Below are positions 1 through 64,000 of a stretch of 64,000 nucleotides of DNA, piece by piece (position 1 is the stretch's first letter; the number at the start of each line of letters is the position of its first letter). The stretch covers positions 4,736 through 68,735 of the forward strand of contig CAKOIQ010000002.1 in assembly GCA_934086935.1 (NCBI GenBank), in the 5' to 3' direction. This DNA comes from an uncultured Bacilli bacterium. Its GTDB lineage: Bacteria; Bacillota_I; Bacilli_A; RF39; UBA660. Under the pieces are notes generated by a model that ran no database searches, was not told the origin of the DNA, and worked only from the letters and a program-made list of their open reading frames with translations. Made by a program: the position numbers and the translations under genes.

Positions 1-2132
1 TTGTTATATGCTGTGATGACTTTTTCTCTTATTTTACTTACTTTATTTATACGGCCATATAAGTCTAGGGAACCTAGGAATGCAATATTTGAGTCAATTG
101 GTTTATTATGAATAAGACTTGCTAAACTCATAGCTATTCCAAGAGAACCACTACTTCCATCTAATTTAAAGCGATGGGTATCAAAGTTAATATGAATTCC
201 ATTAGTTGATTTTTTATAGTCCATATAGCCATTTGATTTAAAGTAACTCATAACTATTTTTATTGAATCTTTTAGTTCATCACCAACATTGCCTGTAATA
301 TTTGTATCATATGTCATTGGTACCATGATTGATGATACTTTAATTAGAGCTCCTCCTAATGGGGATACTCCAATTATGTTAGCTTGACCTACTAGGTTAG
401 TTTTATTTTCATATGTTATGATAGGCATTCCTAATATTTCGATTAAATCTGGTTCTTCTTTAATATCATTAATTATCATGTGTCTTATGACGTTGTCTAA
501 TAAACGTTCTAGTTCTCTGACCCCTGGTTCTAAAGTATATTCTTTAATTATTTTATTAACTATATTTTCACTTAAAGTTAATTTTTTAGCATTATATTTA
601 TTGCATATATTAGGAATTAAGTAATTTATAGCAATATCTTTTTTATCTAGGGATGTATAATTAGAGATATTTATTATTTCTAAGCGATCTTTTAAAACAA
701 GAGGAATTTGATTTACATCATTTGCAGTTAATATAAATAAGACTTTTGATAGATCAAATGGTTCTTCAATATAATTATCAATAAATTCTTTATTTTGATT
801 ATTATCTAAGATATCTAATAAGACACTTGCTGGATCTCCTTTATAGTCTTTAACCATTTTATCTACTTCATCTATTAGAATGACGGGATTATTAGTGCCA
901 CATTTTAGGATTGATTCAATGATTTTACCGGGTGCAGCACCTAAATATGTACGACGATGACCAGTAAGTTCAGATGAATCATTTAAGCCACCGACACTTA
1001 TTTTATAAAATTCTCTTTTTAGAGCTTCTGAGATACTTTTAGCAATTGTTGATTTACCTACACCAGGTGAACCAATTAAACATAATACTGGGTTATCTAA
1101 TGATGGATTTTTAGCTTTTAATAGTGCATACTCAATAATTCTTTTTTTAACATTATCCATTTTATAATGTGTCTTATCTAAGGCTTTAGATATTTTATCT
1201 GCTTTACTTTCTTCTTTTGAGGAAGTATTAAATGGAAGTGATAATACGGTTTCTAGATAGTTATGAATAACTGATAGTTCAGGATTATTATTGGGAGTAT
1301 ATTCATATCTTCTTAGTTCTTGCATTAACTTCTTTTTGGTTTTGTCATTAACTTTAAGAGAATCTATCTTTTCAACATAAGATGCAATTTCTTGTTCTTT
1401 GCTAGATTTAACACCAAGTTCTTCATTTAATTTTTCAATTTTGGCTTTAATTAGATATTCTTTTTGTTCTTGTTCAAATGAGGTTCTTAATTCATTATCT
1501 ATTTTATTATTTAAAGTAATTATTTCTAACTCAACGTTGATATCTTTAATAAGCATTTTAGCTCTGGCTATTTCATCAAATTCATTCATGTATAGAAGTT
1601 TCTTTTCCATTGGGAAATGCATGAAATTAACAATCATATCGGTTAAAATGTCTAATGAATCGGTTTCTTTTATTTTAGATAAAATTGAATTAGATATTTC
1701 AGTTGATGATGTTATATATTTATTTAATAATGATAGTAATTTTTTCTTTAAAGCGTATTCTTCAACTGTTTCACCATTATCGATATAGATAAGATGGGTA
1801 TTAGCAATTAAAATACTTTTATTTTGAGTATAGTTAGTATATTCTTTGATTTTAACACGATTTAAACCTTTTAGAACTACTCGATAGTTGGAATTCGGTA
1901 AAATAACGCATGATTTAATGTGGGCTAGTACTCCAACTGTTGGTAAATCATTAACACCAAGTGATTCTTCTAAAGAATTATTAGGAAGAATCACTACTAC
2001 TTTTTTATCAAACTTGGTATTTGCTATTTCAATAACATGTTGAGATAATTCATTATTTAATTCTAAACGGACTTCTTGGGTCGGCAAAAGGGATAATTTT
2101 TTTAGTAGTAATACAGGCAAGTTTTTATCCAT
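1..2132 (-). CDS. lon: ATP-dependent Lon protease (3' end beyond window start; start codon at 2130-2132)
   Basis: Hand translation of the minus strand from the ATG at 2132 gives MDKNLPVLLLKKLSLLPTQEVRLELNNELSQHVIEIANTKFDKK... (Lon N-domain). It continues into an AAA+ Walker A (GPPGVGKST) and typical Lon downstream sequence. RBS GGAGGTG sits upstream. Not in the ORF track because it runs off the window. Confidence 0.85.
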   Translation of the reverse strand, partial: MDKNLPVLLLKKLSLLPTQEVRLELNNELSQHVIEIANTKFDKKVVVILPNNSLEESLGVNDLPTVGVLAHIKSCVILPNSNYRVVLKGLNRVKIKEYTNYTQNKSILIANTHLIYIDNGETVEEYALKKKLLSLLNKYITSSTEISNSILSKIKETDSLDILTDMIVNFMHFPMEKKLLYMNEFDEIARAKMLIKDINVELEIITLNNKIDNELRTSFEQEQKEYLIKAKIEKLNEELGVKSSKEQEIASYVEKIDSLKVNDKTKKKLMQELRRYEYTPNNNPELSVIHNYLETVLSLPFNTSSKEESKADKISKALDKTHYKMDNVKKRIIEYALLKAKNPSLDNPVLCLIGSPGVGKSTIAKSISEALKREFYKISVGGLNDSSELTGHRRTYLGAAPGKIIESILKCGTNNPVILIDEVDKMVKDYKGDPASVLLDILDNNQNKEFIDNYIEEPFDLSKVLFILTANDVNQIPLVLKDRLEIINISNYTSLDKKDIAINYLIPNICNKYNAKKLTLSENIVNKIIKEYTLEPGVRELERLLDNVIRHMIINDIKEEPDLIEILGMPIITYENKTNLVGQANIIGVSPLGGALIKVSSIMVPMTYDTNITGNVGDELKDSIKIVMSYFKSNGYMDYKKSTNGIHINFDTHRFKLDGSSGSLGIAMSLASLIHNKPIDSNIAFLGSLDLYGRINKVSKIREKVITAYN

Positions 2133-2158
2133 TTTTGCACCTCCAAAATATGTCTTTT

Positions 2159-2190
2159 ATTATAATTAATTGGTTTACCTTTGTAAAGGT
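2159..2190 (-). promoter_or_regulatory. Putative sigma-A-type promoter of lon (-35 TTTACA, 17-bp spacer, -10 TATAAT) with 14-bp palindrome ACCTTTGTAAAGGT (2177-2190) overlapping the -35
   Basis: On the minus strand upstream of the lon ATG: TTTACA-17 nt-TATAAT about 20 nt before the RBS. The perfect inverted repeat acctttg/caaaggt spans the -35, which is a classic repressor-operator arrangement. Confidence 0.4.
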
Positions 2191-2239
2191 TTTTAGTTAA
2201 ATATTTTTATTTTTATAAAATTAAAACTAAACGTTGAGT

Positions 2240-3460
2240 TTAGTTTATTTGAAATATTTGTAAATCTTCTTTGGTGAATTTGATATTTTTGTCTTTAACA
2301 TATAATTTAGCTAATGTTTGATTTTTGCTGACTTTGTCACCTTTTTGAACTAATAGCTTGATTCCAACACTATAATCAATTTGTGATTCTTTAGTTAAGC
2401 GACCAGCACCTAGTTTTAAAGATAATTTACCGCATGCTAGAGCACTGATATGTTTAATAATTCCATCTCTATTACTTTTTAATTCTAGAATATTTTCACT
2501 TACTTTTATTTTTGATAAATCACCATTTTGGTTGGTAATCCATTTTTCAAAAGCTTCGTAGGCTGTATTGTCTTTTAAAGTTTGTTTTGCTAAATTTGTT
2601 GCTTCTTTTAAAGGAATGTCTTTATACATTGATATTAGCTGGGATGCTACTTCGACGCTGACTTGTTCTAGTTTATTTTCTTTTCCTTTTAATACTTCTA
2701 TAGCTTCTTTTACTTCTAGAGCATTACCGATACAAGAACTTAATGGTTCATCCATTTCAGTTATTATAGTCTTTATTTTGCGATTAAAGTGTCTGCCAAT
2801 TTCAATAAGCCATTTACTTAATGTTTCAGCATCTTTTTTGGTTTTAATTAGAGCCCCTTCACCACATTTGATATCAATAACTATGTAGGTGGCTCCACAA
2901 GCAATTTTTTTACTCATAATTGAAGATACTATTAATGGAATACTTTCAGTGGTTCCCGTTACATCTCTTAAGGCATATATTACTTTATCTAAAGGAACTA
3001 AATTTTCAGTTTGAGCTCCAACGGCAATATGACAAGTATTTATACTTTGATAATATTCTTCTTTAGTTAAATTAATATTATAACCAGGTATGCTTTCTAG
3101 TTTGTCAATGGTTCCACCAGTGATGCCTAATCCTCTACCACTCATTTTACAAATAGGTATTTCTAAGGCGCCTAAAATGGGGGCTATAACGAAGGTAACG
3201 GTATCACCAATACCTCCTGTTGAATGTTTATCACAAACTGGTTTATCAAATTCATAGGTATCCCCACTTTTAATAAAAATATCAGTTAGATTAATTGTTT
3301 CATTTAGAGTCATACCATTGATGGTTATTGCCATTAACAATGAACTCATTTGATAATCAGGTATTTCTTTATTTAAATATCCTAAAAAAGCATATGACAG
3401 TTCATCATATGTTAATTCTTTTTTATTTTTCTTATTTGTAATAATATCTAATATATTCAT
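2240..3460 (-). CDS. pdp: Pyrimidine-nucleoside (thymidine) phosphorylase
   Basis: 406 aa with the DKHSTGGIGD phosphate-binding motif and full-length similarity to the thymidine/pyrimidine nucleoside phosphorylase family. A hairpin terminator follows at about 2203-2235. Confidence 0.85.
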   Translation of the reverse strand: MNILDIITNKKNKKELTYDELSYAFLGYLNKEIPDYQMSSLLMAITINGMTLNETINLTDIFIKSGDTYEFDKPVCDKHSTGGIGDTVTFVIAPILGALEIPICKMSGRGLGITGGTIDKLESIPGYNINLTKEEYYQSINTCHIAVGAQTENLVPLDKVIYALRDVTGTTESIPLIVSSIMSKKIACGATYIVIDIKCGEGALIKTKKDAETLSKWLIEIGRHFNRKIKTIITEMDEPLSSCIGNALEVKEAIEVLKGKENKLEQVSVEVASQLISMYKDIPLKEATNLAKQTLKDNTAYEAFEKWITNQNGDLSKIKVSENILELKSNRDGIIKHISALACGKLSLKLGAGRLTKESQIDYSVGIKLLVQKGDKVSKNQTLAKLYVKDKNIKFTKEDLQIFQIN

Positions 3461-3471
3461 ATTACCTCTTT

Positions 3472-4038
3472 TTATTCTGTTACTGTTAATATTGCTTGGA
3501 ATGTTTTATCTAGTTCGGTATTTGTTGCTGATTCATCTAGCCATAATCTTAAATCTAAGGTTTGGCTACTACCAACTGAAAGATAACTATTGGTATAGAT
3601 TGTATAACTTCTAGCAGCATTATCTAGAGTTGGAGTAGCTGTTGTAAATGAGCTTAATAATGCGGTATCTACATTAGTACCAGTCTTACCTATCATAACC
3701 CTAATACTTGAATCACTGGCTATAGTAGTTGTATTTAATATTTCTAGATTAACTTTAGCAGTTGCAGCTGTTGAGCAAACATTTTTTATAGTAAATGTAT
3801 AAGGTACTAAAGCTTTTCCTTCTGTGGTAGGAATTGGATATGTATCCATTAGAGTTATTCCTTCTTCGGAATTTGATATTAAGGTTAGACTTATACATTT
3901 TAAAGTTGTAATTTGATTATATTTGTCTTGTTCACGGTAAGTTCTAATATAAGCATATGAACCTACAGCAAGAGCTACTATAATAACTATTGTTAATCCT
4001 AAGCTTAATATATACATCATTAATTTTTTATTTTTCAT
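3472..4038 (-). CDS. Secreted/membrane-anchored protein with TasA/SipW-cognate-like signal motif (VGSYAYIRTY)
   Basis: N-terminal K-rich region plus hydrophobic stretch ending ...ALAVGSYAYIRTY, resembling the GTxAYFSD motif of TasA/camelysin-type signal peptides. The rest is Thr/Ser-rich and beta-like. Only 11 nt separate it from pdp. Confidence 0.4.
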   Translation of the reverse strand: MKNKKLMMYILSLGLTIVIIVALAVGSYAYIRTYREQDKYNQITTLKCISLTLISNSEEGITLMDTYPIPTTEGKALVPYTFTIKNVCSTAATAKVNLEILNTTTIASDSSIRVMIGKTGTNVDTALLSSFTTATPTLDNAARSYTIYTNSYLSVGSSQTLDLRLWLDESATNTELDKTFQAILTVTE

Positions 4039-4124
4039 AGTATCACTATCCTATTACAATTATAATAAATACTATATTGTTTAGTCAAGAATTCAATGTT
4101 TAATTGACAAAAAAAGAAAGAAAA

Positions 4125-4463
4125 TTAATTTCTTTCTTTTACTTTGTATTCTTTCTTCATGTCTTTTAAGAAGTTTAGTTTCTTTCTACGAACCATACCC
4201 TTCTTAACTACAGTTATTTTGTCAACTAATGGTGAGTTAACAGCGAATGTTCTTAATACAGCAACATTACCACTTTTCTTTCTTACAGTAAATCTTTTAG
4301 ATACTGAACCACCTTTAATTGATGTTACGATTCCTTCGAAAGCTTGAATTCTTTCTTTTTTACCTTCTTTGATCCATACGTCTACTCTTACGATATCACC
4401 TGATCTAAATTCAGGAACGTCTGGTCTTACATGTTTTTGATTAATCTTATCAATTAAATTCAT
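4125..4463 (-). CDS. rplS: 50S ribosomal protein L19
   Basis: MNLIDKINQKHVRPDVPEFRSGDIVRVDVWIKEGKKERIQAFEGIV... is a canonical L19. The ORF-track start (4481) is probably 6 codons too long. A hairpin terminator (aagaaagaaaattaatttctttctt) lies just downstream. Confidence 0.85.
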   Translation of the reverse strand: MNLIDKINQKHVRPDVPEFRSGDIVRVDVWIKEGKKERIQAFEGIVTSIKGGSVSKRFTVRKKSGNVAVLRTFAVNSPLVDKITVVKKGMVRRKKLNFLKDMKKEYKVKERN

Positions 4464-4585
4464 ACGTTTTCTTCCTTTCAACTATATTTACATATAATCA
4501 TAATCTAGTTAGCGGATTATAGCAGCCTTTTTCAAAGCAAATTGATTATAACAAAATATATGATAGAATGCAATATTTTTTGAGA

Positions 4586-5236
4586 TTATTCCATCATTTT
4601 ATCTATTTTTTGTGCAATTTTTTTTAAGTATTTAGTGTTAGTAATTATATAAAAAGATAAAATTGCAAGTATTAAGGAACCTATTACATCCAAAATAACA
4701 TGTTGTTTAACTAAAAGTGTTGATAAAATTATTAACACAGATAAAACATTAGCAATTATCTTAAATAATAATGGTAATTTATTATCTTTAAGGGTACTAA
4801 ACATTAAGATAAAACATAATAAGCAATGAACTGAAGGAAAGCAGTTAACTGGTGTATCTGATTTGAATGTTACATAAGTAATAAAAGTAGTTAAATTATT
4901 AAAAGTATTTACTTCTGGTCGATCAACTTTTGTTGGATAAAGAATAAAGAACATATATACGATTATTAATGATATAACTGTAGTTAAGATTAGTTTAATA
5001 TATTTTTGACGATTATTTTTCCATACTATAAAGAAACTTACAATTAAAAATGGATACCATATTATATAGATATAGATAAATTCTTTAATAAAGGGAATTT
5101 TATTATCAAAAGGAACACTTATTAAATGATAATCATTTATAAATAATTTGATAAGAAAATATATTAAAGCATTTAGGCCAAATATTAATATTACACTTTT
5201 TAAATAAAATTTGTTTTCTTCTATAAACTTCTTCAT
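4586..5236 (-). CDS. PAP2-family membrane phosphatase
   Basis: Multi-TM protein with the three PAP2 motifs: KVDRP (KxxxxxxRP), PSVHC (PSGH-like), and HVILDV (SRxxxxxHxxxD-like). Confidence 0.55.
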   Translation of the reverse strand: MKKFIEENKFYLKSVILIFGLNALIYFLIKLFINDYHLISVPFDNKIPFIKEFIYIYIIWYPFLIVSFFIVWKNNRQKYIKLILTTVISLIIVYMFFILYPTKVDRPEVNTFNNLTTFITYVTFKSDTPVNCFPSVHCLLCFILMFSTLKDNKLPLLFKIIANVLSVLIILSTLLVKQHVILDVIGSLILAILSFYIITNTKYLKKIAQKIDKMME

Positions 5237-5271
5237 GTTTAGATTATATCAAAAAAATTATAATAATACTA

Positions 5272-5300
5272 TTGCTATTTTATATTTTTTTTGTTAAAAT
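5272..5300 (+). promoter_or_regulatory. Putative promoter of tRNA-His (-35 TTGCTA 5272-5277, 17-bp spacer, -10 TAAAAT 5295-5300)
   Basis: Sigma-A-like hexamers with a 17-bp spacer, 12 nt upstream of the tRNA 5' end. Confidence 0.35.
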
Positions 5301-5312
5301 TAGTTTTGTCAT

Positions 5313-5389
5313 GGCGGAATTGGTGAAGTGATTAACACGCCGGATTGTGGCTCCGGTATGCATGGGTTTGATTCCCATATTCCGCCCCA
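5313..5389 (+). tRNA. tRNA-His (anticodon GTG), with encoded G-1 and 3' CCA
   Basis: GC-rich island in AT-rich DNA. The 7-bp acceptor stem GCGGAAT/ATTCCGC is preceded by an extra G(-1) that can pair with discriminator C73, which is a hallmark of tRNA-His. Anticodon stem CCGGA/TCCGG with loop TTGTGGC gives anticodon GTG. T-arm GGGTTTGATTCCC, and CCA is encoded. Confidence 0.85.
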
Positions 5390-5396
5390 TTTATTG

Positions 5397-5429
5397 TGAA
5401 AAAAACAAATCCTTGTGGATTTGTTTTTT
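5397..5429. terminator. Bidirectional rho-independent terminator (stem acaaatcc/ggatttgt, A-run upstream, T-run downstream)
   Basis: aaaaaaACAAATCCttgtGGATTTGTtttttt lies between the tRNA-His 3' end and the stop codon of the convergent minus-strand gene at 5428. Confidence 0.6.
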
Positions 5430-5787
5430 AATTAGTATTATATTCTTTGGTTATCCATAACATGATGATATCAACTATATAATTAATATCTTCTGATGTT
5501 AATATTTTATTTTTAGGAATGTGATGCCATTTTTCTAGGCAACCTCTGCAGCAGGTAGCAGTTGCATGCTGAGCAATAAAAACAGGATGTCCCTTCATTG
5601 GAGTTTGTTTACCATCTTTTACTTTTGATATATCTTTTAATCTTTTATTGATAAAATCGTAAGCATGTTCTTTTATTATGGGCATGCTTTTTTTATTAAT
5701 GTATTCAATATCTATTTTCTTTAAATGAAAACTACTTCTAAATTTAGATAATGATAATTTATATAATACTTCTTCTTTATTTCTCAT
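5428..5787 (-). CDS. DUF4186-family protein
   Basis: 119 aa containing HATATCCRGCLEKWHHIP, the conserved core I recall for DUF4186. Confidence 0.5.
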   Translation of the reverse strand: MRNKEEVLYKLSLSKFRSSFHLKKIDIEYINKKSMPIIKEHAYDFINKRLKDISKVKDGKQTPMKGHPVFIAQHATATCCRGCLEKWHHIPKNKILTSEDINYIVDIIMLWITKEYNTN

Positions 5788-5814
5788 AATATTATTATAT
5801 ATTAAAACTACAGA

Positions 5815-6462
5815 TTAGTCTGTAGTTTTTTCGATAGTTAATTTTTTTATTTCTTGAGCACGTTTTTTAGCTTTATTTAAACTTTCAGGAAAGTACGGCA
5901 AGATTTGTTCTAAAGTTTCTTTCATGTCAATTAATTCTAGTGGTGATACTCCATCTACTTGATTGGTTAGGATGTCATAACATACTTTTTCAACATCATC
6001 TATCAATACCTCATTTACTGATTTACCAGTGTATCTTTTAACAATTTTGCTTAATAGACTTTGATATGGTTTCCATTTTTGCATTTCTTCTAAAGGATTA
6101 AGATATGGTTTACAAGGATGCCCAGGAATTAAATTTTTACCACCACTTGGTCTTTCTTCTAAAGAATAAGAACAACCAGTATCGGTAAGCATTGAACACT
6201 CTTTTTTTAATGAAAATAGGTCTATTACATCACGATCTTTATTTCTTGCTCGTAAATATAATAAAGGTATAAAACCAATTTTTCCATTATAAGTAGTTAC
6301 CGTTTTAAAAGCTGATACAATTGAAACATTACCAGTTTCTAGTGCTTCAATTATTTTACCTTTAGTGATATTCCCAAAATCAGTAGTAAAATAATCACAA
6401 CCACTTTTTTTACAACAAAGGCCACCACACTCTTGACATAATTTTTTATTTTCATATTCCAT
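5815..6462 (-). CDS. YkgJ-family putative zinc/iron-chelating protein (CxxCGxCC)
   Basis: N-terminal KLCQECGGLCCKKSGC matches the CxxCxxCC signature of the YkgJ/UPF0153 family. Confidence 0.5.
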   Translation of the reverse strand: MEYENKKLCQECGGLCCKKSGCDYFTTDFGNITKGKIIEALETGNVSIVSAFKTVTTYNGKIGFIPLLYLRARNKDRDVIDLFSLKKECSMLTDTGCSYSLEERPSGGKNLIPGHPCKPYLNPLEEMQKWKPYQSLLSKIVKRYTGKSVNEVLIDDVEKVCYDILTNQVDGVSPLELIDMKETLEQILPYFPESLNKAKKRAQEIKKLTIEKTTD

Positions 6463-6508
6463 TATAAACCCCCATTACTGAGGGCATATGTTACCATATA
6501 TTTAATAA

Positions 6509-6706
6509 TTAAGCAAGAAATAAATAAGTGTAGTAAAGTAAAAATACTACTAAAAATATAATTCCTTCTTTACGAGAAATGTTTCTATCATTGGAAGCAA
6601 ATAATAGTAATACAGCCATATCTACAATATTAAAAGTTGTAGGATGGATGGCTCCGCAGGTTAAGATAGGTAAACCTAAAATCAAAAAAATAACTACTAG
6701 TACCAT
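6509..6706 (-). CDS. Small hydrophobic membrane protein (65 aa), hypothetical
   Basis: Two predicted TM helices. It lies 8 nt downstream of psd and is co-oriented with it. Confidence 0.3.
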   Translation of the reverse strand: MVLVVIFLILGLPILTCGAIHPTTFNIVDMAVLLLFASNDRNISRKEGIIFLVVFLLYYTYLFLA

Positions 6707-6714
6707 ACTATTAA

Positions 6715-7566
6715 CTACTCACTTTTTATTCCGATTTTTTCTCCCATTTTAACAATAGTTTCCAAATTATTATTAGTATTATCAATCAAGTCTTGATCAA
6801 TTATAACATCTTTTATTAATAAACAAATTGTTGAAGCGCCAAATTTAAAATATCCTTTTTCTTCACCTTTTTTAAATGAATAAATATCATTTTGATTAAC
6901 AATTTTACCGACCATTAAAGCCCCAATTTCAATTTGTAAAACATCTTGAAAGTTTTCTGTGTGAAGAATGGCCCACTCTCTTTCATTTTGACTAAAAATA
7001 GGATACTTTTCTTGAGCAATGGGTCTTACTGTGTGTAAAACACCTTTAATATGATGATACTTACTTCTAGTACCATTATCAATATAACAATATCTATGAT
7101 AATCATCAACACATAATCTAAATATTAAAGCATAGTCATAATTTAAATAATCTTTTGATTTAGTTAAATCTTCAAGTTTATAGTATGAATTTTTTATTTG
7201 GAAAAGATTATTATTAATTTTGTATACAGATAATTTAGCATCACAGGGACTAATTAAAATGTTTTTATCATTAGAGATTGGACGTTTGTTTAAATTAATT
7301 TTTCGTTTAAAAAAATCATTAAATGATTGATAATCTTCCTTTATGTAATCATCCATATTAATATGATTTTTAATAATAAAATTTTTAATTTTTAATTTAG
7401 ATAATTTACTATCTAGATAGTAACCATATAATTTGCTGATGGGTTTAGTAATTAGTAATTTTAAGATGATTCTACCTATAATGGTGTTATATAAGAAGAT
7501 ATTTATTTTATCTTCTTTTTCTTCTTTAATAATTTTAGTTTTACGATCTATTATTTTATTAACCAT
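6715..7566 (-). CDS. psd: Phosphatidylserine decarboxylase proenzyme
   Basis: 283 aa with the C-terminal self-cleavage region ...GYFKFGASTICLL (FGxST/LGST motif) and PSD-family similarity. Confidence 0.75.
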   Translation of the reverse strand: MVNKIIDRKTKIIKEEKEDKINIFLYNTIIGRIILKLLITKPISKLYGYYLDSKLSKLKIKNFIIKNHINMDDYIKEDYQSFNDFFKRKINLNKRPISNDKNILISPCDAKLSVYKINNNLFQIKNSYYKLEDLTKSKDYLNYDYALIFRLCVDDYHRYCYIDNGTRSKYHHIKGVLHTVRPIAQEKYPIFSQNEREWAILHTENFQDVLQIEIGALMVGKIVNQNDIYSFKKGEEKGYFKFGASTICLLIKDVIIDQDLIDNTNNNLETIVKMGEKIGIKSE

Positions 7567-7631
7567 AACTACTCTCTTTACTTTAATATCTTTCTTACGG
7601 TAATTATTTTATCATAAAAAGAGAGAAAAAT

Positions 7632-8594
7632 CTATTTTTCTCCTTCTTCTAACATATTTGTTATTAAGATTCCATAGCCGGTGATGGGATTATCAACTAT
7701 GACATGAGTTACGGCACCAATTATTTTATTGTCTTGGATGATTGGGGAACCACTCATTCCTTGAATTACGCCACCGGTTTTATCAATTAATTCTTGATCA
7801 GTTATATTAAAATGAATATTTTTTATTTTACCAGTTGCAATTTTATCAATATTTATTTTGTAATCTTTTACTTCTTCACCTTTAATAACGGTTCTGATGG
7901 AAGCTGCTCCGATTTTAATATCTTGATATTTACCTACTTGCATGGTTTCGTTAGTACTTATTTCTTTGGCGTAGGTTCCATAAATACCTTTAATGGTATT
8001 TTTAGTGATGTTACCATATTTGGTATTAGAGTAAAATTTAGCATTTTTAGTACCAGCTATACCTCGATAACTTGGTTCGATGGTTGTTATACTACTTCTA
8101 AAGATATTACCGGTTTTAACTTCAATTAGGTTACCAGAGGTACTTTCAGTTATTTCATGACCAAGAGCTCCATATATTTTGGTGGCAGGATCAATATATG
8201 TTAAAGTACCAATTCCAGTTAAATTATCTTTGACATATAAACCAGTTTTATAAGTTCCATCTACTTTATTTAAAATAAAATCTAAATCAATAAGTTTATT
8301 ACCTCTTTTAATAGTTAAAACTACTTTATTATCTTTGACTTCTTTAGATATTGTATTTACTAGTTCATTTATGGTTGTAACGTTTTGATTATTAACTTTT
8401 AAAATAGTGTCACCTATTCTTAATTTGTTATGGTTAAATTTACCATTTATTTTGTAAAAGCCAATAACAATTACGCCATTATTATTTACTTCGATACCAA
8501 TGGTTTGACCACCGGGAATAATATAATCTGAATACGCAAAAACATTAAACGGGATTAATAATAAGGTAAGGATAAGAATTAATTTATTTTTCAT
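7632..8594 (-). CDS. spoIVB: Stage IV sporulation protein B (SpoIVB peptidase, S55)
   Basis: Signal peptide, PDZ-like region and S55 catalytic region with GMSGSPII and VTHVIVDNP. It follows xseB, the same neighbourhood as B. subtilis spoIVB. Confidence 0.8.
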   Translation of the reverse strand: MKNKLILILTLLLIPFNVFAYSDYIIPGGQTIGIEVNNNGVIVIGFYKINGKFNHNKLRIGDTILKVNNQNVTTINELVNTISKEVKDNKVVLTIKRGNKLIDLDFILNKVDGTYKTGLYVKDNLTGIGTLTYIDPATKIYGALGHEITESTSGNLIEVKTGNIFRSSITTIEPSYRGIAGTKNAKFYSNTKYGNITKNTIKGIYGTYAKEISTNETMQVGKYQDIKIGAASIRTVIKGEEVKDYKINIDKIATGKIKNIHFNITDQELIDKTGGVIQGMSGSPIIQDNKIIGAVTHVIVDNPITGYGILITNMLEEGEK

Positions 8595-8643
8595 TTTATC
8601 ACCATTATTATTTTGGCTTATTTTAATAAAAAAAGATAGCCAA

Positions 8644-8868
8644 TTATTGGTTATCCTCTATTTGGAAATCTTCAATTTCACCATTATCTTTTAAGATTTT
8701 ATTTACTGATTCTTGGGCTTTATTTAGTTTATCACCACAAGTTTTAAGTAATTTCATGGCAGTCGTATATTTTTCAATAGATGTTTCTAAATCAGCGTCG
8801 CCATTTTCTAATTCTTTAACGATTTTATCTAATTCTTCCATTAGTTCTTCAAATGTTTTTTCTTTCAT
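8644..8868 (-). CDS. xseB: Exodeoxyribonuclease VII small subunit
   Basis: 74-aa helical protein MKEKTFEELMEELDKIVKELENGD... immediately after xseA. Confidence 0.8.
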   Translation of the reverse strand: MKEKTFEELMEELDKIVKELENGDADLETSIEKYTTAMKLLKTCGDKLNKAQESVNKILKDNGEIEDFQIEDNQ

Positions 8869-8870
8869 TT

Positions 8871-10133
8871 TTATCCTACCTTTTCTACTTTAGCCTCAAA
8901 TGAGCCATCAGATAATTTAATATTTATTTTATCATTTACTTTAATATCCTTAGTATTTTTAATGATTTTATCATCTTTTGTTACGACACTATAACCTTTT
9001 GATAAGATATTTAATGGGTTTAATAGTTCTAATTTATTGATGTATAAGTTATATTTATTTCTTTCATTTATAAATAAGTCTTCGGGATGATTTAAGATAT
9101 AACTTTCTTGTAAATGGTGGTATTTAGTTTGTTTTAGTTCAAGTAATTTAGTAATGTAATTATTGAAGTATGTGATTAAATTTGATAATCTTTCTTCTTT
9201 AATTTCATAGATTGCTCTAGGATTTTCTAAAACATAACTTTTCTTTAATCGATTTAATTTATCATTATAGTAATCTAATTTACTGGTTATATTATTAGTT
9301 AGTCTTAAACTATATTGTTTTAATAGAATATTTAAATCAGTGATATTAGGAACAGCCATTTCAGCGGCTCCAGTCGGGGTTGGTGCTCTTAAATCTGCAA
9401 CAAAATCAGCAATTGTAAAATCTATTTCATGACCAACAGCACTGATAATTGGTATTCTAGAATTATAAATAGCATTTGCGACACATTCTTCGTTAAAAGC
9501 CCATAAATCTTCGATAGATCCACCACCACGACCAACAATAAGTAAGTCTAAATCATATTCATTGGCTTTATTTATTTGTCTAACAATATCATCTTTAGCA
9601 AGTTCACCTTGAACTAAGCAAGGAAACAATAAAGTTTCACAAATTGGGTATCTTCTTTTAATAGTACTTAAAATATCTTTAATAGCAGCTCCAGTTGAGG
9701 CAGTTACTACTCCTATTTTAGTAGGATATTTAGGTATTTTTTGTTTATGTGATTCATCAAATAATCCTTTAGCAGCTAATTCTTTTTTTAAAGCTTCATA
9801 TTTAAGATAAAGATTACCTAAACCATCATTTTGCATATCTTCAATATATATTTGATAAGCACCAGTTGCAGGATAAATTGATACTCTACCTTCTACTAGA
9901 ACTTTCATTCCATCTTCGGGAGTAAAAGTTAATTTATTAGCATAACTTTGGAACATAACTGCATTTATTCTTGATTCTTCATCTTTTAATGTAAAATATA
10001 AGTGTCCCCTTGTATGACCTTTAAAGTTAGATATTTCACCTTTTAGAAATACTTTTTGAATATTAGGGTCAGTATCAAATTGATGTTTTAAATATCTATT
10101 TAAAGTACCTACAGTTATATATCTTTTTTCCAT
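8871..10133 (-). CDS. xseA: Exodeoxyribonuclease VII large subunit
   Basis: 420 aa with an OB-fold N-terminus and catalytic core (VGRGGGSIEDLWAFNEE, SAVGHEIDFTIADFVAD). Confidence 0.85.
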   Translation of the reverse strand: MEKRYITVGTLNRYLKHQFDTDPNIQKVFLKGEISNFKGHTRGHLYFTLKDEESRINAVMFQSYANKLTFTPEDGMKVLVEGRVSIYPATGAYQIYIEDMQNDGLGNLYLKYEALKKELAAKGLFDESHKQKIPKYPTKIGVVTASTGAAIKDILSTIKRRYPICETLLFPCLVQGELAKDDIVRQINKANEYDLDLLIVGRGGGSIEDLWAFNEECVANAIYNSRIPIISAVGHEIDFTIADFVADLRAPTPTGAAEMAVPNITDLNILLKQYSLRLTNNITSKLDYYNDKLNRLKKSYVLENPRAIYEIKEERLSNLITYFNNYITKLLELKQTKYHHLQESYILNHPEDLFINERNKYNLYINKLELLNPLNILSKGYSVVTKDDKIIKNTKDIKVNDKINIKLSDGSFEAKVEKVG

Positions 10134-10525
10134 TATTCGTTAATTATCCTGTCTAGGCAAGCATTAATCATTTTACGAACATTATCGTCACTATATTTTT
10201 TAGCAAGTTCAATAGCTTCATTAATAACAACTACTTTAGGGGTGTCCATATATTTAATTTCATAGATTGCCATTCTAAGAATAGATGCACCAGTTAAATC
10301 TAAACGATCAATAGTCCAATTTTTTAAATAAGTATTGGCTATTTCGGTTAATGAATCAAATTCAGTAACAATACCATAAACCATGTCCTTAACAAATTCA
10401 TTATCTATTTCAACATTTTCTTTAATTACTTCATCAACGTTATAATTCATTTTATTATTTTTATATAAAGTAATTTGATAAACAATTGTCATTATTTTTT
10501 CTCTTAATTCACTTCTATTTGCCAT
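10133..10525 (-). CDS. nusB: Transcription antitermination factor NusB
   Basis: 130 aa with NusB-family similarity, including a C-terminal INACLDRI-like stretch. It precedes xseA as in Bacillus. Confidence 0.8.
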   Translation of the reverse strand: MANRSELREKIMTIVYQITLYKNNKMNYNVDEVIKENVEIDNEFVKDMVYGIVTEFDSLTEIANTYLKNWTIDRLDLTGASILRMAIYEIKYMDTPKVVVINEAIELAKKYSDDNVRKMINACLDRIINE

Positions 10526-10632
10526 ATTTGCTTCACCTTTTTAAATTATATCATATCTTAATAATAATAAAAATAAAAAAATTGGAGTTTAATTTAAATC
10601 CAATTTTTTTGTTGTTTCTTAAAAAAGATATT

Positions 10633-13158
10633 TTATTTATCTATTTGTTTAAGTTCAAAAAGAATTTTTAAAGCATCCATAGGTGTTGTATTTAAGGGGT
10701 CTACTTCTTTTAGTTTTTCTCTTAATTCGTCTTTCTTTTCTTCGGTAAAATCAAATGATAATTGATTAGATATTGTTATATTTTTAGCATCTGATTCGTA
10801 AACTTTTAGGATGTTTTCAGCATTTTTAATAATTTCTTCTGGCATATTAGCTAAAGCAGCAACATGAACACCATAACTTTTATCTACTGCTCCATCTTTG
10901 ATTTTATGTAAGAAAATTAGTTTTCCATTATCCTCAGTGGCACTAACATGGATATTTTTAATAGTTGAATATTTGTTTTCTAGACTAGTTAGTTCGTGAT
11001 AATGGGTACTAAATAAGGTTTTACATTTTATTTTAGTTGTTACGTATTCTAAGATAGCTTCTGCTAAACTCATACCATCATATGTTGCTGTACCTCTTCC
11101 TAATTCATCAAATAAGATTAAAGAGTTTTCGGTTGATGAACAAATAGCATTTTTAGCTTCTAACATTTCAACCATAAATGTTGATTCGCCACTAACTAAA
11201 TCGTCTGATGCTCCAATTCTAGTGTAGATGGCATCAAATATTGGAAGATTTGCTGATGTTGCAGGAACAAATGAACCCATTTGAGCCATGATAATTATAA
11301 TTGCTAATTGTCTCATGTAAGTTGATTTACCACTCATGTTTGGACCAGTAATTAAAAGGGTATTAGTTTTATCATCCATATAACAATCATTTTTAACATA
11401 TGAACCGTTATTAACAATATTAATAACGGGATGGAAACCATCTTTGATATTAATTAAATGATTATGATTAAAGGTTGGTCTTACTAATTTTTCTTTTTCA
11501 CTAACAACACTTAAAGACGCTAAGGCATCAATAATACCAATATTCGAAGATGTTTCTTTTAATAATAAAACATTATCTTTAATGGTTTGTTTAATTTCAT
11601 TAAATAAGTTATATTCTAATTCAATGATTCTTTCTTCAGCATTTAAAACTAAAGCTTCTTTTTCTTTTAAAATTGGACTTATAAATCTTTCACCATTAGC
11701 AAGGGTTTGTTTTCTTTCCCATCCAAATTCTTCTTTTACTTTAGTAGCTTGGCCTTTACTGATTTCAATGTAATAACCAAAGACTTTGTTATAACCTACT
11801 TTTAAGGTCTGAATACCGGTTCTTTCTCTTTCTTCTTTTTCTAATCCAGCAATAAAATCTTTACCACCTGATCTAATTGTTTTTAATTCATCTAATTCAG
11901 AGTTATATCCTTCTTTAATTAAATATCCTTCTTTTAAGGTTATTGGTGGTTCTTCATAAATACTTTTTTCAAGTAAATTATAAAGTTCTTCGTGAGTGTT
12001 TATTTTAATATTAAGACCTAGTTTAGAGATAATTGATGATAGTTCTGGTAAAACACTTAATGATTTTTTTATTTGTAGAGCATCTCTAGCATTAAAGTTA
12101 CCACATGTTACTTTACCACATAATCTTTCTAAGTCATAAACTTCATATAGACTTTTAAGTAAATCACTTCTTAAGATAAATTCATTATTTAATTTTTCAA
12201 TTATATCTAATCTTTGATTGATTCTTACTTCATCTCTTAATGGAGCAGATAACCAGTTTTTAAGGGTTCTAGAGCCCATTGATGTTTTACATTTATCTAA
12301 TAACCAAATTAAACTATATTGTCTTTCTTTAAGCCTTAAAGTCTCAAATAATTCTAAATTACGAACACTATGAATATCTAAATTTAAATAATTATTATTA
12401 TCTATAACAGATACTTTACTAAAGTATGATATATCTTTTAATTCTTTTATTATTAAATAATACATTAAGTGTTTAACACCTTTGATAATACGTTCATCTT
12501 TAATATCTTTAATAAACATTAATTCTTCTTCATAGAAATTATCATTATAAGTTATATTGATATTATAAGTATTTTTAAAAATATTAATTAGTTTAATATT
12601 GAAGTCATGTTTAATGATTATTTCTTTTAAGTTTAGTTTTAAGATGCGATTTAAAAGACTTGTATCGTCATAAGAAATAAATTCACTATAAATATCGCCA
12701 GTGGAAATATCTGCATATGTTAGTAGATAAGCATATGATAAATCTAATAGGCTACCAATAAAATTATTTTCATATGAATTAAGATAATCTAAGTCTACTA
12801 AAGTTCCTTTAGATACAACATTTATTACTTCTCTTTTGACCATTCCTTTAACTTTTTTGGGGTCTTCGACTTGTTCACAGATTGCGACTTTAAATCCTTT
12901 AGAAATAGCTTTTTCTAGATATGATTTAACTGCATGATGAGGCACACCACACATGGGAACTCGTTCTTTTAAGCCAGCATTTTTACCAGTTAGAGTTAGT
13001 TCTAATTCATGAGAAGCAGTTATTCCATCTTCAAAAAATAATTCATAGAAATCACCAATGCGATAAAATAATAATTCATCTTCATGTTCTTTTTTGATGT
13101 CCATATATTGTTTCATCATTGGACTTAATTCATCGTAGTTTACTTCACTTCTCTTCAC
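10633..13158 (-). CDS. mutS: DNA mismatch repair protein MutS
   Basis: 841 aa with a MutS domain I N-terminus (YMDIKKEHEDELLFYRIGDFYELFFEDG), Walker A GPNMSGKSTYMRQ and the C-terminal dimerisation region. A hairpin terminator follows at about 10577-10612. No mutL is adjacent. Confidence 0.9.
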   Translation of the reverse strand: MKRSEVNYDELSPMMKQYMDIKKEHEDELLFYRIGDFYELFFEDGITASHELELTLTGKNAGLKERVPMCGVPHHAVKSYLEKAISKGFKVAICEQVEDPKKVKGMVKREVINVVSKGTLVDLDYLNSYENNFIGSLLDLSYAYLLTYADISTGDIYSEFISYDDTSLLNRILKLNLKEIIIKHDFNIKLINIFKNTYNINITYNDNFYEEELMFIKDIKDERIIKGVKHLMYYLIIKELKDISYFSKVSVIDNNNYLNLDIHSVRNLELFETLRLKERQYSLIWLLDKCKTSMGSRTLKNWLSAPLRDEVRINQRLDIIEKLNNEFILRSDLLKSLYEVYDLERLCGKVTCGNFNARDALQIKKSLSVLPELSSIISKLGLNIKINTHEELYNLLEKSIYEEPPITLKEGYLIKEGYNSELDELKTIRSGGKDFIAGLEKEERERTGIQTLKVGYNKVFGYYIEISKGQATKVKEEFGWERKQTLANGERFISPILKEKEALVLNAEERIIELEYNLFNEIKQTIKDNVLLLKETSSNIGIIDALASLSVVSEKEKLVRPTFNHNHLINIKDGFHPVINIVNNGSYVKNDCYMDDKTNTLLITGPNMSGKSTYMRQLAIIIIMAQMGSFVPATSANLPIFDAIYTRIGASDDLVSGESTFMVEMLEAKNAICSSTENSLILFDELGRGTATYDGMSLAEAILEYVTTKIKCKTLFSTHYHELTSLENKYSTIKNIHVSATEDNGKLIFLHKIKDGAVDKSYGVHVAALANMPEEIIKNAENILKVYESDAKNITISNQLSFDFTEEKKDELREKLKEVDPLNTTPMDALKILFELKQIDK

Positions 13159-13240
13159 TTTAATTCACCTGCATTTTATTATAACACACGTTTTTAAAAA
13201 TCGGTTATATTTAATTAAAAAAAGCTTACAATTATAAGCT

Positions 13241-14313
13241 TTAACTTTTGACAACAAATTTAAGTCCTGAAGGGATGCGGCTACTTGCGTTAAATCTATT
13301 GGCATCTGTTTGTGTGCGTGCATATCCGGTTTTGACACTGCAAGAATAAAACATATCAGACATGTCTTCTACTAAAGAAGTATTAAATGAACTTAAATTT
13401 AAAATGGTTGCTTTTGAACCATTAAACATTCCCGACATAGTTGTTACTTTAGAGGTATCTAAATTTGAAACATCTAAAGTGGTACTTTTATTATAGTTTT
13501 GAAATAATTGACTGGCGGTATTAGCTAAAATAACATTATTATCTTGTCCAATGTAAATTTCATATAGATTATTATTATTTGTAACTAATGTATAAGCCAT
13601 GATGCTACCATTTTGTTTATCACTTACAACCCATGAATCTATGGCATTATTTGGTACTGAAACACTATTTTTAAAGGCAATTGATTCAACTTAATTTCTT
13701 GTGATTGGTCCATTAAATGCAAGAGAATCAGGTTGAGTGCTGTTATTTTTAATGGATATTAAAGAATCATATGGTAAAGCATTACCGTTATCTATTTTGA
13801 TGAAACCAGCATATTTTTTGCCTTAACCACTATTTTGATTTTCGTTAGTTAATTTATAATATATTTTTAAACTATATGAATTAGTTGTTTGTTTGGTTTT
13901 AAATGTTCCAGTACCTAAAAGTACAGAACCTGCTTTAGGAATATTTTCGTTAGTTTTAGAAATTAATGTATCACTCGTATTAGTACTGGTACCAGATAAT
14001 GTATACGTTAAATCGTCAAAATTAAATCCATTAGTTGAAGTTGTTATGTATACATTTCTAAATCAGTGGTATTATTACCGGTTACAGTAAATAATTTATT
14101 AACCCAGGCTTCTTCTTTCGGATAGATATTTTCCATTTTAATAGTACCGGAACCATTGGCATATTTTATTGTCATTTTACCACCTTTAGCAAAGATTGTT
14201 GAGGATGACTCATTGTTACTTACACTTGAAAAATATGCATATGATAGTCCTCCAAAAATCAAACTTATAAATAATCCAATTACTAGTAATACTATTTTTT
14301 GTTTTTTATTCAT
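13241..14313 (-). pseudogene. Decayed paralog of the DUF285 surface-protein gene at 31018-33969 (N-terminal 89-aa and C-terminal 119-aa ORF fragments separated by stops/frameshifts)
   Basis: 14044-14313 encodes MNKKQKIVLLVIGLFISLIFGGLSYAYFSS... (TasA-like signal). 13241-13600 encodes DUF285 repeats plus the conserved tail TGYARTQTDANRFNASSRIPSGLKFVVKS. The intervening 13600-14044 shows DNA similarity to internal parts of the 31018 gene (for example ...ttggtccattaaatgc...) but no intact frame. Several >40-nt runs are identical to 31137-31185. Confidence 0.6.
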
Positions 14314-14394
14314 TTTGACACCCTACTATCTTTTATCATTTTACAATAAAATAATTTTATTGTAAAGAATGCTTTTTTGTAATTTAAAAAACCA

Positions 14395-15414
14395 TTAGAT
14401 GGTTTTTAGATATTCAACTGCTTCGGCAAAGGTTGAAACAGATTTGACATTAATTTTTAATTTATGTTTTTTGGCATAGGTGCTTACTTCTTCATAGTTT
14501 TCGGTAGGACATAAGAAAATATCAGCATTATTCTTTTCGGCAGCAGCTAATTTAAATTTTACAGAACCTATTTCTCCTACTTTACCATTTTCAGCAATGG
14601 TACCAGTGCCTACAATTTTTTTACCTTTAGTGATGTCTTCTTTAGTAATTGAATTATATATAGCAAGTGCGGTTATTAAGCCACCACTAGGCCCCGATTC
14701 ACTTTCTTTTGATTTAATTTTAATGTTGTATTTTGAAGAATAATCATTAATATTTATGAAAGCTAATCCAATATATTTAACATTGTTTTCTTCATATATT
14801 TTAGTATCTTCAGTTTTTTCTTTATTATCTTCAATATATTTAATATGAATAGTATCATTAACGTTTTTAGAATTTATATATTTTTTTAATTCATCTAATG
14901 AAGTCATTTGATGATTATCATAAGAAATTAATTTATCGCCAATTTTAATATTTGATTTACTTAATGGATTTTTATAATAAACATAACTTGTTGTTTTAGT
15001 TATTTGATAATCAATATTAGCATAGTCAAATGCAACTTTGGTAGCATTTGAAATAGCACTTTTATATTCAATATGGTCTCTTACTAACATATCATTTAAA
15101 GTTTCATTATCACTAATAGTTAGTTCATCATTTTTAACTAGTTCCCAGCTGGGAATTAACTTAGCCATTAAATAATATGGAAGTTTAGCTTTCATATAAC
15201 CTACATAAGCCATATTAAAAGTACCTTGAGATTTATATAAATCAGTTCCAGATACTCTTTCACTTGAATTAATTGTTCCTCCTGGTTTGTAGATACTATA
15301 ACCAGTATCATAGAAACAAAAGCAAGCGAATAAAATTAAAAGAATTAAAGAAATATAGTTTTCTTTAAGATATTTTTTAATATAATTTGTGATATTTTTC
15401 AATTTTGTTTTCAT
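14395..15414 (-). CDS. ylbL: YlbL-type Lon-like S16 peptidase with PDZ domain
   Basis: N-terminal TM, PDZ region, and a Lon proteolytic domain without ATPase (SGPSGGL catalytic-Ser region, GTGTI...GKVGEIG). It is adjacent and divergent to ylbJ as in B. subtilis. Confidence 0.7.
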   Translation of the reverse strand: MKTKLKNITNYIKKYLKENYISLILLILFACFCFYDTGYSIYKPGGTINSSERVSGTDLYKSQGTFNMAYVGYMKAKLPYYLMAKLIPSWELVKNDELTISDNETLNDMLVRDHIEYKSAISNATKVAFDYANIDYQITKTTSYVYYKNPLSKSNIKIGDKLISYDNHQMTSLDELKKYINSKNVNDTIHIKYIEDNKEKTEDTKIYEENNVKYIGLAFININDYSSKYNIKIKSKESESGPSGGLITALAIYNSITKEDITKGKKIVGTGTIAENGKVGEIGSVKFKLAAAEKNNADIFLCPTENYEEVSTYAKKHKLKINVKSVSTFAEAVEYLKTI

Positions 15415-15445
15415 ATTTAAATTATAGCATGTTTATGAGGAATTT

Positions 15446-16327
15446 ATGAAAAAATTAATTAGAATTATTTTTATTTTACTGATATTGTTTTTATTTTATG
15501 TAAATAGAGATATGGCTTTTGAGGGTATTATTAGAGGAATTAATTTATGGAATAATTCTTTATTTCCTTCGATATTTCCTATTTTAATTATTAGTGATTT
15601 TATTTTAAGTACTGATCTTGTTTATTATATTAATAGGGTTTGGGGTAATGTTTTTAGGAAGTTGTTTAAGGTTAGTGGTTATGGTTCTTATGTTTTTATT
15701 ATGAGTATGTTTTGTGGGTGTCCTAGTAATGCTAAATATGTTAGTGATTTACTTAATAATAATATTATTAATAAAGATGAGGCTATTAAGATTTTATCTA
15801 TGAGTTTACTTTATAATCCTTTACTTATTATTGCTATTACGCCCTATTTAAGCTTTTCTAAGCAACTTTTAATTATATTTGGTAATCTTGTATGTAATTT
15901 TATTATTGGGCTTTTAAATAGAAATTATAAGGCTAATATTAGTAGTTATAATTATATTAAAAAGAATTTTAATTTGGTTAATTCTATTAGTAATGCGATT
16001 AATACTTTATTACTTATTTTAGGAAGTGTATGTTTATTTATGGGATTATCTTATATTCTTCCATTTAGTCATCCTTTAATAACGGGATTTTTTGAGATTA
16101 CTTCAGGAATTAATATGATTAATTATGTAAGAATTAATGTTTTTTATAAAATTATTTATACAGTTATTATGATGAGTTTTGGAGGATTATCAATTTTAAT
16201 TCAAATAAAAAGCATCTTAAAAGACGCTAATTTAGATTATTCTTTATATTATAAATCAAGAATTATCCATTTAATTTTATTTTTAATTATGATATATGGT
16301 TTTAAATACTTGTTTGGGTGGTTATAG
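15446..16327 (+). CDS. ylbJ: Sporulation integral membrane protein YlbJ (nucleoside-recognition-domain membrane protein)
   Basis: 293-aa polytopic membrane protein with a YlbJ-family pattern, adjacent to ylbL. Confidence 0.6.
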   Translation: MKKLIRIIFILLILFLFYVNRDMAFEGIIRGINLWNNSLFPSIFPILIISDFILSTDLVYYINRVWGNVFRKLFKVSGYGSYVFIMSMFCGCPSNAKYVSDLLNNNIINKDEAIKILSMSLLYNPLLIIAITPYLSFSKQLLIIFGNLVCNFIIGLLNRNYKANISSYNYIKKNFNLVNSISNAINTLLLILGSVCLFMGLSYILPFSHPLITGFFEITSGINMINYVRINVFYKIIYTVIMMSFGGLSILIQIKSILKDANLDYSLYYKSRIIHLILFLIMIYGFKYLFGWL

Positions 16328-17015
16328 AAAATCCAAAGTATGTAGATGCACTTGATTTAAAAATTTGAGCTTTTTCTAATTGAACTTCTGGTGATTCAGT
16401 ATCAGTAAATCTTACACCTAGTGTTGGATAAATATAATTTAACTTGATACTATAATCATTATCATCTGCATCTATAATTGGTACTTTAATAGTTAGTGTA
16501 CAAATGTTATCTGATGCTTTGCAATCATGATTATTTATTTCACCTTTCTTTGTTGAACTTGAAGGTGTTATGCTACTTTCTCTCATTATTTGATAATATC
16601 CTCTTTTATACCCTACTACATTAATTGTTTCTTCACTACTATAATTATATGTGTAGTACAATAGATATCCAATATTATCACTAGTTAAATTTTCATTATA
16701 AATAAATTTTAAACAATATAAATTATCAACATCACTTGGGGGATTAGGTATTATTCTTTTGGTTCCTTGTTGTTTTATTTCTTCGTTATCACACGCATAT
16801 ACTTGTTGAAGATCATATATTCTAAAATCATTTTGAATACTTCTTGTTACTAGAGCTTGATTAATTAATTCTTTTGATGATTTAGCAGTATTATCATTAG
16901 TATTTTTAATAGTTATTAAAGCATTAAATAAAAATATTAAAACTATTGATACTAAAGAAATACTTATGACTATTTCGGTTATAGTTAAACCTTTATTATT
17001 TTTTAATATTTTCAT
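16302..17015 (-). CDS. Type IV pilin-like protein with prepilin-peptidase signal (NKG|LTITE)
   Basis: N-terminal MKILKNNKGLTITEIVISISLVSIVLIFLF has Gly at -1 and Glu at +5 followed by a hydrophobic helix, which is the class III signal of type IV (pseudo)pilins. It is the last gene of the co-oriented Tad gene string. Confidence 0.6.
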   Translation of the reverse strand: MKILKNNKGLTITEIVISISLVSIVLIFLFNALITIKNTNDNTAKSSKELINQALVTRSIQNDFRIYDLQQVYACDNEEIKQQGTKRIIPNPPSDVDNLYCLKFIYNENLTSDNIGYLLYYTYNYSSEETINVVGYKRGYYQIMRESSITPSSSTKKGEINNHDCKASDNICTLTIKVPIIDADDNDYSIKLNYIYPTLGVRFTDTESPEVQLEKAQIFKSSASTYFGFSITTQTSI

Positions 17016-18205
17016 TAGATACTCCTTATTAATTCTTTGGTTTTATTATTATTTGTTTCAATGGCAACTCTTTGACAAACAAATAATAAACAAATTAAAC
17101 TTATATAAAATGATCCTCCATAAGATAAGAATGGAACGGGAACTCCTGTTAATGGGATTAAAGCTAAGACTCCCATAAAATTAATTAATAGATGAATTAA
17201 TATATAGCAAAATGTTCCATAAGCAATATATTTACCTCTAATTGTATTTGATTTGCGTGCTATTTGAAGAAGTCTACTTAACAATATTCCATAACATATT
17301 ATTATGATGGCGCCAACTAAAGCTCCTAGTTCTTCAACTATTATGGGAAATATAAAGTCGGTATGGGCTTCTGGTAAATAAAGATATTTTTGGGTTGAAT
17401 TTCCTAAGCCGACACCAAATAGTCCACCATTATTAATCGCTATAAATCCGTTACATACTTGATAGCCGGTTTCTTTAGTATATCTTGTACAGGGATTTTT
17501 AAAAACAAATCGGCTCATTTGTTCTTTATTTAAAAAGTCTCCGGTTAAAATTATTACTAAACAGACTAATGCCGTTATAATTCCAGCTATTTTTATTTTT
17601 TTGATACTTTGGTTACTATTAGGGATTGCCAAAAATATCATACCAGCAATACATGCAACTATTAAAGCTGTCCCTGCATCAGGTTGCATGGCAATTAATC
17701 CACACCCTATCAAAACTAATATTAAAGGTGTAATTAACTTTTTAATATTAAGTTCATCACGAGAAATGATTTTTTCAAGATAAACTGCTAGATAAACAAT
17801 CATGATGGGTTTTAAAAATTCTGATGGTTGAAAACTAAAGAAACCTAAATTAAACCATGATTTGGCACTATTGGTTATTGCTCCATATGGGATTAACAAG
17901 AAAATAATTAAAATTATACCAATCATAGCTATTGGGGCTAAGACTTTATATTTTTTAGTTGGAAGCCTTAAAAAAAAGATAAAACCTGCTAAAAATGATG
18001 CGATAACAAATAATAATTGTCTTTTAAAAAAATATGATTCTTCAACTTTGTTATAAAGTACAGCAGTAATTGATGAAGCACTAAAAATCATTACTAGTCC
18101 TAAGATAGTAAAGGCAATCATAAGAAAAAATAAAGGTTTATCCATCTTTTGTAATGTATTTTTCACACTTTCACCTACTATGGATATTTTATCATAAAAA
18201 AACAC
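17015..18205 (-). CDS. SEDS-family peptidoglycan glycosyltransferase (FtsW/RodA/SpoVE-like)
   Basis: About 10 TM helices with conserved SEDS segments (PSEFLKP, AMQPDAGTALI, FIAINNGGLFGVGLGNS). Likely start is at MDKPLFF (18142). It is embedded between tadC and the pilin-like gene. Confidence 0.75.
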   Translation of the reverse strand: MFFYDKISIVGESVKNTLQKMDKPLFFLMIAFTILGLVMIFSASSITAVLYNKVEESYFFKRQLLFVIASFLAGFIFFLRLPTKKYKVLAPIAMIGIILIIFLLIPYGAITNSAKSWFNLGFFSFQPSEFLKPIMIVYLAVYLEKIISRDELNIKKLITPLILVLIGCGLIAMQPDAGTALIVACIAGMIFLAIPNSNQSIKKIKIAGIITALVCLVIILTGDFLNKEQMSRFVFKNPCTRYTKETGYQVCNGFIAINNGGLFGVGLGNSTQKYLYLPEAHTDFIFPIIVEELGALVGAIIIICYGILLSRLLQIARKSNTIRGKYIAYGTFCYILIHLLINFMGVLALIPLTGVPVPFLSYGGSFYISLICLLFVCQRVAIETNNNKTKELIRSI

Positions 18206-18222
18206 ATATTTAAATATGTGTT

Positions 18223-18930
18223 TTAAAAGTTTACTGTATTTAACGATTCAATTACTTTTATTATAAGTGGTCCAATGATGATAAGCATAAGTAAAGGGAT
18301 AAATATCAATACACTTACAATACTTATTTTAATTGGCATTTTATTTATCTTACCTTTAGCTTCTAATATGATTTTATCATTTATATAATCTAATTCTCTA
18401 TTTAGTGAATCAATCATGTTATTACCATAAATATTTGATTCCATTAAATTTAAAATTATATTATTTATTGTGTCACTTGGAATTCTAGTTTTTAAATCAT
18501 CTAAACTTTCATTTAAGCTTTTACCTAATGTCATATCTTCCATAGCTTTTTTAAATTCTCTACTTAATTCATTATCCATATTTTTACAAGTTAAATCGAT
18601 TGAGTTTTTTAAATTATTACCTGATTCTAATGTTAAACATAGGATTTGGAAGAAAAATGTTGATTGTTTTTCTAATTTTTTTCTTCTTTTGTTTAAACGA
18701 TAATCAAAGAATAGATACTCAGCTAAGGGAAAATAAATGGCGACAATGATTATACTTTTTAAAAGTGTTGTCTGCATTAAAGCCATTAAAAATATGAATA
18801 AGCTTATTATTAAATGATTACCTAAAATTAAATCAACATTATAATCATGTTCAGCCCCAAATTGTTTATTTTTCTTTTTTATTCTAGCAATTGATTCTTT
18901 GGTATATATTTTATTTACTAAATTTTTCAT
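18223..18930 (-). CDS. tadC: Tad/Flp pilus assembly protein TadC-like (T2SS F domain)
   Basis: 235 aa with two TM segments and a T2SSF-like helical domain. It is downstream of the tadB-like gene. Confidence 0.55.
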   Translation of the reverse strand: MKNLVNKIYTKESIARIKKKNKQFGAEHDYNVDLILGNHLIISLFIFLMALMQTTLLKSIIIVAIYFPLAEYLFFDYRLNKRRKKLEKQSTFFFQILCLTLESGNNLKNSIDLTCKNMDNELSREFKKAMEDMTLGKSLNESLDDLKTRIPSDTINNIILNLMESNIYGNNMIDSLNRELDYINDKIILEAKGKINKMPIKISIVSVLIFIPLLMLIIIGPLIIKVIESLNTVNF

Positions 18931-19922
18931 TATTCAACCCTCAATATCTTTTTTATTATGATGATGTAACTTATATAAAGTAAAACTGCTAGAAGTATAA
19001 TTAAATAACCAATTGGATTTGATAATAATGGTTTAAAATATGTTGGATTTAAAGTATTTAAAAGTATTATTAAAATAATAGGAATTACTAATAGTACATA
19101 ATAGACAAATTTAGAACTACTTGTCATTGAATTTAATTCATCATCTAATCTTTTATTATTAGTAAATGATTTTTCAATATTATTAAAAATACCTACTAAA
19201 TTACCACCAGTTAAATTTAAAAGATTTAAACTACTTGTTATATATTTAGCATCTTCAATTTGAACTCGATCATAAAAGCGATCAAAGACATCTTTTATTT
19301 CCAATCCATATTTAAGATCATTACCTATTCTTTCGAATTCTTCACTGATAGGTCCGGTTAAATCCTTAGTTACAAGTTCAATTGCTTGGGTTATGTTGTA
19401 GCCAGATTTAAAAGCATTATTCATAATTACAATGGCTTTTAATAAATCATTTTCTATTTCTTTATTTCTTTTTGATTCTAAGATATTTAAATAGATATTA
19501 TAAATAAAGAAACTTAAGATTAAAACTAATATCATTATAAATAAATTAAAGGTTCCATTAATTAAATTTACAATTAGATAAAAGGTTCCACACATTAATG
19601 AGATACAGAACTTATTAGATATAATGATTAAAGAATCTAAATAAGATACAGTTGGTTTATGAACATATCTTTCATATTTTTTGGATAACTTTTTATAATA
19701 ATTTCTTTTTGATAGATATTTAGCTATGGAAAGTCTAAATGAACGGTAATTTTCAACGAAATTATCAGCTAATGATTTGGTTTCTGTTTCATTATTTTTT
19801 ACTGTATATTTAGATAATCTATCATTATATTTGATTGTTTTATTTATTTTTACAATTCGATATAGAATAATAAATAAAATTATAGCAGCAATTACTTGAT
19901 AGATTAATATTTCTTTTCTCAT
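18930..19922 (-). CDS. tadB: Tad/Flp pilus assembly protein TadB-like (T2SS F domain)
   Basis: 330 aa with N-terminal and internal TM segments and a GspF/TadB-type domain. Its start overlaps the cpaF stop region. Confidence 0.55.
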   Translation of the reverse strand: MRKEILIYQVIAAIILFIILYRIVKINKTIKYNDRLSKYTVKNNETETKSLADNFVENYRSFRLSIAKYLSKRNYYKKLSKKYERYVHKPTVSYLDSLIIISNKFCISLMCGTFYLIVNLINGTFNLFIMILVLILSFFIYNIYLNILESKRNKEIENDLLKAIVIMNNAFKSGYNITQAIELVTKDLTGPISEEFERIGNDLKYGLEIKDVFDRFYDRVQIEDAKYITSSLNLLNLTGGNLVGIFNNIEKSFTNNKRLDDELNSMTSSSKFVYYVLLVIPIILIILLNTLNPTYFKPLLSNPIGYLIILLAVLLYISYIIIIKKILRVE

Positions 19923-19939
19923 AGCTAATTTCCTTTCTT

Positions 19940-21265
19940 TTATTTTTTAAACATATTGTTTATTTTAGTTATTCCTCTTGAGGTTAAAATTTTATAGACA
20001 TAAGGTTCTTTTTTAGTTTTTATGTATTCTCCAATTTCTTCTCCTTTGTCTGTTAATCCTTTTTGAACAAATTCAAAGATTGGATTTAATTTAATCATGT
20101 CATTATCAAAACCTACTACTTCACTTATATTTGTGATTTTTCTTTTACCATCATGCATTCTTTCGATATTAATAACTAGATTAATGGCGTTTTCTATATA
20201 TTCTCTGATAGCATTAATTGGAATATCCATTCCACTCATTAAAACCATTGTTTCTAAACGATTTAGAGCATCTACTACTCCATTGGCATGTAAGGTAGTA
20301 AGAGAACCATCATGACCAGTATTCATAGCTTGTAGCATATCAAATGCTTCTTTACCACGACATTCACCAACAATGATACGATCTGGTCTCATACGAAGAG
20401 CATTGATTACTAAGTCTCTAATGGTAATAGCTGAATTGTTATTATAGTTTTCAGTTCTTGTTTCTAAACTAATAACATGTTCTTGTTCTAATTTTAATTC
20501 AGCTGCATCTTCAATTGTAATAATACGTTCATTATTACCAATAAAGCTACTTAAGATATTTAAAAGTGTGGTTTTACCAGAACCAGTACCTCCACAAACA
20601 ATAATATTTAGTTTGCCTTGGACAGCTGCTTCTAAAAATGTAGCCATCTCGGCAGTTAAGGTACCTACTCTAAGTAAATCATCAATACTTGTCATATTAC
20701 GTTTAAATTTACGAATGGTGATAACTGGTCCATTGACACTTAGTGGTGGGATAACTGCATTAATACGAGAACCATCAGCAAGTCTTGAATCAACCATAGG
20801 ATTAGATGAATCAATTGTTCTTCCAAGAGGTCCGATTAATCTTTGAATAGTTCTGATGATATGGTCATCATTAATAAATGAAACACTATTGTCTTTGACT
20901 AATTTACCATCAATTTCAACATAGATATCTTTAGGACCATTTACCATAATTTCAGTAATATTATTATCAGTTAAAAGTTCACTAATTGGACCTAGTCCAT
21001 TAATTTCATCATCAATTAAATTAAAGATATGACTTCTTTCAATGTTACTTAAATCATACCCTTCTAAGCATTCATCAATATTTTCATTAATGAATTCTTC
21101 CATGTCTCTTCCTTCAGGAACTTCTTTATCAATTAGATGTTCAATGATTTTCTTTCTTAACTCATCTAATAATTTTTTATCTGGAAAGACATCATAATCT
21201 GTAAGAGGTGTTTCTTTAATATTTTTATTTTGAAAGTTAAATATTTCTGTTAATGTTTTACTCAT
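19940..21265 (-). CDS. cpaF: Tad/Flp pilus assembly ATPase CpaF/TadA (VirB11-family)
   Basis: 441 aa with Walker [13 protein letters not shown], a Walker B/Asp box and His box (HANGVVDAL) typical of CpaF/TadA secretion ATPases. Confidence 0.8.
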
Positions 21266-22031
21266 TGTTACCTCCTACAATATCAGTGGCAATTGTATTA
21301 AATATTTTATAATCTTTAAAATTACTATTTTTAATACAGATTATTTCACCATCTAAAGTTAAACTATCCATGTTTTTAATATGAAAATCTTTACTAATTA
21401 TATAATCAATATCAATACCAAGAATATTTTTAATATCATATAGTGAAAAATAATCTTTATCAGGATTAACACTATTATTTAAGATTAATTTATATTTTTT
21501 AATGTTATTATCATCGAAAATGTTTAACATATTTTTTAAGTTTTTTAGTGAGATTGGATCATTTGATGTCATGAAATAAACGATATTGCATTTATCTAAG
21601 GCAAAAACATTAATTTGATCTAATGAATGAGTTGTATCAATTAAGATTACATCAAATAAGTAATAACATTCATCAATTAAAATATCGATATATTTAGGAT
21701 CAATTTTATTTGCTTGTCTTGGATCTTTTGGTGCGGCTACAAATGAGATATTTTCATTATATTTAATTAAGTAATTTTCAATATCATCAAATCTATTATT
21801 GTTATAATCGTCACAGAAATTATAAATTGATTTAGTAAGGTTTGCATTTAATGAACAAGCAATGGCTCCATTGGATAAGTCTAAATCAATTATTAATACT
21901 TTTTTATTTAAATTAGATAATGTTCCCGCTAAATTAAGAATAAAAGTAGTTTTACCTATTCCTCCTTTAGCTCCGTACACACATATGCTTTTCCCCTTTG
22001 CCATGTTATTCCTCGATTTCTTTCTCAACAA
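21258..22031 (-). CDS. ParA/MinD-like ATPase, TadZ/CpaE-like
   Basis: 257 aa with a deviant Walker A (VYGAKGGIGKTT) characteristic of ParA/MinD. Its position between the tadE genes and cpaF fits TadZ/CpaE. Confidence 0.6.
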   Translation of the reverse strand: MLRKKSRNNMAKGKSICVYGAKGGIGKTTFILNLAGTLSNLNKKVLIIDLDLSNGAIACSLNANLTKSIYNFCDDYNNNRFDDIENYLIKYNENISFVAAPKDPRQANKIDPKYIDILIDECYYLFDVILIDTTHSLDQINVFALDKCNIVYFMTSNDPISLKNLKNMLNIFDDNNIKKYKLILNNSVNPDKDYFSLYDIKNILGIDIDYIISKDFHIKNMDSLTLDGEIICIKNSNFKDYKIFNTIATDIVGGNNE

Positions 22032-22398
22032 TAATTATTTCGTCATTTTCTTTATGTGCTTCAATATTTATTTGAGTACGATAACTTTTAATACCTAAAA
22101 CATTTCCAAAAAAACTTGGATATGAATGGCTATTATATATTTTTAAAGTGGTTCCATCATATGATGCATTTAACATATCAGTATCGTATTTATTTTTTTC
22201 ATATAAATTTTTAACTTCAGTTACTTTATCTGCATAACTGTTAGTTAAAACTTCTTTGGCTATTTCTTTTGATACTAAATTATATCTATTATTAGCAATG
22301 ATTATCATGACATTATCGTATACAAAAGCTAAAACAATAAAGATAATTGGTATTAAAACAATGAATAATGCCCCACTTTGTCCACGATTATTTCTCAT
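22006..22398 (-). CDS. TadE-like pseudopilin
   Basis: N-terminal RGQSGALFIVLIPIIFIVLAF is a TadE-type prepilin-like signal with a hydrophobic helix. Confidence 0.5.
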   Translation of the reverse strand: MRNNRGQSGALFIVLIPIIFIVLAFVYDNVMIIIANNRYNLVSKEIAKEVLTNSYADKVTEVKNLYEKNKYDTDMLNASYDGTTLKIYNSHSYPSFFGNVLGIKSYRTQINIEAHKENDEIIIVEKEIEE

Positions 22399-22747
22399 TT
22401 AAAATCACTCTTTCAGTTTTAATTTTATAAGGATTACCTAAGATACTACTTAATCCAGGAGTAATAAATTCATAGTTATCGGTTATTTCTAAGTATGAAT
22501 ATTTAGCATCTTTATTACTTTTAAATGTTGCTGTTTTTAAATCTTTTTGAATAAATTTAGTAATATTTTCATCAGATTCATTTTCGTTATAAAGTTTAAT
22601 AATATCTGGCATTTTACTTTCAGCGTTGTTTTTATGGCTAAAAATTATCATAGTATCAACTAATCCCATTATTATAAAAATAATAACAGGGAGAATAATA
22701 ACAAATTCAACTAATGCTTGACCACGTTTATTCTTCATTGTTATCAC
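22388..22747 (-). CDS. TadE-like pseudopilin
   Basis: MKNKRGQALVEFVIILPVIIFIIMGLVD is the canonical TadE/TadG N-terminal motif (G|QALVE, with E at +5). Confidence 0.65.
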   Translation of the reverse strand: MITMKNKRGQALVEFVIILPVIIFIIMGLVDTMIIFSHKNNAESKMPDIIKLYNENESDENITKFIQKDLKTATFKSNKDAKYSYLEITDNYEFITPGLSSILGNPYKIKTERVILNEK

Positions 22748-22827
22748 ACTTTCCTACTATAAATAAATTATAGCATAAGATAATTATTTTGTGAATTTAT
22801 TTTATTAAAAAAGTGAGTAAAACTCAC

Positions 22828-23193
22828 TTATTTAGAATAAAAATAACTTGTACAATAAGTATTACCTTTAGTTATATTACTAACATATAATATCCATTGA
22901 CTACCATTCCATGATGCAGACGTTTGAACACTATTGTTAACTGCTCCATCTGTACGACAATAAATAGTAACATTATAATTACTAGATGCTGGATAACTAT
23001 TGCTAATTACATTATCAATATAAACAGCCATTAGTTTATCATCATCTTGTTTTAATTCAATTTTATTTTCTTTGACACTTTTTTTATTTAAATATTTACC
23101 ATATGAAGCAAGCATAAAACATAAACCACTTAATATTAATAAAGTCACGATAAAATAAGTATATAATTTATCTTTATGTTTCATATTAGTCAC
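22828..23193 (-). CDS. Membrane-anchored hypothetical protein upstream of the Tad operon
   Basis: 121 aa with an N-terminal TM and a Ser/Asn/Tyr-rich extracellular part. A hairpin (aagtgagtaaaactcactt, about 22785-22806) separates it from tadE. Confidence 0.35.
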   Translation of the reverse strand: MTNMKHKDKLYTYFIVTLLILSGLCFMLASYGKYLNKKSVKENKIELKQDDDKLMAVYIDNVISNSYPASSNYNVTIYCRTDGAVNNSVQTSASWNGSQWILYVSNITKGNTYCTSYFYSK

Positions 23194-23267
23194 CTATCCT
23201 AGATAAATTATATAATAAGATAAAATTTTTTACAAGAAAAAAAATCTATCTTATGATAGATTTGATG

Positions 23268-23828
23268 TTAAGCTCTTGAAGAATATTTACCATCTTTAGT
23301 AGTTATTACGATTTTTTCTCCTTGAGAAATAAACATAGGAACTCTAACTGTATAACCAGTTTCTATTGTAGCATCTTTTAAAGCATTGTTGGTAGTATTA
23401 CCTTTAACAGCGTCAGTAGTTTCAACAACTTCATATTCAACCTTTTCAGGTAAAACAATATCTAAGATTTCTCCTTCATATGTAGGAATTTCAATTTCTA
23501 AACCTTCTTTTAAGAATTTAGCATTATCACCAATAATAGAGTCAGAAACTTCCATTTGTGAATAGTCTTCAGTATTCATAAATACATAGTCATTACCCTG
23601 TTTGTATAGATATTGCATGTGTAATCTATCTATATGAGCTTTTTCTAATTTTAAATTGGTATTAAATGTATCTTCAATAGTAGAACCAGTTTTTAAATCA
23701 CGATATTTAATTCTAACAAAAGCAGGACCTTTACCTGGTTTAACATGTTGGAACTCAACAATCATAACTAATTTACCATCTAAAATTAATGTCATCCCAT
23801 TTTTAATATCATTAATATTTACGTTCAT
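23268..23828 (-). CDS. efp: Elongation factor P
   Basis: 186 aa with the EF-P KOW and OB domains, including the conserved KPGKG loop (VKPGKGPAFVRIKYRDLKTG). Confidence 0.9.
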   Translation of the reverse strand: MNVNINDIKNGMTLILDGKLVMIVEFQHVKPGKGPAFVRIKYRDLKTGSTIEDTFNTNLKLEKAHIDRLHMQYLYKQGNDYVFMNTEDYSQMEVSDSIIGDNAKFLKEGLEIEIPTYEGEILDIVLPEKVEYEVVETTDAVKGNTTNNALKDATIETGYTVRVPMFISQGEKIVITTKDGKYSSRA

Positions 23829-23843
23829 TTAAATTCTCCTTAA

Positions 23844-24011
23844 CTATTTACTTTCTTTAAATACTTGGACTTTACGACAATTATCACAGAATTTTTTGAT
23901 TTCTAACTTATCTGGAGTGTTAGCTTTATTTTTTTCAGATGGTCTAGCATAATGACCACATACAGTACATTTTAATTCGACTCTTGCACGATTTTCATTT
24001 TTCTTAGCCAT
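23844..24011 (-). CDS. rpmG: 50S ribosomal protein L33 (55 aa, not in ORF track)
   Basis: Hand translation gives MAKKNENRARVELKCTVCGHYARPSEKNKANTPDKLEIKKFCDNCRKVQVFKESK, the L33 zinc-ribbon CxxC...CxxC. Confidence 0.8.
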   Translation of the reverse strand: MAKKNENRARVELKCTVCGHYARPSEKNKANTPDKLEIKKFCDNCRKVQVFKESK

Positions 24012-24097
24012 TTTAAATTCCTCCTTTTTTGAACATTAGTATTATAACATAAATAAATAAATTATATCAACTAAAAACGTATTTTTTGATAAATACG

Positions 24098-26023
24098 TTA
24101 TTTAAAGTAATTATTATAAACTAAGTCACTTACTTTTCTCATTACTTTAGCATTAATAGGATATTTATAATTACTAATTTTATTTTGATATTTAATGTTA
24201 GGACTGACAATAACAATAGAAAATTTAGGATTATCATATGGAGCGTACATGACATAAGAAGTATTAATAGTTTTTAAATCTATATAGCCATCATTATTAG
24301 AATCTAAAAAACTTTCTGCAGTTCCGGTTTTACCAGCACTAGTAAATTTATGAGTTGTATAAGAATAACCAGTCCCAGATTTATTTACGGCTTTTAAACC
24401 TTCTCTTATTCGATTTAAATTTTTTTCTTCAATTAGTGGTTTATTTAACACTTTATTTTCTTTTTCATAATAAATACTTCCATCAGCGTTTAAAACATAT
24501 TTTAAAAGGGATAATTCAGTTCTTTTATTAGTAGCAATAGTATTTATATATTGTGATAAACTTAGGGGTGTATAGGTGTCATATTGGCCAATAGACATAT
24601 TAAGTAATAAATCATCAGAGATAGTACTACCTTTAATACCAGTTGATTCATTAGATAAATCGATGTTTGTTTTAGTTCCTAATCCATAGGAAGATAAAAC
24701 CTCACGATATTTATTAAAATCTTCTTTAGTAGCATTTATTTTAATATTAGATTTATATTTATTACCTGTAACACCAATCGCAATAAGATACTGAAAATAA
24801 TTACTACTCATACGAAGAGCTTCTATATCATTTAAATAACCAAGAGTTTTCCATGAACATTTTGGTTTTTGATTTTTTAGGGTTACACAACTATCTTTAA
24901 CTTTAGTATTTTCACTAATAATATTATAATTATAACCTACAGAGATAGTTGCTCCTTTAACAGCACTACCAATCGTAAAAGATGATAAGACATTATTATA
25001 TGATACATCAGAGAAATTATTGTTTTTATCAATTTTTTGACCAATTAAAGAAATTATTTCACCAGTATTAGGGTCACTTACAATTAAGTAAGAAGAATCA
25101 TAATATTTAGTATTAAATTCTTTTTTAGCTTTAAGCATTTCTTCTTTTAAAATATCTTCAAGATTATTTTGAAGATTAATATCAATACTTAAAACTATAT
25201 CTTTACCCTTCTCTGGTTCTTTTACTAAAGTTAGATGATTATTTTTAAGTAAATATTTTGCTTTAGTTCCTTTTAAATAATCATCATAGATATATTCTAG
25301 ATTATTGATACCTACTCGATCATTTAAGGCATATCCTTTTTTTAGATAATAATCTTTAAGTTCACTAGGAAGACCTTGATTATATGATGATACGTTACCA
25401 AAAATACTTCTTAAGGTATCTTTATAAGGATAATATCTTTCCCAAGTAATATCAGTTCTGATGCCTTCTAGATTTAATTTATTTATTATAATATATTCTT
25501 CATCAGTTAGGTTAGTTTTAATAATTTTATCTTCGTAAGAATAACCTTTATTAAGCAAATAATAAATATAAGCTTCTTGAGGATTTACTTGAGATAATTC
25601 TTCTAAAGTTATTAAATTTAATTTTTCTTTAAGTAAGTCTTTACTAGTTATTTTACGTTCATTATATTTTGTTAAAAGGCTTGAAGGAGTCTTAGAATCA
25701 ATTTGAACTTTATGATTAAGATAATAATAATATCTTAAGTTATAATCAGTGTTGTTTGGTTTAATTTCAAGAACTTCAGATATTTTTTTAGCAATATTTA
25801 TACAGTCTTTAGTGCCTAAATTTAATTTACGAAAGATTAAAGATTTAACTCCAATATTATCAACTAAGATATTACCATTAATATCTAAAATACGTCCTCT
25901 AGGAGCTGTTAATCCTTCAATATAAGTATCTTTAACTATTTGTTTATTTTGCATGATATAAAAGACTCTGATAAAAATAATTAAATATATTAATAATATT
26001 ATATAAAGTACATTCTTTTTCAT
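24098..26023 (-). CDS. Class B penicillin-binding protein (peptidoglycan D,D-transpeptidase, PBP2B/SpoVD-like)
   Basis: 641 aa with an N-terminal TM, a dimerisation domain and a transpeptidase domain carrying STIGS-like (TIGSAVK), SxN and KTGTAE motifs. Confidence 0.8.
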   Translation of the reverse strand: MKKNVLYIILLIYLIIFIRVFYIMQNKQIVKDTYIEGLTAPRGRILDINGNILVDNIGVKSLIFRKLNLGTKDCINIAKKISEVLEIKPNNTDYNLRYYYYLNHKVQIDSKTPSSLLTKYNERKITSKDLLKEKLNLITLEELSQVNPQEAYIYYLLNKGYSYEDKIIKTNLTDEEYIIINKLNLEGIRTDITWERYYPYKDTLRSIFGNVSSYNQGLPSELKDYYLKKGYALNDRVGINNLEYIYDDYLKGTKAKYLLKNNHLTLVKEPEKGKDIVLSIDINLQNNLEDILKEEMLKAKKEFNTKYYDSSYLIVSDPNTGEIISLIGQKIDKNNNFSDVSYNNVLSSFTIGSAVKGATISVGYNYNIISENTKVKDSCVTLKNQKPKCSWKTLGYLNDIEALRMSSNYFQYLIAIGVTGNKYKSNIKINATKEDFNKYREVLSSYGLGTKTNIDLSNESTGIKGSTISDDLLLNMSIGQYDTYTPLSLSQYINTIATNKRTELSLLKYVLNADGSIYYEKENKVLNKPLIEEKNLNRIREGLKAVNKSGTGYSYTTHKFTSAGKTGTAESFLDSNNDGYIDLKTINTSYVMYAPYDNPKFSIVIVSPNIKYQNKISNYKYPINAKVMRKVSDLVYNNYFK

Positions 26024-26079
26024 ATTATTATTTTGGTCATATTTTAATAAATATACATATAATAAATATAGGTGATTGT

Positions 26080-26325
26080 GTGAATATTATTGACTTATAT
26101 ATAAGTAATTTAAGAAAAGATGATATTGTTTTATTTGGAGAAAAAAATGGGATTAGATTAAGTAATCACGAACTTGATTTTACTTATAATTTTATTAAAA
26201 ATAATTATAAAGAAGTTTTAAGAAATAAAGATAGTTTTGATTTTAGTAAATATAAAAAAGAGTTTTCCGAAGAAAACTATTTAAAAATTGAAGGTTTAAT
26301 TAGAAAATATATTAGTTATTTATAA
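26080..26325 (+). CDS. Hypothetical small cytoplasmic protein (81 aa)
   Basis: Clean ORF divergent from the PBP gene and convergent with nfo. I recognise no motifs. Confidence 0.35.
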   Translation: MNIIDLYISNLRKDDIVLFGEKNGIRLSNHELDFTYNFIKNNYKEVLRNKDSFDFSKYKKEFSEENYLKIEGLIRKYISYL

Positions 26326-27196
26326 TATCGTTAATTAAATTAGGATTAAATATTCCCTCTTTAATCATTTTAATTTCTTCTTTATATGGAGGTTTATCAT
26401 TAACATAAGGTGTTTCTAAAATTTTAGGAACATCTTTTAATTTAGGGTTATTTATAATATTAATTAGGGTGTCAAAACCAATGGTACCAAAGCCGATATT
26501 TTCATGACGATCTTTATGAGATAAGATATCGTTTTTAGAATCATTAATATGAATACATTTTATTTTATCTAAACCGATATGTTTATCAAAGATATTTAGA
26601 TATTCATCAAATTTATTTAGGTTGATTCCTGAATCATTTAAATGACATGTATCTAGACATACTCCTACTTTATCTTTAAGATTAATACCTTTAATAATAT
26701 AGTCTATTTCTTCCATTTTAGAGCCTATTTCTGTACCTTTGCCTGCCATTGTTTCAAGTAAGATCATTGTGGTGTCATTAGGCTTTAAAATATCATTTAA
26801 AGCATCAATAATATTAGTTATAGCCGTTAATGGTTCTTGGCCTACTGCTGAACCTGGGTGTAAGACTAAATATTTAACATTTAATAGTTCACAACGATCT
26901 AATTCGTTTCTTAAAAATTCTTTACTAAAACGATATTTTGATTCGTCTAAACGATTAGCTAGATTAACTATATATGGAGCATGACAAATAACATTTTCTA
27001 AAGCAATATTATTTTCTTTCATTAAGTTATATGCTTCTAAAGTATACATATCATTAATGGCACTTCTTTTAGTATTTTGAGGAGCACCAGTATAAAACAT
27101 AAAAGTATTAGCTCCATATGAAATTGCTTCTTTTGTACTTGCTAGTAGTTGTTCATTATTAAATTTAACATGACTTCCAATAATCATTTTAATCAC
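26312..27196 (-). CDS. nfo: Endonuclease IV (deoxyribonuclease IV)
   Basis: 294-aa TIM-barrel AP endonuclease with conserved His/Asp/Glu metal ligands (HAPYIVNLA, LVLHPGS, LETMAGKG, CLDTCHL). Confidence 0.85.
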   Translation of the reverse strand: MIKMIIGSHVKFNNEQLLASTKEAISYGANTFMFYTGAPQNTKRSAINDMYTLEAYNLMKENNIALENVICHAPYIVNLANRLDESKYRFSKEFLRNELDRCELLNVKYLVLHPGSAVGQEPLTAITNIIDALNDILKPNDTTMILLETMAGKGTEIGSKMEEIDYIIKGINLKDKVGVCLDTCHLNDSGINLNKFDEYLNIFDKHIGLDKIKCIHINDSKNDILSHKDRHENIGFGTIGFDTLINIINNPKLKDVPKILETPYVNDKPPYKEEIKMIKEGIFNPNLINDIINN

Positions 27197-27242
27197 CTAG
27201 TAAATTATAGCATAAAAAAATTAAAGTTTAAAACTTTAATTT

Positions 27243-27758
27243 TTATTTTGTTAATCCATTCTCTGTGATATAAGAATCGATTTCAGTAACTCTTTGTGAA
27301 TAAAGTGTTTTATCTCCAGCAGTATCACTTTGATAATTTTTATTACCTGCTGGTGCTACTGCTAAACATTCAGCGTTAAGTTGTTCCTCATTACAAGTAG
27401 TTTTTTTCCATGCTTCTAATTGATCATATGATCTTGCAGAAGCAGCATAGTCACTATTATAGAAATAAACAGTATAGTTATCACCATTAACTGCTACATA
27501 TCCAGTATATTGTCCAGTTGATTTAGCTAAATCTTTAAAACTATAAGCAGATTGAACTGGTTTACCATCTAAAGCATCACCTTGTGCTTTACTCATGGCA
27601 GCTGTAATCATTTTTTGACCATACATTACAAATGCACTCTTCTTTGCTGAGTTCATACTGTCAATTACTGTTGGAATAGCAATAACCATAATAACAGCTA
27701 AAACTACAATAACTGCAAGTAATTCTACTAATGTAAAACCTTTCTTATTTAACTTCAT
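27243..27758 (-). CDS. Type IV pilin (prepilin-type N-terminal cleavage/methylation domain)
   Basis: MKLNKKGFTLVELLAVIVVLAVIMVIAIP is the canonical KGFTLVE class III signal. The 171-aa size fits a major pilin or ComGC-like pilin. A hairpin terminator lies at 27215-27238. Confidence 0.8.
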   Translation of the reverse strand: MKLNKKGFTLVELLAVIVVLAVIMVIAIPTVIDSMNSAKKSAFVMYGQKMITAAMSKAQGDALDGKPVQSAYSFKDLAKSTGQYTGYVAVNGDNYTVYFYNSDYAASARSYDQLEAWKKTTCNEEQLNAECLAVAPAGNKNYQSDTAGDKTLYSQRVTEIDSYITENGLTK

Positions 27759-27819
27759 TTATTATCCCTACTTTCTATAATTAAATTATAGTAAATAGTT
27801 AAATTTTTGTCAATTAAAA

Positions 27820-28041
27820 TTATTTTAAAATTTTTAAAATTGTATTTATAGTGTCAATCGTTTCTAAAAATGAATTTGCCTTTGTTACTTTTTCATTTCT
27901 TTTATTAGCTTTAAAACTATTATAAAAATCTTTATAATTTAAGGTACTTCGGTTTAATTCTTTATACCAATATGAGTTTTGATGAAGGAATTCTTTTTGT
28001 TTGGGGTCATTATTTATTTTTATTTGAATTTCAGGTCTCAT
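27820..28041 (-). CDS. YlbE-like small protein
   Basis: 73 aa with MRPEIQIKINNDPKQKEFLHQNSYWYKELNR..., resembling B. subtilis YlbE as I recall it (MRAEVQAYINKDPQKRQFLRENPIWYRKL). It is paired with a YlbD-like gene. Confidence 0.45.
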   Translation of the reverse strand: MRPEIQIKINNDPKQKEFLHQNSYWYKELNRSTLNYKDFYNSFKANKRNEKVTKANSFLETIDTINTILKILK

Positions 28042-28404
28042 CTAATCTCCAAAGAATTTAGTGATAGGTCTAGGGGTTTTAGGAACACTGGTTGGAATGC
28101 TTGGAGTTTTTGAAGTACTTGTTAGTTCTTGAATAACATTAATAGCTTTTTGAGCATTATTTATATATTTTTGAACATTATCCATATTAATATTTTTAAC
28201 TAAACTAGTTAGTTCTTGGATGGGTACTGCTCTTTTATCTTCGGCTATATCTGGTTCTTTAAATTTAGACCAAGCACTTTCTTCTTCACCATACATATCA
28301 TAGATTTCATAAAAATCTTGCCAGGTATTTTTTTTATCTCTAACATAGTTTATTAATTCAGGATGTTTACTTGCAAATGTTTTAAATTCTTCTTTTTTAC
28401 TCAT
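28042..28404 (-). CDS. YlbD-like putative spore coat protein
   Basis: 120 aa with ...KHPELINYVRDKKNTWQDFYEIYDMYGEEESAWSKF, resembling the YlbD family (KEHPxLIKEVRxGxxTWQxxYEEWYLxGEE). It sits immediately upstream of the ylbE-like gene. Confidence 0.45.
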   Translation of the reverse strand: MSKKEEFKTFASKHPELINYVRDKKNTWQDFYEIYDMYGEEESAWSKFKEPDIAEDKRAVPIQELTSLVKNINMDNVQKYINNAQKAINVIQELTSTSKTPSIPTSVPKTPRPITKFFGD

Positions 28405-28450
28405 ATAAAAACCACCTATTTAATTATATTTAAATAAGTGGTTTTTTAGA

Positions 28451-30943
28451 CTATAGTTTGAAATCATCAATGAAATCATCAATGGTTAATTCTTTTGATT
28501 CGTTTTCTTTTAATTTAGGTAATTCGATTGATTTATCCTCAATTAATTTTAATTCTTTAGAAATAAATGCTTTAACTATTTTTTGTTTAGTTATGACACT
28601 TCCTGTTGAAGCTAGATCATTGATTGGAATTTCACTATTTTTTAAAGTGATAATGTCATTATTACATTTAATACCTATTGTATCTTTAGAGTTTGTGATA
28701 AAGGCACTTAATAATTCATAGTTAGTAGTTTTTACTTTTTTAATTAAAGTTGTACCTCTTTTAGCTCTTGATAAGGTATTTAGATCTTTTAATTTGATTC
28801 TCTTAGCAGTTCCTTGATTAGTGAAAATATCAATGTATTCATCTTCGTCATAATATGTTACACCATTAATTACTTCATCATCTTTTAAGTTAATTCCTTT
28901 AACACCAGAAGTTTTAGGTCCACTTACAGGAATTTCTGATGATTTATAATTTAAATAATAGCCGGTTTTAGTAACTATTAAGACATTTGGTTTAGTAATA
29001 GATACATTAACCACTTCATCATCACCTTTTAATTTAATGGCAGTATATGACTTGTTATAACGGCTTACAATCATATCATTTAATGGGGTTTGTTTAACCA
29101 TACCATTTTTAGTAAAGAATGTAATAGTTGGATTAGTTATGCTTTCATTAATAACATAAACGTTTACTACTTTATCATCAGGATTCATAGTAACAATATT
29201 ACTGATATGTTTACCTAAATCTTTCCATTTACATGCAGGAATTTCATGAATTGGAATATATAAGTAATTACCTAAACTTGTAAAGATACATAATTTATTT
29301 AAAGTATTAGTTTGCATGTAACCAACAACATAGTCTCCTGGTTTAAGAGCAGTTTCACCGTCATTTGAATTATGTGACTTTAATGATACCCTCTTTAAGT
29401 AACCATCGTTTGTTAAAATAAGAATAACATCTTCTTTGTTGATAAGTTCTTTTTCATCTATTTTTAAGTCACTAACTTCTGCTTTTATTTCAGTTTTTCT
29501 AGGAACACCATATTCTTTTTTGATACGACGTAATTCTTCTTTAATAACAGCTTTTAATTTTGATTCATCATTTAAAATAGCTTGTAAGTTTTCAATGATT
29601 TTCTTTAGATTTTCTAATTTTTCCATTAGAACTGTTACATCAGTGTTAGTTAATCTATAAAGTTGTAACATAACAATTGCAGTAGCTTGATCTTCAGTAA
29701 AGTCCCATTTTTTAATTAAGTTTTGAATGGCATCTTGTTTGTTTTTACTTCCTCTAATAACGGCAATAACTTCATCTAAAATTGAGATTGCTTTAACTAA
29801 ACCTTCAGTTATATGCATTTCTTTTTTAGCAAAATCTAAATCAAATTTAGTTCTTTTGGTTATAACGTCTTTTTGATGATCAATATAAGCATCAATTATT
29901 GAAATAATGCCAAGTAAACGTGGTCTTCTTTGATCAATACATACCATATTATAATTGTATGTAGTTTGAAGATCAGTATTTTTAAGAAGATATTTTAAGA
30001 TTAAATCTTTATCTACTCCTGGTTTTAAATCTATAACTATTCTGATAGCTGATTCTTTATCTGATTCATCTCTTACTTCGGCAATACCATCAATTTTCTT
30101 TTCGTATTTAACGTCATCAATTTTTTTAACTAGTAATTGTTTATTTACTTCGAATGGAATTTCAGTAATGACTATTTGTTCTTTGCCTTTATTTTTTTGA
30201 AATTCACATTTTGAGGAAACAATCAATCTTCCTTTACCGGTTTTAAAGGCTTGTTTGATTCCATCTAAACCTTCAATAATACCGCCAGTTGGAAAATCTG
30301 GGCCTTTAATTATTTCATAGATTGAATCTTCATGACAATTAGGACTATCTATTCTTTTGATAACAGCATCACATACTTCGATTAAATTATGTGGTGGAAT
30401 GTTAGTTGCGTATCCGGCAGAAATACCGTTGGTTCCGTTTACTAAAAGATTAGGAAATTTAGCTGGTAATACGGTTGGCTCAAATAAGGTATCTGAATAG
30501 TTAGGAGCCATATTAACAGTATCTTTATCGATATCTTTAAGTAGTTCTTCACTAATTTTTGATAGACGACATTCAGTATAACGATAAGCTGCTGGTGGGT
30601 CTCCATCGATTGAACCGTTGTTACCATCTACTTCAACTAAGGTATGATTTTGTTTCCAGTTTTGACTCATACGGATTAAAGCTTCATAAACTGAAGAATC
30701 ACCATGTGGATGATATTTACCTAATACGTTACCAACGGCATTAGCACATTTTTTAAATTGTTTATCATAAGTGTTTTTATCTTTATACATAGCCCATAAG
30801 ATACGTCTTTGCACTGGTTTTAAGCCATCTCTTACATCAGGGATTGCACGATCTTGAATTATATATTTTGAATAACGAGCAAAGCGGGAACCCATAATTT
30901 CTTCTAAGCTATATTCATGTATTCTCTTAAGTACGTCTTCCAC
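28451..30943 (-). CDS. parC: Type IIA topoisomerase A subunit, probably topoisomerase IV ParC
   Basis: 830 aa with GLKPVQRRILWAMY, the active-site Tyr region and HPHGDSSVYEALIRMSQNWKQNHTLVEVDGNNGSID, which is closer to ParC (GNNGSID) than to GyrA (GNFGSMDGD). No parE/gyrB is adjacent. Confidence 0.7.
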   Translation of the reverse strand: MEDVLKRIHEYSLEEIMGSRFARYSKYIIQDRAIPDVRDGLKPVQRRILWAMYKDKNTYDKQFKKCANAVGNVLGKYHPHGDSSVYEALIRMSQNWKQNHTLVEVDGNNGSIDGDPPAAYRYTECRLSKISEELLKDIDKDTVNMAPNYSDTLFEPTVLPAKFPNLLVNGTNGISAGYATNIPPHNLIEVCDAVIKRIDSPNCHEDSIYEIIKGPDFPTGGIIEGLDGIKQAFKTGKGRLIVSSKCEFQKNKGKEQIVITEIPFEVNKQLLVKKIDDVKYEKKIDGIAEVRDESDKESAIRIVIDLKPGVDKDLILKYLLKNTDLQTTYNYNMVCIDQRRPRLLGIISIIDAYIDHQKDVITKRTKFDLDFAKKEMHITEGLVKAISILDEVIAVIRGSKNKQDAIQNLIKKWDFTEDQATAIVMLQLYRLTNTDVTVLMEKLENLKKIIENLQAILNDESKLKAVIKEELRRIKKEYGVPRKTEIKAEVSDLKIDEKELINKEDVILILTNDGYLKRVSLKSHNSNDGETALKPGDYVVGYMQTNTLNKLCIFTSLGNYLYIPIHEIPACKWKDLGKHISNIVTMNPDDKVVNVYVINESITNPTITFFTKNGMVKQTPLNDMIVSRYNKSYTAIKLKGDDEVVNVSITKPNVLIVTKTGYYLNYKSSEIPVSGPKTSGVKGINLKDDEVINGVTYYDEDEYIDIFTNQGTAKRIKLKDLNTLSRAKRGTTLIKKVKTTNYELLSAFITNSKDTIGIKCNNDIITLKNSEIPINDLASTGSVITKQKIVKAFISKELKLIEDKSIELPKLKENESKELTIDDFIDDFKL

Positions 30944-31017
30944 TTTCTATCACCTATGTCTGATTATAACATAAAATCTAGGATTTTCCCAATAAAAAAG
31001 TAAGATAGCTCTTACTT

Positions 31018-33969
31018 TTAAGATTTAACAACAAATGTTAGACCAGATGGTGTTCCACTACTTGCAGCATTAAAATTATCTGCATCTGTTTGGGTACGTG
31101 CATATCCGGTTGTTGCTTTACTTCCAGAAAACATCTCTGACATGTCTTCTACTAAAGAAGTATTAAATGAACTTAAATCCAATGTTGTTGCGGCACTTTC
31201 ATAAAACATATATGACATATATATAACATTGCTTGTATCAAAACTACTTAAATCTAATGTTGTTGCTTTACTTCCATTAAACATCTCTGACATGTCTTCT
31301 ACTAAAGAAGTATTAAATGAACTTAAATCTAATGTTGTTGCTTTACTTCCAGAAAACATAGATGACATATCATTAACATTACTTGTATCAAAACTACTTA
31401 AATCTAATGAGGTTGCGGCACTAGAATTAAACATTCGTGTCATACTAGTTACTTTTGATGTATTAAATTGATTAAGTCCTTTGATTTCGGTTGCTGCATT
31501 ATAATCAAACATAGAACCCATATTTGTTACTTTTGAGGTATCAAAATTGCTTAAATCTAAACTTGTTGCGACACTATAAGAAAACATGTCTGACATATCA
31601 GCAACATTCGAAGTATTAAATTGATTAAGTCCTTTGATTTCTGTTGCGGCACTGTCAAAAAACATCCAGGACATATCGGTTACTTTTGAGGTATTGAAAT
31701 TACTTAAATCCAATGAGGTTGCTTTACTTCCAGTAAACATATGTGACATATCGGTTACTTTTGTGGTTTTAAGATTAGATAAATCTATGCTTTCTAATTT
31801 GGTATAATATCCAAACATGTATGATGCATTAGATCCAACTATTACTCCATTATCTTGACCAATGTAAAGTTCATATAAGCTATCATTATCTTCATCTAAG
31901 GTATATGCCATAATTGCTCCGTTGTGTTTTGCACCGGCATCCCAGGAAGCTATCGCATTACTTGGTACAATGTTTGTATTTTTAATAACAATCTTTTCTA
32001 CTTGATTTTTGGTTATTGGTCCATTAAATGCTTTTGATGTTGCTGCTTTTGCAGTATCTTGTGCAATTAATGTATCGTTTGCAATTATTATATATGGATT
32101 GCTGACTGTGCCATCTCCACCACTTATTATAGTGTCTGATTTTAAAGCAATAACTGGACGATATGCTACATTGTTGCTTGTTGAAATTGTTGGAGTAACA
32201 TAATTATTCTTTATTCCATAAACAGATGGAGTAGAATTTTTATAATCAGCTGGGGTTATTGTATAATATGCATAATTATTTGCTGCTGACGAATATAAAT
32301 AACTTTTGTTGTTACCAATATATGCTTTATCATAGCCAATTGATAATCCAGCAAATAAGGCTTCATCTGCTGTTAACATTCCAACCTTTGATTTTAGACC
32401 TGTTGTAACAGATGCGTTTCTATATGAAGGACTCGTTTCACTATAATTTCCAATTTGTGGAGTTGACGATACGACTAAACCTCCAGATGGACAACTATAT
32501 GTTGGGTTTGGTATGTTGTTGTTATAAGATTTATTAAATTTTTGAAGTCCTGAAAATGCAATGCTATTGACATTGTCATATAATGTTGGATTATAGTTTT
32601 TATTTCTGATTGAAGTATCATTACAATAAATTATATCTTCTAAATAGTCATTATAGTTTGATAGATTGTTTGTAGCCCAGGTGGACAAGACAGTTTCTGC
32701 ATTGCTTCCCTTAAAATCTGAAGTTGCAGCGGTTCCATAAGTTCCTGTTTGAACTGTACCGGAATTTTTTATAAATGGATTACTAGATGAACAACTTGAT
32801 CCATCCCCATTTTCTAATACTAATTTTATAGCTCCATTACCCATTACTCTGACAATTCTCCAACATTTGCCGGCAAATTGAACATAATTATTTTGAACAT
32901 TGCCTCTAAAATAGTATGAGACACTGTATTCGTCTGGTTCTGATGACATGATTGCTTCATCACTACTTAGTTCTGATGATTTAGTTTGATATGAATAATA
33001 CATATAATATGTTGAATTATCAGAACCTACTTGAACATCATTTACGTAGAATACGTCACCGTTTTCATTATCAAAGGATATGTATTTTCCTTTTAGTGTT
33101 CCTTGTAAATTAGTATTTGATAAAACTAATGACGTAGGATTGGATAAAGAATATGTTCCATTAACATTTTTAGTTCTGGAAGCACTGTAATAAATAGTTT
33201 TTCCAGCAATTGATGATAAATCTGCTTTATGCACAGTTCCATCATTTATAGTTGTTGATGCGACTACTGCTGATGGTTCTAATCCTGGAGTGGATACAGG
33301 AGTTTGTACCTTATTTGCTTTATTATTTCTTAGGGCGTAAAGTAACGTTCCATCTTCTGAACTATACCAATTGCTAGGTGCGGCAAAGTTGGCCTTACTC
33401 CATGTTACGATTGTACCAACTACAGCAAGGTTTGCTTCAAATTTTTGGTTAATCATTGTATTATCTGAAACTGCTATAATAATATTCATGCGATAGGTTT
33501 GAGTTCCGTTTGCTGGTAAAAAATCTGTATATACTCCAGACATTTGTAAACCGGTATCGGTAGTTATTGTAGGTGCAGATGATAATAATAGTGCGCGTTC
33601 TAAATTATATTCATTAACTCTGTTAACAGCTATTTGAATTTTATTCGTTGCTATGGTTGTCGTACTTTTATTTTGAACGCCAATATCAATTTTTATATCA
33701 CGTGAGCATTTATTTGTTACTTTAAAAGTATAATAGTCACCATCATTCCATAAGCTATTAAAATTAGTGCTACGATCTACACTTTTACTTATGACATGGT
33801 TATCACTTTCAAATTTAATTGTTGCACAATCTGTTGTTTTTAATAAATGTTCTTTGCTATCAGTTCCTGTAACAGAAAAATAGGCATATGAAGTACCTGC
33901 TAATAGAATAATGGCAAATAAAATGCTGCATAATAAAATAAGTTTATTTTTTAAGATAGCTTTTTCCAT
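31018..33969 (-). CDS. Large secreted DUF285-repeat surface protein with TasA/SipW-cognate-like signal peptide
   Basis: 983 aa. The N-terminus MEKAILKNKLILLCSILFAIILLAGTSYAYFSVTGTD resembles the TasA/camelysin-type signal. A long Ser/Thr/Asn-rich beta-rich region follows, then 11 or more tandem DUF285-type repeats (LDLSNFNTSKVTDMSWMF...). It ends with the conserved tail TGYARTQTDADNFNAASSGTPSGLTFVVKS. A hairpin terminator lies at about 30990-31015. Confidence 0.75.
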   Translation of the reverse strand: MEKAILKNKLILLCSILFAIILLAGTSYAYFSVTGTDSKEHLLKTTDCATIKFESDNHVISKSVDRSTNFNSLWNDGDYYTFKVTNKCSRDIKIDIGVQNKSTTTIATNKIQIAVNRVNEYNLERALLLSSAPTITTDTGLQMSGVYTDFLPANGTQTYRMNIIIAVSDNTMINQKFEANLAVVGTIVTWSKANFAAPSNWYSSEDGTLLYALRNNKANKVQTPVSTPGLEPSAVVASTTINDGTVHKADLSSIAGKTIYYSASRTKNVNGTYSLSNPTSLVLSNTNLQGTLKGKYISFDNENGDVFYVNDVQVGSDNSTYYMYYSYQTKSSELSSDEAIMSSEPDEYSVSYYFRGNVQNNYVQFAGKCWRIVRVMGNGAIKLVLENGDGSSCSSSNPFIKNSGTVQTGTYGTAATSDFKGSNAETVLSTWATNNLSNYNDYLEDIIYCNDTSIRNKNYNPTLYDNVNSIAFSGLQKFNKSYNNNIPNPTYSCPSGGLVVSSTPQIGNYSETSPSYRNASVTTGLKSKVGMLTADEALFAGLSIGYDKAYIGNNKSYLYSSAANNYAYYTITPADYKNSTPSVYGIKNNYVTPTISTSNNVAYRPVIALKSDTIISGGDGTVSNPYIIIANDTLIAQDTAKAATSKAFNGPITKNQVEKIVIKNTNIVPSNAIASWDAGAKHNGAIMAYTLDEDNDSLYELYIGQDNGVIVGSNASYMFGYYTKLESIDLSNLKTTKVTDMSHMFTGSKATSLDLSNFNTSKVTDMSWMFFDSAATEIKGLNQFNTSNVADMSDMFSYSVATSLDLSNFDTSKVTNMGSMFDYNAATEIKGLNQFNTSKVTSMTRMFNSSAATSLDLSSFDTSNVNDMSSMFSGSKATTLDLSSFNTSLVEDMSEMFNGSKATTLDLSSFDTSNVIYMSYMFYESAATTLDLSSFNTSLVEDMSEMFSGSKATTGYARTQTDADNFNAASSGTPSGLTFVVKS
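31100..31833 (-). repeat. Intragenic tandem DNA repeats encoding DUF285 units (about 141-nt / 47-aa double-unit period)
   Basis: For example, gacatgtcttctactaaagaagtattaaatgaacttaaat recurs at 31140 and 31281 (141-nt offset), and further degenerate copies extend through 31830. Confidence 0.7.
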
Positions 33970-34048
33970 TTTTCCCTATCCTTCCCTATAATAAAAGAAT
34001 ATCATTTTTAGATTGATTAGTCAATTATTCAAATAAAAAAAGTAAGTT

Positions 34049-34333
34049 TTACTTTTCGTATACGCTTACTTTTTTCTTATCTCTTCCTAATCTTTCATAC
34101 TTTACTGTTCCATCAATTAGAGCATATAATGTATGATCTTTACCCATTCCAACATTTTTGCCTGGATAGATTTTTGTACCTCTTTGACGATATATAATTG
34201 AACCTGCTTTAGCTGTTTGTCCATCAGCAAGTTTAGCACCTAATCTACGACCTTCAGAATCTCTACCATTTTGAGTAGAACCTTGAGCTTTAACATGAGC
34301 AAAACGTTGAATGTTTAATTTAATAAATAACAT
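34049..34333 (-). CDS. rpmA: 50S ribosomal protein L27 with N-terminal propeptide
   Basis: [12 protein letters not shown]|[22 protein letters not shown]... The Firmicute-type N-terminal extension is cleaved by Prp before the conserved (A)HKKGxGST region. Confidence 0.85.
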
Positions 34334-34335
34334 TA

Positions 34336-34641
34336 TTATTCCTCACTTTCAACTTTAATATTTTTAGGATAATCTTTGCTTAAAGAAATTAACATTTCTT
34401 TAAGATTATCTAATAGTTTTTGACAAAGTTCATCTTCTTTAATTAAAACAATAGTAATTTTATCACCATCATCAGAATATTCCATAGCATTTGGATTAAC
34501 AATATGAATATCATTAACACTTGCTGTTACTAAACTAGAAACAGCAGCACATACTATGTCTTTGCCATAATTATCAAAATTAGCATGACCACTTATAGAA
34601 ACTAAGTTGTCATTTAATTTAACTTTTATCATCTTAACCAA
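34336..34641 (-). CDS. prp: Ribosomal-processing cysteine protease Prp (YsxB)
   Basis: 101 aa located between rplU and rpmA, with [18 protein letters not shown] (catalytic His/Cys dyad region). Confidence 0.75.
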
Positions 34642-34933
34642 CTATTTTCTTAATTATTAATTTAGTATAAGGTTGTCTATGACCTTTTTTAAGACGATAT
34701 TTTTTCTTTGGTCTGTATTTAAATACTACAACTTTCTTTTGTTTACCATGTTTAGCAACTTCACAAGTAACTTTTGCGCCTTTAACATAAGGAGTTCCAG
34801 TTTTATCTCCAACAGATAATACATCAGTAAAATCAATTGTAGAACCTTCAGTAGCTTCTAATTTTTCAACAAAGATTTCATCGCCTTCAGCAACATAGTA
34901 TTGTTTTCCACCAGTTACAAATATAGCTTTCAT
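34634..34933 (-). CDS. rplU: 50S ribosomal protein L21
   Basis: [25 protein letters not shown]... is a canonical L21. Confidence 0.85.
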
Positions 34934-35061
34934 TAATCTTTCCTCCCATCTAAAATTTAGGACACGCCTTTAAGGTGTAGATAAACTAACTTTTAACCTT
35001 TTTAGTGCGGTTTATAAATTAATTACAAACAATAAGATAATAACAAAGAAATACTTAAAAG
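34934..35061 (-). promoter_or_regulatory. Possible L21 (rplU) 5' leader structure
   Basis: The 128-nt untranslated region between spoIVFB and rplU contains a GC-richer imperfect hairpin (ACACCTTTAAGGCGTGT) in the position where Firmicutes carry the autoregulatory L21 leader. Confidence 0.25.
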
Positions 35062-35808
35062 TCAATTAATATTAGGAAATATATGTGTTTTTAGATATTT
35101 TTCTTCGGGAATATTATTAATAAAATTATATTTATTCTTATATAAACTATTGATATTATTAATATATTTTATTTTCTTATGTTTAACGTGATAAAGAGTT
35201 CTTTCAATTAAGAAATTATGATAAATATAATTAGTATTTTTAATATTTTCAATAATTTTAATTAATAAATAAATTATTATTATAATTATACTTAAGTTAT
35301 TAAAATTAGTTAGGATTAAAATTATTAAAGAAATAATACTTATTAGATTTATGAGTTTAATAGTAGTCAAATATTTAAATAGGCATTCTACTCCACTTTT
35401 AAGTATTTTAGAACCATCTAAAGATACAATTGGGATTAAATTGAATATCATAATTAATTTATTATAGTAATTAAAAATATTAATACTAATTTCATTAATT
35501 AAACCGTATGTATGAAGATAATTCATTATAAATGATAATATTAACTGAAATAAAATACCAGCAATACTTATAATAAATATTTTGTAACTTGCGGTGTTTA
35601 ATTTTAAATCAGAATTAATAATACTTCCAAAAGGAAGTATAATGATGTTATTTATTTTAATTTTAAATAATTTTAAGAAAAAAATGTGACCTAAATCATG
35701 AATAATTAAAATTAAACTTATAATCAATAAATAGTTAAAATAACCACATAATAAAATACTTAATAATAATAGATAAGTAGTTATATTAATTTTAAATATA
35801 TTCTTCAT
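35062..35808 (-). CDS. spoIVFB: Stage IV sporulation protein FB (site-2 zinc metalloprotease that processes pro-sigma-K)
   Basis: Polytopic membrane protein with HDLGH (HExxH variant) and NLIPIVSLDGSKIL (LDG motif) typical of S2P/SpoIVFB. It sits in the conserved spoIVFA-spoIVFB-rplU position. Confidence 0.65.
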   Translation of the reverse strand: MKNIFKINITTYLLLLSILLCGYFNYLLIISLILIIHDLGHIFFLKLFKIKINNIIILPFGSIINSDLKLNTASYKIFIISIAGILFQLILSFIMNYLHTYGLINEISINIFNYYNKLIMIFNLIPIVSLDGSKILKSGVECLFKYLTTIKLINLISIISLIILILTNFNNLSIIIIIIYLLIKIIENIKNTNYIYHNFLIERTLYHVKHKKIKYINNINSLYKNKYNFINNIPEEKYLKTHIFPNIN

Positions 35809-36319
35809 AATTTAAGAATTTTCCATCTTTCATAAATAAAACATATAATTTATTATCTTTGGCAGTTGCTATAATATTATCTGATTCAATATAATCATAT
35901 ATTTTTACATTAATATTTTCAACGTTTGAATACCAATAATCAATACCATCCATACCTTGAATAATAATTGTTTTACCATAATCTTCTTTTTCACCAACAA
36001 AGACAACTATTCCGCTTTTAAAAGGATATACTGTATTAATATTATTTATAACAGCACCATCTTTGTAAGTATTATAATCAGTATAATTAGTGTTATGGTT
36101 AGCGTTGATTATTTTTTCATCAGCAGGTAATACTTTACCAAAATATTTATTATAAATTTTAGTTATTTTACTAAAATTAAAACTTTTATCATAAATATTA
36201 TTTTTAAATAATAATAAGTTTTTATCACTATAATTAACAAATATTGAAGTTATTAAAAATAATATTATACATATTAATACTTTAATTAAAAATGATTTAA
36301 TATATCTTTTTTCTTTCAT
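35792..36319 (-). CDS. spoIVFA: Stage IV sporulation protein FA-like (membrane-anchored degenerate LytM/M23 domain)
   Basis: 175 aa with an N-terminal TM and a C-terminal M23-like beta-rich region (GIVVFVGEKEDYGKTIIIQGMDGIDYWYSNVENINVK). It overlaps the spoIVFB start, with synteny as in B. subtilis. Confidence 0.5.
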   Translation of the reverse strand: MKEKRYIKSFLIKVLICIILFLITSIFVNYSDKNLLLFKNNIYDKSFNFSKITKIYNKYFGKVLPADEKIINANHNTNYTDYNTYKDGAVINNINTVYPFKSGIVVFVGEKEDYGKTIIIQGMDGIDYWYSNVENINVKIYDYIESDNIIATAKDNKLYVLFMKDGKFLNYEEYI

Positions 36320-36330
36320 GATTCACCTAC

Positions 36331-36705
36331 TTAACTATATTTATTTTCAAGATATTTTAGACCTATATAAAAATATAATAGATTATAGAAAAGATTATTA
36401 ATTAATAACTTAATAATATATAGATTAAACTTATTAAAAATACTATAAATAATAATTCCAAAAATAAAATAATAGATTATAATAGTGATATATTTATTTA
36501 TAAAATTATTATTTAAATAATTAAATATTTTTAAGTTTAAGAAATAAAGTAAAATTAATATTATAGTTATAAATGGAATACCGTTAATTAGAATATCTAT
36601 TAATAAGATAATGTAAATTTTTTTATTATTTAAATGATAAATATTAAGTAAGACTGTAAATAATAAGATATTAGTATAATTATAAGTTATAAAATCAATT
36701 ATCAT
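36331..36705 (-). CDS. mreD: Rod shape-determining protein MreD-like
   Basis: 124-aa highly hydrophobic protein with 4-5 TM helices, immediately downstream of the mreC-like gene. Confidence 0.4.
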   Translation of the reverse strand: MIIDFITYNYTNILLFTVLLNIYHLNNKKIYIILLIDILINGIPFITIILILLYFLNLKIFNYLNNNFINKYITIIIYYFIFGIIIYSIFNKFNLYIIKLLINNLFYNLLYFYIGLKYLENKYS

Positions 36706-36707
36706 AC

Positions 36708-37355
36708 TTACCTACTTATAACTGCAACATAATTAATATTTTCTATTTTGGGTATTTCTACTATAATAGTTGTATCTAATACTTCATAGTTTATTTTAAT
36801 TACTTTACCTATATAAGTATCATATAAACTATAAACATAATCATTTATATTAATGTTACTGTAATTAGTTAACTCTCCTATTATGAGATTATTATTTTTG
36901 TCTTTATTAATTATTTTACCGTTTATGTTATCTATTTTAATAGTTAGATTAGTATTATATATGTATGTCATTTCGCTAAAATTTGAATTTAATTTGGTAA
37001 TAATTCCAATTAAGCCATGTTCGTTAATCACTTCGTCATTTAGATTATATTTACCATTTATATTTAGTTTATTAAAGTTATAATTATTTTTTATAGTATT
37101 TGATATAGAGTAACTATTTTCTATTTTAATGGTATTTTTAAAATTAAGTAATTCTTTATATTCTTTTTCTAATTGTTTATTTTGATTTTTTAAAGTTTCG
37201 ATTTCTAAATTATTATTTTTTATATACATTAAGTTATTAATATTATGCATGATTGGTTCTTTTAAAATTATGAGTAGGAATAAAATAATAAAGCTTAAAT
37301 AGTTATACTTCATTTTTAACACCATTATCAAAGAAACTATAATATTCTTTACCAT
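36708..37355 (-). CDS. mreC: Rod shape-determining protein MreC-like
   Basis: N-terminal TM, a coiled coil (LEIETLKNQNKQLEKEYKELLNFKN), then a beta domain with GLIGIITKL (MreC GLVGxV motif). The start is probably at M15 (about 37313). Confidence 0.55.
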   Translation of the reverse strand: MVKNIIVSLIMVLKMKYNYLSFIILFLLIILKEPIMHNINNLMYIKNNNLEIETLKNQNKQLEKEYKELLNFKNTIKIENSYSISNTIKNNYNFNKLNINGKYNLNDEVINEHGLIGIITKLNSNFSEMTYIYNTNLTIKIDNINGKIINKDKNNNLIIGELTNYSNININDYVYSLYDTYIGKVIKINYEVLDTTIIVEIPKIENINYVAVISR

Positions 37356-37986
37356 TTGTTATGATATGATCTATTAAAGGTATTCCAATTACTTTACCTG
37401 TTTCAATTATATTATTGGTTAATATTTTATCAGCCATACTTGGATTTACTATTCCTGAAGGATGATTATGCATTAAGATAAGAGCATCTGCTCTTTCTCT
37501 TATAGCATAGTTAAAGATTTCTTTAGGGCTTGCATAAGAGGCATTACTGGTTCCTTTATACATTTTCTTATAACTTATTAAACGTTTCTTATTATCGATT
37601 AAAATAACTAATAATTCTTCTTGCTTAGAATAAGAAATTAAACTAGAAAAGTATTCATTAATTGTTTGAGGATTATTAATAAGAATTCGGTCATTAATAG
37701 TTTTACTTAAGACTCTTTTTCCTAATTCAATTGAAGAGACTAAAGTTAAAGTTTTAGCTTTGCCTAAACCTTTTATTGATGTTAATTCAGAAATAGTTAA
37801 TTCATCTAAACTTTCAATACTATTAATTTTAGATAGAATAATAGAACTTAATTCTTTGACATTACAATTTTTAGTACCTGTTCCAATTATTATAGATATT
37901 AAATCTTCATTGCTTAAGTTTTCAACTCCATATTTAATTAATCTTTCACGTGGTTTTTCAGAATCAGGATACTTCTTTAAATTCAT
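37303..37986 (-). CDS. radC: RadC-family JAB-domain protein
   Basis: 227 aa with a helix-hairpin-helix N-terminus and the JAMM-like motif HNHPSG (ILMHNHPSGIVNPSMAD). Confidence 0.8.
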   Translation of the reverse strand: MNLKKYPDSEKPRERLIKYGVENLSNEDLISIIIGTGTKNCNVKELSSIILSKINSIESLDELTISELTSIKGLGKAKTLTLVSSIELGKRVLSKTINDRILINNPQTINEYFSSLISYSKQEELLVILIDNKKRLISYKKMYKGTSNASYASPKEIFNYAIRERADALILMHNHPSGIVNPSMADKILTNNIIETGKVIGIPLIDHIITNGKEYYSFFDNGVKNEV

Positions 37987-38414
37987 ATTTTTTCACCATA
38001 ACTTTCTAAGATTAAATCATTGATGCTTTTAAAGGTTTTTGTACTAGCTTCTTTCATAGTATTTTCATAGTTATTTAGAGCGGATATTAAACCACTATCA
38101 CTTACAATTATTTCTTTTTCAAAGTAAGATATTTTTTGCTCATTTAAATAATTTCTCATTTTTTCGATGACATCATTATTTGTTAAAACACTATAAAATA
38201 CTCTATAGACATCATCATCTGCTACAATAATAGAATTCGGATATTTATTTTGATATGTTTTAGCGGCATCAATATTTGTAAAAACACCAATTTGAAATCC
38301 AGTTGCATTTATTTCTTTATGTCTTATACTAGTAGGTAAATTACGATCAAAAACTAAAACTCCAATTCCTGCTCCAAATAAAATTGCTAAAATGTAAGGT
38401 ATTATTTTTTTCAT
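37983..38414 (-). CDS. Membrane-anchored hypothetical protein (143 aa)
   Basis: N-terminal TM (IIPYILAILFGAGIGVLVF) and a small extracytoplasmic domain. It overlaps the radC start. Confidence 0.35.
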   Translation of the reverse strand: MKKIIPYILAILFGAGIGVLVFDRNLPTSIRHKEINATGFQIGVFTNIDAAKTYQNKYPNSIIVADDDVYRVFYSVLTNNDVIEKMRNYLNEQKISYFEKEIIVSDSGLISALNNYENTMKEASTKTFKSINDLILESYGEKI

Positions 38415-38594
38415 ATCATCACCATAAATACTATATAATAAATATCTTAATTTATTTGTCGAATTGTGCCTTATATTATTTATATTAACGATAATTTAAT
38501 TATTTCCTTTAATTAAAAATAATAGACTTTTTTTAGTCTATTATTTTTAGATATCTATCTATAATGCATCAATATAAAAAGAATAGCTTTGAAT

Positions 38595-39506
38595 CTATTC
38601 TTCGAATACTGTTGGTTTAGGGTCAACAGATATAATATAAGAATTTTCTTGATAAGATGGTGTTCTTACAATGATATCTTTTATTGGAATTAAAGTATAA
38701 TCTTTTAAAATAACATATTTATAAGTGAATGTTAGTACTTCATCATAGTATTTTGTTAATGTATTTATTTTTAAAGTTAAATATACTTGTTTATTTAGTT
38801 CTTTATCAAAATATTTAACTATTTCATAGAAGGCTTTATCTGTTTTTAAAATTCTTTCATTATAAATTCTAATTACTTTTTCTCCTTCATAGTTACCATC
38901 GATTGGTTCAATTTGTGGGTATCTTTCATTACCATAAATAATGGCATATAATTTATTATCTTGAGCATAAACATAGTTAGACATAAAATCATAGTCGATT
39001 TTCTTGCCTAAAAATTCTGTTGAATATGTCCATTTTAAGGTATCACTTAATTCGTATTTAGCATTAGCAAATGAACTATATGCTGATTCTATTTTGTTTT
39101 CTAGGTTATTATCGTATAGTGTATATTCTGTATCAGAATCATCTATAAATGTTATGGTGGCTCCATAACCTGGTCTAATATTCATAATATTTATTTTGTT
39201 TTGAGCATCATACACTTTATGATAACTAACTTCATTATTTTCTAATTTAGCTGGATCATATATATAAATTACATTATTTGAAATAAATGCAAAATCTCTA
39301 AAGTTGGTATTTTCGTTTAAAATTTCTCCACCAGCAAATTTTAATTTATATTTTTTATTAGTTTTACTGGATACTTCTTTCACTAGTGAGCTACTATTAT
39401 TATTTTGATTTGTTCCTGCTTGACCAGAAATTAAAACGGTATACAAAATAACTCCAACAAGTAAAACTATGCCAATTATTCCAAATATTATTTTTTTATT
39501 TTTCAT
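38595..39506 (-). CDS. Membrane-anchored extracytoplasmic hypothetical protein (303 aa)
   Basis: N-terminal TM/signal anchor and a Tyr/Asn-rich beta-type body. No motifs recognised. Confidence 0.35.
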   Translation of the reverse strand: MKNKKIIFGIIGIVLLVGVILYTVLISGQAGTNQNNNSSSLVKEVSSKTNKKYKLKFAGGEILNENTNFRDFAFISNNVIYIYDPAKLENNEVSYHKVYDAQNKINIMNIRPGYGATITFIDDSDTEYTLYDNNLENKIESAYSSFANAKYELSDTLKWTYSTEFLGKKIDYDFMSNYVYAQDNKLYAIIYGNERYPQIEPIDGNYEGEKVIRIYNERILKTDKAFYEIVKYFDKELNKQVYLTLKINTLTKYYDEVLTFTYKYVILKDYTLIPIKDIIVRTPSYQENSYIISVDPKPTVFEE

Positions 39507-39512
39507 ATTAAC

Positions 39513-40556
39513 CTACTTTTCTATATAACCACTAGTTTTCTTAGTATACATTTCATCAGAAATTTTTTGATATTTTTTTCCATCATAATCATCAGTAAAT
39601 CCATTATATGCTTTGTATATTTCACCAGTTTCAGTGTTATAAACTCTTTCATACCCTAAGGTTGCATCACTTTGTTTTTGACTCATAATGTCATAGGTGG
39701 CACTTCTTTTATTCCAAGAATCCATGATGCCATCAGAAATTTGATTACAGATACTACGAACACTTTGGAAGTTTTTCATAACTGCATCTTGAGCACTATT
39801 AAATGAAGAAATAAAAGCATCAGTAAATTCTAATGACGAAGTAACTTCATTTAAAGTATCTTCCCAATCTATTAATTCATCTTTAGGTGTAGTATAGAAT
39901 ATTGCATCGTAAACATTTAAAAAATAATTATCAATTTTTTTACCTGAAATTATATTTTCATAAACGTAATATGAACCAGCATCATAAACATAAGCAGTAA
40001 ATAATCCTTCAGCTTCTTTGCCACTTTCATCTTTAAATGTTGCTCTTAAGATGTCGCCACCAAGTAAACCAGTTCCTAGATTATCAATAACTGTGAAATC
40101 TGTTAATGTAGGAAATGTAAAAGATGCAGTATTATTTAAATGACCTAACTCATTAAAGATTTTATAGAAACCTTCTGTTGTTTTAGGAGAAATTATAGAA
40201 TTTTTAGCAAATATACTATCTGGATAATATTTTTTGTACCAGTTTTTGGCATCTTCGGATTTATTATATCCTTCGGTTTTTAAATTAAAGAAAAATTGAT
40301 ATGAAGGATTTTGAGGATCATACATTTTAATTGTATAATGAATATAATCTCCAATCGTATTAACTATCCATCCTTTAGGTTTTTTAATACTAAAATAAGT
40401 ACTTTTATAGTCTTCAAGAACTACTTTACTTACTTCACTTTCTCTGATTTTGACATTATCCTTAGATAGATTCTGAGTTAAGATTATAACTAACGCTAAT
40501 ATAACAATAACTCCAACTATTATTAAAGTACTTTTTTTATCTTTTAATTTATCCAC
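39513..40556 (-). CDS. Membrane-anchored extracytoplasmic hypothetical protein (347 aa)
   Basis: N-terminal TM, 6 nt upstream of the previous gene (operon). No motifs recognised. Confidence 0.35.
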   Translation of the reverse strand: MDKLKDKKSTLIIVGVIVILALVIILTQNLSKDNVKIRESEVSKVVLEDYKSTYFSIKKPKGWIVNTIGDYIHYTIKMYDPQNPSYQFFFNLKTEGYNKSEDAKNWYKKYYPDSIFAKNSIISPKTTEGFYKIFNELGHLNNTASFTFPTLTDFTVIDNLGTGLLGGDILRATFKDESGKEAEGLFTAYVYDAGSYYVYENIISGKKIDNYFLNVYDAIFYTTPKDELIDWEDTLNEVTSSLEFTDAFISSFNSAQDAVMKNFQSVRSICNQISDGIMDSWNKRSATYDIMSQKQSDATLGYERVYNTETGEIYKAYNGFTDDYDGKKYQKISDEMYTKKTSGYIEK

Positions 40557-40660
40557 TATAAATCGCCTACCTTAATAATATTATATTTTAATTGGAAGAA
40601 TTAAACAATATTTTTATTAACAATTTACAAAAAAACTATCAATAATGATAGTTCTTAGAT

Positions 40661-40771
40661 TTATTTCATGACAACTTTATATAGAGCAGTAGCAAATCCT
40701 ATTCCAATTAAAATAGTTAGAAAGGCTGCTAATATTGCTAGTTTTGTTCTGGTTTTATTACTTATTTTCAT
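40661..40771 (-). CDS. Possible 36-aa hydrophobic micro-protein (MKISNKTRTKLAILAAFLTILIGIGFATALYKVVMK)
   Basis: Not in the ORF track (<60 aa). It has an AAGGAA RBS 7 nt upstream of the ATG, a single TM helix, and overlaps the proS stop by 14 nt. Confidence 0.25.
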   Translation of the reverse strand: MKISNKTRTKLAILAAFLTILIGIGFATALYKVVMK

Positions 40772-42452
40772 TTAGGTATTCCTTAATATAAGTAACTACT
40801 TCATCTAATTCGATGTCAATACTTTCTGTTTCTTTTCTTAGTTTAAACTCGACCTTTTTTTCTGATAGTTTTTTACCTAAAGTGATTCTAATTGGAATAC
40901 CAAGTAAATCTAAATCATTAAATTTTACACCTGGTCTTTCATCTCTATCATCTAATAAAGTATCTATTCCAGCTTTATTTAACTCTTCATATAGTTTATT
41001 AGCTACTTCCATACATGTTTCATCTTTGGTATTTAAAGCGGCTAAACAAACTTTAAATGGTGCGATACTTAGTGGGAAAATTATTCCTTTTTCATCGTTA
41101 TTTTGTTCAATAACAGCAGCAAGAATTCTTCCAGGACCCATTCCATAGCATCCCATAACAACTGGATGTGAGGTATTATTTTCATCTAAATATGTTAAAC
41201 CTAGTTTTTCTGAATATTTTGTTCCTAATTTAAAGGTATTACCTATTTCAATTCCTTTTTTAAAATATAGTTTCCCACCGCAATTTGGACAAGTATCATT
41301 TTCTTTAACATTTACAATGTCTGCACATAAATCATAATTAAAATCTTTTATATTAGCATTAATATAATGATATCCTTCTTTATTGGCACCTACAACGAAG
41401 TTAGTCATGGTTTTAACTTCTTCATCGATAATAATTTTAGCATTAGTTAAATTAATTGGGCCAGTATAACCGGGAACAGCATTAGATTTAGAAATTAATT
41501 CATCGGATGCAAATAATACTTCTTTACATCCTAATAACTTACATACTTTAGTTTCGTTTAATTCACGATCTCCTCTGATAAAGAAGACAACTAATTCATT
41601 ATCAATATTCATAAGTAAGGCTTTAACACTTTTTGTTACAGCGATATTTAGATAATTACATACTTCTTCAATAGTTTTAGCATGAGGAGTTTCTACTAAT
41701 TGTAATTCTTTTAACTCCTCTTTTGTTTCGGTAATTTTATGAGTAGCAATTTCCATATTTGATGAATATGAGCAATTATCACATAAAACTAATACATCTT
41801 CACCAATATCTGTAACGGCTTGAAATTCTTCTGATAAACTTCCACCCATTACTCCTGTATCGGCTTTAACGATAGCATAATTAACTCCAATACGATCAAA
41901 TATTTTTTTATAAGCATCATACATTTTTTGATATGATTTATCTAATCCTTCATCATCTTTGTCAAAGGAATAAGCATCTTTCATAAAGAATTCTCTTACT
42001 CTAATTAAACCAAAACGAGGTCTTGCTTCATCACGATATTTAGGAGCGTCTTGATAAATTGTAAATGGTAAATCTTTATAACTTCTTACCATAGATTTAG
42101 CAGCAATGGTAAATAATTCTTCATGAGTAGGACCTAAAACATATGGTTTATCATAACGATCTTTTAAATGAAACATTGAACTACCCATAGCTGCATTTCT
42201 TCCACAGGGTTCATAAACTTCTTCTGGAATTAATGATGGCATTAAAAGTTCAGTAGCTCCAGTTTTATCCATTTCTTCTTTAATTATTTTTTTAATATTA
42301 TCTAATACTTTAAGACCTAATGGTAAATACATATAAATACCACTTGATACTTTTTTAATCATACCTGATCTAACTAATAGATTACCACTTGTTGAATCTT
42401 CATCTTTAGCGTTTTCTCTTAAAGTATAAAAGTAACTATTTTTAAGTTTCAT
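40758..42452 (-). CDS. proS: Prolyl-tRNA synthetase (bacterial type with editing domain)
   Basis: 564 aa with class II aaRS motifs and the ProRS N-terminus MKLKNSYFYTLRENAKDEDSTSGNLLVRSGMIKK. Confidence 0.9.
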   Translation of the reverse strand: MKLKNSYFYTLRENAKDEDSTSGNLLVRSGMIKKVSSGIYMYLPLGLKVLDNIKKIIKEEMDKTGATELLMPSLIPEEVYEPCGRNAAMGSSMFHLKDRYDKPYVLGPTHEELFTIAAKSMVRSYKDLPFTIYQDAPKYRDEARPRFGLIRVREFFMKDAYSFDKDDEGLDKSYQKMYDAYKKIFDRIGVNYAIVKADTGVMGGSLSEEFQAVTDIGEDVLVLCDNCSYSSNMEIATHKITETKEELKELQLVETPHAKTIEEVCNYLNIAVTKSVKALLMNIDNELVVFFIRGDRELNETKVCKLLGCKEVLFASDELISKSNAVPGYTGPINLTNAKIIIDEEVKTMTNFVVGANKEGYHYINANIKDFNYDLCADIVNVKENDTCPNCGGKLYFKKGIEIGNTFKLGTKYSEKLGLTYLDENNTSHPVVMGCYGMGPGRILAAVIEQNNDEKGIIFPLSIAPFKVCLAALNTKDETCMEVANKLYEELNKAGIDTLLDDRDERPGVKFNDLDLLGIPIRITLGKKLSEKKVEFKLRKETESIDIELDEVVTYIKEYLNENK

Positions 42453-42524
42453 AATAACACTCCTCTTAAACTCTTTTAATTATATCAATATCTATTTAAT
42501 TCTTCAAGATATAAGAAAAGCTTA

Positions 42525-43307
42525 CTATAAATGTAAGCTCTTTCCTTTATATGTTTTAGCTTTATTAATAAATCCTCTTAATCTTGGTAAGATAACAACT
42601 TCATATTGCATTTGGTATAAACTATTTGATGGTACAATTTGAGGTTCTTCTAAATCATAGCCATGTAATGCATAAATAACTTCTTTTTCATCATCAGTTA
42701 AATGGGAAATTCCTTCCAAGATTTCTTTTTTGCTATATTCGCTTAATGTGTTATAGATTGATTCGATTTTAGTTTCTTTGTCTGCATGTGGTGAAAATAA
42801 TTTATTGGCTTTATCTTCTTCAATAGTTGTTTCAATATAGTTTGTCATATTAAATAATGCAGTTCTAATAACTCTTTCAGGTGTATCTAATAAAGTAGAT
42901 ATTTCTTCAATACTATAACTTTTACCATAATATAACATAAAATAATTTTTATTTTGAGTGCCAAAATATGTTAATATATCAAAAATTCTTTTAGCAATTT
43001 GATTTTTTATAAATTCTGGTTCGTCTTTATATAATGAACCAAATTTAATAGTAAAACGTGAATAAACATTTACAACAACAGCTTTATAGATAAATTCAAT
43101 TTCTTCCATAGCAGTTGCAACATTTACAATCTCATCAAATTTACATTCTAAGTTATGTTCTACAGCAGCGATGGCAAATAATGTTTTTCCATCTAATGTT
43201 CTTAAAATGCCATTTTTAATTTTTTCACCTTTTTCGGCATCTAAATAAACCACACTAATTACTTTATTATATACTTTTGATTCAGGTTTCTTAATTGTAT
43301 TTCCCAT
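42525..43307 (-). CDS. Hypothetical protein with degenerate sigma-70 region-4-like HTH and a C-terminal r4-helix-like motif (LTDDEKEVIYALHGYDLEEP)
   Basis: 260 aa. The middle segment FMLYYGKSYSIEEISTLLDTPERVIRTALFNMTNYI resembles the sigma r4 HTH. The C-terminal motif is shared with the proteins at 43313, 49220 and 51207. Confidence 0.45.
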   Translation of the reverse strand: MGNTIKKPESKVYNKVISVVYLDAEKGEKIKNGILRTLDGKTLFAIAAVEHNLECKFDEIVNVATAMEEIEFIYKAVVVNVYSRFTIKFGSLYKDEPEFIKNQIAKRIFDILTYFGTQNKNYFMLYYGKSYSIEEISTLLDTPERVIRTALFNMTNYIETTIEEDKANKLFSPHADKETKIESIYNTLSEYSKKEILEGISHLTDDEKEVIYALHGYDLEEPQIVPSNSLYQMQYEVVILPRLRGFINKAKTYKGKSLHL

Positions 43308-43312
43308 AATAA

Positions 43313-44071
43313 TTATTTCTCGATTCTTTCTATTTTTTTAGTTTTAATGGTTGTTAAATCATTTTTAGCTAAAATTGCAGATAATTTAGGTTCAATTATT
43401 AATTCATATGTCATACCTGTTAATGATTTATTAGCATCTGATGTAAAGATATCACCATCATATGAACTGTATATAATTTCTCTATCTTCTCTAGATAATA
43501 AACCCATAGCATTTAGTATTGCTGAAGGTGAATAAGTTTTTCCTAAACCTTCTTTAAAACTAATATGTTCATATTTTTTACTGTTATTATAATCTCTTTC
43601 TAATTCTAATTCGCCTAAACGGTATTTAATAAAGACAATTATATCATTTATATTTGATGATAAAGTTGGAATGTCTGTTTGGAATATTTTAAGTAAATCT
43701 TCTAGTGATACATCAGTTAAATATAATGTAATTAATCTAATATCTTCAAGTGGTAATGAATTTATAATAATTTTTAAATCTTTAAGTGCTTGTGATTGAA
43801 CACGACATGATTTCCCTTTAAAATACTCTGGAAAAGTACTGTATAAAATAGCAACACTTTTTTCATCTGTTAAAATTGTAACTAAATCTAAGAAATCATT
43901 TAAAGCTTTTTTTAATAGTTTTTCGATTTCTTCACTTGAATTAGCATTATGAATAGCGACATCTAAAGCAAATCTTTCTTCAGATGGTAAAATGCTTTTA
44001 ATTTGTTCAAATTCTTCAGAAGTTAATGAACCTGAGAATTCTAATAATTTTTCTTTATTTAATTTTTCCAT
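43313..44071 (-). CDS. Hypothetical protein, paralogous architecture to 42525-43307 (r4-like segment plus C-terminal LSREDREIIYSSYDGDIF motif)
   Basis: 252 aa with LITLYLTDVSLEDLLKIFQTDIPTL (r4-like) and the C-terminal motif. It has its own promoter at 44103-44130. Confidence 0.45.
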   Translation of the reverse strand: MEKLNKEKLLEFSGSLTSEEFEQIKSILPSEERFALDVAIHNANSSEEIEKLLKKALNDFLDLVTILTDEKSVAILYSTFPEYFKGKSCRVQSQALKDLKIIINSLPLEDIRLITLYLTDVSLEDLLKIFQTDIPTLSSNINDIIVFIKYRLGELELERDYNNSKKYEHISFKEGLGKTYSPSAILNAMGLLSREDREIIYSSYDGDIFTSDANKSLTGMTYELIIEPKLSAILAKNDLTTIKTKKIERIEK

Positions 44072-44102
44072 TTTATTTCTCCCCTTTTTGAAGTGCTATG
44101 TT

Positions 44103-44130
44103 ATTATACTCATTTCTGAGATTTTGTCAA
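44103..44130 (-). promoter_or_regulatory. Sigma-A-type promoter (-35 TTGACA, 16-17-bp spacer, -10 TATAAT) for the 43313/42525 gene pair
   Basis: Minus-strand reading is cTTGACAaaatctcagaaatgagTATAATaac, about 25 nt upstream of RBS AAAGGGGAG and the ATG. Confidence 0.5.
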
Positions 44131-44133
44131 GTT

Positions 44134-46215
44134 TTACTGAATTTTCTTAGAGAAACTGCCTTGGTTAGGAGACATTATTGTTTTAGAGAATGCTTCTATT
44201 TTATTTTTTAATTCTTCAAAACGTGATTCCATGTCTGGATGTTTGGCAATTTCATGAAGATTTATTTCAAGTTCTTGTCCAGATTTATTCCTAATAATTA
44301 ATTTATCAATAATTTTAGCATAAATAATTGAAGCATAATCTTCTAATACTTCTTGATATTCGGTTCCAATAAAATCTTGATAATGTAATATTCTATCTAA
44401 TAAAATCGATTCTTCAAAATCATTTATAACTAATTTTTTTATTTTTAATCGACATAAACCAAATTCAAGTTCTTCCACTGAAGCGGGGATAATAAGTGTT
44501 TCTATAAAAACTTCAAGACGATTGCGCCATGAATATTTTTGAGCAACATCTATTTTTATTTTTTTAATACCAGATTGAAATTCTAATTTTCTTAAATCTA
44601 AATCAGTAGGATCGATTCCGGTTGAAACTAGTCTAATTTCAAAGTTTTTTAGAGATGGAGGCATTAAAACATTTTTATTTAAAAATCGAAGAACATCTAT
44701 AAATACTTCGGAAATTGGTTTTAATTTTGAGAATTGTGAACCTATTTCAATTTTGGGACTTGTTTTGACCCAATCGTAGTATGTATAAACATAATTTTGA
44801 GATATAGAAGTAAAACCATCTGGGAATTCATAAACATTGGAATTATTTTTAGAAGTGAACATTTCATAGATATTACTTAAATTACTTAGTTTTTTTACAC
44901 CTAACCCATTGCTTTTTAGAAAATCCATAAGAGTACTATAGGGTTGTATATCATTTAATATTCTTATATATGTAGATAATGGTATTGTTTCTGATAAGAC
45001 GGCATCAGGTAGAAAACAATTTGCCAAATTAGCGTTACAAAATTTAGTTGAAAAGAATTCATTTAATCCATCTTTGTTATCTAATGATAATAATAATTTT
45101 CTTTTAATTTTATCAGATAAGATATGGATATAATCAAACTTACTATTTTCATCTCTTAAATAGTCACTAATAGCATTTATTAATCGAGTACATTTTAGTT
45201 CTTGTGAATTTGTATAGTACTCTCCAAGATAAGTTTTAATAAAAGGGCTCTCACCTTTTATTAAATTGTTTAATTTTTCCATAATAATTTTTTCATATAC
45301 TTCTTGTTCATTTTGATAAAGATTATTTTTGTTAAAATAATTATCTTGAACTGATTGACTATCTATAACCTCATCATCCCTACTTAATAATACCTTAAGT
45401 TTTACATTATATAATTCTTGTATTTCTCTTTTAGAAATTAAATTTCTTCCAAATAAATAAAATAACATAAATCTATTTTCTAAATTTATTATATTTGAGT
45501 ATTGTTTAGATAAGTCTTTACTTGCCTTTAAATCTTGAAGTTGTTTTCTAATTTCATTAATCTCATCTTTGTGATGATAAACATATTTTTCTAAATACAT
45601 TTCAGATATTATCATTTCAGTTGTATATCCTGAAGTTGAAGACTTAGAATAAACTTTTCTTAAGTATTTTTTTCTATCTAAATATGCTTTTTGTTCTTCA
45701 TTAGCTAAAGTTAGAACATGTTCATTTGATTTAAAATTTTTTATTTCTCTTTCTAGTGCACCTAATTGATTTTTTAAAGTTATTAAGGAAAGTTGGATTG
45801 CATTCATGGCATTAATAATGGCATTTTTCTTTTTTAAGGATAAGAATGGTTTTTCTTTTTTGATTTCATCTAAAGCTACTAATCTTATAATTAATGTTTT
45901 GTAAATGCTTCTTATTTCTTCTAAGTATAGTTTTAACTTAGTGACAACATAATCAAATTGATTAGATATTTCTAAGTTATTTAATAGTAATTCTGTATAC
46001 ATGAATACTTCCTCGTGCATATTTCCATTGTCTAACTCTTTGCTTAATCTAATATTATCTTTAAGAAGTTCTTCGTATTCAGATTTAGTTTTATTAAGAA
46101 ATCTAATATCACTAATATGCTCTCTTTGAGGAATGGGAAAAAGATTGGATATATCTACTAATCCAATTTGATTATTCTTTTTAAAAATAGTTTTAAAGTG
46201 TTTAAATATTTCCAT
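44134..46215 (-). CDS. Large cytoplasmic protein of unknown function (693 aa)
   Basis: Long clean ORF with no TM, no Walker motifs and no recognisable catalytic signatures. It is predicted helical with coiled-coil stretches. Confidence 0.45.
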   Translation of the reverse strand: MEIFKHFKTIFKKNNQIGLVDISNLFPIPQREHISDIRFLNKTKSEYEELLKDNIRLSKELDNGNMHEEVFMYTELLLNNLEISNQFDYVVTKLKLYLEEIRSIYKTLIIRLVALDEIKKEKPFLSLKKKNAIINAMNAIQLSLITLKNQLGALEREIKNFKSNEHVLTLANEEQKAYLDRKKYLRKVYSKSSTSGYTTEMIISEMYLEKYVYHHKDEINEIRKQLQDLKASKDLSKQYSNIINLENRFMLFYLFGRNLISKREIQELYNVKLKVLLSRDDEVIDSQSVQDNYFNKNNLYQNEQEVYEKIIMEKLNNLIKGESPFIKTYLGEYYTNSQELKCTRLINAISDYLRDENSKFDYIHILSDKIKRKLLLSLDNKDGLNEFFSTKFCNANLANCFLPDAVLSETIPLSTYIRILNDIQPYSTLMDFLKSNGLGVKKLSNLSNIYEMFTSKNNSNVYEFPDGFTSISQNYVYTYYDWVKTSPKIEIGSQFSKLKPISEVFIDVLRFLNKNVLMPPSLKNFEIRLVSTGIDPTDLDLRKLEFQSGIKKIKIDVAQKYSWRNRLEVFIETLIIPASVEELEFGLCRLKIKKLVINDFEESILLDRILHYQDFIGTEYQEVLEDYASIIYAKIIDKLIIRNKSGQELEINLHEIAKHPDMESRFEELKNKIEAFSKTIMSPNQGSFSKKIQ

Positions 46216-46298
46216 TTTTAATCCTCTGTTTGTAGTTAGTTATAATATCATTCGATATAATTTTTATCAATATAAAAACTTCATTAAAAATGAAGCTT

Positions 46299-46625
46299 TT
46301 AATATTGATATTTATTTGCAATTTTAATTACACCATAGTTTTTACATTCCAGATAATAGATTTTATTATCTAATTCATAAGGATTAAGATATGAATTATT
46401 ATTTTCATAATCAATGTTTTCATATTTATATTTTGTTATACCATTTAAAATAAAACATAATCTTATTGATCCATTTCTTGTTAAATAAAAATAATATATT
46501 AAAATAATATTTACTAATAATAAGATAATATATAAATATTGTTTTTTCTTAAAAATTAAATAGATAAATAATACAGATATAAATAATAATAAAAATAAAA
46601 TAATTAATGGTTTAATCTTCTTCAT
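46299..46625 (-). CDS. Small membrane protein (108 aa), hypothetical
   Basis: Two N-terminal TM helices and a Tyr/Asn-rich tail with 2 Cys. Its start overlaps the stop of the upstream XRE gene by 14 nt. Confidence 0.35.
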   Translation of the reverse strand: MKKIKPLIILFLLLFISVLFIYLIFKKKQYLYIILLLVNIILIYYFYLTRNGSIRLCFILNGITKYKYENIDYENNNSYLNPYELDNKIYYLECKNYGVIKIANKYQY

Positions 46626-47778
46626 CTCCTAGTTGTTCATATTGTAGATAGCCATAGATTCCAGTAAATTCAGATTGATATAAGGTAATGAATTCTTTGG
46701 CTTTAGATTCAATGGTTTCATTAGTGATAACTTTAGTTTTACGACCATAAAGAATATTGTTTTTCATATCATAAACGTATGGATTAAGTAAATATCCTTC
46801 ATCATCTAATTCAGAAACAGATAAAAATCTAGAGTTAAGTCTTCCATAGAAGATAAAATTTGGTTTTTTATAACGATAAATATTGCCATTTTTAGTTAAA
46901 GTTACATACATTTTAGATTTATCTTTAAAGATTTTATGAAATGTGATTGAATCATCTTGGGTGTAACCTTTTTTAATTAAATGATTAATGGTTTTATCAT
47001 TGGACTCAGTCGTTGTAGTCTTTTTTGTTTGATTATCTAAAGAAATAGGATTTTCTTTTGGATAATAAAATTTATTATTTTGCATAATTAATTCATTATT
47101 AATTTTTATAGTTTCTTTTACTTCTTTTTGATCTTTTAGATAAGTTATTTCTAAAGTCCATTTATCTTTATTATTAATAATTTCTTTAGTAAAAATTTCA
47201 TTATATCCATAATCTTCGATAATAGTATGACTTTCTAAACTGGTACCTGATATTATTCTTTTGTCATTATATTTAAGTTCTAAAATTTTAATATCATCTT
47301 TTTTGATTTGGGAATTTTTAATATTGATATGCCCAAATGAATAAATATATTTAATATTTGAAGTTAATAAAAATCCATCGACATAATCAAAATTTTGACC
47401 ATTTGCAGATAAACTATATCCTTTAACTTTATTATAATTACTTAAATAAAACAGAGAAAGAAAGCTTACTATAAATAAGATTATTAATGAAATAATAGCT
47501 ATCATACTTTTTTGTTTTTGTTTCTTTTCACGATATTTAATATATTCAATATAACCATCTTCATTATTTTTTTCTTCACCATTGAGAAGTTCAATAATGT
47601 TAATTTTTAATATTTCACACAATTCTGACATAATTGAAACATTAGGAAGATTTAAACCTCTTTCCCATTTACTAACAGCATTTTTACTGATGTTTAGTTT
47701 TTCAGCCACGTCTTCTTGAGTTAGTTTTTGTTCTTTTCTTTTGGTACTTATAAATTTACCAATCTTTTCTTGTTTCAT
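46612..47778 (-). CDS. XRE-family HTH membrane-anchored regulator (HTH - TM - extracellular domain; RodZ-like topology)
   Basis: The N-terminus IGKFISTKRKEQKLTQEDVAEKLNISKNAVSKWERGLNLPNVSIMSELCEIL is a Cro/C1-type HTH. A single TM (MIAIISLIILFIVSFLSLFYL) follows, then about 280 aa of extracytoplasmic domain. Confidence 0.6.
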   Translation of the reverse strand: MKQEKIGKFISTKRKEQKLTQEDVAEKLNISKNAVSKWERGLNLPNVSIMSELCEILKINIIELLNGEEKNNEDGYIEYIKYREKKQKQKSMIAIISLIILFIVSFLSLFYLSNYNKVKGYSLSANGQNFDYVDGFLLTSNIKYIYSFGHINIKNSQIKKDDIKILELKYNDKRIISGTSLESHTIIEDYGYNEIFTKEIINNKDKWTLEITYLKDQKEVKETIKINNELIMQNNKFYYPKENPISLDNQTKKTTTTESNDKTINHLIKKGYTQDDSITFHKIFKDKSKMYVTLTKNGNIYRYKKPNFIFYGRLNSRFLSVSELDDEGYLLNPYVYDMKNNILYGRKTKVITNETIESKAKEFITLYQSEFTGIYGYLQYEQLGDEED

Positions 47779-47942
47779 TTTTCATCCTCTTTTCTGATTA
47801 AAGTTTAGCAAGATTAATTATTATTTTAAACACACTTATGGTTTACTTCAAGAAAAAAACATTTTTAAAGTATTTCATTTTAATTTATTATTAGCTAATT
47901 CTTACTAAATCACACCAAAAAAGACGTTATTAAAACGTCTAA

Positions 47943-48308
47943 TTATGATTTTACTACAAATGTTAGACCAGATGATTTATTACTACTTGCATTAAATTTA
48001 TCTGCATCTGTTTGTGTACGTGCATATCCGGTTGTTGCACTAATATTTTGAAACATATTTGACATATTTGTTACCATAATTGAATATGATGCCGCAGCAT
48101 TTCCAGTATTTTTTACTGTAAATGTTTTGGAATCACTCCATCCTGGATAGATAGTTGCTCCTATAATTTGCTTTGAACCATCAGTATATGTTACCTCTAG
48201 ATTACCTGCTCTACTTATGATACTACTACCTTCATCTCCATTATCAATTACTGCTGTATAAAATGCATAACTTATACCAATAAAAGCAATTAATAAAAAA
48301 ACTATCAA
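47943..48308 (-). CDS. Short secreted TasA-like protein; internally deleted paralog of the DUF285 surface protein (signal + TasA-like start + one partial DUF285 unit + conserved tail)
   Basis: MIVFLLIAFIGISYAFYTAVIDNGDEGSSIISRAGNLEVTYTDGS...ATIYPGWSDSKTFTVKNTGNAAASYSIMVTNMSNMFQNISATTGYARTQTDADKFNASSNKSSGLTFVVKS. Its 3' ~100 nt are near-identical to 31018-31115. It lies 3 nt downstream of murB, and a terminator hairpin sits at 47916-47942. Confidence 0.6.
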   Translation of the reverse strand: MIVFLLIAFIGISYAFYTAVIDNGDEGSSIISRAGNLEVTYTDGSKQIIGATIYPGWSDSKTFTVKNTGNAAASYSIMVTNMSNMFQNISATTGYARTQTDADKFNASSNKSSGLTFVVKS

Positions 48309-48310
48309 TG

Positions 48311-49174
48311 TTAATTAATAATTTTTTGTTCAAGAATTAAATCTATATTATATTTATTTTTTACTTCTTTTGTAATGAAATTAATTAAAGACGTAATGTC
48401 TTTACTAGTGGCATTTCCGGTATTTACGATGAAATTGGCATGTTTAGTTGAAACCATTGCTCCACCTATTTGATAACCTTTTAAACCTAAATCTTCAATT
48501 AATTTACCAGCAAATAAACCTTCAGGATTTCTAAAAACTGAACCAGCATTTGGATATTCTAGAGGTTGAGTTGATAATCTTTTGTCTAAACGTTCTTTTA
48601 CTAGTGTTAATGATTCCTCTTTAGAACCAGGTTTTAAAGTTAAAGTAGCTTTTAAAATAATTAAGTCTCTAGTTTGTAAGTTGGAAGTTCGATATGAAAA
48701 AGATAAATCATTTTTCTTAATTATCTTTACTTTATTATTTTCCAAAACTTCTAATTCTGTTACATAGTTAGATATTTCATCTTTATAAGCACCGGCATTT
48801 CCGACAATTGAAGCACCTAAAGTTCCAGGAATACCACTAGCCCACTCTAAACCTGTTAGATTATGATTTATAGATTCGTTAGCTAAGTTAATAAGTAGAT
48901 TAGAAGCTCCAGATATAATAGTATTTTTATTAATAGTTAATTCTTTAAAATCTAATTTGATAACTATTCCTTTATAACGATCTGGTAAAATTATATTAGA
49001 ACCATTACCTAAAATAAAATATTTTTTATTATTATCTTTTAAATATTTAATTAAGTTAGTTAATTTCACAACATTATCAACAATTATTAAATAGTCACAT
49101 ATAGAGTGAATTTTATAAGTATTATAAGCATATAAATCTTGTTTTTTAAATACTTTTCCATAGTTAGAATACAT
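48311..49174 (-). CDS. murB: UDP-N-acetylenolpyruvoylglucosamine reductase
   Basis: 287 aa with the FAD-binding domain (FILGNGSNIIL) and C-terminal NAGSVFRNPEG of MurB. Confidence 0.8.
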   Translation of the reverse strand: MYSNYGKVFKKQDLYAYNTYKIHSICDYLIIVDNVVKLTNLIKYLKDNNKKYFILGNGSNIILPDRYKGIVIKLDFKELTINKNTIISGASNLLINLANESINHNLTGLEWASGIPGTLGASIVGNAGAYKDEISNYVTELEVLENNKVKIIKKNDLSFSYRTSNLQTRDLIILKATLTLKPGSKEESLTLVKERLDKRLSTQPLEYPNAGSVFRNPEGLFAGKLIEDLGLKGYQIGGAMVSTKHANFIVNTGNATSKDITSLINFITKEVKNKYNIDLILEQKIIN

Positions 49175-49219
49175 AGCATCACCTAAGTTAATTATATTCT
49201 ATTTAAAGAAAAAAAGCAT

Positions 49220-51217
49220 CTATTTAATGCTTTTTGCTTGTCTTTGTTTAATTTTAGGAATTACTTTCTTAAATTCTGCTATAAATGGAACTATTAATTC
49301 TTTATTATCAAATATTTTAACTAATTCTTCTTGAGTATAATTTGATGAAGTAAATCTTTCATTACCATTTAAGACTTTTAGAGCTATACTAAATAATAAT
49401 TCGGGTCCAATTTTAGGATTTAATTTAGAAAAAGAAGGAAGGCCGACTAAATCAATTGGATCAATATCTTTTTTGGTATATACTTTTTCTTCTGGTTTTT
49501 GGAAAGATAAAGATTGAACTCTTATATATGGAATTAAATACATTTGTAAATATTGTTTTTCACATATTGATAATAAACCTAGATGATGTTCACATAGATT
49601 GGTTCCATATGCTTTAATTAATAATTCTTTATCTTCACTTGGTAAACATGTTTCAAATACTTTAAGGATGTTTTCTCTAGGTATATTTGGTAATAAAGTA
49701 AATAAATTTTGTTTTGAATCTGATGAAGTTTGTGAGTCAGTTCCTTTATCTTTTCTTAAAATTAAAGGCAGTGATTTAAAAATTAAATTTGATAGACGAT
49801 GTTGATCTTGATTATTTATTGGGATTTCTTTACGACGATATAAATCTTCATCATAATATCTAGTAATAAGATTTTGATTAGTTTTATCTAAAGTACTGAT
49901 TGCATATTTTAGATCAATTGGTGAATAACCTGGGAAGAATTTAGTTAATCTTACTCGGCAAATTTCTTTATGAGTATTATTTAATTTAACTTCATCTAAA
50001 ATGCCACTATTAGCATTATTTAATGATTTTATAACAGGGTCATTTCTTAATACTTTAAGAGCTTTAGATTCTTCTTGTCTAATTCTTTCACGAGTTACAT
50101 TAAACATTTTACCTATTTCATCTAAAGTTTTCTTTTCTTCACCTAAAAGACCAAAACGATAAATAATTATCTTGATTTGTCGTTCTGTAAGTTTAGAACC
50201 ATATATTGCTTTTACAATAGCGTCACTAAAATCTTTTTTAATAAAATCTTCTTCAATTTTAGTATCTTGATCAGGAATAAAATCTTCTAAGGATGCGTCT
50301 GGTTCTTCTAGTCTTATTGGAGAATTAATACTAATTTCTGGACGAATAATAGAAAAGGCATCTTCAATTTTTGATACTGAATAATCAGTTAATTCAGATA
50401 ATTCTTCAATGGTTGGTTCTTTACCAGTTTCATCATGAATACGTTTAGCAGTAGCGCTTACTTTGTATTTCATAGATTTAATATAATCTGGATATCTTAT
50501 TGTTGTTGATGAATAATTAATGAATCTTTTTATAGATTGTTTTATCCACCAAGTAGCATATGTTGAAAATCTATAACCTTTACTTACATCAAATTTTTCA
50601 ATGGCTCTAATTAAACCAAATACTCCTTCTTGAGTTAAATCATTCATAGTAATGGTTGAAGATATTAAACGATATTTTTTAGCAATTGAGATTACTAATC
50701 TTAAATTATGTTTAATTAAAATGTCTGTTGATTCTTGATCTCCATTTTGGGATTTAATAATAAGACTTCTAGTTTCCGCTGGAGTTAATAATCGATATTT
50801 TCTTGTTTCATTTAAAAACATAGATTGTGATGGTCCAACATAGTCTTCATTAATAGTAATCTTATTATCATCTAATTCTAATTTGTTAATATCAATATCT
50901 TTTTTATCACAGAAAACTTCAATTATTTCACAGGTAATTTCATCTGGTACTAAAGATTCCAGACTACTTTCTTGAATAAATCCTAAATATTTATTTAAAA
51001 TAGATTTGATTAAATCATTAACTACTTCATTAGATAATAATAATTCATCAATTTTTTCATAAGTTACATTATCTTCGTTATTATCACATAATTTAAAGAA
51101 ATAGTTAGAAATACGTAGTAATGATTTTATATTTTCATTTGGTTTATCACTAATTCTAATTTTTTCTTCTATATATGCTTTTATTAATTGTTTTTTCTCT
51201 TCCATATTATTTTTCAT
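49220..51217 (-). CDS. Sigma-70 family RNA polymerase sigma factor (group 1/2-like regions 1.2-4) with ~265-aa C-terminal extension
   Basis: 665 aa. Region 1.2 is [16 protein letters not shown], region 2 is [18 protein letters not shown]...[37 protein letters not shown], region 3 is present, and region 4 is [49 protein letters not shown] ending near residue 400. The C-terminal extension holds two further r4-helix-like motifs. A terminator hairpin lies at 49188-49217. Confidence 0.8.
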
Positions 51218-52826
51218 CCTTTCTATCTACTGGCTTAAGTACCATTTCTTTTGGTTTTTTAGATAACGAATTAAATTCATTTATGGTTTGAGTAACGATA
51301 TAATTGATTTCCTCATCAGTTAAATTAAATTGAGAAAATAGTTTTTTATAAATATAATCACTTGTTTCAGTAACACCTAGTTTAATAGCAGTAATTATTT
51401 GTTCATCGATGGTTTGATTTGTAAGAGGTAAACTAGTTTGTCTTTGTTTTCTTAATTGTCTTCCTATTTTAGGATAAATAATATTTTTAATTTCAATTAA
51501 AGATTCACTTGGTAATGTAACTAGTAAAGGATTTTCTAAATCATAATTATGAAAAGCATATACTAGTTCTTTTTCACGTTCTGATAATAATGATAAAGCA
51601 TAATTTATTTCATCTTTAGTAAAGAATTCAAATGTTGTATAGATTGATTGAGGAAGAGTTACTCGGCGAATTTTAGTTAATTCTTCTAAGGATATTTTAC
51701 CTTCATTGTATTTTATTATATTTCTTTTTAGGCGTTTAATTACGGTTGTTATTCGTTGCTCTTCTTCATCTGAAAGAACATGATATTCTTTTAATGAAGA
51801 CCCATATTTTTTAAAGATAAGTTGTTTATCTAACTCTGAATAACTTTCAATTATACGTTTTAATAAATCTTGAGATATTTCTGGTAGTCTTTCATTTAAG
51901 GTTTTATTTTTTAATTTTCTTTCGAAGTGACCTCTTGTAATATTTGATCGCATTAAATGAAGAATACAAACTATTCTATCTTCAGATTGAGAATCAATCT
52001 TATGGGCTTCAGTTAAATCGGCTCCAAATTTTCTAGTTATTAGATTTTTATCTTTTTCTGTTAAAGATGCTATGTAAGTAATTATTTGTTCTGGAGTATA
52101 TTCGGGCATTCTTTCAAAAATGTTTTTTATTTTAGAACCAGATACTGCTAATTTTGGTGTACTTGATTTAGTTTGATATTTAGGAGTTGGGCTTTTTTCT
52201 TTTTCTGTTATAATTGGTAATTTGATGGGATTAATTGGATCTGTAATGGTACTTTGTAATTTATTTAAACGATTAATGATTAAGCTTTTATAACTGGTTA
52301 CTAAAGTTAATATGTGATTAATATTAATATTTAATCTTCTAGCAATAATATCTTCAGGAAGATTTTTTCCATAAAAACCAAAGCGTAATTTTAAGATTTC
52401 TTTTGTTCTTGAATCAGCAGATAATTCAAATTGATCAATGATATATCTTTTTATTTGTGGGTAGACTCTTTCGTCAATACTTAAAGTAAATTCATTTATG
52501 ACATTATTGGCAAAAGTTTCTGATTTACTACCTAATGCGGGTTGAGGATTTTTGGTTAAATAATTTTTTATTTTGTTATATATACAAGAAACAGCTGTCT
52601 CATAAAAGTTTTGGTTTTGGTAAGAAGTTATTGCTTCATTTAAACCGGTAAGGCCTAAACTGAATAGTAATTCATAAGAATATGGTGTTTCTTTGAATTT
52701 TCCTTCTATTATCTTTTCTATTAATTCATAGTTATGTTTAATCAAGATATCTTTTGCTTGCTTATCACCGTTTTTAAAACGTTGTAATAGTTCCTGTGTT
52801 TCACTCACACTTAAAATCTTTGCCAT
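51207..52826 (-). CDS. Degenerate sigma-70 paralog ('pseudo-sigma'): region-2-like N-terminus lacking the aromatic melting residues, one r4-like HTH and three r4-helix-like repeats
   Basis: The likely start is MAKILSV at 52826 (RBS GGAGGGG); the ORF-track start at 52877 is upstream of the promoter. The N-terminus aligns with its neighbour's r1.2/r2 (NGD..DILIKHN; [15 protein letters not shown] vs [14 protein letters not shown]; [17 protein letters not shown] vs [17 protein letters not shown]). It also carries [26 protein letters not shown], then [18 protein letters not shown] and VYAFHNYDL repeats. It overlaps the sigma gene by 11 nt. Confidence 0.6.
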
Positions 52827-52848
52827 AAACCCCTCCGTTTTGGTGCCT

Positions 52849-52877
52849 ATAATACACCAAAATAGCGAAAATTGCAA
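52849..52877 (-). promoter_or_regulatory. Sigma-A-type promoter (-35 TTGCAA, 17-bp spacer, -10 TATTAT) for the pseudo-sigma/sigma operon
   Basis: Minus-strand reading is TTGCAAttttcgctattttggtgTATTATagg, about 22 nt upstream of the RBS. Confidence 0.5.
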
Positions 52878-52911
52878 GAAAAAACTACTAATCTAATGAG
52901 TTAGTAGTTTT
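52875..52911 (-). terminator. Rho-independent terminator of valS (11-bp stem aaaactactaa/ttagtagtttt enclosing the stop codon, then UUUUUUCUU)
   Basis: Perfect inverted repeat immediately followed by a T-run on the minus strand, overlapping the -35 of the next promoter. Confidence 0.65.
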
Positions 52912-55418
52912 AATAATTTTTCATCATTTTCTAATTTGGCTTTTTCGTCAGCAACTAATTTTTCTGGTGCTTTGTTAACAAAGTTTTCATTAGCTAATAA
53001 TTGTTTACGTTTATTTATACTTTGTTTTAAGCTTTCTATTTGTTTTTCTTTTTGACGGATATCTTCTTCAGTTATTTCTTTTTCATAGTAGATTGAAGCA
53101 TTAAATGGGCCAAAATTAACTTTATATTCAGTAATATCTAATGGTTTATCAATAATATTTTCAGTTAGTTTTAACATTTTAATAATTAAAGTATAATCTT
53201 CTTCATTATTAAACTTAACTGATAAGTCCTTTGTGATGTTGTTTTCTTGTTTAATGTTTCTAAATGTTTTGATAAATCCAATGGTATTTTCGATTAATTC
53301 TTCTTCTTTTTGGAAGTTAAATTCTTTATTTACGGTTGGATAATCACTTATCATGATGCTTTCATGGGTTTTGATTGGTAACATACTATAAATTTCTTCA
53401 GTTACGAATGGCATGATTGGATGCATCATTTTTAAGATATTAGTTATTACATAACAAAGAGTACTTTGAGTTGATGGATTGTCTAAAGTAAATTTACACA
53501 TTTCAATGTATGAATCACAGAAGTCACTCCAGATAAAATCATAAAGCATGGTTCCAACATTGTTAAATTCATATTTTTCCATAGATTTAGTAACGTTTTT
53601 AATTATTTTATTTAACTTAGATAAGATCCATTTATCTTTTGTATCTATTTCTTTAAAGTCATATTCTTTTAAAGATTCAATATTCATTAAACAGAAACGA
53701 CTAGCATTCCACAATTTATTGATGAAATTCCAAGTTGATTTAACTTTTTCTTCATCATATCTTAAATCTTGACCTGGTGCAGATGAGGTTGCTAAGAAGT
53801 ATCTTAGGGCATCACATCCATATTCTTCGATAACATCCATAGGGTCTACTCCGTTACCTAAACTTTTTGACATTTTTCTTCCTTGATTATCACGAATTAG
53901 GCCATGAATTAAGCAATCTTTAAATGGTCTTTGACCAGTAAAATGTAAGCCTTGGAATGTCATTCTATTTACCCAAAATGGGATAATGTCATATCCTGTT
54001 ACTAATACATTATTAGGATAATATCTTTCTAAAAGATTTGTTTTTTCTGGGAATCCTAAGGTACTAAATGGCCATAAAGCACTTGAAAACCATGTATCTA
54101 AGACATCTGGGTCTTGAGTCCATCCTTCTTCTTTAGGAGCTTCTACTCCAACATATACTTCATCACCTTTATACCAAGCAGGAATACGATGTCCCCACCA
54201 TAATTGTCTAGAAATGCACCAATCATAAGTGATTTCCATCCAGTGATTCATAATTTTTTCGAATCTTTCTGGGACAAAATTTACTTTAGTATCTTTATTT
54301 TTTTGATTTTCTAAAACACGATCAGCAAGTGGTCTCATTTTAACAAACCATTGTTTTGATAGATATGGTTCTACCATTACTCCACTTCTTTGAGAGTGTC
54401 CTACTGAGTGAGTCATTTCCTCAATTTTAATTAATAAGCCTTCATTTTTTAAATCTTCGACAAGGGCTTTACGACATTCGAAACGGTCCATTCCTTCGTA
54501 TTTTAAGGCATTTTTATTCATGGTACCATCAGGATTAATAACGATGATTCTTTCTAGGTTGTGTCTATTTCCTACTTCAAAGTCGTTGGGATCATGAGCT
54601 GGAGTTATTTTTACGACACCAGTACCAAATTCAGGATCAGCATGATCATCACCAATAATAGGTATTAATTTATTTACAACTGGTAAGATACAATTTTTAC
54701 CAATTAGATGTTTGTATCTTTCATCACTTGGATTAACAGCTACAGCAGTATCACCAAATAAAGTTTCTGGTCTTGTTGTTGCTACTTCTAGGTAGTCATT
54801 AGTGCCTTCAATAAAGTATTTTATGTGATAGAAGGCTCCTGGTACATCTTTATATTCTACTTCTTCATTAGAAAGTGCTGTCATAGCGTATGGATCCCAG
54901 TTAATAATTCTTTCTCCACGATAAATTAATCCTTCATTATAAAGAGTTACAAAAACGTGTTTTACAGCATCACTTAAGCCTTCATCTAAAGTAAATCTCT
55001 CTTTAGTATAATCTAGGCTTAAACCTAGTTTAGCCCATTGCCTTTTTATATTATCAGCATATTCATTTTTCCAATCCCAAGCATATGTAAGCCACTCTTC
55101 TCTTGATATTGATCTAGGATTTATTCCCATATCTCTTAATTTAGCATCAACTTTAGCTTGAGTTGCAATTCCGGCATGATCCATGCCAGGAACCCATAAA
55201 GCATCAAAGCCCTGCATTCTCTTAAATCTAATTATTATATCTTGTAGGGTTGTATCCCAAGCATGACCTAAATGTAGTTTACCAGTTACATTAGGAGGCG
55301 GAATCACAATTGAATATGGCTTTTTAGAAACATCTCCACTTTCAAAGTATTTATGATTTAACCAATATGAATATTTCCCTTCTTCAACTTGCTTATGTTC
55401 ATATTTTTTATCTAACAT
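52893..55418 (-). CDS. valS: Valyl-tRNA synthetase
   Basis: 841 aa with HIGH ([15 protein letters not shown]), KMSKS ([10 protein letters not shown]), an editing domain and the C-terminal coiled coil typical of ValRS. Confidence 0.92.
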
Positions 55419-55423
55419 TTTAA

Positions 55424-56152
55424 TCAGTCCTCTTTTTCTAATTTTTCATCAATAACTCTATTTATAATTTCAAAATAAGGTTTTAAATTTTCAGGTTTAC
55501 CTAAATTATCATACATTTCATTAATATAATTATTTTCTTTAATTACTTTTAAAGAATATTGATAATTTATATCATAGATAAAAGATAATATATTTAAGAT
55601 TTTATCACCTTTAGTCTTAACATGTTTTTCATTAATACATTTTTTCTTATTAAAATCTTTATATACTTTAGGAGATACTGTATAACTTTCTAAATCACTA
55701 TTTATTATATTTTGATGAATTGTAACTAAATAAATAATATCTATTTTATCAGCATCTCTAACTATTTTACAAAATTTATTATTTTGATATTTTCTTGATA
55801 TAGCGTATTTATTATGGTAGAAAATAGCAGCATATAAATCATCTAAATCTTCTTCATTAACATTATATTTTTTGATGTAATCATCTTCTTTTAATAATTT
55901 AACTCCATACTTTCCATGATCAAAGTGATGAGAATTAAACTTACCAAATAAGTCATATTCAAAGAATCTAGCAATGTCATGAAGTAAACCAATGGTTGTA
56001 GCTAATTTAACATCATGAAGACTTAAATTTAAGTTTTCAGCTATCTTTTTAGATAAGATGGCGACTCGTTTTGAATGATAATACTTTCTATTGATACCTA
56101 ATAATTTAATATCATAATTATTAAAAATATACTCTTCAAATTCTCGATACAT
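55424..56152 (-). CDS. HD-domain phosphohydrolase
   Basis: 242 aa with H...HD (LLHDIARF) and a downstream D (RDADKID) of the HD superfamily. It lies 5 nt upstream of valS in the same orientation. Confidence 0.6.
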
Positions 56153-56164
56153 TTTAACAACTCC

Positions 56165-56430
56165 TTTTTAAATAAAAAAAGTTATAAATTAAAGGACGAC
56201 TTATGGCCGTGGTACCACCTTAATTTATAACTTATTAGTTATCTTTATATATTTAACGCATATAAACGATTTTTCTCATTTTGCAACCTTCATATAATTA
56301 TATTATTAACTTACACCAAATGTTAACTCTCTATAAATATAAGTTATATTACTCCTCAAAATTCATTGAAAACTATAATTATTATAAAGGATTTTTTTAG
56401 ATATTTCAAGATAAGTTTTTTTTAATATTT
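56165..56430 (-). promoter_or_regulatory. Putative T-box riboswitch leader (tRNA-Val-responsive) preceding the HD-domain gene-valS operon
   Basis: The minus strand contains AATTAAGGTGGTACCACGGCC, matching the T-box consensus AANNNGGGUGGNACCGCG. It is enclosed by a perfect 12-bp inverted repeat GTTATAAATTAA...TTAATTTATAAC followed by UUUUUUUAUU (terminator), then RBS GGAG and the ATG of the HD gene. The upstream region is about 250 nt, as expected for Stem I. Confidence 0.5.
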
Positions 56431-56514
56431 TATGGTAAATTTTTTAAAGTTCGGATATTGATAAAATAATTATTTATTGGTATAATTATTTAAGAATAGA
56501 AAGGTGGCTTTTGT

Positions 56515-57867
56515 ATGGATGTTAAACCTGTGATTCCAAGCATAAATGAAGTATCCTTTGATGCAAAGCAATTAACTACATCAAATGCTAACCTTGTCTC
56601 TTTTAATTATGAAGATACTCCTATTACGGATATTGTTAATACAATTATTTTAGATGCAATTAAAAATAAGGCTTCAGATATTCACTTTGACCCTTCTGAT
56701 GATGGTTTAAGGATAAGAATGCGTATTGATGGTAAATTATCTGATTATAGTCATGTTCCTTTATATGTTCAAAAGAATATGATTACTCGTATTAAGATTA
56801 TTTCTGGTATGAATATTACAGAATCAAGAATTCCTCAAGATGGTGCTATTAAGAATAGTTTAGATAATATTGATGTTGATTTACGTGTTTCTTGTTTACC
56901 TACTAATTTAGGGGAAAAAGTTGTTATTCGTGTTTTAGATTATAAGATGTCTTCAGCCGGTATTGAAGAATTGGATTTTAGTAAAGAAAATTTAGCTAAA
57001 GTTAATAAAATGATTAGTTTACCTAATGGTATTATATTAGTTACTGGTGCAACTGGTACAGGTAAATCAACAACTGTATACTCTATTTTACAAAAGTTAA
57101 ATACAGAAGATAGAAATATTATTACCGTAGAAGATCCGATAGAAATGAATATTGATGGTATTAATCAAGTTCAGGTTATTCCAGAAATTGGACTTACTTT
57201 TGCGAGTGCTTTAAGAAGTATTTTACGTCAGGACCCGGATATTGTAATGATCGGAGAAATTCGTGATGATGAAACAGCACGTATTGCAGTTAGAGCTTCT
57301 ATTACTGGTCACTTAGTATTATCTACAATCCATACTAATGACTCTTTAAGTACAATTGAACGTTTAACGGATATGGAAGTTGAAAGATATTTATTAGGTG
57401 CAGCTTTATCTGGTATTATTTCCCAGAAATTAGCTAGAAGATTATGTAAGAAATGTCGAGTTGTTAGACCTACTACTGATTATGAAAAGAAAGTGTTTAA
57501 ACAAGCTTTAAATATGGACGTTAATGAAATATATGAACCTAAGGGTTGTGATGCTTGTCATCAAGGTTATAGTGGTCGTATTGCTATTCATGAGGTTTTA
57601 CTTATTAATCAAGAGATTAAAGATGCGATTGTTAGAAATGATGACAAAGCTAAACTTAGACATTTAGTATACTCTTCTGGTACAACAACAATGCTTCAAG
57701 ATGGTTTAAATAAAGTTGTTAGTGGTGAAACTTCTTTTGAAGAAATTATTAAACTTATTGATTTAGAAGATGATTTGGGTACAAATACTAATTTAGGTTT
57801 AAAAGAAACTTTAAATAATAGTAAAGTTGTTAATAGTAACAGCAATATTGAAACTTTAGATATATAA
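56515..57867 (+). CDS. Type IV pilus / T2SS assembly ATPase (PilB/GspE/ComGA family)
   Basis: 450 aa with Walker A GATGTGKSTT, Asp/His boxes and a tetracysteine motif (CKKCR...CDACHQ) typical of PilB/GspE. It is the only long plus-strand gene in its neighbourhood. Confidence 0.8.
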   Translation: MDVKPVIPSINEVSFDAKQLTTSNANLVSFNYEDTPITDIVNTIILDAIKNKASDIHFDPSDDGLRIRMRIDGKLSDYSHVPLYVQKNMITRIKIISGMNITESRIPQDGAIKNSLDNIDVDLRVSCLPTNLGEKVVIRVLDYKMSSAGIEELDFSKENLAKVNKMISLPNGIILVTGATGTGKSTTVYSILQKLNTEDRNIITVEDPIEMNIDGINQVQVIPEIGLTFASALRSILRQDPDIVMIGEIRDDETARIAVRASITGHLVLSTIHTNDSLSTIERLTDMEVERYLLGAALSGIISQKLARRLCKKCRVVRPTTDYEKKVFKQALNMDVNEIYEPKGCDACHQGYSGRIAIHEVLLINQEIKDAIVRNDDKAKLRHLVYSSGTTTMLQDGLNKVVSGETSFEEIIKLIDLEDDLGTNTNLGLKETLNNSKVVNSNSNIETLDI

Positions 57868-57871
57868 AAAA

Positions 57872-57899
57872 AAGAGATTTTTAATTAAATCTCTTTTTT
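57872..57899. terminator. Bidirectional terminator hairpin (agagattt/aaatctct) flanked by A-run and T-run
   Basis: aaaaaaaAGAGATTTttaattAAATCTCTttttt lies between the pilB-like stop (57867) and the stop of the convergent minus-strand gene (57881). Confidence 0.6.
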
Positions 57900-58869
57900 G
57901 ATACTACTAAATATGTTCCTAATGTTAAACTTGAAATCATTGTGATTACTGTAGTATAAGAATTACTTTCTTCTACTCCAGTGTAAGGTTTATCTTCAAT
58001 TGTTACAGTTGGATTTTCTCCGGCTCCTTGGCCTTTAACGAATTGATAAACATATACTACTTCAATATCTTCTTTAAAATATGTTCCTTCAGCTAATTCT
58101 TTATCAGTATCGATTTCAACATATTTAGCTTTAATTGAATTTGATTCTGTAACTTTTAATTCATTTAATGGGTTGATACTAATCGTATCGGCTGTTCCAT
58201 GAGCATTCCATCTATTGTTTTCACCATCAAGATACCAACCATCAACTGTATCTTTACATGATATATTCCATGATGATGTTTTTCCTAAGTTTAATTTAAT
58301 ACCTAGTTTACCATGGCCACTTGTGTAAATGTCATCAGCATATTTTGATGCATTGTTGTTATAGATTGCAGCGTTTACTGTTGCAACTATTTCTTCGTTT
58401 ACTGTTGTGTATGAATCGATGTATAATCCACCACCGATTGCACTATTATTATCTTTTATTACTACTTCATCACTAATAGTAATTATTTTACCTCTATTAT
58501 TGGCTTTAATATATACACCACCACCTGGGCATACAGTTTTTTTAGTACCTTTAGCACTATTAATAGCAATACCTGCATCCCTAGCGACCATTTTTTGATT
58601 GTTTGTAATTTTACCATTTGTGATGGTTAATGATGCACTATTTGCATTTGTAATAGCTACTGTGATAGTACTTTTATTTCCTATTTAATGACAACATTTT
58701 CAGTAAAATCAGTTAATAATGTAACTGTTTCTCCTTCTTTTGCAGCATTTAATGCTTCTTCTAGAGTGTCGTAATTTGTGCCAGCAACTGAAGCAGCACT
58801 TTCAGCAGCTTTTACGTTAGTGATGAATAATGAAAAAGCAGCTAATACGACTAATAAGAATTTTTTCAT
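57881..58869 (-). pseudogene. Sortase-substrate surface protein gene disrupted by a frameshift (62-aa signal-peptide ORF + 236-aa body with KPYTG sorting signal)
   Basis: 58681-58869 encodes MKKFLLVVLAAFSLFITNVKA|AESAAS... (Sec signal) and then stops. The 57881-58591 frame extends upstream without stops to 58674 (..IGNKSTITVAITNANSASLTITNGKITNNQK MVARD...) in a different frame. The body has beta-helix-like repeats and ends KPYTGVEE-SNSYTTVITMISSLTLGTYLVV-SKKRFN (sorting motif, hydrophobic stretch, basic tail). Confidence 0.55.
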
Positions 58870-59585
58870 TTTGCCATATCCTCCTTCTCTTTGGTAGCAG
58901 TAATTATTAAGTAATTACCTCCATCCTTTAATAAACATGTTTGAAGAATTAATATATCTTCATCCATTGTTATGGCCTTTCTTGTATCATAGATAGCACC
59001 TTTTTTTAAATTTGAAATATGCTCATTCCATGATGATTTATTAACATCTATTTTCATGTGTTCATCTGATTTAGTTCGATTTACAATTTGAATTTTGTAC
59101 TTACTTATACCAGATGAAGTTGTTAGATATATTTCATCATTGTTTTTAGTAAATTCTGAATCTTTATATTTAACTAAATCTTTAAATGGAACATCATATT
59201 TATTTGAATTGTGTCCGTAGATATTTATTTGTTTATCATTAAAAGTATTACGATAATCCATGAAAATAGCACCTAATTTACTCTTTTCTCTCTTTATGGT
59301 ATGAGATAAATAATAAGTATTATTAGTGGTTTGAACAAAGGCATGATTGATATCTGTACCTGGGATTCTTATAGTTCCAATTATGTCATTATTTTGATAT
59401 TCACTTTTTAAATTATTGATTATTTCTTCTGGGGTTTCTTTTTTGGTTGTAATAACTGCCCCTTCTAATGCAATTAGTTCTTGCTTTTGATCATCTTTAT
59501 AATCACCATAAATTTGATATGATGAATATATAAAAGTAAATAGGCATAAAATTATTAGTAAATAATATACTATTTTATTTTTCAT
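58866..59585 (-). CDS. srtB: Class B sortase
   Basis: 239 aa with an N-terminal membrane anchor, a His region (IYGHN) and catalytic Cys in DILILQTCLL (TLxTC motif). It is immediately upstream of the sorting-signal protein. Confidence 0.75.
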   Translation of the reverse strand: MKNKIVYYLLIILCLFTFIYSSYQIYGDYKDDQKQELIALEGAVITTKKETPEEIINNLKSEYQNNDIIGTIRIPGTDINHAFVQTTNNTYYLSHTIKREKSKLGAIFMDYRNTFNDKQINIYGHNSNKYDVPFKDLVKYKDSEFTKNNDEIYLTTSSGISKYKIQIVNRTKSDEHMKIDVNKSSWNEHISNLKKGAIYDTRKAITMDEDILILQTCLLKDGGNYLIITATKEKEDMAK

Positions 59586-59712
59586 ATAAGTACCCCCTAT
59601 ACTTAATATGATTATGCGTTTGTGGTTAGTTATACTATACTAATTTTAATTTTTTGTCAACAAATATCGACTTTTTGCACGATTATAAGCATAAAAAAAG
59701 TGCTTGATGCAC

Positions 59713-60399
59713 TTATTTTAATTTTTTGAAATAATTCTCATAAATTTTACTTAATTCAGACTTTTCTTTTTCATTCATTTGAGTGAAACCATTACCGTTA
59801 GCTCTTTCTTGGAATGCTGGGAATGATTCGTAAGTTCCAACTACTTTGCCATCTTTTACAAAGATTACTAAAGGAACATAAATTCTTTTAATATCTTTAT
59901 TTTTTAAGCCTTCGTATTCTCTCAAATTATCCTTTAATAAATCAACTAATTTTAAGTAGTCTTCAGTTCCTTCTTTTTCAGTTTTAATTTTACCTTTTTT
60001 AGTTAAAGATAGGACATTCCGATCATCTTTAATGTTTAAGTAATAGATTGTTTTAACTTTTGATTTTAAAGCAGTATCTATTAAAACAGGAACAATATTA
60101 CGACACCAAGGACATTCTGGAAAACCTAAATAGATAATACCAGTACCATTATCTAATATTTTAAAGATTTCTTCATATGATGAATATTTAATAGGATTAT
60201 TTTTAGGAATATCTAAACTTGAATAAGTTAACTCATCTGATATTTTTTTACCATTTACACTTTCGTAGTCTTCTTTAAATTTTAATGAGTCTTCAGTAAC
60301 TAGTTCTTTGTTTTTATTATTTATGATAAAGAATGTTAGTAAGCCTCCAAATAAAAGTAATATTAATATTAAGATAATTATTTTTGTTTTCTTTTTCAT
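59713..60399 (-). CDS. Membrane-anchored thioredoxin-fold thiol-disulfide oxidoreductase (CPWC)
   Basis: 228 aa with an N-terminal TM and a thioredoxin-like domain with active site FPECPWCRN. Confidence 0.6.
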   Translation of the reverse strand: MKKKTKIIILILILLLFGGLLTFFIINNKNKELVTEDSLKFKEDYESVNGKKISDELTYSSLDIPKNNPIKYSSYEEIFKILDNGTGIIYLGFPECPWCRNIVPVLIDTALKSKVKTIYYLNIKDDRNVLSLTKKGKIKTEKEGTEDYLKLVDLLKDNLREYEGLKNKDIKRIYVPLVIFVKDGKVVGTYESFPAFQERANGNGFTQMNEKEKSELSKIYENYFKKLK

Positions 60400-60480
60400 T
60401 TTGTTAATCCTTTCATATTAATATATTATAGTAATATTTACGATAAATCAATAAAAAAAAACTCAATTTGTGGTTGAGTT

Positions 60481-61350
60481 TTATTTTATTTGATTCATAA
60501 CTTCTTCAGCAAAATTGTCATTACGTTTTTCCATTCCTTCTCCAACTTCAAAACGAATCATTTTTTCAACTTTACCTCCGTTATTTTTAACATATGTTGC
60601 TACGTCGATGTCGCCATCTTTAATAAATGCTTGATGAACTAAGCAGATTTCTTTAAAGAATTTTTTAATTCTGCCTTCTACCATTTTTTCAGCTATTTCA
60701 GCAGGTTTTCCTTCATTAATAGCTTGTTCTTTAAAAATGTTTCTTTCTCTTTCAATTCTTTCTTCAGGAATTTCATCTTCTGTAACATATTCTGGTTTCA
60801 TAGCAGCTGCTTGCATAGCTACATCTTTAGCTACTTCGACACTTGCACCTTCTAATACTGTTAATACAGCAATTTTTCCACCCATATGTAAGTAAGAACC
60901 AAATGTTTCACTATCTGTTTTAGTAACTACTTCAATTCTTCTTAAAGATAATTTTTCACCAATTTTAGCTGTTTTAGCAACGATTAAATCATTAACTGTT
61001 CCTTCAGCTGTTGGTAAATTTAAAGCTTCTTCTACAGTAGTTGCATCTGATTTTAAGATAGCTTCCCCAATTGTATCTAACATAGATGTAAATTCTTCAT
61101 TTTTAGAAACGAAATCTGTTTCACTGTTAACTTCTAAGATAACAGCTTTATTACCATCAATATAAACGTTTGCTAATCCTTCTGCAGCAATTCTTGATTC
61201 TTTTTTGGCAGCTTTTGCAATACCTTTTTCTCTTAGGTAATCAATAGCAGCTTCCATATTTCCATTAGTTTCAGTTAAGGCTTTTTTGCAGTCCATCATT
61301 CCTGCACCGGTTTTTGCTCTTAATTCAGCAACACTTTTAGCATCTATCAT
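60481..61350 (-). CDS. tsf: Elongation factor Ts
   Basis: 289 aa with an N-terminal UBA-like domain (VAELRAKTGAGMMDCKKAL) and the EF-Ts dimerisation core. It is downstream of rpsB. Confidence 0.9.
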   Translation of the reverse strand: MIDAKSVAELRAKTGAGMMDCKKALTETNGNMEAAIDYLREKGIAKAAKKESRIAAEGLANVYIDGNKAVILEVNSETDFVSKNEEFTSMLDTIGEAILKSDATTVEEALNLPTAEGTVNDLIVAKTAKIGEKLSLRRIEVVTKTDSETFGSYLHMGGKIAVLTVLEGASVEVAKDVAMQAAAMKPEYVTEDEIPEERIERERNIFKEQAINEGKPAEIAEKMVEGRIKKFFKEICLVHQAFIKDGDIDVATYVKNNGGKVEKMIRFEVGEGMEKRNDNFAEEVMNQIK

Positions 61351-61364
61351 ATATATTCCTCCAA

Positions 61365-62297
61365 TTATTTTAATGCAGTTAATAATTCTTCTTTTTTCAT
61401 TGAAGAATAACCTTTAACACCACGTTTTTTAGCAATAGCTTTTAATTCTACTAAAGTTTTAATAGTTAAATCTTCATCTTCAACTGATTTTTCTTCTTTA
61501 ATAGCTTCTTTTGTTTCTTCTTTGTCTAAACTTTCAACAAATACTTCTTTTACGCTTTTAGCTTCTTTATGTTCCTTTTTAGGTTTTTCTTCTTCTGTAA
61601 CGTAATCTACAATTGGTAATCCTTTAGCTTCACAAATAGCATTAGTTAATACTCCTAAAACTACTTTAACACTTCTTACAGCATCATCATTACCAGGGAT
61701 TACAAAGTCTACATCATCTGGATCACAGTTTGTATCTACTAATCCGAATACTGGAATATTTAATTTTCTAGCTTCTCTAATAGCGTTGATTTCTTTTTTA
61801 GGATCAACAATAATTAAAGCGCTTGGTAATTTTTCCATATTACGGATTCCACATAATACTTTATTTAATTTGTCATATTCTTTTTTAAGTCCGATAACTT
61901 CTTTTTTAGGTAATACTTCAAATGTTCCATCAGCTTCCATTTTTTCGATTTCTTCTAATCTCTTAATTCTCTTTCTGATAGTTCTGAAGTTTGTAAGTGT
62001 TCCACCTAACCATCTTTCTACAACATAGAAAGATTCACTTCTTTCTGCTTCTTCTTTAGATGCTTCAACAGCTTGTTTTTTAGTTCCAACAAATAGGAAG
62101 CTTCCTCCATTTTCAGCAATTTTCTTAATTTCAGCATATGCAGTCTCAATGCATGATGCAGTTTTTTCTAGATCGATAATATAAATATCATCTCTAGATG
62201 TAAAGATGTATTCCTTCATTTTAGGATTCCATCTTTTTGTTTGATGTCCGAAATGAACACCTGCTTCTAATAAGTAACTCATAGAAACAACAGCCAT
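61365..62297 (-). CDS. rpsB: 30S ribosomal protein S2 with ~70-aa C-terminal extension ending in a Rho_N-like helix-hairpin motif
   Basis: [27 protein letters not shown]... is the S2 core. Its start is the ATG at 62297; the track's earlier start uses GTG. The tail is KE-rich and ends [34 protein letters not shown], resembling the Rho N-terminal motif. Confidence 0.85.
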
Positions 62298-62466
62298 AAT
62301 TCTCACAATCCTTTCGTTATTTACCCTTAAACGTCTTCTTTAATTACCAACACTTGGCCACTAGGCAACTAAATCAGTTTAAGTACATATTGGTTATAAA
62401 ACCTCCTATATATTAACAAATTTTATGAATTTGCGCAAGAATAATCACAAAAAAGAGCTTTAATTA

Positions 62467-62871
62467 AGCTACTTTTTAATTTTCTCGGCTTTAAAGATAA
62501 AGTCAATGTCTTGAATATTTAAATTTATTTTTTTGATATTGTAGTAAATTATTAAATCTTTAATGTTTTTTGTCACTTTTTCAATGTCATCTTTATTTAA
62601 ATCTTCTTCATTAATAGAAATATTTAATAAACGATATTTATCTTTAATAATTTTAGGAATATCTATTTCTTCACTGATAGCAATATTAGAAATAATATTT
62701 ATTTCACTACCAAATGCATATTCAAATAAGTTAGTGATATTTTGGTCAATATCTACGATTGTTAAATTATCTATTATTAATTTTGTTATTATAGAAGGAT
62801 ATTTCTAAAAGTTTAATAAGTTAGGAGTTGCAATTAATTCTGTATTATTTATAACTTGTAAATTGTTCATA
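62467..62871 (-). pseudogene. Small hypothetical gene with apparent frameshift (MNNLQVINNTELIATPNLLNF* then, in the +1 frame, KYPSIITKLIIDNLTIVDIDQNITNLFEYAFGSEINII... about 112 aa)
   Basis: A 21-codon ATG-initiated ORF ends at TAG at about 62806. An open frame without a start codon continues immediately to 62467. Confidence 0.3.
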
Positions 62872-62967
62872 TTAATCTCTCTCCTTTCTTTAAATAACTT
62901 ACACCAATAATGTAACATAATTATATTATTTTTAAGTCAGAAAATTATAGTTATATTAAGATAATTT

Positions 62968-63990
62968 TTAGGAATATTTTATTAGTTCTTCCATTAAAAT
63001 TGTTAGATAATTTCTTATTTCAGGATCAACATTTTTCATATTGGTATAGAAGTTTTTAATATCATTAAATGAGATGGAAGTAAAATCACTTGAATATTTT
63101 TTTTCAAAACTTTTAAAGCTTGTTTCAATGGTTTTTTTAAGTTTTTCTTTATCAAGGGTTTCTAGCCCATCTGAGGTATTTTTATGAAATTGTTTACTGA
63201 TAGTTGATAATTTGCCTTCAACGAAGTATTGACCAAATAGTTTCCATGAGGTTGGATAATGTTCGTCAAAAGCATATTCATTACTTGAAACAACTTTATA
63301 GTTATCATTATAAAGTATAGTTCCAATAACTGATCCGGTAGGAATGACATTTAAAAGTTTGGACTTTAGTCTTTTAAATTTTTTACTTTCATACTCTTGT
63401 TTTTTAAATCCTGGTCCATCAAAATTACAAACTTCTTTTATTTTATTAAATTTTGAATCAGATAGTTCCATAGCACTTGCCATTGCTAGATTACCACCTT
63501 TAGAGTGTCCAACTACATAAATATCTTTATCTATAAAAGTTATATTATCATTTAGATATTTAATGGCTAGATTTTGAGTATAGGTTGGATACTCATACAT
63601 AAGTCTAAAGTTTTCAAGCCAGCCAATTAAGGAACGATCCGTACCTTTAAAACTAATGATTTTTTCTTTATCAGTTTTGATGATACAAGCACCAAATTGA
63701 GAGTCTTCATTTTTAACATTAATAAAGTTAGAGATAGTGATATTTTTATATCTTTTACTAGTTTTAATTATGTTTAATATTTCAACTGCTTTAGTAGCAG
63801 TGAAACCACGAATATCCGTTTCATTTTTGGTAACATAATCAGATAACTCTTTTAAGCTTTTATTATCTTTAAATGATGGAACTGGTAAATAAACTATAAT
63901 GGCTGCCATTAAATTATCAATATTATTCCATTTAACTTCATTTAATGAAGCATTACTATAAAATTTTAAGTAATCAATTATTGTATACAT
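62968..63990 (-). CDS. DUF2974 (Mbeg1-like) alpha/beta-hydrolase, putative lipase
   Basis: 340 aa with GHSKGGNLA (GxSxG nucleophile elbow in the lipase class 3-like fold), as in the Mbeg1-like family. Confidence 0.55.
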   Translation of the reverse strand: MYTIIDYLKFYSNASLNEVKWNNIDNLMAAIIVYLPVPSFKDNKSLKELSDYVTKNETDIRGFTATKAVEILNIIKTSKRYKNITISNFINVKNEDSQFGACIIKTDKEKIISFKGTDRSLIGWLENFRLMYEYPTYTQNLAIKYLNDNITFIDKDIYVVGHSKGGNLAMASAMELSDSKFNKIKEVCNFDGPGFKKQEYESKKFKRLKSKLLNVIPTGSVIGTILYNDNYKVVSSNEYAFDEHYPTSWKLFGQYFVEGKLSTISKQFHKNTSDGLETLDKEKLKKTIETSFKSFEKKYSSDFTSISFNDIKNFYTNMKNVDPEIRNYLTILMEELIKYS

Positions 63991-64000
63991 TAAAACACCT

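What the first reader, a model, noticed from the sequence alone, without database searches (positions are those of the whole stretch)
31018..33969. Giant DUF285-repeat surface protein with TasA/SipW-type signal; its 3' module is duplicated at DNA level in two other loci
The 983-aa protein starts with a TasA/camelysin-like signal (..LAGTSYAYFS) and ends with 11 or more DUF285 repeats. DUF285 is a Mycoplasma/Firmicute surface-protein repeat. The last ~100 nt, encoding TGYARTQTDA..FNASS...SGL.FVVKS, recur nearly identically at 47943-48045 and 13241-13345. Internal 40-45-nt stretches (gacatgtcttctactaaagaagtattaaatgaacttaaat) are identical between 31140, 31281 and 13356. So there is one full-length gene plus one minimal in-frame derivative and one decayed copy sharing both 5' (signal) and 3' ends. 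This layout is typical of recombination-driven surface variation, with donor and acceptor cassettes, or of recent gene conversion.
Basis: seen in the sequence. Interest (0 to 1): 0.65.

Follow-up and report, generated by a model that had tools for sequence, protein, structure and literature searches.

The report
Scattered, recombining repeat surface-protein gene family
The 983-residue gene belongs to a scattered family of repeat-bearing secreted proteins (DUF285/PARCEL type) in an uncultured low-GC gut spore-former; the stretch shared by three loci is mostly the family's conserved structural end-cap, and the real variation comes from ordinary recombination and decay among family members, not from a dedicated cassette system.

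Summary
The anatomy is largely real. There is a 983-aa ORF at 31018-33969(-) with a GTSYA|YF signal, about 10 DUF285/PARCEL repeats and a 36-aa tail. There is a 121-aa mini ORF at 47943-48308 and a decayed copy at 13241-14313.

"Nearly identical" is overstated: the 3' ~100 nt are 87% and 77% identical. That segment is a conserved solenoid cap, found at 74-86% aa identity in other genera on other N-termini. The pseudogene's cap shares no more codons with the others than codon usage predicts.

The two small loci do not derive from the big gene. The 13241 locus is a freshly inactivated allele of a 436-aa gene that is intact in another strain. The mini is a 5'-truncated, internally deleted copy of a 1070-aa paralog seen in another contig (about 99% nt over about 240 nt).

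Recombination is nevertheless evident:
- The C-terminal module is a sharply bounded strain-level hypervariable segment (62-82% against 97-100% flanks).
- It is mosaic with a paralog.
- A 40-nt exact patch links the pseudogene and the big gene.
- One strain lost one repeat between 31-nt direct repeats.

Verdict: a new member of the known PARCEL/drp kind of family evolving by birth, death and gene conversion. There is no evidence for programmed cassette switching.

The parts
31018..33969 (-). Big gene, 983 aa: signal + TasA-like N-domain + conserved about 430-aa middle domain + PARCEL/DUF285 module
   Evidence: ORF. DUF285 E=1.7e-74. PARCEL repeat TIGR02167 E=2e-50. The exact protein is in public data as P0185.
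33883..33969 (-). Signal peptide (aa 1-29) ending GTSYA|YF, which resembles the TasA/SipW type with an aromatic residue at P2'
   Evidence: Sequence. TIGR04088 does not hit the big protein and scores 13.4 bits against a cutoff of 19 on the paralog N-terminus. TasA has Phe at P2' and needs SipW (PMC10269814 abstract).
33409..33831 (-). N-terminal beta-sandwich domain (aa about 47-187), TasA/bundling-pilin-like fold
   Evidence: AF2 core model has pLDDT about 70-80 here. Best Foldseek PDB hit is 7ueg_A, an archaeal bundling pilus: E=1.2e-3, prob 0.97. This is weak evidence.
32086..33371 (-). Conserved middle domain (aa about 200-628; invariant Cys369/393/449/493, CWRIVRV motif). This is the ancestral end of the gene.
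   Evidence: Homologs of 625-650 aa cover only aa 1 to about 630. The syntenic 645-aa ortholog in the sister species ends at ...NPYVISGV. No Pfam hit.
31813..32085 (-). Linker plus N-terminal cap of the solenoid (aa 629-719). This is the start of the strain-hypervariable segment.
   Evidence: Identity to strain L001 drops from 93-98% to 75-82% here. AF2 tail model mean pLDDT 97.5. Mosaic with the yqeY-adjacent paralog, including the 31864-31825 run of 13 sites.
31129..31812 (-). Nine 25/26-aa PARCEL/DUF285 repeats (LRR-like solenoid)
   Evidence: Unit table. TRF. AF2. Foldseek hits BspA-type LRR 4fd0 and InlJ 3bz5.
31018..31128 (-). C-terminal cap SGSKATTGYARTQTDADNFNAASSGTPSGLTFVVKS plus stop. 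This is the '3' module' shared with the other loci.
   Evidence: Strand-helix-strand in the AF2 model. Conserved across genera. Codon test.
31279..31329 (-). 51-nt exact internal repeat (partner 31129-31179). 40 nt of it (31289-31328 and 31139-31178) are identical to 13359-13398.
31246..31351 (-). Two 31-nt exact direct repeats (31321-31351 and 31246-31276) that bound the 75-nt repeat deletion seen in strain L020
33970..34024 (-). Own promoter-like site (TTGACT, 17 nt, TG-TATTCT) and RBS GGGAAGGATAGGGA upstream of the ATG
   Evidence: This is a consensus match only.
30992..31017 (-). Terminator-like hairpin AAGTAAGA-GCTA-TCTTACTT followed by a T-run
   Evidence: read by eye. The scanner found none because the stem has too few G-C pairs.
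13241..14313 (-). Pseudogene: the mutS-adjacent family member (TasA-like type B N-domain + PARCEL module). Lesions are a 10-nt deletion near 14053, CAA>TAA at 13825 and 13693, and in-frame repeat deletions of 153 nt (about 13460) and 75 nt (about 13357).
   Evidence: Three-frame reading. Intact 436-aa allele P0188 at the same ylbL-X-mutS position in another strain. Lesion list.
13359..13398 (-). 40-nt patch (LSSFNTSLVEDMS) identical to two units of the big gene
   Evidence: The unit is ancestral at this locus (L016, L018) and absent from the big gene of strain L001.
47943..48308 (-). Mini ORF, 121 aa: a 5'-truncated, internally deleted copy of a paralog. The junction lies at the VTN|M microhomology. 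It has a TTG start 2 nt after the murB stop and no charged n-region.
   Evidence: The stretch 48302 to about 48064 is about 99% nt identical to the 5' end of the HU-adjacent 1070-aa gene (L008). The same structure appears in three assemblies. Strain differences are 4 nonsynonymous to 1 synonymous.
47905..47940 (-). Terminator-like hairpin AGACGTT-TTAAT-AACGTCT followed by a T-run, after the mini ORF
   Evidence: read by eye.
3472..4038 (-). 188-aa stand-alone paralog of the big protein's N-terminal domain (signal ...AVGSYAYI)
   Evidence: tblastn gives 25% identity over aa 6-183, E=1e-3. blastp gives E=3e-6.
22828..23193 (-). 121-aa shrunken relative of a 569-aa family member (type C N-domain + middle domain) present at this position in the sister species

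Best explanation
The gene is one member of a dispersed multigene family of secreted, modular proteins. The host is an uncultured, endospore-forming Bacillota with about 25% GC, seen in gut metagenome assemblies.

Each member combines up to three parts:
- one of three TasA-like N-terminal signal/beta-sandwich modules;
- optionally a conserved about 430-aa Cys-containing middle domain;
- optionally a C-terminal PARCEL/DUF285 module. This module consists of a linker, an N-cap, a variable number of 25-aa LRR-like repeats, and a conserved about 30-aa strand-helix-strand C-cap.

The ~100 nt shared by the three window loci encode that C-cap. They are alike mainly because the cap is under strong purifying selection in an AT-rich genome with biased codon usage.

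Shown: the family evolves by birth and death plus homologous and illegitimate recombination.
(1) The PARCEL module was grafted onto an ancestrally 645-aa gene.
(2) Between strains, the module is replaced or patched by gene conversion from paralogs.
(3) Repeats are gained and lost by slippage or unequal exchange between 28-51-nt exact repeats.
(4) Members are inactivated (the mutS-adjacent pseudogene) or reduced to fragments by microhomology deletions (the murB-adjacent mini ORF).

Inferred: the proteins are exported. The TasA-like N-domain mounts them on, or polymerises them into, a fibre. The PARCEL solenoid is a variable binding surface whose strain-specific diversity is selected by host, phage or community interactions.
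For: Family and cap:
- DUF285/PARCEL hits.
- High-confidence solenoid with a structured cap. LRR-type fold matches.
- The cap is 74-86% aa identical in DUF285 proteins of other taxa. It also sits on prepilin-type N-termini in a GTDB Bacilli MAG.
- Cross-genus cap DNA is 66-80% identical to the window caps. The pseudogene cap is 75-77% identical to the other two, with 13/24 and 13/23 shared codons against about 11.5 expected.

Module graft:
- Most homologs, and the syntenic 645-aa ortholog in the sister species, lack the module.

Strain hypervariability:
- Flanks are 97-100% and the core 90-100% identical, but the module is 62-82%, with sharp edges.
- At protein level the core is 94.4% and the tail 71.5% identical.

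Paralog exchange:
- The window tail is 81% identical to the yqeY-adjacent paralog, against 75% to its own ortholog.
- 43 informative sites match the paralog and 32 the ortholog, with a run of 13 paralog-type sites (p about 0.01).
- The 40-nt exact patch lies in flanks of about 70% identity. The unit is ancestral in the mutS-adjacent gene and absent from the other strain's big gene.

Repeat slippage:
- P0186/L020 is 100% identical except for a 75-nt deletion between 31-nt direct repeats.

Decay:
- Lesion list against the intact allele.
- The mini is about 99% identical to the HU-adjacent gene's 5' end. It is truncated inside the signal peptide and joined at the GTAACAAATAT microhomology. Its strain differences are 4 nonsynonymous to 1 synonymous.

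Other members:
- Additional members occur in contigs from the same samples.

N-domain:
- Peptidase_M73/camelysin Pfam hits are on record for many relatives. The match here is weak.
- The best fold hit is a TasA-like bundling pilin.
Against: - Secretion, surface or fibre location and binding function are untested.
- The signal does not reach the curated TIGR04088 threshold. No SipW-type peptidase was seen; the only signal peptidase found in a related contig is the bacterial type. The whole genome could not be searched.
- The paralog comparisons use another strain's yqeY-adjacent gene. The HU-adjacent gene is known only from a contig of the same metagenome sample, so its belonging to the same genome is inferred, not proven.
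- The direction and timing of the 40-nt conversion are inferred by parsimony from three genomes.
- The 75-nt length variant comes from a short-read assembly.
- The core structure model has only moderate confidence (pLDDT 69).
Confidence: 0.72

Rival explanations
1. This is a programmed antigenic- or phase-variation system. The big gene is the expression site. The promoterless mini ORF and the pseudogene are silent donor cassettes that are copied into it by unidirectional gene conversion, as in pilE/pilS, vlsE or MgPa.
For: - A 40-nt patch is identical between the pseudogene and two units of the big gene.
- The mini ORF lacks the 5' end of the signal peptide and any obvious RBS, as silent cassettes do.
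- The module is hypervariable between strains.
- Silent drp/PARCEL ORFs were proposed as sequence reservoirs in mycoplasmas (PMC2824730; PMC2996958).
Against: - The two 'donors' hold almost no variable sequence. The mini has one partial repeat plus the cap, and the pseudogene has two repeats.
- The pseudogene is a recently broken allele of a gene that is intact, and at the same position, in another strain and in the sister species.
- The caps are 77-87% identical, not homogenised, and synonymous sites between the pseudogene and the others are saturated.
- The big gene of L020 is 100% identical to the window's except for one slippage event, while its downstream flank (parC side) is 98-99% identical and its upstream flank 99-100%. 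So there is no rapid switching between these samples.
- No cassette array turned up in any contig examined, and no recombinase-type Pfam label appears in the syntenic annotations. No dedicated search for a recombinase was run.
Confidence: 0.07
2. There has been no recombination at all. The loci are old paralogs, and every shared block is explained by purifying selection on a repeat-and-cap protein fold plus AT-biased codon usage.
For: - The pseudogene's cap shares no more codons with the other caps than chance predicts.
- Cap DNA from unrelated genomes is 66-80% identical to the window's caps.
- The cap is structurally defined.
Against: - 13 consecutive identical codons (40 nt) lie in flanks of about 70% identity.
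- Big vs mini caps share 21/25 codons against 12.4 expected.
- The mini's 5' part is about 99% identical to another paralog.
- The hypervariable block is sharply bounded between strains whose flanks are 97-100% identical.
- The mosaic run has p about 0.01.
Confidence: 0.08
3. The mini ORF and the length variants are metagenome-assembly artefacts, produced by collapse or chimeric joins across repeats.
For: All sequences come from short-read metagenome assemblies. Repeats of 28-51 nt are present.
Against: - The mini, with identical junctions, occurs in at least three independent assemblies, flanked by murB.
- The repeats are much shorter than the final assembly k-mers suggested by the k141/k119 contig names.
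- The pseudogene lesions include point nonsense mutations, which are not assembly-type errors.
Confidence: 0.05

Closest known systems
PARCEL (Palindromic Amphipathic Repeat Coding ELement) proteins = Pfam DUF285 / NCBIfam TIGR02167 (Roske et al. 2010, PMC2996958)
   Same: - 25-residue tandem repeats in variable numbers.
- Attachment to assorted membrane- or secretion-targeting N-termini.
- Dispersed copies, untargeted or truncated ORFs, and duplication, rearrangement and decay within genomes.
- The window repeats hit the family models strongly.
   Different: - Here the carriers are TasA-like signal/beta-sandwich modules and a large conserved middle domain, in a cell-walled endospore-former. 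They are not lipoproteins of wall-less Mollicutes.
- No association with ICEs or IS elements was seen in the loci examined.
- The dyad symmetry stressed in that paper was not evident in a simple inverted-repeat scan.
Mycoplasma agalactiae drp (DUF285-related protein) family (Nouvel et al. 2010, PMC2824730)
   Same: - Scattered chromosomal family of about a dozen members.
- The loci are among the most variable regions between two strains.
- Strain-specific pseudogenes.
- Silent copies proposed as a sequence reservoir rather than a phase-variation system.
   Different: - A different phylum-level lineage and a different targeting signal (lipobox there, TasA-like signal here).
- That study inferred reservoir use. 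Here a specific 40-nt conversion patch, a mosaic run and a microhomology deletion are mapped.
- Expression is unknown here.
TasA / camelysin (Peptidase_M73) and archaeal bundling pilins, exported with SipW-type signals
   Same: - N-terminal G-T-x-A|x-F cleavage-type motif with an aromatic residue at P2'.
- Beta-sandwich domain directly after the signal. The best fold match is a TasA-like bundling pilin.
- Peptidase_M73 Pfam hits are on record for relatives of the type-B members.
   Different: - Matches here fall below curated thresholds.
- No tapA-sipW-tasA-like operon and no SipW were found in the available contigs.
- TasA has no C-terminal repeat module.
BspA-type / internalin-type LRR surface proteins (for example PDB 4fd0, 4fdw, InlJ 3bz5)
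   Same: A curved solenoid of short repeats with N- and C-terminal caps, in predicted cell-surface proteins.
   Different: Only a distant structural match (E=2e-3, TM about 0.3). The repeat consensus differs (F-[DN]-T-S-x-V-x-x-M-x-x-M-F), and there is no LPXTG or GW anchoring module.
Silent-cassette gene conversion systems (Neisseria pilE/pilS, Borrelia vlsE, Mycoplasma genitalium MgPa/MgPar)
   Same: Promoterless partial copies exist, and short conversion tracts into an expressed gene are detectable.
   Different: - The partial copies here carry conserved rather than variable sequence.
- They are recent decay products of independent genes.
- Identity between 'donor' and 'acceptor' is low outside one 40-nt patch.
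- There is no cassette array.

Membership tests
PARCEL / DUF285 repeat proteins | Tandem 25-residue repeats matching the family HMMs | tested here: met
   PF03382 E=1.7e-74, 247.6 bits against cutoff 25. TIGR02167 167.8 bits against cutoff 30, 7 stretches. 75-nt period x 8.9 copies.
PARCEL / DUF285 repeat proteins | Variable number of repeats between related genes or strains | tested here: met
   Alleles of 983, 958 and 1008 aa within one species. 436 aa against a shortened pseudogene.
PARCEL / DUF285 repeat proteins | Dyad symmetry (palindromic character) of the coding DNA | tested here: inconclusive
   Antisense ORFs lie inside the array, but the inverted-repeat scan found only two 15-nt, 80% pairs. 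The paper's own palindrome method was not reproduced.
PARCEL / DUF285 repeat proteins | Attachment to a membrane- or secretion-targeting sequence | tested here: met
   Hydrophobic N-terminal signal in the big gene, in the intact alleles and in paralogs. Prepilin-type signals in other genomes. Actual export was not tested.
TasA / SipW-dependent secreted proteins | SipW-cognate signal peptide (TIGR04088) | tested here: not met
   No hit for the big protein. 13.4 bits against cutoff 19 for the pseudogene's N-terminus. The motif GTSYA|YF resembles TasA's GTWA|AF by eye only.
TasA / SipW-dependent secreted proteins | TasA/camelysin (Peptidase_M73) domain after the signal | tested here: inconclusive
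   PF12389 scores 19.2 bits against cutoff 22.5 on the 14044-14313 fragment. Precomputed PF12389 hits exist in more distant type-B relatives. Foldseek top hit is the TasA-like pilin 7ueg_A at E=1.2e-3. There is no PDB sequence hit.
TasA / SipW-dependent secreted proteins | A SipW (archaeal/ER-type) signal peptidase encoded in the genome, usually adjacent | not testable with these tools
   None was seen in the window's syntenic annotations. The one S26 peptidase seen in a same-species contig is the bacterial type (TIGR02227 at 153 bits; TIGR02228 at 19.9 against cutoff 51.85). The rest of the genome is unavailable.
Silent-cassette antigenic variation systems | One expression site plus multiple promoterless cassettes that carry the variable segments | tested here: not met
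   The two short loci carry at most two repeats. They are decay products of independent genes. Other members are intact genes.
Silent-cassette antigenic variation systems | High-frequency segmental replacement visible within a population | not testable with these tools
   Only consensus assemblies are available. The L020 allele is identical apart from one slippage event.
LRR-type solenoid with terminal caps | Regular solenoid with structured N- and C-caps that shield the hydrophobic core | tested here: met
   AF2 model with mean pLDDT 97.5 and pTM 0.92. The C-cap is strand 324-327, helix 330-338 and strand 348-351. This is a prediction only.

The most novel reading that the evidence does not exclude
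PARCEL solenoids are interchangeable 'heads' that are moved by ectopic gene conversion between subunits of different extracellular filaments. In this genome the carriers are TasA-like fibre subunits. In related Bacilli they are type IV pilin-like proteins. Broken or promoterless family members would still serve as sequence donors. A gut spore-former could then re-tool the binding tips of its fibres strain by strain, without any dedicated switching machinery.
Probability: 0.15. Interest if true: 0.6.

Novelty: new member of a known kind. Interest (0 to 1): 0.33.

Why it matters
The result shows how a little-studied repeat family (DUF285/PARCEL) diversifies in an uncultured gut Bacillota, with breakpoints resolved to the nucleotide. 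The events mapped are a module graft onto a conserved gene, patchy conversion between paralogs, repeat slippage, and fragment formation by microhomology.

The pairing of PARCEL modules with TasA-like N-terminal domains, and elsewhere with pilin-like ones, suggests that they are displayed on filaments. That idea is testable and could assign a role to thousands of unannotated proteins.

It is also a caution for genome scans. A conserved solenoid cap in an AT-rich genome can look like a DNA-level duplication.

Tried and rejected
- UGA-as-Trp or other recoding of the pseudogene: rejected. Both in-frame stops are TAA, arising from CAA in the intact allele.
- Mini ORF as an ortholog conserved in other species: no murB-adjacent homolog was found. 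All N-terminal relatives of the mini map to HU-adjacent genes.
- T7 tract at the mini's 5' end as a phase-variation switch: an alternative frame gives MNKKLL..., but this overlaps the murB C-terminus. The homology to the parent gene starts only inside the h-region. I treat it as coincidence.
- Genome-wide scan for the cap DNA pattern: only 5 stretches were found, and the window's own species was not among them. The organism could therefore not be named.
- PDB sequence searches with family profiles: no hits.
- SipW search: only a bacterial-type SPase I was found, in a related contig.
- PHROG scan of small cap-bearing proteins: it matched only their repeat parts, so a phage origin for their N-termini is not shown.
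- Strong inverted repeats in the array: not found.


Full report
**1. Observation**

The ORF at 31018-33969(-) encodes 983 aa and begins MEKAILKNKLILLCSILFAIILLAGTSYAYFS. Pfam DUF285 matches at E=1.7e-74. NCBIfam TIGR02167, 'PARCEL repeat-containing surface protein', matches at E=2e-50 in 7 stretches. TRF finds a 75-nt period x 8.9 copies and a 150-nt double unit x 2.1 copies at 91%.

Cutting the protein at the MF motif gives nine canonical 25/26-aa units, aa 720-947. They are preceded by a degenerate unit and followed by a 36-aa tail, SGSKATTGYARTQTDADNFNAASSGTPSGLTFVVKS.

Inside the big gene the exact repeat is 51 nt long.

The 3' ~100 nt are less alike than claimed. Big vs 47943-48045 is 87% over 99 nt. 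Big vs 13241 onwards is 77% over 178 nt.

The gene has its own promoter-like site and RBS, and AT-rich terminator-like hairpins on both sides.

**2. The shared 3' segment is a conserved structural cap**

An AlphaFold model of aa 631-983, built on 54 sequences, has mean pLDDT 97.5 and pTM 0.92. It shows a regular solenoid. Its last about 30 residues form a strand (TGYA), a helix (QTDADNFNA) and a strand (FVVK), at pLDDT 89-94. The nearest solved folds are BspA-type LRR proteins (4fd0, 4fdw) and InlJ, and they are only distant matches.

A search with the mini ORF returned dozens of DUF285 proteins whose only similarity is the last about 43 residues, at 74-86% identity. One is annotated from Atopostipes.

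A codon-degenerate DNA pattern for TGYARTQTDA found the same cap in a GTDB 'uncultured Bacilli bacterium'. There it sits on three proteins with prepilin-type N-termini.

In a codon-level test:
- The pseudogene's cap shares 13/24 and 13/23 synonymous-capable codons with the other two caps, against about 11.5 expected from the window's codon usage.
- Its 75-77% nt identity lies within the 66-80% seen between the window's caps and those of unrelated genomes.
- Big vs mini caps share 21/25 codons against 12.4 expected. That indicates common descent. It is about the same as big vs its own allele in another strain (20/25).

**3. What the three loci are**

(a) *The big gene.* Most of the homologs listed (best 120 of 648) are 625-650 aa and cover only aa 1 to about 630. 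In a sister species with about 80-90% nt identity, the gene at the same place (rpmA-X-parC-like) is 645 aa and ends ...ISGGNGTASNPYVISGV. The linker, array and cap are therefore a lineage-specific C-terminal graft.

(b) *The 13241-14313 locus.* Contigs L001, L016 and L021 from another sample are 96-99% nt identical to the window in the flanks. They represent another strain of the same species. In that strain the ylbL-X-mutS position holds an intact 436-aa gene, P0188. Relative to it, the window copy carries five lesions:
- a 10-nt deletion that shifts the frame, near 14053;
- two CAA>TAA nonsense changes, at 13825 and 13693;
- in-frame losses of 153 nt and 75 nt of repeats.

It is a recent pseudogene of an independent family member, not a derivative of the big gene. 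Its N-terminal domain is of a different type, 'B'. It gives a weak Peptidase_M73 match of 19.2 bits, and many relatives carry precomputed PF12389 hits.

(c) *The mini ORF.* Its first about 240 nt (48302 to about 48064) are about 99% identical to the 5' end of a 1070-aa gene next to the HU gene. That gene lies in a contig (L008) from the same metagenome sample that also yielded a 99.9% copy of the window.
- The homology starts inside the signal peptide's hydrophobic region.
- The ORF therefore lacks the charged n-region. It starts at a TTG 2 nt after the murB stop, with no RBS.
- The homology ends at GTAACAAATAT. There a strand of the TasA-like domain (SIMVTNIT) resembles a repeat (SKVTNMS). 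From that point the last half-repeat and the cap follow.
- The mini is thus a 5'-truncated, internally deleted partial copy, joined at a microhomology.
- The same structure occurs in three assemblies.
- Between strains it has 4 nonsynonymous and 1 synonymous change in 366 nt. The adjacent murB has 1 and 3 in 674 nt. This is consistent with relaxed constraint, though the numbers are small.

**4. Evidence that recombination does shape the family**

(i) *Strain-level hypervariable block.* Between the two strains, identity is 97-100% in the flanks and 90-100% in the core. It falls to 62-82% from about 32120 to about 31080 and returns to 94-100% at the end of the cap. At protein level the core is 94.4% and the tail 71.5% identical.

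(ii) *Similarity to a paralog.* The window's module is closer to a paralog of the other strain than to its positional ortholog. The paralog is the yqeY-adjacent P0248: 81% over 768 nt, against 75% for the ortholog. In the unambiguously aligned linker, N-cap and first-repeat region, 43 informative sites follow the paralog and 32 the ortholog. There is a run of 13 paralog-type sites at 31864-31825 (permutation p about 0.01).

(iii) *The 40-nt patch.* The unit ...LSSFNTSLVEDMS.MF is present in the mutS-adjacent gene of both strains and of the sister species. It is absent from the other strain's big gene. It occurs twice in the window's big gene, as a 40-nt exact patch in flanks of about 70% identity. 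The most parsimonious reading is a short conversion tract from the mutS-adjacent member, or a like paralog, into the big gene, followed by a 150-nt tandem duplication.

(iv) *Repeat slippage.* Allele P0186/L020 is 2877/2877 nt identical to the window's gene except for a 75-nt deletion bounded by 31-nt exact direct repeats.

**5. Family context**

Contigs of the same species, or from the same samples, hold further members:
- a split 135 + 119-aa copy between smc and spoIIP;
- the 1070-aa HU-adjacent gene;
- the 544-aa yqeY-adjacent gene with a third N-domain type;
- a 612-aa gene with an untargeted 247-aa PARCEL ORF beside it.

Within the window, 3472-4038 encodes a stand-alone copy of the big protein's N-domain. 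The ORF at 22828-23193 is a shrunken relative of a 569-aa member of the sister species.

The family is modular: N-domain type A, B or C, with or without the middle domain, with or without the PARCEL module. Members are scattered singly among housekeeping genes.

**6. Mechanism and function**

*Shown:* the anatomy above, the recombination footprints, and the predicted cap structure.

*Inferred:* export through the N-terminal signal. The GTSYA|YF motif resembles TasA's cleavage site, with an aromatic residue at P2' (PMC10269814 abstract). It fails the curated TIGR04088 threshold, however, and no SipW was found.

The domain after the signal is a beta-sandwich. Its best PDB match is a TasA-like archaeal bundling pilin: E=1.2e-3, from a model of moderate confidence. 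The same PARCEL module sits on pilin-type N-termini elsewhere. My working model is therefore a filament-mounted, variable binding solenoid. This is unproven.

**7. Comparison with what is known**

The closest precedents are PARCELs (PMC2996958) and the M. agalactiae drp family (PMC2824730). Those papers describe:
- variable-number 25-residue repeats on assorted targeting sequences;
- scattered copies;
- strain-specific pseudogenes;
- untargeted ORFs proposed as reservoirs for recombination.

The present case fits this kind in a different host, with different carrier domains. It does not fit silent-cassette systems. The short loci carry conserved rather than variable sequence and are recent decay products, and no cassette array was seen in the contigs examined.

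A full-text search found no paper linking DUF285/PARCEL with TasA/SipW. The architecture is nevertheless common in sequence databases: 2115 hits at E<=1e-5 to the reconstructed type-B protein, although many of these may match only the repeat module.

**8. Verdict**

This is a new member of a known kind, of modest interest. Its value lies mainly in the cleanly resolved recombination events and in the filament-display hypothesis.

Noticed in passing
window 16302-22747 (-), also 27243-27758 (-): A Tad-type pilus locus: two TadE-like genes, a ParA/TadZ-like gene, a CpaF/TadA-type ATPase and two TadB/C-like membrane proteins. Prepilin-like (N_methyl) genes lie nearby. The Pfam labels are taken from syntenic contigs of the same species.
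   Followed up: partly
window 22828-23193 (-); L002 11019-12728: A 121-aa ORF after efp is a shrunken relative of a 569-aa gene at the same position in the sister species (39% identity in two blocks). The larger gene combines a third type of N-domain, shared with P0248, with the CWRI(L/V)RV middle domain.
   Followed up: partly
window 3472-4038 (-): A 188-aa stand-alone protein lies between a pyrimidine-nucleoside phosphorylase gene and rplS. It is homologous to the N-terminal domain of the big protein (25% identity) and has a similar signal motif (AVGSYAYI). It has no Pfam or NCBIfam hit.
   Followed up: partly
L018 3880-5895 (sister species): An extra 671-aa 'type B N-domain + middle domain' family member lies between ylbL and the mutS-adjacent PARCEL gene in the sister species. 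The window has only a short intergenic gap there.
   Followed up: no
L022 547-1290 and 1485-3323: An untargeted 247-aa PARCEL ORF with no signal, starting inside the N-cap, lies directly upstream of an intact 612-aa family member. The contig comes from the same samples as the window's strain.
   Followed up: no
L014 (contig binned as Bacteroides helcogenes): A 2.5-kb contig of 25% GC encodes a prepilin-type PARCEL protein with the same cap. Its GC content makes mis-binning likely.
   Followed up: no
window 31229-31471 (+) and 13362-13496 (+): Open antisense frames run through the repeat arrays. This is reminiscent of the dyad symmetry reported for PARCEL coding DNA, but a simple inverted-repeat scan found nothing strong.
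   Followed up: partly
window 48291-48333: A T7 tract lies at the very start of the mini ORF. An alternative frame there starts TTG-AAC-AAA-AAA (MNKKLL...) and overlaps the murB stop. It is probably coincidental, but it could alter the N-terminus by slippage.
   Followed up: partly

Follow-up and report, generated by a model that had tools for sequence, protein, structure and literature searches.

Few bacterial proteins are as well studied as sigma factors, and the domains known to lie beyond their region 4 (sigma4) are for the most part single regulatory extensions of ECF sigmas; ECF-type and other sigmas can carry such C-terminal extensions, with an extra or regulatory domain behind sigma4. 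SigO and RsoA are complementary sigma parts, and YlxM/UPF0122 is a ~110-aa protein whose gene adjoins ffh. Here we describe two genes, B and A, in a 64,000-nucleotide stretch of DNA from an uncultured Bacilli bacterium (the window), whose products each appear to consist of an N-terminal part, a sigma4-like helix-turn-helix (HTH) domain and one copy of a ~70-aa module that occurs elsewhere in tandem arrays behind sigma cores.

Like sigO and rsoA, B and A are small, adjacent, co-transcribed and sigma-related, and the first-pass annotation had drawn that analogy; it fails because the two proteins share their sigma4-like part, followed in each by the module, and neither has a detectable sigma2, as befits paralogs rather than complementary parts. 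Sigmas of the repeat family resemble those with ECF C-terminal extensions in having an additional domain fused behind sigma4, but here the addition is a tandem sigma4-derived array that ends in another HTH of the sigma4 type, both SigA-like and short cores carry it, and in A and B the extension stands without a sigma core. The best matches of A in sequence and fold, weak as they are, come from YlxM/UPF0122 (PF04297; PDB 1xsv, 1s7o) and from Xpf-like PRK06930 proteins ('positive control sigma-like factor'), which are also small and centred on a sigma4-like HTH; however, A reaches 17.1 bits against a YlxM/UPF0122 cut-off of 22.7 and B is unmatched, the repeat module is absent from both known families, and the gene context of A and B is proS and murB, not ffh.

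Table 1. Features of the B-A locus and of the neighbouring repeat-bearing sigma genes, in window coordinates. Module and repeat scores are from the independent repeat HMM.
Feature	Position	Strand	Details
Gene A	42525..43307	minus	260 aa; ORF and orthologs
Gene B	43313..44071	minus	252 aa; ORF and orthologs
Terminator-like hairpin and T-run	42516..42542	minus	spans the A stop codon
A repeat module	42552..42773	minus	residues 179-252; 61 bits
A sigma4-like HTH domain	42807..43025	minus	residues 95-167; net charge ~-4
B repeat module	43349..43570	minus	residues 168-241; 19.8 bits
B sigma4-like domain	43580..43807	minus	residues 89-164, LPLEDIRLITLYL...IPTLSSNINDIIVFIKYRL; net charge ~-5
Ribosome-binding site AAAGGGGAG	44079..44087	minus	GGGGAG, 7 nt 5' of the B ATG; read from sequence
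B-A promoter	44103..44130	minus	TTGACA 44130-44125, 16-nt spacer, TATAAT 44108-44103
SigA/RpoD-like sigma, 665 aa	49220..51217	minus	core r2, r3, r4 (Pfam); r4 at residues 342-392
665-aa sigma repeat 1	49742-49963	minus	residues 419-492; 36.0 bits
665-aa sigma repeat 2	49496-49717	minus	residues 501-574; 34.9 bits
Divergent ('pseudo') sigma	51207..52826	minus	NCBIfam SigK/SigE-type N-terminal matches
Divergent sigma repeat	51915-52136	minus	54.6 bits
Divergent sigma repeat	51693-51914	minus	39.2 bits
Divergent sigma repeat	51444-51665	minus	57.9 bits
Divergent sigma terminal acidic sigma4-like HTH	51237-51419	minus	tail HMM 39.5 bits

Both reading frames were confirmed where the first-pass annotation had placed them, with the N-terminal part occupying residues 1-94 of A and, in helical form, residues 1-88 of B (Table 1). 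Only 5 nt separate the stop codon of B from the ATG of A. Co-transcription from a textbook TTGACA/TATAAT promoter, also proposed at first pass, is borne out: the site matches the consensus at 12 of 12 positions and is the sole perfect match in the 8 kb between 40500 and 48500. Because a terminator-like hairpin lies over the A stop codon and proS has a promoter-like site of its own, B and A look like a separate two-gene unit, which we predict to be translationally coupled and, given the strong housekeeping-type promoter, constitutively expressed. The host genome has a GC content of ~26% and encodes proteins rich in K, E, I, L and N.

Orthologs were found for A (P0001-P0004) and for B (P0005, P0006 and P0149, the last a 200-member cluster), and the two genes are carried by just 3 or 4 species-level lineages. 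The order sigma - murB - (XRE) - B - A - proS is kept in loci L001, L002 and L005, and its B - A - proS portion is present in L003 and L006. In four metagenomic loci (L001, L003, L005, L006) the same -35 and -10 hexamers stand at the same spacing 5' of the B ortholog, the promoter being kept nearly base for base where the A and B proteins are only ~48-56% identical to those of the window, and a GGGGG or GGGGA ribosome-binding site is present in the same four. Ratios of dN/dS are 0.09-0.11 for A and 0.21-0.30 for B. Judged by this purifying selection, the tight packing and the conserved promoter, B and A are real genes; that they are decaying remnants was ruled out by dN/dS, promoter conservation and synteny. 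Within A, conservation is uneven: the module is the best-conserved part (68-70% identity to orthologs) and the HTH, with 38-41% identity and a poorly conserved recognition helix, is the least conserved folded part.

The first-pass annotation had recognised a segment resembling sigma region 4 in the middle of each protein. For A this is upheld by both profiles and structure prediction. The A domain matches Pfam Sigma70_r4_2 (PF08281) at E 1.6e-4 (21.7 bits, under the 25.7 gathering cut-off) and Sigma70_r4 (PF04545) at 15.9 bits (cut-off 24.1), NCBIfam PRK06930 at E 2.4e-7 (30.6 bits against a 136-bit cut-off), and a PHROG sigma factor at E 7e-7, all PHROG matches being to generic sigma-factor families only. 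Its AF2 model has pLDDT 85-97 across residues ~80-170 and is matched by Foldseek to 2h27 (sigmaE region 4), 3hug and 3vfz (TM 0.59-0.86, rmsd 1.4-2.2 A, prob 0.94-0.99; TM 0.75-0.83 and prob 0.99 for sigmaE region 4), and by hhalign the HTH aligns to the core sigma4 of the repeat family (E 4.2e-5) and to the family's tail HTH (E 4.8e-5). The model of A thus has the four-helix sigma4 fold with a helix-turn-helix, opening with the 'L-x-x-E-x-x-hh-x-L-x-Y-G' start of sigma-70 region 4. For B, the claim is supported by a medium-confidence AF2 model and by profile alignment to A and to sigma cores but not by the family libraries, since no sigma4 match was found with the Pfam r4 models at E<=1. The B model (pLDDT 60-71) has a helix layout agreeing with that of A and matches 2h27 at TM 0.76-0.81 (prob 0.6-0.8, 24-25% identity). 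Over residues 2-155, B shows a weak collinear alignment to an entire short sigma core (E 3.3e-4, prob 38%), most confident within sigma4. The same fold is probable in B. Sequence-profile searches of the PDB returned nothing significant, the best weak hints being FliA sigma4 and YlxM (1xsv against A, E 0.04).

Besides being below Pfam threshold in A and unmatched in B, these domains differ from sigma-70 region 4 in being acidic. Net charge, a crude proxy for DNA binding, averages +3.7 over 53 core sigma4 domains of the repeat family and ranges from -5 to 0 in the A and B HTH domains, whose recognition helices contain few basic residues.

A C-terminal module common to A, B and two sigma genes ~6-9 kb away, as had been noticed at first pass, was recovered with a repeat HMM built solely from proteins unrelated to the window (Table 1), which scores the modules of B orthologs at 27.7-35.5 bits. 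BLASTP relates the A module to the B module (E 6e-6) and residues 87-251 of A to residues 322-479 of the divergent sigma (E 3e-11). The strict motif first written for it matches A and B only, and the nine instances then counted reduce to seven clear ones (one each in A and B, two in the 665-aa sigma, three in the divergent sigma); searches with the repeat and tail HMMs and Pfam revealed no further clear repeat, sigma core or terminal HTH tail in A or B. AF2 gives the fold of the module low confidence in both models (pLDDT 40-57 in A).

The worry, raised with the motif itself, that its similarity might stem from K/E/I/L-rich composition can be set aside by its statistics. Among 800 shuffled controls the best score was 8.6 bits, compared with 19.8-61 for the real modules, and when the 345 ORFs of the window and of three related loci were searched with an HMM of the window's seven instances, no additional ORF matched convincingly (lowest full-sequence E ~0.5). 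By these comparisons the module is statistically real and not compositional. That the shared motif is nonetheless a coincidence of this kind, or that A and B are decaying remnants, we regard as vanishingly improbable: such a reading could draw on the composition of the host and on the handful of homologs returned by a word-indexed search, but it is contradicted by the low shuffle scores and the lack of matches in other window ORFs, by the hundreds of multi-copy proteins that the module HMM finds, and by the selection, promoter conservation and synteny described above. The near-orphan status suggested by word-indexed searching (four clusters with A as query, two with B and a single one with the module profile) was overturned by an exhaustive HMMER search.

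That search, of 1.84 billion protein representatives, returned 613 at E<=1e-3, 223 at E<=1e-10 and 56 at E<=1e-30, so that a motif thought private to four proteins occurs in at least 613 protein clusters. We counted 795 repeat matches in 148 proteins, with a median of 5 per protein, a maximum of 17 and a period of 78 aa; they lie mostly in arrays of 2-17 copies that follow sigma4 in sigma-70-family factors from uncultured low-GC 'Bacilli bacterium' genomes. Where members have an N-terminal non-repeat region (n=54), it matches Sigma70_r2 in 40, r3 in 24, r1.2 in 10 and r4 in 47; P0020 is among those in which an ECF-like core precedes the repeats. The arrays usually terminate in a second, acidic sigma4-like HTH (mean tail charge -1.8; hhalign prob 97%, E 5.8e-11). 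Both sigma genes 6-9 kb upstream of B-A are of this repeat-array type. The 665-aa sigma, with a 91-aa tail after its two repeats, aligns to NCBIfam RpoD PRK09210 at E 7e-64 over model positions 26-363 of 370 and is probably a housekeeping sigma.

The motif and the region 4-like segment had been treated at first pass as two different things; the module is itself, we conclude, largely on profile alignments, a degenerate sigma4 domain. Repeat-only fragments match Pfam Sigma70_r4 and r4_2 solely at profile positions 1 to ~28 (whole-protein E down to ~1e-15), NCBIfam RpoD_Cterm aligns one entire repeat at model positions 160-229 of 238, and a profile of 290 repeats maps onto sigma4 when aligned with sigma cores (hhalign E 2.3e-5). 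The module is thus collinear with sigma4 and appears to keep its first half, but a Pro-containing 'YG-DL-x-P' loop takes the place of the first HTH helix, and in A and B no recognisable sigma2 or sigma3 precedes it. No Pfam or NCBIfam model describes the ~70-aa repeat, and we found no description of a sigma4-repeat array architecture in the literature on sigma repeats and MG284/MPN403. Searches of Rfam, PADLOC and PHROG yielded nothing specific; in PADLOC A had no match and B a chance-level Avs2 match only (E 0.004).

A and B are very diverged collinear paralogs with the same domain order, the suspected paralogy being confirmed by hhalign (prob 89%, E 2e-6 over 227 columns). Their N-terminal parts are low-confidence in AF2 and match neither Sigma70_r2 (PF04542) nor any sigma2 motif in Pfam and NCBIfam, even at E<=1. 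Two non-significant hints point in opposite directions. Weak module matches in B orthologs (residues 7-25 and 94-113) and an alignment of the A module to the B N-terminus (E 0.012) hint at a third degenerate sigma4-like unit; the alignment of B with the sigma core hints instead at a degenerate sigma2.

Descent of A and B from the sigma-70 family, with a sigma4-like HTH and one module kept in each, is largely established by these comparisons, and a link of the two proteins to sigma biology is very likely; 'sigma-interacting or sigma-mimicking', as they were first labelled, is a reasonable conjecture. Because both lack a recognisable sigma2 and have acidic sigma4-like domains, we read A and B as stand-alone mini-arrays serving as protein-protein adaptors or modulators of repeat-bearing sigmas or of RNA polymerase (RNAP), and because the domains seem to have no basic recognition helix and the module is the most conserved part of A, we propose that they do not read promoters. 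This functional reading is our preferred one but tentative. Under it, A and B would use their module and sigma4-like surface to bind whichever partner the sigma arrays bind, either the arrays themselves or a surface of RNAP such as the beta-flap tip normally held by sigma4, and binding would tune the activity of repeat-bearing sigma factors; the module-module or module-RNAP contact is purely conjectural. As functional speculation only, the sigma-like domain of PhyR (PhyR is among the Foldseek matches for A), Rsd and T4 AsiA offer parallels as modulators that act through sigma4-type surfaces and do not read promoters, but A and B lack a receiver domain and are unrelated to these proteins in sequence.

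Two other functions would also account for a sigma4-like domain, and we consider each unlikely. A and B could be extremely divergent minimal alternative sigmas, with a degenerate sigma2-like N-terminus, sigma4 and one repeat, which would bind core RNAP and guide it to promoters of their own. The placement of the domain suggests this, since residues ~91-165 of A align at the C-terminal ~100-165 of ~170-aa models (PRK06930/Xpf-like, TIGR02937, phrog_1190) and residues 2-155 of B are collinear with a short sigma core; the top Foldseek matches of both models include FliA and complete ECF sigmas, and some family members, P0020 for example, join ECF-like cores to repeats. However, no sigma2 motif emerges from either protein even at E<=1, only sigma4 aligns when A is compared with the family's sigma cores by hhalign, the putative sigma2-like part falls in the low-confidence region of the AF2 models, and an acidic domain with a poorly conserved recognition helix would suit a promoter-reading protein badly. 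Much the same acidity (with few basic residues in the recognition helix) weighs against the other candidate function, in which A and B would be ordinary stand-alone HTH transcription regulators that bind DNA in the manner of YlxM/UPF0122 or LuxR and use the module solely for dimerisation, perhaps as an A-B heterodimer. That reading, improbable to a like degree, would fit the confidently predicted sigma4 fold of A, the weak YlxM/UPF0122 matches (Pfam E 0.0068, PDB 1xsv as above) and translationally coupled paralogs, which suit a heterodimer; it sits poorly with an HTH that is the least conserved folded part of A, and leaves unexplained why the module is found elsewhere almost only behind sigma cores.

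A two-subunit split sigma like B. subtilis SigO/RsoA is very unlikely. Adjacency, co-transcription and sigma-relatedness are what such a pair would show, but A and B are collinear paralogs, not complementary halves, and a sigma2-like part was detected in neither.

With the repeat defined as a new domain family, hundreds of proteins could lose the label 'hypothetical protein' or have a generic 'sigma-70 family' annotation made more precise. Up to 17 degenerate sigma4 copies and a second HTH follow the core in this family, even on a SigA-like, probably housekeeping sigma, and in A and B the same clade encodes what would be detached versions of two or three units, placed behind a strong and conserved promoter. 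Should the repeats bind RNAP or one another, these little-known, uncultured gut Bacilli would have a new means of regulating or organising transcription. A bolder version, to which we give little credence, is that sigma4-derived arrays together with A and B form an unrecognised layer of sigma regulation in these bacteria. On housekeeping-like and alternative sigmas alike, arrays with as many as 17 modules would then act as docking rods for the beta-flap tip of further RNAP molecules, for each other or for upstream factors, soluble A and B would tune the docking as competitors or adaptors, and the whole would amount to a sigma-encoded scaffold organising transcription.

In the window, the sigma genes and B-A are loosely linked, with murB and variable genes intervening. 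The start of the divergent sigma is probably the ATG at 52826, which gives 539 aa, the length of its ortholog P0016; the ORF lister had begun it at a TTG at 52877, for 556 aa.

The chief outcome of this analysis is an undescribed repeat architecture, derived from sigma region 4 (sigma4) and carried on sigma factors, of which the proteins of two small neighboring genes, A and B, are free-standing mini-versions. The first-pass annotation had noted a motif common to A, B and two sigma factors of the window (a 665 residue SigA/RpoD-like protein and a divergent sigma); that observation is largely real, and its interpretation was right in part.

Features of the A/B locus and of a related surface-type protein, with positions in the window (GC ~26%)
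Feature	Position	Strand	Remarks
valS		(-)	first in the gene series
divergent sigma	51207-52877	(-)	as listed; TTG start, 556 aa
665-aa sigma	49220-51217	(-)	
murB		(-)	after the 665-aa sigma
121-aa ORF	47943-48308	(-)	after murB
XRE-type HTH protein	46612-47778	(-)	388 aa
108-aa membrane ORF	46299-46625	(-)	
orphan 693-aa protein	44134-46215	(-)	
B-A promoter	44130..44103		inside the 62-nt gap before B
B	43313-44071	(-)	252 aa
A	42525-43307	(-)	260 aa
proS	40758-42452	(-)	after A
983-aa repeat-rich surface-type protein	31018-33969	(-)	

A and B are real genes, as evidenced by orthologs, synteny and promoter conservation. Orthologs of both occur on metagenomic contigs and in one GTDB representative ("MAG: bacterium isolate SUG986"), and the B ortholog P0149 represents a 200-member cluster labeled "hypothetical protein [Bacilli bacterium]". 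Two related metagenomic loci (L001, L002) carry, in this sequence, divergent sigma - sigma - murB - XRE - B - A - proS, and a third (L005) has sigma - murB - B - A - proS; in two more (L003, L006) the B - A - proS portion is visible. The B-A promoter (AAACTTGACAAAA...ATGAGTATAAT) is near-identical in the window and four related loci (L001, L003, L005, L006), even though the window A and B proteins share only about 48-56% identity with their orthologs in those four. Comparison of the closer relatives gives dN/dS values of 0.09-0.11 (A) and 0.21-0.30 (B). The proposed co-transcription from a textbook promoter is borne out: TTGACA-16-TATAAT, 12/12 to consensus and the sole perfect match in 8 kb, precedes B and is followed by a GGGGAG ribosome-binding site, and 5 nt separate the stop of B from the ATG of A, whose stop codon is overlapped by a hairpin and T-run. 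proS has its own promoter-like site within 42453-42524 (TTGAAG-17-TATAAT with a TG extension). T-box leaders are expected for aminoacyl-tRNA synthetase genes in Bacillota; no Rfam element, T-box included, was detected in 40000-53500, which covers the region upstream of proS.

The repeat (consensus IKTIYEYFSDYSKEEIDEAISKLSEEEKELLYLRYGEDLDNPNKLSLNEEQRIKFYNIIIPKIKRLLE) is not, as had been supposed, private to four proteins. A 74-column alignment of seven window and three ortholog instances, searched against 1.84 billion representative proteins, recovered 613 proteins at E<=1e-3, of which 223 reach E<=1e-10 and 56 reach E<=1e-30. Close inspection covered the best 150 of the 613 matches; the best 148 contain 795 copies (median 5, maximum 17 per protein), arrayed with a period of 78 aa. 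Family members (clusters P0008-P0155) include proteins of the sigma-70 family as long as ~1,600-1,860 aa with up to 17 tandem repeats. The few members that have a name are annotated either as "sigma-70 family RNA polymerase sigma factor" or as "hypothetical protein", and come from MAGs labeled "Bacilli bacterium" or "bacterium". Among 54 members with a non-repeat N-terminus, Sigma70_r2 was found in 40, r3 in 24, r1.2 in 10 and r4 in 47. No model for the repeat was found in Pfam, NCBIfam, PADLOC or PHROG, and a literature search found no paper on it. An independent HMM of 280 repeats, from which all window-related sequences were left out, scored all four window proteins: A 61 bits, B 19.8, the 665-aa sigma 36.0 and 34.9, and the divergent sigma 54.6, 39.2 and 57.9, versus a top score of 8.6 bits among 800 shuffled controls. 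An HMM of the seven window instances gave no convincing match in other ORFs of the window or related loci. The window thus holds seven clear instances rather than the nine first counted, and low-complexity composition does not explain them.

Several comparisons identify the module as a sigma4 derivative. Repeat-only fragments match Pfam Sigma70_r4 and r4_2 solely over the first ~22-29 profile positions, with whole-protein E-values, summed over repeats, down to about 1e-15 (1e-28 for full-length P0010, with its N-terminal non-repeat region); NCBIfam RpoD_Cterm aligns one entire repeat at positions 160-229 of 238, a stretch that spans region 4 completely; and hhalign maps 290 repeats to sigma4 of the family sigma cores (prob 76%, E 2.3e-5, hhalign E-values being those of single comparisons). 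The region-4.1 helices and the final helix are retained in the module, with a 'DL-x-P' loop in place of the first HTH helix, a layout with which low-confidence AF2 secondary structure agrees. Sub-threshold matches of repeats (27-34.5 bits, cut-off 37.3) to NCBIfam NF045770, the MG284/MPN403 C-terminal domain of Mycoplasma (e.g. P0010 923-947, P0015 42-63), hint that some uncharacterised Mycoplasma proteins contain a related sigma4-like unit. Behind the arrays, 100 of 108 C-terminal tails share a ~63 aa domain (KNLSKKEAIIISLKLGYIDNKYYSIEEIAKFLNISEEEVNEIIKKILLKYKENINKILDKIIK) that itself maps to sigma4 (prob 97%, E 5.8e-11), giving a typical architecture of sigma core, N degenerate sigma4 repeats and a terminal complete sigma4-like HTH. 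Mean net charge is -1.8 for this acidic tail HTH versus +3.7 for the core sigma4 of the same proteins. The tail is present in the divergent sigma (39.5 bits); that of the 665-aa sigma was not recruited to the tail-domain family. The 665-aa protein aligns to positions 26-363 of 370 of PRK09210, almost the entire SigA/RpoD model, so the extension may be present on a housekeeping-like sigma; within the 64-kb window no further sigma was seen. The 539-aa ortholog of the divergent sigma, P0016, fits an ATG at 52826 (MAKILSV...), and the N-terminal 17 residues of the listed ORF are probably not translated.

BLASTP similarity between A and B is confined to the C-terminal 59 aa (E 6e-6), while profile-profile alignment extends their collinearity to 227 columns (prob 89%, E 2e-6); they are old paralogs. 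AF2 models built on shallow alignments (5 and 3 sequences) give both one helix layout: the N-terminal part has several helices and is followed by a four-helix unit (A 98-167, B 89-164) and by a C-terminal unit of short helices, loop and long helix. The four-helix unit of A is confidently modeled (pLDDT 85-97) and overlays the region 4 structures 2h27, 3hug and 3vfz of sigma factors (TM 0.59-0.86, rmsd 1.4-2.2 A, prob 0.94-0.99), with sub-threshold matches to Sigma70_r4_2 (E 1.6e-4), PRK06930 'positive control sigma-like factor' (E 2.4e-7) and a PHROG sigma family (E 7e-7). That of B has no library match, and aligns to a sigmaE region 4 structure (TM 0.76-0.81, 24-25% identity) and to sigma cores. 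The suggestion that both carry a region-4-like segment stands for A and is probable for B. By BLASTP, A 87-251 aligns with the second and third repeats of the divergent sigma (E 3e-11), so that the A HTH unit is aligned with a repeat. Module matches in B orthologs (residues 7-25 and 94-113) and alignment of the A module to the B N-terminus (E 0.012) hint weakly at a third degenerate sigma4-like unit in the N-terminal part; an opposite hint would make it a decayed sigma2. No sigma2 signal was found in A or B by Pfam, NCBIfam or hhalign of A against family sigma cores.

We are confident that A and B are sigma-derived, each comprising one HTH-retaining sigma4-like unit and then one canonical repeat, without sigma2, sigma3 or terminal tail. 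By fold and profile their domain belongs to the sigma4 superfamily, but because they fail Pfam thresholds and lack sigma2 they are not filed as sigma factors; it is unlikely that they are very divergent minimal sigmas. Our tentative preference is that they serve as protein-protein adaptors, docking to the same partner as the sigma arrays; this partner could be the arrays or a surface of RNAP, for example its flap tip. A protein-protein role is favored by the acidic HTH (net charge -5 to 0 in A and B) and by the better conservation between A and its orthologs of the module (68-70% identity) and N-terminus (61-63%) than of the HTH (38-41%). Promoter recognition seems less likely, and a plain HTH DNA-binding regulator is, like a minimal sigma, improbable.

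The likeness to SigO/RsoA drawn at first pass is a poor analogy, since A and B are collinear paralogs, neither with a sigma2 signal, rather than complementary halves; a split sigma is accordingly very improbable. That A, B or the motif reflects artefact or gene decay has a negligible probability. YlxM, to which the A unit has a sub-threshold match, and Xpf give weak matches only.

Between the XRE gene and B, the genes for the 693-aa protein and the 108-aa membrane ORF are missing from all the related loci (L001, L002, L003, L005 and L006) and look like a lineage-specific insertion; the 693-aa protein has no match in Pfam, NCBIfam, PADLOC or PHROG. The XRE-type protein has a predicted membrane segment and resembles PADLOC RmrA-type and HTH models (E 1e-11). 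L001 and L002 have its gene and L005 lacks it, which makes it a variable element of the murB-B interval. A miniature paralog of the 983-aa surface-type protein is encoded by the 121-aa ORF: the hydrophobic N-termini are similar, and the last 45 aa of the short protein share 71% identity with the C-terminus of the long one (E 4e-15). It may have arisen by deletion or be a short variant. In related genomes a toxin-antitoxin-like pair, formed by a 36-aa ORF and a gene with a HipA_C domain, lies 3' of proS (L001 12665-13480, L003 4455-5270, L005 6243-7058), where the window has other genes.

Follow-up and report, generated by a model that had tools for sequence, protein, structure and literature searches.

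Paired sigma-factor genes with C-terminal arrays of sigma region-4-like modules form a hypervariable cassette in an uncultured Bacilli bacterium

Results

The window (the whole 64-kb stretch of DNA that was analysed) contains two neighbouring, co-oriented sigma-factor genes on the minus strand, an upstream gene U and a downstream gene D, flanked by valS and murB (Table 1). Two tightly coupled sigma genes amid housekeeping genes had been described in the original prediction, and both open reading frames are present. The 11-nt overlap reported there holds for a 665-aa D, but independent gene callers place the start of D at the second ATG (51205), which gives a 661-aa protein and a 1-nt gap; the coupling is tight both ways. 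A single promoter had also been proposed, and the TTGCAA-17-TATTAT element is indeed present, but matches of this kind are not commoner in this 26% GC DNA than in shuffled sequence (52 found vs 58.9 expected), so we treat it as a candidate. The hairpin after D (AAAAGCAT / ATGCTTTT), which overlaps the D stop codon and is followed by a T-run, probably terminates the U-D unit, and a second, AT-rich hairpin with a T-run, enclosing the valS stop codon (AAACTACTAA / TTAGTAGTTT), is the probable terminator of the T-box-HD-valS unit. The terminator claimed for the pair can be read by eye, but it fails the rule of the terminator scanner (at least three G-C pairs), which reported neither hairpin.

The same U-D-murB arrangement was found in several independent assemblies (ENA and Logan) and in relatives, so the pair did not arise from faulty assembly. 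The pair recurs both in relatives and in other lineages, and synteny around D, with its housekeeping neighbours, is kept within its clade; in sister clades, the pair is missing downstream of valS.

Table 1 Features of the U-D locus and of the nearby module proteins (positions in the window).
Feature	Position	Strand	Description or basis
260-aa protein	42525..43307	-	sigma r4-like HTH (residues 90-164) + one C-terminal module; phrog_1190 7e-7; hypervariable
252-aa protein	43313..44071	-	sigma4-like HTH region + one C-terminal module; module HMM; hypervariable
Hairpin + T-run after D	49208..49234	-	read by eye
Gene D	49220..51217	-	RpoD-like sigma, 665 aa; C-terminal module array
D terminal helical domain, residues ~586-660	49238..49462	-	pLDDT 77-83 in full-length model
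D module 2, residues 502-577	49487..49714	-	module HMM
D module 1, residues 422-494	49736..49954	-	module HMM
D sigma regions 1.2, 2, 3, 4, residues 131-400	50018..50827	-	Pfam, NCBIfam, RpoD profile
D acidic (pI 4.5) helical N-terminal domain, residues 1-130	50828..51217	-	
Gene U	51207..52826	-	539-aa sigma-like protein; ATG start preceded by GGAGG
U terminal sigma4-like HTH domain, residues ~470-530	51237..51419	-	degenerate in allele here; terminal-domain alignment and hhalign
U module 3, residues 393-465	51432..51650	-	module HMM
U module 2, residues 306-377	51696..51911	-	module HMM
U module 1, residues 232-303	51918..52133	-	module HMM; AF2 pLDDT 89.9 for copy
U sigma region-4-like HTH, residues ~125-195	52242..52454	-	Pfam 6e-4; conserved in U family
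U degenerate sigma region 1.2/2, SigE/SigK type, residues 3-95	52542..52820	-	NCBIfam, hhalign, phrog_351, phmmer ranking
Promoter-like TTGCAA-17-TATTAT, 5' of U	52849..52877	-	9/12 positions match; candidate only
Hairpin + T-run at valS stop codon	52882..52910	-	read by eye

D is a clear member of the sigma-70 family, with Pfam matches to Sigma70_r2 (7e-19), r3 (1e-9) and r4 (9e-15), all inside residues 167-392. Its alignment with the RpoD profile (residues 47-394) includes region 1.2 and VTRERIRQ; the Pfam r1_2 match is not significant (one relative, E 0.0085). As predicted, this is an RpoD-like sigma that is complete and continues into a long extension at its C-terminus. The -10 motif (YATWWIKQ) and the -35 motif (VTRERIRQ) are invariant across the D family, and an acidic domain occupies the place of region 1.1, although its 130 aa have no match in Pfam, PF03979 (region 1.1) included. 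The extension holds region-4-like repeats, two by the module HMM, and the helical domain behind them may be the counterpart of the sigma4-like domain that ends the array in the wider family, a motif correspondence read by eye against an alignment of terminal domains from other proteins. AF2 modelled full-length D poorly (pLDDT 58, pTM 0.30), and this model was left out of the fold search. D also matches MzaA of the MZA anti-phage system, but over the sigma core only, both in NCBIfam (210 vs 800 bits) and in PADLOC, and 0/5 neighbouring proteins match a Mza component.

U is arranged as a sigma2-like region, a sigma4-like HTH, three modules and a terminal sigma4-like domain. Judged from profile matches, it is truly related to sigma factors, though weakly. 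Pfam finds Sigma70_r4 alone (residues 156-189, 6e-4, under the gathering score), and region 2, with no Pfam match, is detected only via NCBIfam and profile-profile methods; the N-terminus matches NCBIfam SigK (5e-14) and SigE (4e-10) and phrog_351 (4e-9), and aligns with RpoD by hhalign (92%, E 5e-7). The description of U as a degenerate sigma relative with the same repeats as D is thus borne out. Its supposed derivation from the same sigma as D is not: in the phmmer ranking, the closest relative outside the family is the 383-aa upstream sigma of another locus (L008), which carries the motifs ATYA..CI.NEILM and SQ.YVSRL, and the D core is more distant. In sequence, U resembles the SigE/SigK-type group-3 sigmas more than it resembles D. 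It is not SigE or SigK proper, since it scores 52 vs 252 bits (SigK) and 39.6 vs 339 (SigE), has no pro-sequence and starts at region 1.2/2.1, and it does not belong to the SigI family (21-23 bits vs cut-offs of 244-319).

The loss of aromatic residues noted for U applies to the allele here, which lacks the (T/S)YA motif of region 2.3 and diverges where relatives read FTSYASECIIANI; the relatives retain FTSYASECI and LKLRYGF. Sigma factors are non-catalytic, and the WW dyad is absent from group-3 sigmas. Because the loss is allele-specific and group-3 sigmas have no WW dyad anyway, the proposal that U is "dead" is not supported.

The short repeated motif forms the core of a helical module of ~75 aa, present in three copies in U and two in D, as had been counted, and far above chance. 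Each copy is detected by the module HMM with E of 1e-27 to 1e-31, and the HMM also detects the module in unrelated lineages. By hhalign, the module aligns with RpoD r3.2/r4.1 (80%, E 1.4e-5), and the terminal domain aligns with RpoD r4 (95.7%, E 8e-9); against PDB sequences, the module gives weak matches to FliA/SigF r4. It retains the r4.1 helix pair and the long last helix, and the HTH positioning helix is absent. Comparison of profiles and predicted folds ties the module to sigma region 4. The likeness to the first helix of r4 had been seen earlier, but the units are whole ~75-aa sigma4-like domains, and the domain that caps each array is sigma4-like with a more complete HTH. Pfam, NCBIfam, PHROGs and PADLOC have no family for the extension or its repeats, and the module model matched nothing significantly in PDB or BFVD (Foldseek). 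Matches to PF24905 (TTC3) in some relatives are under threshold and spurious. Slipped-strand variation in copy number was also rejected, as the modules in the window share no long DNA repeats.

At least 1,200 protein clusters contain the module (E<=1e-3). RpoD-like cores are found in 50 of the 150 best module matches, all from uncultured MAGs (one of them a Bacilli bacterium) and carrying 2-20 modules, and the module is borne by different sigma classes as well as by small HTH proteins. A scan of GTDB genomes with the C-terminal extension as query matched one MAG. Two such small proteins lie 5-7 kb from U-D (Table 1). Upstream/downstream pairs of sigmas recur in other lineages, where module-sigmas score 310-406 bits against the RpoD profile, and the upstream member at one locus (L005) is a full RpoD paralogue. 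Abi_2 genes lie near module-sigmas in two other lineages. For phages, a tblastn search with three modules gave no match in 50,697 phage records, and the module was found neither in IMG/VR contigs (pattern scan) nor in viral structures. The literature searched yielded no account of sigma factors that bear sigma4-like domains in tandem.

The hypervariability of the cassette is its most unusual property and was absent from the original prediction. Diversity was measured as direct pairwise identities; counts of 90%-identity clusters were dropped, as a ValS control showed near-identical sequences listed as separate clusters. Between relatives, ValS is 96%, ProS 89% and MurB 86-88% identical, vs 52% for D, 40% for U and 50-56% for the small proteins; for the sigma core of D, the figure is 55-58% at a ValS identity of 96%. 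Even within one species, D alleles are only 70-74% identical, and the dS of D is 0.56-0.76 vs 0.04-0.22 for the flanks. The dN/dS of the cassette is 0.39-0.58 vs 0.06-0.16 for the neighbours (0.2-0.5 gene-wide for D). Identity falls sharply at gene borders, which marks recombination breakpoints. These data show that the cassette consists of old, deeply divergent alleles that homologous recombination exchanges, while the surrounding backbone is conserved. The alleles of U and D recombine independently, as identity within one strain pair is 94.7% for U and 70% for D; since a single U allele is found with two 70%-identical D alleles, a tightly co-evolving U-D interface is disfavoured.

The chance that the locus is an assembly or binning artefact, or a set of decaying pseudogenes, is vanishingly small. 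All data are metagenome-assembled, but U-D-murB is identical in the independent assemblies, the reading frames are intact, every domain has many invariant columns across five allele groups, and dN/dS is below 1 everywhere. The allele pattern fits balancing or conflict-driven selection. Relaxed constraint with recombination could also account for the divergence without positive selection, because dN/dS is not clearly above 1 in any sliding window.

Discussion

D could be the sole primary sigma (the SigA orthologue) of a fast-evolving Bacilli lineage with a small genome, in which case the array would be a lineage-specific addition like the non-conserved region of sigma70, and U an ordinary alternative sigma. 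This possibility, which we consider somewhat unlikely, is favoured by the acidic N-terminal domain, by regions 1.2-4 with canonical -10 and -35 residues, by the housekeeping neighbours and the synteny conserved in the clade, by contigs of 1.1-1.16 Mb, whose size points to a small genome containing few sigmas, by the finding of no other sigma within the 64-kb window, and by the higher RpoD scores of module-sigmas in other lineages. However, D falls far below every RpoD equivalog cut-off (TIGR02393, 220.7 vs 354 bits; PRK09210, 216.4 vs 572; PRK05658, 215.4 vs 555). Linkage of dnaG and rpoD is typical of Bacillota, and dnaG adjoins a module-sigma in 0/8 lineages, the clade of the window included (loci fetched up to 20 kb), so that D looks accessory. 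The identities of its core and the dN/dS values given above also stand against a primary sigma, and we know of no primary sigma with such divergence. D has the appearance of a diversifying, accessory sigma of the RpoD-like kind and not of a typical primary one.

The role suggested earlier for U, that of a dead duplicate of D acting as a decoy, a competitor or part of a split sigma, is quite improbable. The two proteins have C-terminal modules in common and their genes are tightly coupled, the (T/S)YA motif is lost in the strain here, and sigma pairs, including one with a full RpoD paralogue upstream, are found elsewhere. However, the sigma2/sigma4 part of U is SigE/SigK-like and nearer to the 383-aa sigma than to D, its key motifs are kept in relatives, and the two genes recombine independently. 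A two-subunit sigma of the SigO-RsoA type, in which the functions of region 2 and region 4 are divided between two small proteins, was rejected: U and D each carry their own sigma2-like and sigma4-like parts, and nothing is split.

We prefer to regard the locus as a polymorphic sigma-factor cassette rather than a conventional housekeeping rpoD, with the modules as docking units, and we hold this reading with about even confidence. D would be a working RpoD-derived sigma with intact motifs for core binding and for the -10 and -35 elements; as its recognition motifs are intact, the promoters to which it guides RNA polymerase should be of the ordinary TTGACA/TATAAT type. U would be a separate SigE/SigK-like relative with two domains (sigma2 and sigma4), degenerate in the strain here, and may either be an alternative sigma or mimic a sigma. 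Along with the two small sigma4-HTH proteins, U and D appear to share a clade-specific C-terminal chain of ~75-aa domains descended from sigma region 4. These modules may act as protein-docking units and not as readers of -35 DNA, using the groove by which true sigma4 contacts the beta-flap tip, anti-sigmas and activators. In this way, they could tether the sigma-type proteins to a common partner, which might be RNA polymerase, one another or a regulator.

Phage take-over proteins such as T4 AsiA and phage G1 gp67 bind sigma4, and arrays that imitate the bound surface could titrate or sense such proteins and diversify in an arms race. We give this decoy function little credence. The kept r4.1-like helices and last helix, the missing DNA-reading helix, the highly variable copy number (2-20), the exchange of deeply divergent alleles by recombination and the Abi_2 genes in two other lineages are all consistent with it. 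However, no link to phage or defence families was found: PADLOC gives only the likeness of the sigma core to MzaA and the module is unmatched in phage records, IMG/VR contigs and viral structures; dN/dS is not clearly above 1, and modules are also found on small non-sigma proteins. A broader proposal, unlikely in our estimate, is that the arrays are a new kind of sigma appendage mimicking the docking surface of sigma4, which would either soak up or sense phage sigma4-binders or define strain-specific interaction groups, with the cassette (U, D and the two small proteins) as a conflict locus under balancing selection. If true, this would be the first hypervariable, allele-swapping sigma factor in the core chromosome of a bacterium.

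Few bacterial proteins are as well studied or as highly conserved as sigma factors, and RpoD-like and group-3-like sigmas with 2-20 sigma4-derived domains form a large family (at least 1,200 clusters) that is undescribed in Pfam, NCBIfam, PHROGs, PADLOC and the literature searched. This family points to unexplored wiring of sigma factors to their partners in uncultured gut Bacilli. The swapping of ~70%-identical D alleles within one species goes against the usual view of RpoD-like sigmas as slow-evolving, and raises the question of which selective force favours a diverse promoter-recognition subunit.

The cassette can be compared with several known systems. First, D resembles group 1/2 sigma-70 factors (RpoD/SigA, RpoS-like) in regions 2-4, YATWWIKQ and RERIRQ, and apparently also in region 1.2 and the acidic N-terminal domain, but differs in its 265-aa C-terminal sigma4-like array, its scores below the cut-offs, the lack of dnaG linkage and its extreme allelic divergence. 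Second, the U family and the 383-aa sigma share with the SigE/SigK group-3 sigmas of Bacillota the motifs SLG.LGL...ATYA..CI.NEI and SQ.YVSRL, patterns which we take to be those of SigE/SigK; U differs in having no pro-sequence, in its low score (52 vs 252 bits), in its modules and terminal sigma4-like domain and in its degenerate region 2.3/2.4. Third, the pherotype cassettes comQXP, comCD and agr are polymorphic specificity loci that encode signal/receptor pairs. They likewise have deeply divergent alleles in a conserved backbone, with breakpoints at the cassette borders, but they do not encode sigma factors, and no signalling component is seen at the locus here. In ECF sigma factors such as ECF41, a C-terminal extension is thought to modulate the activity of the protein itself (PMC4598750). 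U and D also carry an extra C-terminal part, but in those ECF sigmas it is a single non-sigma-like domain on a group-4 sigma, whereas here it is a sigma4-derived repeat array, and the sigmas that bear it are group-1-like and group-3-like. Stand-alone sigma4-like proteins, YlxM/UPF0122 among them, also differ: YlxM has a single domain with the HTH kept, and the sequences are unrelated. Finally, in sigma mimics of the PhyR type, sigma2/sigma4-like domains serve as a protein decoy (PMC4598750). Neither U nor D is PhyR-like as such, since Pfam and NCBIfam find no receiver domain, and the domains here are repeated and fused to a functional sigma, with no known NepR-type partner. In their reuse of sigma-derived domains for protein binding, however, these mimics may offer the closest precedent for the modules, and perhaps for U.

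Genomic setting of the sigma pair

The window consists of chromosomal, AT-rich DNA (GC ~26%) with mutS, a PBP gene, gyrA/parC, xseA, ftsW/rodA, radC, mreC, murB, valS and proS. Two minus-strand genes lie between valS and murB: U, which encodes an upstream sigma-like protein, and D, which encodes a downstream RpoD-like protein. The original prediction gave them an 11-nt overlap, but the second ATG (51205) is the start of D in the gene calls of several independent assemblies, which leaves a 1-nt gap instead. The TTGCAA-17-TATTAT element proposed as promoter is present 5' of U, but promoter-like matches are no commoner than in shuffled sequence. Canonical SigA-type promoters are in use in the source organism, since the T-box leader of the HD-domain gene and valS has a near-consensus one. 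An AT-rich hairpin followed by a T-run can be read at the stop codons of both valS and D; neither was reported by the terminator scanner, for which the GC content is too low.

Features of the window and of comparison loci from other lineages
Feature	Position	Strand	Remarks
T2SSE-type secretion ATPase	19940-21265		
983-aa protein	31018-33969	minus	four DUF285 ("Mycoplasma" BspA-like) repeats
Peptidase_M23 and Peptidase_M50 proteins	35062-36319	minus	175 aa and 248 aa; just 3' of radC and mreC
260-aa gene	42525-43307	minus	sigma4-like HTH, then one C-terminal module
252-aa gene	43313-44071	minus	sigma4-like HTH, then one C-terminal module
693-aa ORF	44134-46215	minus	between HTH membrane protein and small module genes
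121-aa protein	47943-48308		directly after murB; N-terminal hydrophobic, pilin-like segment
D	49220-51217	minus	665 aa; 661 aa from second ATG
U	51207-52826	minus	539 aa; GGAGG precedes its ATG
TTGCAA-17-TATTAT	52877-52849		5' of U
T-box leader	56189-56375	minus	96.7 bits; 5' of HD-domain gene, then valS
Promoter TTGAAA-17-TATAAT	56409-56381	minus	near-consensus; belongs to T-box leader/HD/valS
T2SSE-type secretion ATPase	56515-57867		
Upstream sigma, locus L005	754-2592		N-terminus KVKVFVAILIVIGGIATLF; region 2.3 YADPWIKE in place of YATWWIRQ
Abi_2 gene, locus L009	11505-12440		abortive-infection family
Abi_2 gene, locus L011	1502-2446		abortive-infection family

The two T2SSE-type ATPases and the 121-aa protein are a possible sign of a type IV pilus or a competence apparatus. 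At the 983-aa protein the local GC content rises to 0.32, against ~0.26 elsewhere.

Sigma cores of D and U

D has significant Pfam matches to regions 2, 3 and 4 and aligns with the RpoD profile from region 1.2 through the end of region 4, in agreement with its description as a sigma factor with regions 1.2-4. VTRERIRQ and an 11-letter motif (letters withheld) are kept in D and are invariant across its family. D is an RpoD-like sigma in intact form, in which the motifs for promoter and core binding are conserved. Residues 1-130 form a helical, acidic stretch (pI 4.5). A short peptide repeat, SQSVEGYVGE or SQTVENYVGD, lies in the linker that precedes region 1.2 (alignment columns 120-160; residues ~119-129 in the window's D); some alleles (proteins P0004 and P0032) carry one to three duplications of it, and this gives rise to a 30-nt indel in the DNA comparison of D.

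U gave only a sub-threshold region 4 match in Pfam. Other profiles do show a sigma-like character over its N-terminal 190 residues, with NCBIfam matches to SigK (5e-14), SigE (4e-10) and SigF/G (~1e-9), an hhalign match to RpoD (92%, E 5e-7) and a match to the phage sigma phrog_351 (4e-9), so that the sigma homology of this part was borne out. Relatives of U keep the motifs SLGLTGL...FTSYASECIIANINDFL and KEILKLRYGF, and the 383-aa upstream sigma of L008, a locus from another lineage, reads SLGSLGLIKAIDTYD..KGTEFSTYATRCIDNEILMFIRK and SQPYVSRLINRI; the motifs of both are typical of SigE/SigK-type sigmas. The L008 protein is also the top match of U outside its family, with D ranking behind. Because of these matches, motifs and ranking, U is a diverged group-3-like sigma relative rather than an obvious dead copy of D, as had been claimed originally. 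Its degeneracy belongs to the present allele in particular. Elsewhere in the window, the order of the Peptidase_M23 and Peptidase_M50 genes resembles that of spoIVFA-spoIVFB in B. subtilis, whose product is responsible for pro-SigK processing, which is curious beside a SigE/SigK-like U; U has no pro-sequence.

A sigma4-related repeat module

The short motif noticed originally, said to resemble the first helix of region 4, does repeat and is akin to sigma4, but the unit is larger: it forms the core of a module of ~75 aa, with three copies in U and two in D. The 252-aa and 260-aa genes, which are adjacent and keep their position in relatives, each add one copy. Filtering for redundancy reduced 564 strong copies to 441, from which we obtained the consensus K.KTIYEYF..YSKEEID.AI..L..EEKELL.LRYGEDL.NP....L..EE...FY..I.PKIKKLL.NP. 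Positions 11-46 align with sigma regions 3.2/4.1 in profile-profile comparison (80%, E 1.4e-5), and a PDB sequence search gave weak matches to region 4 of FliA/SigF; no Pfam family was matched. A confident AF2 model built from 68 copies (pLDDT 89.9) has helices at 14-23, 26-36 and 48-67 and a loop at the place of the first HTH helix of sigma4; Foldseek returned no significant match for it. We infer that the modules bind protein and not -35 DNA, because they are without the HTH positioning helix and keep r4.1-like helices. The arrays are closed by a further, complete sigma4-like HTH domain (consensus KTP.FNQLM..LTPKEAIIISLRLGYVDGKYFSTEAIA.FLGIEEEEVR), which matches RpoD region 4 in hhalign (95.7%, E 8e-9). 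Judged from sequence, the repeat array on U and D is new and sigma4-derived.

Allelic divergence of the cassette

Amino-acid identities between the window and its relatives L001 and L006 were high for ValS (96%), the HD protein (91%), ProS (89%), MurB (86-88%) and the HTH membrane protein (81%), and far lower for D (52-53%; sigma core 55-58%), U (40-41%) and the two small module proteins (50-56%), which adjoin ProS and match the sigma pair in hypervariability. Likewise, dN/dS was 0.39-0.58 in the four module genes and 0.06-0.16 in their neighbours; in sliding windows it peaked in region 3 and the modules and was lowest in regions 2 and 4.2, with no clear excess over 1. The 693-aa ORF had no match in Pfam, PHROG or PADLOC and looks like a strain-specific insertion, since genes of comparable size are missing at its position in L001 and L006.

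The valS DNA identity among the relatives L001, L004 and L006 is ~98-99%, for which reason we treat them as a single species. Within it, D reaches no more than 70-74% identity, at a dS of 0.56-0.76 (0.04-0.22 in the flanks). In sliding windows, nucleotide identity runs at 96-100% in the flanking DNA, drops to 64-80% over exactly D (L001 vs L004) or U and D (L001 vs L006), and is again 98% at murB. Such a sharp drop between conserved flanks is the hallmark of allelic replacement by recombination, and U and D are exchanged independently, because in L001 vs L004 U is 94.7% but D 70% identical. The cassette is polymorphic and swapped by recombination; at 80% identity, the D family falls into five allele groups. 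A decoy or arms-race role of the cassette would be an attractive but speculative reading; a phage or defence-family link was sought and none was found. Sister clades (ValS identity 83-86%) have no sigma pair after valS.

Distribution in other lineages

When the module profile was searched against 1.84 billion representative proteins, it matched 1,200 clusters at E<=1e-3, 599 at E<=1e-10 and 150 at E<=1e-30, all of metagenome or MAG origin. An RpoD-like core was present in 50 of the top 150 proteins, usually at residues ~130-470 and followed by 2-14 modules; the rest reach 1,899 aa and up to 20 matched stretches. In a few of the 150 (e.g. P0168, P0178, P0195, P0199, P0280) the order is reversed, with the modules first and the RpoD-like core C-terminal, and these may be fusions of upstream-type and downstream-type genes or read-through gene calls.

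Upstream/downstream sigma pairs recur in two other lineages. In L005, a full RpoD paralogue of 612 aa with three modules and an N-terminal hydrophobic segment, which looks like a membrane anchor, precedes a canonical RpoD of 1,060 aa with five modules and a terminal HTH. In L008, the 383-aa sigma (regions 2 and 4) precedes a 950-aa module-sigma. Further lineages have a single module-sigma. The flanking genes change every time, and dnaG adjoined the module-sigma in none of eight lineages. Abi_2 genes stand two to three genes from the module-sigma in the unrelated lineages L009 and L011, and lexA adjoins it directly on the opposite strand in L010 and L012.

D also scores far under every RpoD and RpoS equivalog cut-off in NCBIfam. 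These scores, the missing dnaG linkage and the hypervariability make D more likely an accessory than a housekeeping sigma; that it is the sole primary sigma, with which its intact core would agree, is the less likely reading.

Comparison with known systems

The original observation as a whole was confirmed, and its interpretation was supported in part. The literature searched contained no account of sigma factors with tandem sigma4-like domains, and the sigma4-like repeat array of these sigma-70 factors is, as far as that search goes, previously undescribed. The population-genetic behaviour of these module-bearing sigmas is unexpected. Past sigma-70 family membership, membership tests on U and D found none of the defining features of the kinds compared in clear form. 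The nearest known kinds are the group-1/2 sigmas for the core of D and the SigE/SigK-type sigmas for U, and functional analogies are offered by ECF sigmas with regulatory C-terminal extensions and by PhyR-type sigma mimics.
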